Below the pieces are notes generated by a model, which did not search any database, had not been told where the DNA came from, and worked only from the letters and a program-made list of their open reading frames with translations. A stretch of DNA of 20,000 nucleotides from Catajapyx aquilonaris (Eukaryota). Positions 1 through 20,000 of this stretch are shown in pieces. Position numbers and translations under genes: made by a program. The DNA lies in NCBI GenBank assembly GCA_000934665.2, contig KZ538860.1, forward strand, positions 54,968 to 74,967, in the 5' to 3' direction. Each line of letters begins with the position of its first letter. Positions within the stretch are counted from its first letter, which is position 1.

Positions 1-798
1 TTGAAGAGACACATACTTACCCACGCAGGAGTTAAGCCATTCCGTTGTGAAATGTGCCAGAAAAGGTTTGGATGCGATTCCGCTTTAAAGACGCACATGA
101 TTACTCACACGGGAGTGAAACCATTTGCTTGCGACTATTGCCAGAAAGGATTTGCATTTGCGTCAACTTTGAGGGCACACATGGTCACTCACACAGAAGA
201 GAAGCCGTTTGTTTGCGACGTCTGCCAGAAAAGGTTTGCATTGGAATCTTACCTGAAGGCGCACATGGTTACTCACACGGGAGAGAAGCCCTTTGCCTGC
301 AGCGTGTGCCAGAGAAGGTTCGCATTGGCATCTTACCTGACGCGTCACATGGTCGTTCACTCTGAAGAGAAGCCACTTGATTGTGAAGTGTGCCAGGAAA
401 CCTTTTCGTCTGCGTACACTTTGAAAGAACACATGGACACCCACGCATTGAAACCATTCGCTTGCCCCGTCTGTCAGAAAAGGTTTAGTAGCGCGTCTAA
501 TATGAAGCAGCACATGGCCACCCACTCGGAATGGAAGGAATTTGCTTGCAACCTGTGCCAGAAGAGGTACGCATTGGCATCTGACCTGAAGCGCCACATG
601 AAGACTCACTCGGAGAAGCCATTTGATTGCCCAGTGTGCAAGAGAAGCTTCGCGTTTGAACATGCCTTGAAGAAGCACATGGAGACCCACACAGGGGAGA
701 AGGAGTTTGCCTGCAGCTTGTGCCAGAAGAGGTACACCCTGCTGTCGTCCTTGAGGAGGCACACAGCCACTCACACAGGAAATGCTAGCAATAGCTGA
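1..798 (+). CDS. C2H2 zinc-finger protein ZF-A, 3' part of terminal exon (5' end outside window); 9 complete fingers plus 1 partial
   Basis: Open frame of tandem CxxC-x12-HxxxH repeats with TGEKPF/TGVKPF/TEEKPF linkers; stop TGA 796-798; AATAAA at 987-992. Confidence 0.93.
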   Translation: MKRHILTHAGVKPFRCEMCQKRFGCDSALKTHMITHTGVKPFACDYCQKGFAFASTLRAHMVTHTEEKPFVCDVCQKRFALESYLKAHMVTHTGEKPFACSVCQRRFALASYLTRHMVVHSEEKPLDCEVCQETFSSAYTLKEHMDTHALKPFACPVCQKRFSSASNMKQHMATHSEWKEFACNLCQKRYALASDLKRHMKTHSEKPFDCPVCKRSFAFEHALKKHMETHTGEKEFACSLCQKRYTLLSSLRRHTATHTGNASNS

Positions 799-986
799 AT
801 GGAAACTTGCTCTTGATGACCTGCCGCCTAGTCACCAACCGGTACTTTATTCAGTGGATATTATTATTGGGAGTAGTTGTTCCCTGTTCCGGACAGGCCG
901 TTGTATTTGGGAGTCATGTATTGTGCGTATACATGTGTAAATGCAGTATGTGGTTATGTACAAGACGTTTGTGAATTTTATGAATG

Positions 987-992
987 AATAAA
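987..992 (+). terminator. Polyadenylation signal of ZF-A
   Basis: AATAAA about 190 nt after the ZF-A stop, followed by a T-rich tract and immediately before the next promoter cassette. Confidence 0.6.
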
Positions 993-1029
993 TGAAATTA
1001 TTATTATTTGAACGAAAGAGCGTCTTAAA

Positions 1030-1151
1030 TAGCCGCTACTCATCAGGATCTGGATAGCGCATAAGCACATCCCTTTTCAAAGCGTTGATCGGAATGCACC
1101 CGACTCCAAAAAAACAAAAAAAAAAATGAAGAATGTTTTCCAAGATGGCGG
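1030..1151 (+). promoter_or_regulatory. Conserved promoter cassette, copy 1
   Basis: TAGCCGCTAC 1030-1039 (motif A reversed, degenerate), ATAGCGCATAAGC 1054-1066, GGAATGCACCC 1091-1101, CCAAGATGGCGG 1140-1151 (YY1/Pho-type consensus); same order as the other copies; about 105 nt upstream of ATG 1256. Confidence 0.75.
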
Positions 1152-1255
1152 ACGATCCTTTCCGTTAGCGCGTCACTCTTTCTCTTCATTTCGACCCGTT
1201 TCTTCGCCCACCTTCGCGTCTAGAGGGAGAATCGCCTTCCATACACTTGCACGGT

Positions 1256-2562
1256 ATGTCACTGATTGAAAGGATCAAGGAGGAGGAAGACTATGGCGAT
1301 GAAGAAGAAGTCGCGATGGAAGAGCTGTGGAAGGAGCCGTTGATAGAAGAAGCCCCTTCTTGCTCTGATCATGAAGCCACGACACCCATCAAAGGGGAAC
1401 CAGCTGAGGAGGAGGAGGAGGAGGAGGAGATGGAATACAATGTTACGGCCAAGGTGACTGAAGATGACCCATTGGCAGTTGGTTCTGCAGGCAACGGAGA
1501 GGTACGTTAGCGTCAGGAATTGCGAAACAACTTCCCTGGACTCAGTCTTCCGTAAAGACTAGCTTGTGTTTGAAAAATTAGATGGAAAAAAAAGGGATTC
1601 TAATGGTGCAATAAATGTACTGAAATTGTAAATCCAGATGGTCAGCCAGGAAAAGTCTGTAGAAAGCCAATCGTGTGTGACTTTCTCTTCAGAGCAAGAC
1701 TGGTGGTGCACCAGCAGGAAGATCTTCCATGTCGTTACGCCGTGGTAGCATCAATAGAAAACCACAGAGGAAGAGAAGCAAAAAGTTGTCAGTGAAGCAG
1801 CAAATGGCGAGAAACAAAGAGACACATCCTGTGAAGCCTGGCTGTACCTGCAAAAACAAGTGCGCAGACAAAATAACGGAGGAGAGGAGAGAGGCCATCA
1901 ACAGTGAGTTCTGGGCCTTGGACCACTGCGGACGGCAGGTGTTCATCCACGGTTCCATCACCAAGATTCCCAAGAAGCAAAGCACCACGGTTGGATTCAG
2001 CTGTCGCTCCTACAGTTTCTTTTACCATATGAGAGACCAGTACAACAATTCCTTTCGAGTGTGCAAGGCTTTTTATCTCACAACACTTGGCTTCGCCCAG
2101 AATAATGACACTGTTGTGCGGAACGTGATGCGTGTGTGCGACGGTCCGTTGTTTTTCCCTCAGCAGGATGGGAGGGGAAGGGCTCCTTCCCCATACAAGA
2201 TCGATACCACCTCCATTGAAGAGCACATCAAGTCTTACGTTCCTGGTCTATCCCAGAGGAGACGGGACAACGGGACAAATTCATCAGGTGACGTGACATT
2301 TTCTGCAATGGTGAAAGACTACAATTCCAAGCACAAGGAACGGCCCGTCTCCTACAGCATATACTGCAGGGTAGCCAAGACCATGAACATTTCAATTACA
2401 TCTGGCGGAAAAATTAGTGCTCCTAATAAACGAGTACCAAATTGCCAATATTTACAGCCTTCTCTTAATCCTGTGCAATTATCACTAAGGCTCCCGTTGG
2501 AATGCACCCAACATGGACCACAAACGGCTTCTCCTCTGCATGAGTTGCCAGGTGCCTTTTGA
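1256..2562 (+). CDS. Two-exon gene (1256-1501, 1693-2562; 371 aa): acidic family leader exon fused to a Sola-like transposase N-terminal region, no catalytic domain
   Basis: Exon 1 MSLIERIKEEE...IKGEP...EDDPLAVGSAGNGE ends at GAG|gtacgt (phase 0). Acceptor ctttctcttcag|AGC at 1693 is in frame with ORF 1729-2562. Exon 2 carries CTCKNKC..RREAINSEFW..FI..Y..RVCKAFYLTTLG..DGRG..IEEHIKSY..VSYSIY..MNISI, a motif series I recall from Sola1-type transposase N-termini. Confidence 0.72.
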
Positions 2563-3106
2563 AATGAGATGCCCAGGCAAACCGTTTCTGACAAAAAGTG
2601 CAAATGAATGGCTGATACGACCTATGAATCTCCGTGTGTTTTTTTCAATTTAGATTCCAGTGCAAATGTTTTCTGGCAAAATTCACATGTCAGTGGCTTT
2701 TCTTTTGTATGAGTCAAAACGTGCGATTTCATAGTATCTGGCCTTGCAAACCTTTTGTGACACGCACTGCAAGCAAATGGCTTCTTCTCCTCTGCATGCC
2801 TGGCCATGTGCATTTTCAAAGAGTATCTCTGCGCAAACCTTTTCTGGCACAATTGACAAGAAAATGCTGCCTTCACTCCCGTGTGGGTCACCCAAGTGTT
2901 TTTTTCAAAGTAGACGCCAAAGCAAACTCTCTCTGACACACGCTACATGCTAATGGTTTTTCTCCCGTGTGAGTCATCAAATGCGTCTTCAAACCAAAGG
3001 GCCGACTAAACTTCTTATTGCACTGATGACAAGTCTTCTCTCTTTCGACTGTCCTGATATTTGGCTCCTTCCTCCTTTCAATGATTCCATCCGCTTCTTG
3101 GTCAAC
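2465..3106 (-). pseudogene. Frameshifted, truncated C2H2 ZF pseudogene (about 6 fingers) lacking the acidic first coding exon
   Basis: Acceptor cttgcag|GTT GAC CAA GAA (VDQE, compare VAQE in paralogs) at 3106. Fingers are split over three frames, with extra bases at 2899-2905 (T7), 2891-2893 (C3) and 2639-2645 (T7). The array stops abruptly after KPF at about 2521; the corrected frame ends at TAA 2467-2465. Finger sequences resemble ZF-A (FALAS/FALES). Confidence 0.75.
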
Positions 3107-3283
3107 CTGCAAGATTAATTTATCAGTACAGTGATACAATTTTTAGGACTGAAAAGCCTGTTTCGTTCCATTTGCTCTCCATTACACAATGTAGTGTCAA
3201 TAATAATAATAATAAGATCAATAATAAGAGAGAGAGAGAGAGATGAAAGTACACTTCAAGAGGTGGTTACAAGCAATATCGGG

Positions 3284-3373
3284 CGGCCATCTTGGATTGC
3301 ATTTTTTTTTGCGGGTGCGTTCCGATGGCCACCTTTCGCTGGGGGGGAATGGCGGACGGGCTTATGCGCTATT
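3284..3373 (-). promoter_or_regulatory. Conserved promoter cassette, copy 2 (minus strand; divergent to the MADF gene)
   Basis: Reverse complements of CCAAGATGGCCG (3284-3295), GGAACGCACCC (3313-3323) and AATAGCGCATAAGCCC (3358-3373), in the correct order for minus-strand transcription toward the ZF pseudogene. Confidence 0.8.
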
Positions 3374-3529
3374 AATGGGGGAACAGCAGCGATTGCACGA
3401 CGATCCCAATAATACCGATCGAATCGATCGTATCAGAAGAAGAAGAAGCCCGTGTCCGTCCGTCTCTCTCTCTCTCTCTCTCTCCTTCCTTCTGGTGGTC
3501 CATTGTCCACCAGAGCAGCTACAGGCAGG

Positions 3530-5030
3530 ATGGCCCCTCCAAGAACTAAGAAGGAGGCTGCGAAACTGCGCGCGCGGGAGAGGATGCGGCAGGCGGCGGA
3601 GTGGAAAGGGAGGCTTCTGGCGGAGGTGCAGGCCCGGCCGGCCATCTGGGACAAGGGGGGCGGAGGACGAGATCGGGAGGCGGTCGAGGCCATGTGGGAC
3701 CAAGTGGTCGAGGCCATGGGCTCCATGGACAGTAGGTGTCTTCTTCCCTCTGTCTAAAGCACTTGAAACACTTACAATGAGACTAATAATTGCCCAATTC
3801 TGTCTAAATACAATGTCAGAGGCCGAATGCAAAACCGCATGGAGGAACCTAGTGGACATCCACAGGAAAGTCCACCAGCAAGTGAGCAGAGAGAAGAAGA
3901 GTGGGCAGGGATACGTGGCTCCCCCAAAGTGGCAGTATTATGATGCCATGTCGTTCCTGCGAGGTCGCGCAGAAAACAGGGTGTGAGTATATCACTATAT
4001 ACCGTTATGTCATGGGTGCCCAATGCGCAATTGTTCGCAATAGCATTGCAAATAGTTTATCGAGTCAATTTTCCGCAGTTGTGATACATCAATATTTCGC
4101 GAGCTTGGAAAAATTTCTAAACTCTGGAATTCATTCCTCCAATAATGGAGTCGTGATAATTTTGTGGCTCAGTTGCATTGCAATTAATATAAGTGTTCCT
4201 CATGCCTCATTCAAGGGAAGAACTCGTGACTATAGCCAACATCGACTGGGGACATACTGAAGAACCAGACATGTACGCCGACGACTCCCTGACAGCCGAT
4301 GACTCCCTGACAGCCGACGACCCCCTGGCAGCCGACGACCCCCTGGCAGCCGACGATCCTTTGTCACCCCACATACATGACATTGCATCCCGTTCTTCCA
4401 CTCCCACTGCATCCCTTTCTTCCACACCCACCATACCGCTTTCCCCAAGCGCAACACAGACTCCCCACAGCATTGAACCTCAAAAGAAGAAGAAGAAGAG
4501 GATGGAGGAAATTGCCAAGACCTCTGCATCACAAAAGTCGGGCCTGCCAACGTCTGCATCGACAACTTCTCTACTGCCGATGTCTACGCCAGTGGATGAC
4601 GCGATGATTAGAACATTGCAGGATATTCGTGCGTATGTAAAATTAAAAGCTTCGGTATCCCCCAATTACGTAAAGTAACATACGAACTGGGACGTCATTA
4701 CAAGCCATTATTTTGTCCAATTGCCAGTCGTGCTGCAATCTTGCATCCAAAACAGATGGCAGTCCATTGTAATTTTTTCTGATGCTGTGAAAGTCATTGT
4801 GAATGTGACAATGCTAAAAGAAGCCATAATCTGTTTTAACCTATACTGAGTCATCACAACAATTAATGTTCCCTTTCAGGCGACTAAGTGAGGAGCCGTC
4901 CGACTTCAGCAGACTGTCACAGTACCTCGAGGGCCATTACACTAAATGGTCTGCCAGCAGCAAGGAGGCATTCGAGCATGCCGTTGTCAGATTAGCCTGG
5001 GACATCCACAAGGCTGACGGCGGAAAATAA
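3530..5030 (+). CDS. MADF (Myb/SANT-like) domain protein with a C-terminal BESS-like motif; 4 exons 3530-3731, 3820-3982, 4216-4632, 4880-5030 (310 aa)
   Basis: MADF signature LLAEVQARPAIWD...WDQVVEAM...ECKTAWRNLVD...KSG...KWQYYDAMSFL. Phase-consistent introns: A|gtaggt..tcag|AG (phase 1), GT|gtgagt..caag|G (phase 2), GC|gtatgt..ttcag|G (phase 2). Exon sum 933 nt = 311 codons. Last exon RLSEEPSDFSRLSQYLEGHYTKWSASSKEAFEHAVVRLAWDI resembles BESS; NLS-like KKKKKR. Confidence 0.85.
4277..4366 (+). repeat. Coding minisatellite, 5 x 18 bp (ADDSLT/ADDPLA)
   Basis: Units GCCGAYGACYCCCTGRCA start at 4277, 4295, 4313, 4331 and 4349 (last one diverged), in frame in MADF exon 3. Confidence 0.9.
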
Positions 5031-5457
5031 AATGTCCAGATTCAAAAAACTGACTCGCAAGTATTTCATTATTTACAATATGCAGTTGAATCTCCTTAAT
5101 CTCAACTCTACGTAAATAGTAACAAAATGCCAATAAGGTCAAGTCCCACACGAAGGAATATGGTGGATGGCTGTCAATTATAATTATGGAAGTTTCATTT
5201 TGTCCTGTGATGCACATGGCCCCACGTGACCACAACCTGTTCAAGTATAACGACAATTAATTGTTTGCAGCAGGAAACTTATTCCAGGAATGTCCAGTCA
5301 ATGTCCTGAAGGTCAGTGTTAAAGCGCAGAGTATTCTAATGCTCGTGGTTACTTCCAACGCTGAATTTGTCGGTATGAGTTGTTTGCACTAATTAATAAA
5401 AAGAGAAGCACAAGTTAATTGAGCCAATTGAGCTGGAGGTGAGCTTCCCCCTGACAA

Positions 5458-5592
5458 GTAGCAGTTACCAAGAAGAAGCCGTTACTGCTCCTGCCAATAG
5501 CGCTTAAGGCCCTCCCTCCCCCTCCTTTCAACCGCCTTGTAGTGTGGGCGATACGAACGCACCCCACACACGTCACCAAGCCAAGATGGCCG
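5458..5592 (+). promoter_or_regulatory. Conserved promoter cassette, copy 3
   Basis: GTAGCAGTTACC 5458-5469, AATAGCGCTTAAGG 5496-5509, GAACGCACCCC 5555-5565, CCAAGATGGCCG 5581-5592; ATG at 5700. Confidence 0.8.
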
Positions 5593-5699
5593 ACGTGTGG
5601 AACATCATCATTATTTTATAGTTAGCTGTGCACGGCAAGTCTCTCGGGATTAATCGAGGCTGTGGTTCATACTGGCAGTGGGTGTTTCCCCTAAGGACA

Positions 5700-8421
5700 A
5701 TGTCCTCTTCTTCTGAACTGGTGGTCAAGGAGGAGGTGGAGGGGGAAGAACAGGCCGTCACTTCGGAGGCATGGAAGGTGGCTGTCAAGCAGGAGGCCAC
5801 CGCGTTCTACTCTGATGATTGCCAAGACGCGTCGTCGTCGACAGCTGCAGGGGACGGCGGCGGGATTAAAGAGGAGCCGGACGAGGAGGAGGAGGAAGAG
5901 ATGGTGGCTGCAGTGGCAGCAGGAGGGGATGCCGAAGAAGCGGTCGACCCTTTATCCACGGTTGGACGGACTGGCCAGGTATGAAGGATGATGAGTTGAA
6001 TGGCCTGATCAACATGCACTGCTCCCGTCAACAACAAACATCCCCAATTCTCAAGTTCCCACGGAGATGCCCTCAGGCAACAAGAACTAGCATGCCCGCA
6101 GGAGCTACTCCATTCGCATTGAGTACCGGCCACACAATCCAATGCCTTTCTTTTTTGCCCATATCCCATGGCCAGAAATCTCACGTATTCATTGACCCAG
6201 GCGTGATTGCTCAGCTCACATGAGTTTGTGTCATAATATATTATGCTGCAGTTTGTCCAGGAAAAGGCTACATGGGATTTCAGGGAATTTTGAAGTACTG
6301 CAGCGTTGGCAGATGCATATTGAACCCAACATAGGACACATTCAAATCAAAATATTCCACATAGCATCCATTCATTTTTTTTTAGAGCAAACATAGGGGA
6401 CAAGGTGGGGGTGGAGCAGGCAGAAATTTAGGGGAAAAAAACCATGTGGCCATGCATTATTTTCCTGAGCTGACTCCATCTGCACTCATCATTTTACACA
6501 TCCCATAGGAATCAATTCTGTGCACATATTAACTCGACCAATTGAGGCATGTGATTGGCCACCTCAGATGAGGCAATGAAAATTTCGCCAATTATTACTA
6601 CATAATGGATCATAGGGCCAGTTTTCAGCATGGAGGCTATTTAATTCTTGCATATCCACTACAACACTAGTACACTACAGGGAAATGCCAGGTTGCTTGC
6701 TGGTACAGTAGTAGCAATCTAAATATTTATGACCTCCTACCCTTACAGTTCCTTCAGATCTTTTCTCGTGATGCATATGTGCAAGCAGAAAAAAAATTAT
6801 CTCTCACCCACCATGTAATTTTAGACTTTTTCTCATCGAAGACAAGTCTGGCATAACTGCCCGTCCGTCCATCTGCGGACAGGTTATCAGGGCCTAAACC
6901 GCTGGAGATAGCGACAAATTGTTGTCGGATTCAGATTTGGCAGACCCTGAATAGGTATCAGGGTCAACTTCTGGTTTTCCGGGTACACTCGATCCCCCAA
7001 GATCAACTCTATACTGTATAGGTGGGGTGTCCTGAGGATCCTTGGCAACATGGAATAGATTGCTCTCAGCCTAATTTCAGGAGTATTATCAGTACTACAA
7101 CACTGCCAAATGAGAAAAAGTTCACTGGAATCATGCTCGCGGCTATGGCAAGATGGATTTTACGATCCTGAATACAAGACTAACGTACATGCTTGACTTT
7201 ACAATGTTGCAAGATATTTCTTGGTTGTTATGAAAGAATACTGAATCATGCAGCCATGGTAAACCACCTACTCCCCTCATCTCCAGGTTCGACATGTTAA
7301 TGGGGACAGTTAATTCAGAGCTACCTCGTCATGCTCTAAACAGTTGTGATAATCTTGCGCTTTCCCACACTTTCTGTCCTGCTATCCCTCGTTCCCCAAC
7401 TGCAAAATATTGCTCGATACCACCCATTTAAACCATTTCCATCTTACAGGTGGCCCAAGAAAAACATGTTGCGAGCATGGAGGAAGACATTCAGACGGAA
7501 AGTCAAATGCCGAGAAGTGAGGGAGAAAATCAGGGATACAGGAAGACTTGCTCGGGAGAGGAGCCACTCGCTTGTCCATTGTGCCAAGAGAAGTTTAGTC
7601 TAGGACATGAATTTAGAAGGCACATGTTAAGTCACCCCAAGGAGAAGCCTTTCATTTGCCAGATATGCCAAGAGGGTTTCTGTCTGGAAGCCCAGCTGTT
7701 GGGCCACTTGTCAAGTCACCCTCCTAACGAGACGCCTTTTGTTTGCCAGATATGCCAAAAGGGTTTCTATGGAGAAGCCCAGCTCTCAGCCCACACGAGA
7801 GCTCATTCAATAGAAAAGCAATATGTTTGTCAAGTGTGCCAGAAGAAATTCCCTTGGCCATCTGACTTGAAAAAACACTTGGTAACGCACACGGAAGAGA
7901 AGCCTTTTGATTGCAAAGTGTGTCAAAAAAAGTTTAGTAGGGCATCTGATCTGAAGAAACACCTAGTGATTCACACAGAAGATAAGCCTTTTGATTGCCA
8001 AGTGTGCCAAAAATCTTTTTATAGGGCGTCTGATTTGAAGAAGCACTTAGTGTCTCACACAGGAGAGACCCCATATTTCTGTCACGTATGCCAGAAAAAT
8101 TTCAGGAGTTCATCTAGTTTGGCCAACCACCTAAAAATCCACACGGGGGAGAAGCCGTACTGTTGTGACACCTGCCAGAAAAGATTTAGCCAGTCCAATG
8201 ATTTGAAAGTACACAAGAGGATTCACACTGGGGAAAAACCATTCGCATGCACAGTGTGCCCGATGAAATTCCGCCAGGCACGTCATTTGAAAGTCCACAT
8301 GTGGACTCACACCGGAGAGAGACCAATTGCATGCACGCTATGCCAGAAGGCATTTCGCCAGGAATGTCATTTGAGAGACCACATGAAGAGGGCTCACACT
8401 GAAGAGAAGACACGTGCCTGA
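5700..8421 (+). CDS. C2H2 zinc-finger protein ZF-B; exons 5700-5978 and 7450-8421 (416 aa, acidic leader plus 10 fingers)
   Basis: Exon 1 MSSSSELVVKEE...IKEEP...AVDPLSTVGRTGQ|gtatga (phase 0); acceptor ttccatcttacag|GTG GCC CAA GAA; 10 intact C2H2 fingers; stop TGA 8419-8421. Confidence 0.88.
6635..7240. mobile_element. About 600-bp intronic insertion in ZF-B relative to ZF-C, possibly a non-autonomous element remnant
   Basis: The flanks (GGCCAGTTTT.AGCA at about 6616; TGAATCAT..ACCACCT at about 7242) are only about 30 bp apart in the ZF-C intron (12742-12797). The insert contains CGTCCGTCCATCTG...AAACCGCTGGAGATAG (about 6862-6911), reminiscent of DINE-1/Helentron-associated elements. Boundaries are approximate. 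Confidence 0.4.
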
Positions 8422-9399
8422 ACCATGTCAGGTTGGCTGCAGTGGCTGCAGAACTCTTGGTAACCAGTTCATCAGGAAATTAGCCAATTGATGACTTATG
8501 TTTCCCCCCATCTCCACATTCCGTACCCTCTGCTCAGTGATTCTCAAGGTTTTCTCTCTCTCTCTCTCTGTCCATAGTGGTTGAGTTTTACTAGTGGTTT
8601 TATTTTGTGAATTGAACTAAATTGCTGCAAGATCGGTTGTGTGGAATCAAATAATATTCCTTTTGTTACATTATTGTGGGGCATTATTAGTGAGGAAGTA
8701 CCAGAGAAACTTTACAGACATTGTGAAGAAAGTGTATTATGGTTATGGATATTAATTATATGGGTACAACTTGGTGATCAGGGGATAAGACATGGGCTCC
8801 ATGCTATAGAGTGTGTCACACTACTGTAGAAGACCTTCGCATAGGGGTCAAATGGTGAGAAAAAGTATATCCTTTTTGCAAGTTCCCATGACATGGACCC
8901 TGCAATGGCAACGATGACTGCCCCTTTTCTGTACAGCTTCAATGGAGAATCAATCGACACACAATAAATTATATGCCTATCAGTTCTATATTGAGGATTT
9001 GCATGTTGTTGTTTGAGGCAGTGAGTTCCGCAGCTTGACTGAATGGCTCCATAATAAAAGGACGTTCTGTTCCCATCAGGATGGACCAGGCAAATAGTAA
9101 CTTCTTTTTTGGTGGTTTTTAATTTTTTTGCGGCGGTTTGAAGAGGAATTAAGTCAAAGTGTAAATGGCAGGAATGCACTTCACGACGGTGGGGATCTGT
9201 GTTCAAAATTTGGAAGCCCTACCTACAGCAGAACTTGAGTTAGGGCGAAAAAAAAAAAAAGCGTAACAACATGATGTTGAAAAAATTCATAGTTTAAAAT
9301 TGTTGTACGGTCACTCTTGAAACAATATCGTTCACATGTTATATATCACAATGTTGAATTGTCACATAATGTTTCATTGTAACACAATGCTGCATTGTG

Positions 9400-9470
9400 A
9401 CATTATCATGCATAAATGTCACATTGTCATGCAGAAATGTCACATTGCCATACATAAAATGTCTCATTAT
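9400..9470. repeat. Short minisatellite, about 3.4 x 21 bp, downstream of B9D2
   Basis: Units ACATTRYCATRCAKAAATGTC start at 9400, 9421 and 9442, with a partial fourth copy. Confidence 0.7.
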
Positions 9471-9543
9471 CAGGTGAGACTGTTGTAAAATTTCTGTTGA
9501 CTACTCCAATTGCAAAAAGAAGAACAAGTGTTTGGTGTACATG

Positions 9544-10605
9544 TTAGTACTCGACTCCAAAGTCTCTGAAGTTTTTGAACAGGATGTTCAACTCGAGATG
9601 CACTGTTCCCATGGACTGCGTTTGCAGCCGGTACCGGTCCACTCCAGTGTAGACCAACTCGGGGGATCTCAGTTCAGGTCCTCCTCCGAGAAAGAACTGC
9701 GTGATCCTGTCCCGGGTGGAGCTGATTGGTCGCCAGGTCTGCACCTCGATTTGATGGGGTCCAGGTGTGCATGGGATGTAGCAACAGCCGTATGCGTAGA
9801 TCTCGCTGCGCCCAAACGCGTCTAGATGGTACACTTCCACGTGTATCTTCGGCCAACCTACGAGCAAAATCCGGCTTTGAAAATCATTACGTAACATTAT
9901 TGAAGAAAGAGTTTGTTTCTTTAATGTTATAGTAATGTTTATGAAACACTACTCTGCAACATTACTAAATGAATGCCCCTTGCACAGGATGGCCCTAAAT
10001 GCCTAAAGTCTGGACACGTAGGCATACGTAATTTTGTATTGCATTGTATTGCTAGTTGACAGTAACTGGCAACCAACAATGCAACATGTGCCCAGGCGTT
10101 AAGGCCACCCTGTGTCAATGGGAATGTGAGGAACAGTGGTAGGTGGACTTATGTTGTAACTACACACCTTTGATACCTTTGGTGCCATAATGTATGTCAA
10201 TAGGGTGGCTCCAGCAGGATAGGTTGTCATGAAGGGGGCAGTCTACTTGTGTTTGTCCTTCAACCTCACCTTCCAGAACCGACCATGCGTCTCCTAATAA
10301 AATAATTATAGTATCAGGAGCACAAGTACAGTTTAAAAAAATTACATGCATAATACAGGCTGTAATAGGAGAGCGAGAGTGATTCATCAGTCATGGATAC
10401 ACATACAAAACTAATGCCTATCCCATATTATATGTCAAATGAAATCAATGTTGGTGCATAGCAGTGTAATTGGTTATTTGTTTACTGAATGAAGTGCCAA
10501 TAAGTGTTGGGTCATACCTGCGCCACAGTAAAACTTGCAGAAGATGTTTCGGCCTGGAAAGGACTTGCCTCCGACTATCTCTCCGATTACGTGAACTTCA
10601 GCCAT
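9544..10605 (-). CDS. B9D2: B9 domain-containing protein 2 (ciliary transition-zone MKS module); exons 10605-10518, 10293-10168, 9857-9544 (175 aa)
   Basis: Spliced translation MAEVHVIGEIVGGKSFPGRNIFCKFYCGAG-DAWSVLEGEVEGQTQVDCP...[39 protein letters not shown]...FFLGGGPEL...NFRDFGVEY matches the B9D2 family as I recall it; two phase-1 GT-AG introns; 88+126+314 = 528 nt. Confidence 0.95.
9983..10114. mobile_element. 132-bp fold-back (MITE-like) element in B9D2 intron 2
   Basis: Left end CACAGGATGGCCCTAAATGCCT..GGACACGT resembles the reverse complement of the right end, CACAGGGTGGCCTTAACGCCTGGGCACATGT. Inner arms TTGCATTGT (10039-10047)/ACAATGCAA (10076-10084) and TTGCTAGTT (10049-10057)/AACTGGCAA (10064-10072). 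Confidence 0.6.
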
Positions 10606-10975
10606 ATTCGTCCTTCTCGACTGTTTTCATGGCCTCGGGTAGAGCGACCACTGCGAGGCCACTAGGAGGACACAATATATAAACCAGCCGGTCGATCGAT
10701 CGATCGTCCAATGCTTGATGACTCAGAGTGCAAGCAGGAATGAGCAGGTGCTGTTCACCTGGTGGATGCGGTATATAGAGGGAGTTCAATCGATATGACT
10801 GTAAAGACTGCCAAAAGAATTGTGTTGTAAACATCAACTCTAGTTCAACAGTAACTATTGTTGTTGTTGCTACGCATTTTATTTTCGGGTACTGTACTAT
10901 AATTATTTTCATCGCTCAACAACAATAGAGACGATTTTGTTGCATTATTTTGATTCTAGTGCAGCTGGCCGGAGC

Positions 10976-11157
10976 GTAGCAGTGACCGAGAAGTAGCAGT
11001 GACCGAGAAGTAGCAGTGACTGCTGCTCTGGGCCAATAGCGCCCAAGCCCCTGCATTCCCGGTCACGTGGTCAGTCAGTGAGACCAGCTGAACGCACCCT
11101 TTTTCGTTCGAGGAGGAGAGCACGCTTGTGAACGCACCCCCAGTTCCAAGATGGCCG
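10976..11157 (+). promoter_or_regulatory. Conserved promoter cassette, copy 4 (head-to-head with B9D2)
   Basis: GTAGCAGTGACCGAGAA as a 17-bp tandem repeat x2.6 (10976-11020), AATAGCGCCCAAGCCC 11035-11050, GAACGCACCC twice (11090-11099, 11130-11139), CCAAGATGGCCG 11146-11157; ATG at 11380. Confidence 0.8.
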
Positions 11158-11379
11158 ACGAAGAAGAAGAGGTGGAGCACTTCTTCTTCTTCTAGTTGTG
11201 TGCAGCACGTCTTATTACCCGTGAAGATGACCTGCAGCCCAGGTCGACAATAACAAGAGAGACACCCTGTGGTTGGCCATTATTAGTACTTCCCACTCCC
11301 AGTCAAAGCTGGTGACAGAACTTGCGTGATATTTTTGGATTGTCTGATTGGTCGGTATTTTCCCAGTGTTTTCAGGACC

Positions 11380-13933
11380 ATGTCGTCGTCAGCACTGGTG
11401 GTCAAGGAAGAGGGGGAAGAGGGTGAGGAAGAGGGCGTGACTGCGGACACATGGAAAGTGGCATTGAAGCAGGAAGTCACCGTCTTCTCTGATGACGACA
11501 ACTCGACATCTCTAGAGGACGGGATTCATGGATTTGAACCAGTGGATGAGGAGGAGGAGGAGGAGGAGGAAGAGATGGTGGTGGCAGTGGCAGGAGGGGA
11601 TGCTGAAGATGCTGTCGACCCATTATCAGTTGGTTCAGAAAGGACTGGCAAGGTATGAACTAGATATGAGTTCACTGAAAGGTCGAATCGAGTATACTGC
11701 CATTGATCCCAGCAGCTTCTGTGCTAGTGAGAACCACTTTGCCAAGACAAAAAAAAAAAAGGAACAATACTAATTGAAACATTTCAGTTGTTGGTGGCAC
11801 GCATGGAAATTGGAACAACATGTTATCTCTGGCAATGGCAGTGCAAGGCGAATCTCCTAATAGGTGCTCAATGCCAGGGGTGCTCTTCCTGCAATGTATA
11901 TGCAGATCAGCCTGTCTTACACTCTCGCAGCTAGTTTGGACAAATTTAGCCAGAAATTAGACTGAGCATAGTCAATGTGGAATATTGCCTCGGTGCGTAC
12001 TCTGGGAAGTTGTTTCCCTAGTTTTGAAGTCGATAGCACCAAATTCGGCAGGGGACAGTACATGACAGCTGGTCATTACACTTTACCACATTCCTTTAAT
12101 ATCTTTCTATCAATTGTTGGAAGTTTGTTTGTGTGCTAAGTTTGTTCACAATAAAAATCCAGGGGAATGAATGTCCACCACTATTAACTAGCATACTAGG
12201 GGTCACATGTAGGAGTAATTTAATGACATCTGTGTAATGTTGGAGTTACTGAAAATGAACCTAGCTCGCACAATGCGCATAATTCCTCTCAGTGCTGCCC
12301 TCCATTTACATGGGTACAGCCCGGAGCATAAAGTTGCAGACGGCAGGTCCTCCCCTTCGGCAGGCTGCTCTGCCAATCCCCGCCATTACGGTATCAAACA
12401 GACGGTTATAAATACACCAACACATGCCTGAAGCAGCTCAATCAGCCCAAAAAGAGGCAATTAATTTGAGTCGAATAAAGGAAGGCCAGAGAAGGCCTGG
12501 CAGCGTCTCCAACTTTATGCTCGGGGCTGTACATCCATTTACATCTTTTTCCTGCCACCCATCATTTCGCTGCATCATGATTTTTTTTGCTTACATATCC
12601 AATCAAGGAGCACACATTCCATGTACTCACCAACTACACTAACCGAGGCGTGACTGGCCACCTCGCATGAGTTCCTATTGCATAGTAGGCCCGGCTGCAT
12701 GGTATTCCATAAAATTCTGAAGTCGACTCAATGGCCCGTAAGGCCAGTTTTAAGCACATCGAGTATATGGATGGAGTTTAGTGAATCATACCACCTTCTC
12801 GCCTCGTCTCCAGGTTCGACAAGTTATTGGACAGTGAGTTCAAAGCTAGCTCATTCTTGAAACAGTTGTGATATTATTGCTTTCCCACATGCCCTGACCT
12901 GCTGTGCTTCCTTCCCCAGTTGTAAAATATTGCTCGGTAACACTCATTCACCATTTCTGTCTTTCAGGTGGCCCAAGAAAAACATTATGTTGCACGCATG
13001 CAGGAGGAGACCCAGAAGAAATGTCGAAGGTCCAGATGTGAGGATAAGAATCAGGAGAAGGAGAAGACTAGCTCAGGAAAGGAGCCACTCGCCTGTCCAT
13101 TTTGTCAAAAGACGTTTAATCTGGTATATATATTTAGAAGGCACATGTTAACTCACCGCAAAGAAGACCATTTTGTTTGCTGGATATGCCAGAAGGGTTT
13201 CTCTCAGGAAATTCAGCTGAAGGGCCACATGAGAGCTCATTCAACAGATATGAATCATGTTTGTCCAGTGTGCAAAAAGAGGTATAACAAAGCATGTGAT
13301 TTGAAAAAACACTCGGAAGCTCACGCTGAAGTGACCCCCAGTCATGTATGCCATGTGTGCCAGAAAGAATTCAAAAATGTGTCTAATTTTAACAATCACA
13401 TGAAAATCCACGCAGCGCAGAGGCTATATTATTGTGGCACTTGCCATAAGAAATTCAGACATACGGCTCACTTGAAAAATCACATGAAAATCCACACTGG
13501 GCAGGCGGTACCGGAACATTGTTGTGACACTTGCCAGAAAAGATTCAGCAATTCATATGCTCTGAAAGTACACAAGAGTGTTCATACTGGAGAAAAGCCA
13601 TTTGCATGCACAGTGTGCCAGAAAACATTTAGCCAGGCACGTCATTGGAGTGCCCACGTAAAGAGGGCTCACATTGGTAAAGGGTCAAGCGTCTGTGAAG
13701 CAAGTGAGAGGAAGTTCGAATCGGAAGAACCCGAGGTAACTGATGCAGGCGAGAATACACACTGTTGCCAATTTTGCCAGAGACTATTTAGCCATTCAAT
13801 TGATTTGACAGTCCACATGCGAACTCATATTGGGGAGGAATCATTTGCATGCACCGAGTGCAATGAAGAATTTCGGGAGTTGCCACATTTGAAACTGCAC
13901 ATGAATACTCACACTCCAGATTCCAGTCACTGA
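11380..13933 (+). CDS. C2H2 zinc-finger protein ZF-C; exons 11380-11652 and 12968-13933 (412 aa; 9 intact fingers plus 1 degenerate)
   Basis: Exon 1 MSSSALVVKEE...LKQE...AVDPLSVGSERTGK|gtatga (phase 0); acceptor ttctgtctttcag|GTG GCC CAA GAA; degenerate finger CEASERKF lacks the second Cys and both His; stop TGA 13931-13933. Confidence 0.88.
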
Positions 13934-14562
13934 AGCTGCTTAATAAGGGGGAATGAAAATGCCTCGCTAAGGAGCCACATGCTACCAAGTGTCTGACCAA
14001 TGTGACACATTAGTAGATGAGGGGAAGAAAAGAGCAGCCGATGTAGTAGCGTAACGTAAGGCTGGATGTCAATCGAAGATTGCAGGCTGATTATTGTGAA
14101 CTGGTGATGACAGGTTAGCCCCCAATTAACTCCAGTAAATTGGTTCCAGTGAATTTGAGTGTGAAAGGGGACGATTGTAATGTAAGTGAATGAGGTAGGT
14201 AGAAAATAATATTATTTAAAGACCACAACTTTTCTATTGAAGCCCAAGGCAATCTTGAGTTTAAGGCACTGGATGGGTTGAAGCCCCAGTGATATTTGAT
14301 AGTGGACCATTATCCGACCTTGTCGATGCGTACCACTGATGCACATCCCATTGCCCACCAGTTGCAAGGCACTGATGTACTACATAATAAAAATAATGAT
14401 GAAGTAAGAAACAAAGTTGGCCCATGAGCAAATGCCCTTCCCCTTGACATGCTATAATAAATGAGTACTACTTGACAGATGCCCGTGAGTACACTGGTAC
14501 ATTCATGTGATCGAGACATTCTCTTCTAACTATTTCAGTCAAGTCGAAAGGGGGAATGGCGG

Positions 14563-14722
14563 GTAGCAGTTACGGAAGGAGTAGCAGCGACGGAGGGCTG
14601 CCCGCGGCCAACAGCGCTTAGTCCCCTCCATCCATTGGCACGGGTGGGAGCGGCCGTCGGAACGCACCCCCTCTCTTTTTGTCATAAACAAAACAACAGC
14701 AACGCTGAGCCCAAGATGGCCG
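14563..14722 (+). promoter_or_regulatory. Conserved promoter cassette, copy 5
   Basis: GTAGCAGTTAC at 14563 and GTAGCAGCGAC at 14581, GGCCAACAGCGCTTAG 14606-14621, GGAACGCACCCC 14659-14670, CCAAGATGGCCG 14711-14722; ATG at 14908. Confidence 0.8.
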
Positions 14723-14754
14723 CCGTCGGACGGACGCGGACGTGATTTACACAG

Positions 14755-14755
<1 letters not shown>

Positions 14756-14823
<68 letters not shown>
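14756..14823. repeat. (TAT)n microsatellite, about 22 units, inside the putative 5'UTR intron of ZF-D
   Basis: Perfect trinucleotide run starting in the donor ACAG|GTATTA at 14755. Confidence 0.95.
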
Positions 14824-14824
<1 letters not shown>

Positions 14825-14907
14825 ACTGGCTGAATTCTTCTCAATGCTCGCAGGCGAACCTAACGAAACTGGATTTTCATGTTCATGGATGGTGTTTTCC
14901 CAGGACA

Positions 14908-16808
14908 ATGTCATCAGCGCTGGCAATCAAGGAGGAGGAGGAGGTGAAGAGGGAAGAGGAGGAAGAAGGGGCTGTCACTGTGGAAGAAACATGGCAGTTG
15001 GCAGTCATGCAGGTACCTACATTCTTTTATGTGATGTCGACACCACCTGCAGGGGACGGCGGGATTAAAGAGGAGCCGGTGGACGAGGAGGAGGAGGAAG
15101 AGATGGTGGCAACGGCGGCAGGAGGGGATGCCGGAAATGCGGTCGACCCATTATCAATTGGTGCAGAAAGGATGACTGGTGAGGTATGCAAAATGAGTTT
15201 ACTGAAATGCCAGATCAAGATGCATGGCAGTGCATCCCGCCAAGTCCATGCAACTTCCACTGATCCAGACTACACATCTCTTGCTGCCGTGCATCCTTTA
15301 CTGGAGCTCACTCGCTCTCCCTCTACATTTCGGCATTTTCTAGTTCGGCACAGGGAAACGCTGGAAGGCTGAAATTTTAATACGACGATGGGGGCACACC
15401 CGGGGACCATACAAATAAATTGTCGGGAAATTTGGACCACTAGGTTCACGCCAGGAGAGGGCCCAAATTGGCTTGGTTTTTGTCTGATTCATATACAGGG
15501 TGTAAATGAATTCAGGGGACCATTTCACAAAAATAATAATAATAATAATAATAAATCGCGCGGCAAACGGCGCGTTGGGCATATTTGTCGCGGGGCATAT
15601 TATTGCCAATAATTAATAATAATTGGCGGGGCACGCGTTTGCCGCTTGACGCTGCCGCAAAATCTTTTTGTGCTTCGGCCTTAACTTGTAGGGGCAATAG
15701 AGGGGACCAATACAAGTATTTTTGACATTGGAACCCGTGTCCGGAAACGCCATCTGGAGGGGGTTCAGAGACGAGGAACGGGTGCGCTCAGACGCGTCAG
15801 GCAGACGGCGTTAGCGAGGGGACCGTTTTGTTGCTAGGTGGCACGCAGATTGTACACAACTTTGCAATTCGCCATAACCTGGCAACAACAGAGTTGCTGT
15901 TTATTATCTGCATGCTACCTAGCATGCTGACTTTAGTTGCTAGGTGGCTCTGTTGTTGCCACGTTTGGGCACATCCCGTCATTGGTTACTGTCCGAGTGC
16001 CACCTAGCAACTAAACGGTCCCAACAAAAACAGAGATTTCTGCTTTCACTGTGCCTGTAATGCGCACTGCTATGTTCTGATTAATGACATCCATCAAAAA
16101 TGAAATATTAGCTCCCTGAAAATTATGCAAGACCAAAATATACGAAATTTCCAGGTGGCCCAAGGAAAACCTGTTGCAAGCATCCAGGAGGAGAACAAGA
16201 TGAAAGGTCAAAGGTCCACCACATGTCAGGATAAGTATCAGGAATACAAGAAGACTCGCTCAGGAAAGGGGCCACTCGCCTGCCCATTTTGTCAGAAGAA
16301 GTTTAATCTGATATACGATTTCAGGAGGCACATGCTAACTCACCGCAAAGAAGAGCATTTTGTGTGCTGGATATGCCAGAAGGGTTTCTCTCAGGAAATT
16401 CAGCTGAAGGGCCACATGAGAGTTCATTCAATAGAAAATGTATGCCATATATGTCAGAAAAAATTCATATGCTCGTCTAATTTGAAACGTCACATGAAGA
16501 GCCACACAGGGCAGGTGAAGTCATATTGTTGTGACACTTGCCAGAAAAATTTTAGCAGGCCATATGCTTTGAAATTGCACAAGAGGACTCATACTGGAGA
16601 AAAGCCATTTGCATGCGCAGTGTGCCAGAAAACATTTAGCCAATCATATGATTTGACAGTCCACATGCGAACTCATATTGGGGAGGAATCATTTGCATGC
16701 ACCGAGTGCCATGAAGAATTTCGGGAGTTGCCCCATTTGAAACTGCACATGAATACTCACACTCCAGATTCCAGTCAGTCACTGAAGCTGCTTAATAAGG
16801 GGGAATGA
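14908..16808 (+). CDS. C2H2 zinc-finger protein ZF-D; exons 14908-15183 and 16155-16808 (309 aa; 6 fingers)
   Basis: Exon 1 MSSALAIKEEE...IKEEP...AVDPLSIGAERMTGE|gtatgc (phase 0); acceptor aatttccag|GTG GCC CAA GGA; 6 fingers; stop TGA 16806-16808; close paralog of ZF-C. Confidence 0.86.
15683..15827 (+). repeat. Interspersed repeat fragment (copy 1), related to 19250-19394
   Basis: Shared blocks AACTTGTAGGGG..TAGAGGGGACCAA..ACGCCATCT.GAGGGGGTTCA.AGAC..CAGGC.GACGGCGTTAGC; a TA|CAGGGTGT end-like motif lies upstream at 15494-15503. Confidence 0.7.
15819..16022. mobile_element. 204-bp nested fold-back element (MITE-like) with 26-bp inverted ends
   Basis: GGGACCGTTTTGTTGCTAGGTGGCAC (15819-15844) matches the reverse complement of 15997-16022 at 25/26 positions; inner perfect 14-bp inverted repeat 15880-15893/15948-15961; central GCATGCTA-CC-TAGCATGC 15910-15927. 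No clear target-site duplication. Confidence 0.75.
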
Positions 16809-17555
16809 AAATGCCTCGCTAAGGAGGCAGATGCTACCAAGTGTCTGACCAATGTGACACATTAGTAGATGAGGGGAAGAAAACAGCAGCTGATGTAGCG
16901 TAACGTAAGGCTGGAGGCCGATCCAAGATTGCAGGCTGATTATTGTGAACTGGTGATGACAGGTTAGCCCCCAATTAACTCCAGTAAATTGGTTCCAGGG
17001 AATTTTAGTGTAAAAGGGGACGATTGTAACGTGAGTGAGGTAGGTTCCAAAATTCTGCAAATTTTCCCTCAAACAGCGGCAATATTTCTGTTTTTAATGC
17101 CGAGTGTTTGAAACATTTCATACACACCCTTGATGGCAGGTTGTTTCGACAGTGGAGGTAACTGCACCATGGAGTAAATATTGCATTGGCTCCGAAACTG
17201 CGGTTCTCTTATTTTCCCGTGATGTGCCTCATCTCATAATTCTACTTGTGATAATTTTAGTATGTAGAGTACCATCAAAACCTGCAGTGTCTGACAGGTG
17301 TCAGTAGAAAATAATTTTTTTTACTATAATTAATTATATGCTGGTGAAGAGCAACTCTTTGGTTTGAGCCCACATTCAAGGCAATATTGAGGTTGATTCA
17401 AGGCACTGGATGGGTTGAAACTTACGGTGGACCATTATCCGACCTTGTCGATGCGTGCCACTGATGCACATCCCATTGTCCACCAGTTGATCTATAACAA
17501 AATGCTGGAAGTAAAAAACCATGAGCAAAATGACCTTCCCTGTCCACCTTGAAAC
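16634..17555 (+). repeat. Segmental duplicate of 13786-14450 (last fingers, 3'UTR and downstream DNA of ZF-C)
   Basis: 16634-17045 is nearly identical to 13786-14200; after 260 extra bp (17046-17305), similarity resumes (17306-17555 versus 14201-14450). Confidence 0.9.
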
Positions 17556-18217
17556 ATTAATGAGGGATTTCTCAGATATCTGTCGCTACCCATACCATCA
17601 ATAAGACATGTTACTCTGTATACTGTATAAGTCAAATTAATTTTGTGACAATAAATGAATGCTCTGATTTTCACAGCCAATGACTTCCTATAGAATGAAA
17701 TATAATAATTGTATTCTACTGAAGCATCTCGTCAAGTAAGTATACTCAGACCCTGGGAGAGCAGCCGAAATATTAATTGCATTGGGAAAGGTCACAAAGA
17801 TGGCGACAACACCTGAGACTCTGGTCAAAAGTAATGAGTGCTGTTGTGTGTTTGAATGCAGCAACAACAACTAATGCCCGGAAGGCTCCGAAGGGGACTA
17901 TTAAAGGTAAAGTGACTTACAACCAAAGTAACTATTTTTACCCTCCTAAATTGTGTTTTTTTTTCTTTCTACTTATTCTGCGTTGCGGCTAATTTTCACG
18001 TCAAAATACCAGGCAAAATGGGATATTTCGCAGCCACAACACCTAGCAGCGACTGTAGCGCGCTCTAAGGTGGTGCGAGCAAGTAGACCTCAGACGATTC
18101 GATATCGATTTTGTGTGGCAATTTATGAATCAATCGATCATTTACCTATTACTGATATCAGTCGCCTACGACCCGCGACCCGCCAGCCGGAACCAGCGAC
18201 CCGCGACCAGATGTTGT

Positions 18218-18315
18218 GGTAACCGCTACTCGGGTGAATAGCGCATAAGCCCGTGTATTTTGATGGCAGCCGTCGGAATGCGCCCGAAGGACGGATTTGG
18301 TTTCCAAGATGGCCG
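18218..18315 (+). promoter_or_regulatory. Conserved promoter cassette, copy 6
   Basis: GGTAACCGCTAC 18218-18229 (motif A reversed), AATAGCGCATAAGCCC 18237-18252, CGGAATGCGCCC 18274-18285, CCAAGATGGCCG 18304-18315; ATG at 18547. Confidence 0.8.
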
Positions 18316-18546
18316 CCGTTGGATGGATCATGGATGGCCTCTTTCGCGCTTGATTCGCCCGTTTCCTTCCTGGTTGTGCCCGTGTTTTGATGTGTACCAG
18401 GTAGGGCATCACCCGGGGTGACCCCGCAGGAACAGGAGGAGGAGGGAATAAGGGACGGGCAGCATGGCCATCGAAGAGGCGCTTGCTGATTCCAAGAAGT
18501 GTTGGCTATTGCCACTGAATGGGAATAATATTCATTTACAGGGGCC

Positions 18547-18864
18547 ATGTCATTGCTGCTGGTCAAGGAGGAGGAGGAGGAAGGAGGAGATGAGATGGCC
18601 ACGACTCAGGAGGAGGAGGAGACCTGCTGGACGACGGTGCTGAAGGAAGAGGTCCCCATGTCGTTTGAGGAAGGTCCATCTCTACCAGTCCCCACATCCT
18701 TCGTGGACAGCCCAGTGGTGCTGAAGGAAGAGGTGATTCACGCGGTCAAAGCTGAACCAGTACAAGAAGAAGAGGAAGAGATGATGGCAATTTCTCCAGA
18801 GATGCCGTGTCAAGACGATGCGGTAAATGACCCATTGGCAGTTGTTTCTGGAAGCAGACATGAG
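18547..18864 (+). CDS. First coding exon (106 aa acidic leader) of another family member; the downstream exon probably lies beyond the window
   Basis: MSLLLVKEEE...CWTTVLKEE...VKAEP.EEEEEMM...VNDPLAVVSGSRHE|gtaatt, with a phase-0 donor as in paralogs; acceptor ttcatttacag| 5 nt before the ATG; no ZF exon found in 18865-20000. Confidence 0.78.
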
Positions 18865-19221
18865 GTAATTAGTCCCAAAGAGCTCGTGTAGAGCCCCGCG
18901 ATTACACGTAAGAGACACCACTAGGAATAATAGGCGCCGGACAGCTCTCAAACGTAAACATATTCTCCAGACATCTATAACACGTCTGCCTACCTTCCAA
19001 ACACACTCTCAAACACTGATCCCATAGTAACTGTTACCAAGACATTAATCCACCTGGACAACAATAGCGACAGTCTTGCCAACATGACTCGAAACACTAC
19101 AAATGAACACACAATGTAAAGAGTGGGAAAAACCGGTTTCCAAGTGCCGCCACTTTTTGGCCACTTGTTTAAGTAGCCAACATGTTTGGCTCTTGGCCCC
19201 AACGAGTTCTGCTATGATATA

Positions 19222-19394
19222 TACAGGGTGTTTCCGAGCTATCTTTACAAACTTGTAGGGGTAGTAGAGGGGACCAAGTCAAACATTTTTCACGTAGGAA
19301 ACAGAGTCTGGATACGCCATCTAGAGGGGGTTCATAGACCAGGAGCAGGTGCGGTCAGGCACTTCAGGCGGACGGCGTTAGCAAGCGGACTGTT
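19222..19394 (+). mobile_element. Tc1/mariner-like element end fragment (copy 2)
   Basis: Begins TA|CAGGGTGT, a terminus type common in Tc1/mariner-derived elements, and aligns by eye with 15683-15827; the opposite end was not found in the window. Confidence 0.55.
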
Positions 19395-20000
19395 AAGGTG
19401 GAAATGAAGCGACTTGCTAATCAAATGAGAGTCTAGAATTGGAATGTTAATAAGAAGGGCTAAAATCAGGGAATCATACGCAACCGATGCAGCAGGAAAT
19501 GCTGTTCAATCCTATGCATTCCTTTCGAATCTGCGTGTTAAACTCGATTTAATATGAGCCTATTACCGGCTGCAAGTTCTTGTGCGCAGGCGCCATTTTC
19601 ACAACTGCCAACTTAAACATGGTATTAGGAGGTGTGCTTAATATTTTTTATTTTAGATGGAAATCGATTTAATCCGGTCGTAATTACGAGGTCCCAATTT
19701 GTCATGGCATTTTTAAAAGTTCAGTTCCGAAAGGGGAGCCTGTAGCTCTTCATTTGTGTCGGATTTGGAACACGTTCAGTTGGTACGCGGGTGACAGATA
19801 GAAGCGGCAACGCAGCAAAGGTCCGGGCCAATTATCGCGTAGAAATGTGACGTCATTGCCGGGTGGATTCGAATGATTCGATTTTTATATTATAATTATA
19901 ACGATATAAACTAATATAACGGTTCTGACGTCTGACAAACACCCCCGCCAAACGAAAATCCTGTGTGAGCCATTGTGAAAACCATCATACTAACTTGCAC

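Follow-up and report, generated by a model that had tools for sequence, protein, structure and literature searches.

Five neighbouring genes in the window, the whole 20,000-nt stretch of Catajapyx aquilonaris DNA analysed here, were found to open their coding sequence with related acidic exons. We consider this exon, with a probability of roughly 0.45, to be a disordered, lineage-restricted multi-SUMO effector head of a tandemly duplicating zinc-finger family, resembling Panoramix or SP3/MGA in its action. Since the five neighbouring genes share the acidic head with its SUMO motifs and most of them continue into zinc-finger arrays, the head probably is, as far as the sequences tell, this lineage's own equivalent of KRAB or FiNZ, the heads of zinc-finger genes in other animals. 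Its SUMO conjugation, its repressive activity and the docking role of its Trp (W) and DPL patches are what we infer.

In animals, transposon control is believed to have its DNA-guided arm in zinc-finger families that expand rapidly, and the silencing mechanism of such families is known only for KRAB, which works via TRIM28; the mechanism of FiNZ was stated as open in the report of that family (PMC10547256). The acidic head provides a concrete hypothesis, testable by mutation, for a non-vertebrate family, with three putative SUMO sites at conserved positions in addition to the invariant W and DPL patches. If it is true, the effector heads of zinc-finger proteins can consist of modification sites alone, and DNA-guided silencing would be linked to a SUMO-dependent heterochromatin pathway already described for the piRNA system of insects.

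Structure and constraint of the acidic coding exon

The acidic exons are all on the plus strand, at 1256..1501 (gene 1, 82 aa), 5700..5978 (gene 2, 93 aa), 11380..11652 (gene 3, 91 aa), 14908..15183 (gene 4, 92 aa) and 18547..18864 (gene 5, 106 aa). The coordinates agree with those originally given, and all five are paralogous coding exons that start with ATG; the length of each is divisible by three. GT directly follows every one of them, including those of genes 1 and 5, and the donor is therefore in phase 0. The common layout, found in all five exons, consists of a (V/I)KEE motif, a single Trp, E-P with poly-Glu, and DPL (DPLA in gene 1). The label "first exon" had to be corrected to first coding exon, because gene 3 contains an intron in its 5'UTR (11272..11366, plus strand, with a GT..AG joint between 11271 and 11367 in a contig of run X5) and an AG acceptor is located 4-13 nt upstream of the ATG in genes 2-5.

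The contigs of run X5 behave as transcripts, while X1 is a DNA run. Nine joints with GT..AG or CT..AC ends were observed in X5 contigs, and none of the nine was present in X1. The acidic exon was joined in frame to the next exon by X5 contigs in gene 1 (1501 to 1693), gene 3 (11652 to 12968) and gene 4 (15183 to 16155). The partners in genes 3 and 4 are zinc-finger exons on the plus strand, at 12968..13933 with nine fingers and at 16155..16808 with six. Gene 2 is followed by a zinc-finger exon of ten fingers (7450..8421, plus strand), and its in-frame acceptor, CAG followed by GTGGCCCAAG, is a probable one, assigned through homology to genes 3 and 4 rather than from an RNA joint. The downstream partner of gene 5 was not found in the window and lies outside it. 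The placement of head and finger array on separate exons was thus borne out by the phase-0 joints of genes 3 and 4 and, through homology, by the acceptor of gene 2.

Conservation was measured among the five paralogues within the window, and their alignment (n=5) contained 16 invariant columns out of 76 ungapped ones. In the 51 columns whose majority residue is not acidic, only M, K, W, P, P and L were invariant, and the D of DPL was invariant too. The Trp occurs exactly once per exon in 5/5 exons. The dN/dS among the exons was 0.17-0.47, with dS ranging from 0.57 to saturation, which indicates purifying selection on the acidic exon and agrees with the claim of a shared module. The exons use different synonymous codons for the invariant P and L. 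When the paralogous units were compared, exons and promoter boxes aligned and most of the intron sequence did not.

No fold and no secondary structure were predicted for the head by AlphaFold2 (pLDDT 57.6, pTM 0.13), with only the five rows of the exon alignment behind this disorder call, which is in line with the disorder originally proposed. The W, DPL and SUMO-type sites sit in an otherwise free-running acidic chain.

A Pfam scan of the five exons at E<=1 matched no family, including KRAB, zf-AD, BTB and SCAN, and no credible relative of the head emerged when 1.84 billion proteins were searched with a profile, so that neither search tied it to a described domain. The claim that KRAB, ZAD, BTB and SCAN are absent thus held, and each exon has 0-2 Cys. 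An HMM of the five exons, run against the six-frame translation of the window, recovered exactly those five. It is highly improbable that the head is a very diverged KRAB, KRAB-like or FiNZ domain whose similarity has been eroded past detection. The gene layout, with the head exon upstream of the finger exon, is that of KRAB-ZNF and FiNZ-ZNF genes, but none of the five exons matched Pfam at E<=1. KRAB is a folded helical domain, whereas no helices were predicted for the head. The Glu-rich composition is shared with FiNZ and KRAB (PMC10547256). However, FiNZ was reported to be confined to cyprinid fish (PMC10547256), while the B9D2 exon flanking the family was closest to insect proteins, with 53-63% identity.

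SUMO-type motifs and composition of the head

The exons of genes 1 to 5 contained 2, 3, 2, 3 and 4 psi-K-x-E motifs, and all the motif strings originally listed were present. Fourteen motifs were observed, compared with 0.98 expected from composition-preserving shuffles of the five exons, and 0/5000 pooled shuffles reached 14; since the exons are paralogues, the pooled test counts inherited motifs several times. The P value of the single exons was <=0.018. In total, 14/19 lysines of the five exons were located within the motif. Psi-K-x-E is a short, permissive motif, which was also carried by 12.3% of the inactive tiles in a human screen (bioRxiv 10.1101/2022.08.26.505496).

Site 1, (V/I)KEE with an acidic run behind it, was found in 5/5 exons; site 2, (V/L)K(Q/E)E downstream of the Trp, in 3/5; and site 3, (I/V)KxEP leading into poly-Glu, in 4/5. 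In addition to these sites, private motifs were located in a gene-4-specific insertion (VKRE) and in a gene-5-specific insertion (LKEE). Where a site had been lost, its lysine was replaced by I, M or H and never by R. With an acidic run downstream of site 1 in all five exons and of site 3 in four, the latter also with Pro, the context of both sites is that of the negatively-charged-residue-dependent SUMO motif, a form named in PMC3395311.

The enrichment of psi-K-x-E, the lack of K-to-R exchange, the private gains, the acidic context, the constraint and the disorder led us to read the head as a SUMO-dependent effector. Its composition bears on the main rival to SUMO-dependent repression, an acidic activation domain, in which the acidic residues expose Trp, Phe, Tyr and Leu to co-activators and the psi-K-x-E motifs are 'synergy control' dampers or incidental. 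The net charge of the heads was -20 to -25, and each exon contained, beside the invariant Trp, 1-3 further aromatics (F/Y), 2-7 Leu and 0-2 Cys. The strongly acidic make-up, with its conserved Trp and sparse F, Y and L, matches that of activation domains (bioRxiv 10.1101/2022.08.26.505496) and suits a repressor equally well; the absence of a predicted fold is compatible with an activation domain. However, the aromatic and Leu content is low for 82-106 residues, and conservation and enrichment peaked in the lysine motif rather than in a hydrophobic cluster. Deletion of SUMO motifs was reported to alter activation rarely and usually to abolish repression (bioRxiv 10.1101/2022.08.26.505496), and the tested tandem-expanding zinc-finger families with separate N-terminal exons, KRAB and FiNZ, repress (PMC10547256). 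An activator role is regarded as unlikely.

Proposed repression and comparison with known systems

For the multi-SUMO effector head, the following mechanism is proposed. The fingers would hold the protein on DNA, and the E2 enzyme Ubc9 would conjugate SUMO directly to the psi-K-x-E lysines, the putative acceptors being sites 1, 2 and 3 and one private site each in genes 4 and 5. This would create a surface bearing several SUMOs, which, together with the invariant Trp and DPL patches as short docking motifs, would recruit SIM-bearing chromatin repressors, and the head would thereby act as a portable repression module, like the SUMOylated disordered region of Panoramix or the IKEE-type motifs of SP3 and MGA. 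The co-repressor motifs PxDLS, PxVxL, WRPW, eh1 and LxxLL were absent from 5/5 acidic exons, which leaves the candidate docking role of W and DPL without precedent among them.

Of the 166 human repression domains that carry psi-K-x-E, at least 149 depended on the motif to repress, and a 10-aa IKEE tile of MGA was sufficient for repression (bioRxiv 10.1101/2022.08.26.505496). The head shares the IKEE-type psi-K-x-E with the transcription factor MGA (bioRxiv 10.1101/2022.08.26.505496) and with SP3, where it is necessary for repression (bioRxiv 10.1101/2022.08.26.505496, PMC2978682). In SP3 and MGA these are described as single sites in unrelated single-copy factors, whereas the acidic head has 2-4 sites on an exon that a gene family reuses.

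The silencing region of Drosophila Panoramix described in bioRxiv 10.1101/2021.07.27.453956 is, like the head, acidic, disordered and orphan, with several consensus SUMO sites near short hydrophobic patches. It contains five such sites and a short hydrophobic motif, recruits Sov, silences when tethered and takes SUMO in vitro with no E3 present, being a direct substrate of Ubc9. Panoramix is recruited via RNA and Piwi and not via zinc fingers. It docks through LxxLL, a motif missing from all five acidic exons, and no sequence relationship links the two. A further version of this comparison, which we consider doubtful, is that the head is an independently arisen arthropod counterpart of KRAB, made of SUMO acceptor sites and not of a fold, borne on a promoter-linked exon and SUMOylated directly by Ubc9 when the fingers have placed it on DNA. 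Heterochromatin factors would then be recruited by dual contact, in which SUMO-SIM binding and W/DPL docking would bring in Sov, SetDB1 and similar SIM-bearing factors. If this is true, the piRNA logic of Panoramix would be reused by a DNA-guided, fast-diversifying zinc-finger family, and captured transposon ORFs could borrow the same head.

The acidic-head genes resemble the KRAB zinc-finger genes of tetrapods in having effector and fingers on separate exons, in forming tandem clusters and in the gain and loss of fingers, illustrated here by the nine fingers of gene 3 and the six of gene 4. KRAB binds TRIM28 (PMC10547256), while the acidic head is proposed to be SUMOylated and has no KRAB match or predicted helices. 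FiNZ (Wells et al. 2023, PMC10547256) is likewise short, Glu-rich and N-terminal, has no similarity to known domains, and lies on one exon upstream of the finger-array exon in a tandemly expanding, lineage-restricted family. By its description, FiNZ is set apart from the acidic head, being 28 aa and found in cyprinids only, whereas the head is 82-106 aa, is predicted to be unstructured and belongs to an arthropod-like genome; the term "SUMO" is nowhere used in the main text on FiNZ (PMC10547256). ZAD, in the zinc-finger genes of insects, is also an N-terminal module, and ZAD families are described as the most abundant and rapidly expanding zinc-finger families of arthropods (PMC7913770, PMC5081699). 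In contrast to the acidic exons, with 0-2 Cys and no zf-AD match, ZAD is a folded dimerisation domain whose zinc is held by four cysteines (PMC7913770, PMC5081699).

Promoter cassette and the changed partner of gene 1

Each of the five units has, on the plus strand, a conserved promoter or leader cassette of three boxes. In gene 1 (1053..1151) it consists of a AATAGCGCWTAAG-like box with one mismatch (1053-1065), GAAYGCRCCC (1092-1101) and AAGATGGCGG (1142-1151). The boxes of gene 2 (5496..5592) are at 5496-5508, 5555-5564 and 5583-5592, and those of gene 5 (18237..18315) at 18237-18249, 18276-18285 and 18306-18315. The cassette of gene 3 (11090..11157) carries GAACGCACCC twice (11090 and 11130) and AAGATGGCCG at 11148-11157, and that of gene 4 (14660..14722) carries GAACGCACCC at 14660-14669 and AAGATGGCCG at 14713-14722. 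The best reading is that the family is delivered by a cassette made up of a promoter, a short leader and the acidic coding exon, the last being spliced in phase 0 to a DNA-binding exon. The unit represents a compact case of a promoter and an exon moving together, once onto an ORF that does not encode zinc fingers. Of the expanding family that had been proposed, five copies were seen in the window, and no more than those five here.

In gene 1, the intron (1502-1692, GT..AG) separates the acidic exon from a second coding exon (1693..2562, plus strand), a 289-aa ORF with a stop and without zinc fingers, to which the X5 contig joins 1501 in frame. Its nearest Atlas neighbours were unnamed clusters of hypothetical proteins, mostly from Arthropoda, and attempts to establish DNA binding or a transposon origin for this ORF yielded neither. 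Gene 1 supplied the one case here of a changed partner for the predicted "swappable DNA-binding exons". The arrangement resembles host-transposase fusions of the KRABINER type (bioRxiv 10.1101/2020.05.07.082677), where splicing links a zinc-finger gene's effector exon to a foreign ORF. In such fusions the ORF is transposon-derived; the likeness of gene 1 is in its splice layout.

Both the cassette and gene 1 bear on whether the head is an effector at all. It may instead be an acidic tail that is folded back on the basic finger array, mimics DNA electrostatically and tunes the binding of the array, or an aid to solubility or stability, duplicating together with the promoter cassette. Disordered acidic tails are capable of inhibiting DNA-binding domains, and the extreme negative charge, the variable length of the poly-Glu runs and the constant duplication of the head along with the promoter and leader boxes are consistent with such a role. 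However, charge alone accounts neither for the invariance of Lys, Trp and DPL nor for the 14-fold psi-K-x-E excess or the missing K-to-R exchange, and the head of gene 1 is spliced to an ORF without zinc fingers. We regard a non-effector tail as quite improbable.

A sixth copy of the three-box cassette was located in reverse orientation on the minus strand (3284..3373), without an acidic exon. It adjoins a decayed minus-strand zinc-finger fragment (2622-3142), which has two overlapping frames and no ATG.

Acidic coding exons and their conserved motifs

The five acidic exons, all on the forward strand at 1256-1501 (gene 1), 5700-5978 (gene 2), 11380-11652 (gene 3), 14908-15183 (gene 4) and 18547-18864 (gene 5), were found where the original prediction had placed them. 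Each opened with an ATG, had a length divisible by three and was directly followed by GT, and their sizes were 82, 93, 91, 92 and 106 codons, respectively. The profile built from the five exons, run against the six-frame translation of the window, recovered these exons and no other match. In the protein alignment, the identity to the first copy was 37-48% and 16 of the 76 ungapped columns were invariant. Among the 51 columns that were not acidic by majority, invariance was confined to M1, the lysine of the first (V/I)KEE (a match to psi-K-x-E, the SUMOylation consensus), the single Trp, the Pro following the third K-x-E, and the P and L of the DPL motif, of which the D was invariant as well.

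Codon analysis of this sample, which consists of five related sequences from one window, gave pairwise dN/dS values of 0.17-0.47, with dS ranging from 0.57 to saturation. The likeness was 0.51 at third codon positions against 0.67 at first and second positions, and synonymous codons differed at the invariant Pro and Leu. DNA alignments between paralogous units were confined to the acidic and finger exons and short parts of the promoter, with about 190 nt of intron aligned in one pair and no other intron sequence alignable. These results argue that the shared sequence was kept by selection at the protein level and not by recent duplication alone.

The predicted richness in SUMOylation motifs was borne out, with 2, 3, 2, 3 and 4 occurrences of psi-K-x-E in genes 1 to 5. 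The total of 14 compared with 0.98 expected from composition-preserving shuffles of each exon, and none of 5000 pooled shuffles reached 14, a figure that counts inherited sites repeatedly because the five exons are paralogues; the values for single exons were at most 0.018. Of the 19 lysines in the five exons, 14 lay inside psi-K-x-E. Positional conservation was observed at three sites: site 1 was present in five of the five exons, site 2, located after the Trp, in three, and site 3, located before the E-P-polyGlu stretch, in four. Where a site lysine was lost, it had become I, M or H and never R, and the private insertions of gene 4 and gene 5 each carried one new psi-K-x-E. The mean identity was 0.90 in the motif columns and 0.62 in the rest, and none of 20000 random column sets equalled it, a comparison excluded from the evidence as circular because the motifs had been picked for their conservation. 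Acidic runs followed sites 1 and 3. A psi-K-x-E followed by an acidic run is the form favouring direct recognition by Ubc9 (PMC3395311), and a basic patch of Ubc9 has been reported for the recognition of such motifs (PMC5727262).

Candidate effector function of the head

We propose that the acidic exon encodes a multi-SUMO effector head. The presence and conservation of the motifs were observed directly, and from these the following course may be sketched: the finger array would bring the protein to DNA, Ubc9 would modify the consensus lysines along the acidic chain, and SIM-bearing repressors would then bind the SUMOylated head, aided by the patches of the invariant Trp and DPL. Two published systems make such a head plausible. 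In a human tiling screen, psi-K-x-E was required in at least 149 of the 166 repression domains containing it, and a 10-residue IKEE tile of MGA was sufficient for repression (bioRxiv 10.1101/2022.08.26.505496). The Drosophila protein Panoramix has a disordered, acidic region that contains a short hydrophobic motif besides five consensus sites; this region recruits Sov through a dual contact of SUMO-SIM and motif, causes silencing on tethering, and needs no E3 for its SUMOylation in vitro (bioRxiv 10.1101/2021.07.27.453956).

The main rival reading takes the head as an acidic activation domain, a class in which acidic residues are arranged around aromatic or leucine residues according to the same tiling screen (bioRxiv 10.1101/2022.08.26.505496). 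A second rival is that the head is a non-effector acidic tail tuning DNA binding or stability. AlphaFold2 on the five-exon alignment predicted no secondary structure (pLDDT 57.6, pTM 0.13), and the classical co-repressor motifs PxDLS, PxVxL, WRPW, eh1 and LxxLL were absent from all five exons. SIM-like cores occurred only in genes 3 and 5, where they did not align with each other.

The original prediction had regarded the acidic module as a possible analogue of KRAB or ZAD and not as a member of either, and the exons indeed failed the membership tests for KRAB, ZAD, SCAN and BTB. Each exon contained 0-2 cysteines, and Pfam gave only two matches at chance level, both with exon 3 (E 0.08 and 0.31). 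When the five-exon profile was searched against 1.84 billion representative proteins, two matches were obtained (E 2.2e-4 and 3.8e-4), both of which were judged non-relatives, being internally repetitive proteins whose acidic stretches were aligned in 5-6 pieces. No relative was thus detectable among the species in that database, for which a short profile of low complexity has limited power. Arthropod proteomes were present in it, and an exon of the neighbouring B9D2 gene matched insects at 53-63% identity, none of them nearly identical, so that the source species itself is apparently absent from the database. Searching exon 2 against longer proteins with a word index gave 2614 candidates, with none at E<=0.01, and exon 3 gave no usable match in the ESM Atlas.

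KRAB-ZNF, ZAD-ZNF and especially FiNZ-ZNF genes resemble the present genes in layout and evolutionary behaviour (PMC10547256). The features shared with FiNZ were those of layout and composition, whereas the reported lineage of FiNZ is a different one, in a comparison based on the published description; none of the FiNZ motifs searched for was present in 7 supplementary files of PMC10547256 or 1 of PMC11603059. Motifs of the psi-K-x-E type may also occur in zebrafish FiNZ heads. That the head is an eroded homologue of KRAB or FiNZ seems unlikely. A limited search of the literature on arthropod C2H2 expansions and SUMO-motif zinc fingers found no description of a head of this kind.

Gene models and partner exons

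The splicing of the acidic exons was assessed with contigs of X5, a public sequencing run of unrecorded kind, which were taken as transcript contigs owing to their canonical joints alone. Nine joints were observed in X5, with the skipped parts ending in GT..AG or CT..AC, and none of the nine was found in X1, a DNA run. Three of the joints connected an acidic exon in frame and in phase 0 with its partner on the forward strand: 1501 to 1693 in gene 1, 11652 to 12968 in gene 3 and 15183 to 16155 in gene 4, at a low contig depth of 3-6. The partners in genes 3 and 4 were exons of nine and six fingers, respectively, and that in gene 1 was an ORF of 289 residues without zinc fingers. In gene 2, an in-frame acceptor, CAG/GTGGCCCAAG, was located at 7450 ahead of a 10-finger exon in the same context as in genes 3 and 4; this model rests on homology because no X5 contig spans the intron from 5978 to 7450. 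Gene 5 had a GT donor, and no partner exon was found within the window.

The acidic exon had been predicted to be the first exon, and our results showed that it is the first coding exon instead, since gene 3 contained an intron in the 5'UTR (X5 joint of 11271 to 11367) and genes 2-5 had an AG acceptor 4-13 nt ahead of the ATG. Gene 4 had a long (ATT)n microsatellite (14753-14830, forward strand) in its presumed 5'UTR intron, with a donor-like CAG/GT site directly 5' of it. Between the finger exons of genes 3 and 4, 7 of 24 contact residues differed, compared with 19 of 102 other positions, numbers too small to claim diversifying selection.

The ORF of gene 1 (1693-2562, forward strand) was single-copy by DNA depth and contained an N-terminal CxCxxxC pattern. 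No homologue of similar length and no PDB relative were found, the only Pfam match was DUF7768 (E 0.11), and AlphaFold2 on the single sequence gave a pLDDT of 36.7. Its nearest Atlas clusters (scores 0.94-0.96) were unnamed "hypothetical protein" groups, mostly from Arthropoda, and the nearest cluster bearing a Pfam domain had DUF7869 in 11% of its members. Together with the insect matches of B9D2, these clusters point weakly to an arthropod source, perhaps a hemimetabolous insect.

Several contigs of X5 and X1 were seen to leave a family member at an exon edge and to continue with other letters or with another member, at 4484-4503, 5718, 5901, 15085 and 18401-18445, which suggests that other genomic regions contain additional expressed paralogues.

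Promoter and leader cassette and neighbouring genes

Every acidic exon was preceded on the same strand by a AAGATGGC(C/G)G box at 114-241 nt from the ATG. With at most one mismatch, the window contained eight matches of this box against 1.9 expected, and none of 200 shuffles reached eight. A second box, GAAYGCRCCC, was located 9-43 nt further upstream, with eight exact matches against 0.15 expected; seven were in cassette position, and the eighth was a stray GAATGCACCC box at 2500, within the ORF of gene 1. Still further upstream, AATAGCGCWTAAG was present in three of the five units; it had four matches against 0.04 expected, the fourth belonging to a reversed sixth cassette.

This reversed cassette (3284-3373, reverse strand) contained all three boxes without an acidic exon and adjoined a decayed five-finger fragment, which had two overlapping frames and no start codon. 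Together, these elements (2622-3373, reverse strand) probably represent a family member that has decayed. The reversed boxes might double as a divergent promoter, because a gene on the opposite strand begins just beyond them. In every leader, an ATG within the AAGATGGC(C/G)G box (1145, 5586, 11151, 14716 and 18309, forward strand) opened an upstream ORF of about 7-15 codons starting with Met-Ala. The box could serve as a GCCAT-type transcription-factor site, as the start of the upstream ORF, or as both.

The gene beyond the reversed cassette, located between genes 1 and 2 (3530-5030, forward strand), is a separate gene encoding a MADF domain, and its three introns were backed by X5 joints of 3731 to 3820, 3982 to 4216 and 4632 to 4880. 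Its third coding exon contained a tandem peptide repeat running from ADDSLT (twice) through ADDPLA (twice) to DDPLS; thus, the DPL(A/S) of the acidic heads is also found in this neighbouring transcription-factor gene, to which they are unrelated. The ciliary B9-domain gene B9D2 (9544-10517, reverse strand) was also located inside the cluster, with two introns backed by X5 joints of 9855 to 10166 and 10292 to 10517, and insects provided its best protein matches (53-63% identity).

The only Rfam match over the window, CrcZ, scored 22 bits where the gathering score is 95, and was taken as chance. High-copy repeats occupied 8672-9338, 15342-16008 and 18677-20000, where the summed contig depth of the DNA run was 6000-14000 compared with about 25 elsewhere. 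Genes 4 and 5 shared a family of these repeats in the intron that follows the acidic exon, where 15683-15827 and 19250-19394 were 81% identical.

Follow-up and report, generated by a model that had tools for sequence, protein, structure and literature searches.

In-frame splicing of a zinc-finger family's acidic exon to a truncated Sola1 transposase N-terminal region: a candidate for domestication by host-transposase fusion

Fusions between host genes and transposases are a documented source of new transcription factors in tetrapods. To our knowledge, such fusions are scarce outside vertebrates, and the same is true of fusions derived from the little-studied Sola1 superfamily and of those built with an effector exon other than KRAB. 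The host-transposase fusion genes of tetrapods include KRABINER, SETMAR and PGBD3-CSB (Cosby et al., 10.1101/2020.05.07.082677). In the model presented in the main text of that study, a splice acceptor located just upstream of a transposase open reading frame captures the transposase as an exon of its own, and mostly the DNA-binding part of the transposase is kept (10.1101/2020.05.07.082677). For the Sola1 superfamily, an RNase_H_Sola1 profile hidden Markov model (HMM) of 124 nodes, based on 57 sequences, is included in the material of Muszewska et al. 2017 and was built from alignments of Majorek et al. (PMC5751038). Here, a gene is described from a 20-kb window (the whole stretch of DNA that was analysed, 20,000 nucleotides in length), in which an acidic exon of a zinc-finger gene family is joined to the N-terminal region of a Sola1 transposase. 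By its anatomy, as judged from the sequence, this locus is a host-transposase fusion, and its domestication is a candidate.

The window is eukaryotic and contains C2H2 zinc-finger genes arranged in tandem, in which the first coding exon encodes an acidic peptide and the last exon encodes the fingers. A promoter motif, CAAGATGGCNGMC, was detected at six sites in the 20-kb window, against an expectation of 0.21, and none of 200 shuffles reached six. Five sites are on the plus strand (1141, 5582, 11147, 14712 and 18305), all of them upstream of acidic first exons, and one is on the minus strand (3282). The copy in front of the gene studied here, CAAGATGGCGGAC, occupies 1141-1153 on the plus strand. 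The coding part of exon 1 (1256-1501, plus strand) encodes an 82-aa acidic peptide and ends in a phase-0 donor, GAG/GTACGT. By aligning this peptide with the first-exon peptides encoded at 5700-5978, 11380-11652, 14908-15183 and 18547-18864, of which it is a paralogue, identities of 37-48% were obtained; 16 columns are invariant in all five sequences (the initial M, KEE, W, EP, a Glu run and DPL), and a phase-0 GT donor is present at the end of each of the five exons. An earlier note on this DNA, made from the letters alone, had assigned to the gene the same promoter cassette and the same acidic phase-0 exon as its C2H2 neighbours, which agrees with the six motif sites, the identities and the five donors. 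When 800-3400 was compared with the rest of the window by blastn, exon-1 similarity was confined to 1388-1435 and 1464-1493, and the intron and exon 2 were without similarity. The Pfam search of the exon-1 peptide returned no families at E<=1, and hence neither KRAB nor another described effector domain associated with zinc fingers; the first exon of the gene at 3531 likewise belonged to no Pfam family. Since exon 1 aligns with the first exons of four C2H2 genes and has the promoter motif in common with them, the host part of the fusion belongs to a non-transposon gene family.

The two parts of the gene are separated by a 191-nt intron bounded by GT..AG (1502-1692, plus strand). A joint across this intron was found in one contig of run X5 and in no contig of the DNA run X1; it was reported as 1499 to 1691, which is equivalent to 1501 to 1693 after the cut is moved by two letters. 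The phase is 0 on both sides, so that the two exons form one frame. The junction contig covers about 61-62 letters of exon 1 and 282 letters of exon 2, without mismatch to the window. Run X5 comes from the same organism as X1, the probable source run, and belongs to a different sample and study. Three further GT..AG joints were found in X5 for the neighbouring plus-strand gene (3731/3820, 3982/4216 and 4632/4880), and none of the four is present in X1. Because of these four joints and their absence from the DNA run, X5 was inferred to be RNA-derived and was treated as such. A chimeric RNA is made at this locus, in which the acidic exon is spliced in frame onto a lone, truncated copy of the Sola1 N-terminal region. 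The X5 contigs cover 1147-1382, 1440-1501 joined to 1691-1972, and 1947-2407, the first of them beginning within the promoter motif; no X5 contig falls on 2408-2832, and the run is uninformative about the transcript end. RNA reads across 1501/1693 had been proposed as a check, and the joint was found once, in this one contig; together with the 289 open codons of exon 2, it bears out the predicted acceptor at 1693 and the uninterrupted frame behind it. We give hardly any credence to an artefact of assembly or mapping at the junction, or to the transcript of an autonomous Sola1 element in place of one that starts in a host exon. An artefact would be compatible with the presence of the junction in a single contig and with an X5 library type that is not on record; it is opposed by a joint that is canonical, in frame and without any letter differing from the window, and by the three joints of the neighbouring gene that are likewise absent from X1.

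Exon 2 (1693-2562, plus strand) is an open frame of 289 codons followed by a TGA stop codon at 2560-2562. As had been noticed before, it has no C2H2 fingers: Pfam returned none for this exon, and no other family at E<=0.1, the best being DUF7768 with an E value of 0.11, under its cut-off. An exhaustive HMMER search with the exon-2 translation (hereafter the query) matched 1477 library proteins at E<=1e-3, 369 at E<=1e-10 and 18 at E<=1e-30, with a best value of 1.6e-62, a result that answers the question of transposase homology raised in the earlier note. The matches span query residues of about 15-240 (nt about 1735-2412), and their right end is nearly always at residues 237-241. The closest library proteins are 31-42% identical to the query, with none above 42%. 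By using 10 relatives in tblastn against the window, only 1669/1729-2412 was matched, with E values from 1e-21 to 7e-40, and everything else had E>0.2. Based on the library matches, the alignment and tblastn, the Sola1 N-terminal region was placed at 1729-2412 on the plus strand. Recognizable in it are a basic stretch, CxCxxxC, W, VCKAFYLTTLG, DGRG and HIKSY, with MNIS at its end. This homology region of 684 nt has neither a stop nor a frameshift, and every indel in it is in frame. Other searches with exon 2 were less productive. Word-indexed protein searches at the 'near' and 'longer' lengths gave no match, a sequence search of the PDB gave no matches at E<=10, and the eukaryotic clusters retrieved from the ESM Atlas were all without a name; among named clusters, the nearest has DUF7869 in 11% of its members, with a score of 0.82. 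In run X1, most exon-2 bins are at the depth of a single bridging contig (201-3434, no differences), which is a weak hint, and not a copy number, that there is no copy at least 90% alike to exon 2.

The full-length relatives are proteins of about 600-780 aa. An alignment of 13 of them revealed a common N-terminal order consisting of a basic stretch, CxCxxxC, W, VCKxFFLTTLG, DxRG and HIxSFxPxISHYRREHAPxxxYLPSD, which is followed by NISFxKLGxEECxxC and then by another CxxC. Downstream of these, the relatives have three conserved motifs bearing an Asp, namely SxDLQKVxxLPR, WxDNCxxQNKNW and GHTFMSADSFH. Pfam recognized DUF7869 in 27 of 36 relatives scanned, which had been picked mostly for a length of at least 600 aa among the 150 listed, and no family in the remaining 9; the domain lies about 200 residues downstream of the part that resembles the query, and 23 of the 27 carriers are at or above its curated cut-off of 26 bits. 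No mention of the term 'DUF7869' was found in the literature search. The relatives' SxDLQKVxxLPR, DNCxxQNKN and ITLKYFEPGH match consensus letters in the published nodes 1-30 and 82-124 of RNase_H_Sola1, which spell D-L-Q-K-V-l-x-L-P-R and D-N-C-a-g-Q-N-K-N and end in I-x-L-K-F-L-E-P-G-H-S (PMC5751038); this comparison was made by eye over 73 of the 124 nodes, with no computed score and with the Sola1 profile only. The part of the Majorek et al. 2014 supplements that was searched for Sola names and the family motifs held no useful match. With regard to structure, the model of relative P0073 has a mean pLDDT of 78, and its residues of about 345-520 resemble the cores of retroviral integrase, Mos1, SETMAR and Sleeping Beauty with Z scores of 8.5-10.4 and rmsd values of 2.4-3.3 A; with Foldseek alone, the best E value for this model was 1.4e-3. 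Sequence motifs and predicted structure thus support the view that the full-length relatives are DDD-type transposases of the Sola1 kind with an RNase H fold. Since the relatives have Sola1-profile motifs together with an integrase/mariner-like fold, the Sola1 label stands, and with it the earlier recognition of a Sola1-type N-terminus in exon 2.

When aligned with the 13 full-length relatives, the query is seen to stop at MNIS (residue 234, nt about 2394-2412), which lies directly before the family's ExCxxC/CxxC motifs and its three conserved motifs with Asp. The copy had been said to stop short of the CxxC motif and the DDD core, and this is where it stops. The Sola1 RNase H-like catalytic domain and its DDD triad are absent from the gene, which ends before the first Asp motif, and no remnant of a catalytic core was found anywhere in the 20-kb window with the 10 relatives used in tblastn. 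Terminal inverted repeats (TIRs) reportedly mark Sola elements, together with a target-site duplication of 4 bp. Around 1693-2412, no bracketing inverted repeat was found, in line with the lack of TIRs seen at first reading, and the inverted pairs that were found correspond to two facing promoter cassettes. One cassette is that of the fusion gene, and the other contains the promoter motif of a minus-strand zinc-finger pseudogene (3282-3294, minus strand), whose orientation is opposite to that of the motif at 1141 (inverted pairs I3 and I4). The lack of a catalytic core, of TIRs and of upstream transposase sequence argues against the transcript of an autonomous element mentioned above.

The segment behind the Sola1 homology has a different origin. 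The last 50 codons of the frame (2413-2562, plus strand) form a non-homologous C-terminal tail, which is predicted to be disordered; its portion starting at 2465 overlaps the pseudogene's coding part in antisense. This convergent C2H2 zinc-finger pseudogene (2465-3109, minus strand) has Pfam zf-C2H2 matches on 2625-2942 (minus strand) and nucleotide similarity, antisense to the fusion gene, to finger exons at 2520-3032 (blastn). Its exon-2-like region is broken by in-frame stops at 2888-2890 and 2622-2624, and an acidic exon is lacking. An 18-nt inverted match (1265-1282/3065-3082) was considered as an acidic exon of this minus-strand gene and rejected; it falls in the linker of the finger exon. 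Because the tail is non-Sola1, disordered in the prediction and antisense to a decayed zinc-finger gene, the C-terminus of the fusion looks accidental. In addition, the only AATAAA on the plus strand within 2200-3400 is located at 2425-2430, which is 130 nt upstream of the stop codon, and its use would give an mRNA without a stop codon. These features speak for a reading in which the locus is a transcribed chimera without function. The cluster would be decaying here, the truncated Sola1 fragment that follows an orphaned acidic exon would be dead, and the RNA would yield no useful protein. The chimera would be spliced just because a usable acceptor exists, and its frame would be open because the event is recent. 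Such an explanation has to be taken seriously, its probability in our estimate being somewhat below one half, and it is favored by the two frame breaks and missing acidic exon of the convergent neighbor, by the accidental antisense tail and by the position of the AATAAA. Against it stands the homology region, which is free of stops and frameshifts over 684 nt, yet no copy at least 90% alike was found for it in the DNA run X1.

The pattern of conservation in exon 2 bears on the same question. Within the domain columns 681-1026 of the alignment, 55 columns reach a conservation of at least 75% in a set of 125 relatives; 38 of these are retained by the query and 17 are lost. SHYRREHAPxxxYLP, with 11 columns, accounts for nine of the losses, so that 36 of 44 conserved columns are kept outside this motif versus 2 of 11 inside it (Fisher p 1.5e-4), and five of the eight changes outside it are conservative. 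The degenerate SHYRREHAPxxxYLPSD motif corresponds to 2254-2289 on the plus strand (query residues 188-199). Destruction of SHYRREHAP, the strongest and best-conserved motif of the family, could be plain decay and to that extent agrees with a functionless chimera; a concentration of losses on one motif, rather than an even spread, tells against it, as does the high-confidence predicted fold. In the AF2 model of exon 2, the mean pLDDT is 80, values above 90 are reached for 161 of 289 residues (about 30-180 and 200-240), lower values are seen at the degenerate SHY motif, and those of tail residues 247-286 are below 50. Foldseek found nothing in the PDB for this model at E<=1e-3. A wide structure search (VIA) returned winged-helix-type domains on residues of about 160-249 with Z scores of up to 6.0, under the trust line of Z 8, and DNA binding by the Sola1 N-terminal region is weakly suggested by the model. 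Taken together, the uninterrupted frame, the in-frame indels, the losses focused on one motif and the confident predicted fold are indirect signs, in sequence and model, of the pattern expected of a retained module.

Several of the top library matches contain 2-5 copies of the N-domain with low-complexity linkers between them. At least two N-domain cores were found by regular expression in 17 of 150 relatives (P0003-P0152). The SHYxR motif is lacking in 13 of these 17, and in 12 of the 13 the second Asp motif and the third are missing as well. Catalytic-less multi-domain proteins of this type include P0003, P0005, P0006, P0007, P0009 and P0010, which are without SHYRREHAP, like the query; the source name of P0003 is 'uncharacterized protein LOC101856214 [Aplysia californica]'. 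As 12 of the 17 multi-N-domain relatives have neither SHY nor the catalytic motifs, loss of SHY accompanies loss of transposition. The existence of these proteins at the top of the match list would suit a different origin for exon 2, in which it comes from an old host gene family of Sola1 N-domains instead of a local transposon capture. We regard such an origin as highly improbable. Multi-domain proteins rank high through the summing of several domain copies per protein, and a domain tree places the query elsewhere. This tree was built with FastTree; of 202 hits, the 171 domain copies that spanned at least 70% of the profile were included. The 37 copies from the group with multiple N-domains, no catalytic motifs and no SHY need just five label changes on it. 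The query is outside this group, and its nearest rows (P0121, P0039, P0016 and P0017) are single-domain proteins of the transposase type with SHY kept; no well-supported clade contains the query. On this basis, we take the query to have been captured from a transposon independently, with a loss of the motif that appears to be shared with other catalytic-less descendants. The end branch of the query has a length of 1.1, compared with a median of 0.49. A long terminal branch counts in favor of a functionless chimera, and it would fit relaxed constraint as well as new function.

The following course of events may explain the observed structure. A Sola1 element would have inserted downstream of an acidic exon, and it would have been captured by an acceptor that precedes the probable transposase ATG (1729) by 36 nt, as in vertebrate KRAB-transposase fusions. 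Translation of the old transposase may have begun at this in-frame ATG, which would make its N-terminus similar in length to those of short relatives (e.g., P0017). A later rearrangement could then have severed the element at about 2412 and set the inverted zinc-finger pseudogene behind it. The product is envisaged as a nuclear protein whose targeting part would be the folded N-terminal module of Sola1 instead of a zinc-finger array, and the acidic exon would supply the effector function of the zinc-finger family. Sola1-derived sequences or new sites would be the likely targets, and binding to Sola ends, raised in the earlier note, is pure conjecture. That the fusion of acidic exon and Sola1 region is a functional regulator of the host-transposase fusion kind seems to us an evenly balanced proposition. 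A bolder version, which we consider unlikely, holds that the acidic exon is an invertebrate counterpart of KRAB, whose family would routinely recruit transposon DNA-binding modules, that the fusion would be a functional regulator recognizing Sola1-derived DNA, and that the module would be an undescribed DNA-binding domain of CxCxxxC plus winged-helix-like type, domesticated independently in the multi-domain catalytic-less proteins of a mollusc and other animals. If this were true, the regulator could silence the Sola1 family or connect the copies scattered over the genome to a regulatory network. Regarding the transposase itself, the locus delimits a part of Sola1 that is predicted to fold alone and that survives without the catalytic core, points to SHYRREHAPxxxYLPSD as dispensable once transposition is lost, and provides a fusion junction in an RNA-like contig.

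Comparison with known systems places this locus close to several described types of genes. Relative to Sola1 transposons, the N-terminal region is homologous to that of full-length relatives with Sola1-profile catalytic motifs, whereas the window copy lacks the catalytic core, the CxxC motifs and TIRs, has a degenerate SHYRREHAP and is expressed from a host promoter via a host exon. The multi-N-domain proteins (e.g., P0003) resemble it in keeping the N-domain without a catalytic core and without SHYRREHAP, and differ in having several linked copies, no such acidic first exon and separate clades in the tree. Parallels are also found in the tetrapod fusion genes. As in those genes, the transposase part occupies an exon of its own that is spliced to a host exon, the acceptor lies close upstream of the transposase open reading frame, and mainly a non-catalytic part of DNA-binding type is retained (10.1101/2020.05.07.082677). 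Its host partner, as in the KRAB-transposase fusions, is an effector exon belonging to a family of zinc-finger genes (10.1101/2020.05.07.082677). On the other hand, the host exon of this locus encodes an acidic peptide without a Pfam family instead of KRAB, and the donor is Sola1, a name that does not occur, as 'Sola', in the main text of Cosby et al. (10.1101/2020.05.07.082677). A parental zinc-finger isoform is impossible here, unlike in KRAB fusions, because there is no plus-strand finger exon before the next gene. Compared with the tetrapod fusions, the present one is known from its sequence and a junction in one RNA-like contig, with function as a candidate.

The gene at 1256-2562 (+) lies downstream of a C2H2 zinc-finger gene, the final exon of which occupies positions 1-798 (+). 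This exon is overlapped by a contig (199-951) from X5, a run without a recorded library type that we infer to be RNA-derived. The contig shows four differences from the window, and its left end runs on into 255 letters unlike the window; therefore, it may have originated from a paralogue or another allele.

On the opposite strand, a convergent C2H2 gene was found at 2465-3109 (-), which lacks the acidic exon despite having the family promoter motif at 3282-3294 (-). Its reading frame is broken twice, by in-frame stops (2888-2890 and 2622-2624) that both adjoin A/T homopolymer runs, and this gene has probably decayed into a pseudogene. Positions 3110-3342 of this locus are represented by an X5 contig. 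Further downstream, a four-exon gene is located at 3531-5031 (+), and all of its introns (3731/3820, 3982/4216, and 4632/4880) were seen as GT..AG joints in X5 (3/3). The start of this gene is presumably MADF-type-like, and no Pfam match was obtained for its first exon by itself. The promoter region at 3282-3372 appears to be bidirectional and common to this gene and the minus-strand pseudogene.

The summed depth of X1, a DNA sequencing run, reached approximately 11241 in the bin 3187-3363 versus approximately 30 elsewhere. AAT and AG simple repeats in this bin, including an AAT/ATT run at 3193-3227, draw numerous X1 contigs. A longer (TAT)n microsatellite (approximately 14756-14830, +) directly follows the 14712 promoter motif and precedes the acidic exon at 14908. 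Besides these repeats, an exon encoding a B9-C2 domain (9547-9948, -; Pfam E 2.8e-35), of the ciliary basal-body B9 protein type, is flanked by two zinc-finger genes.

Outside the window, several library proteins matching the Sola1-like exon 2 (P0003, an uncharacterised protein of Aplysia californica by its source name, P0005, P0006, P0007, P0009, and P0010) carry two to five Sola1 N-terminal domains in tandem, separated by low-complexity linkers. The catalytic motifs and the SHYRREHAP motif conserved in full-length relatives are both absent from these proteins, which may represent separate domestications of the Sola1 N-terminal domain.
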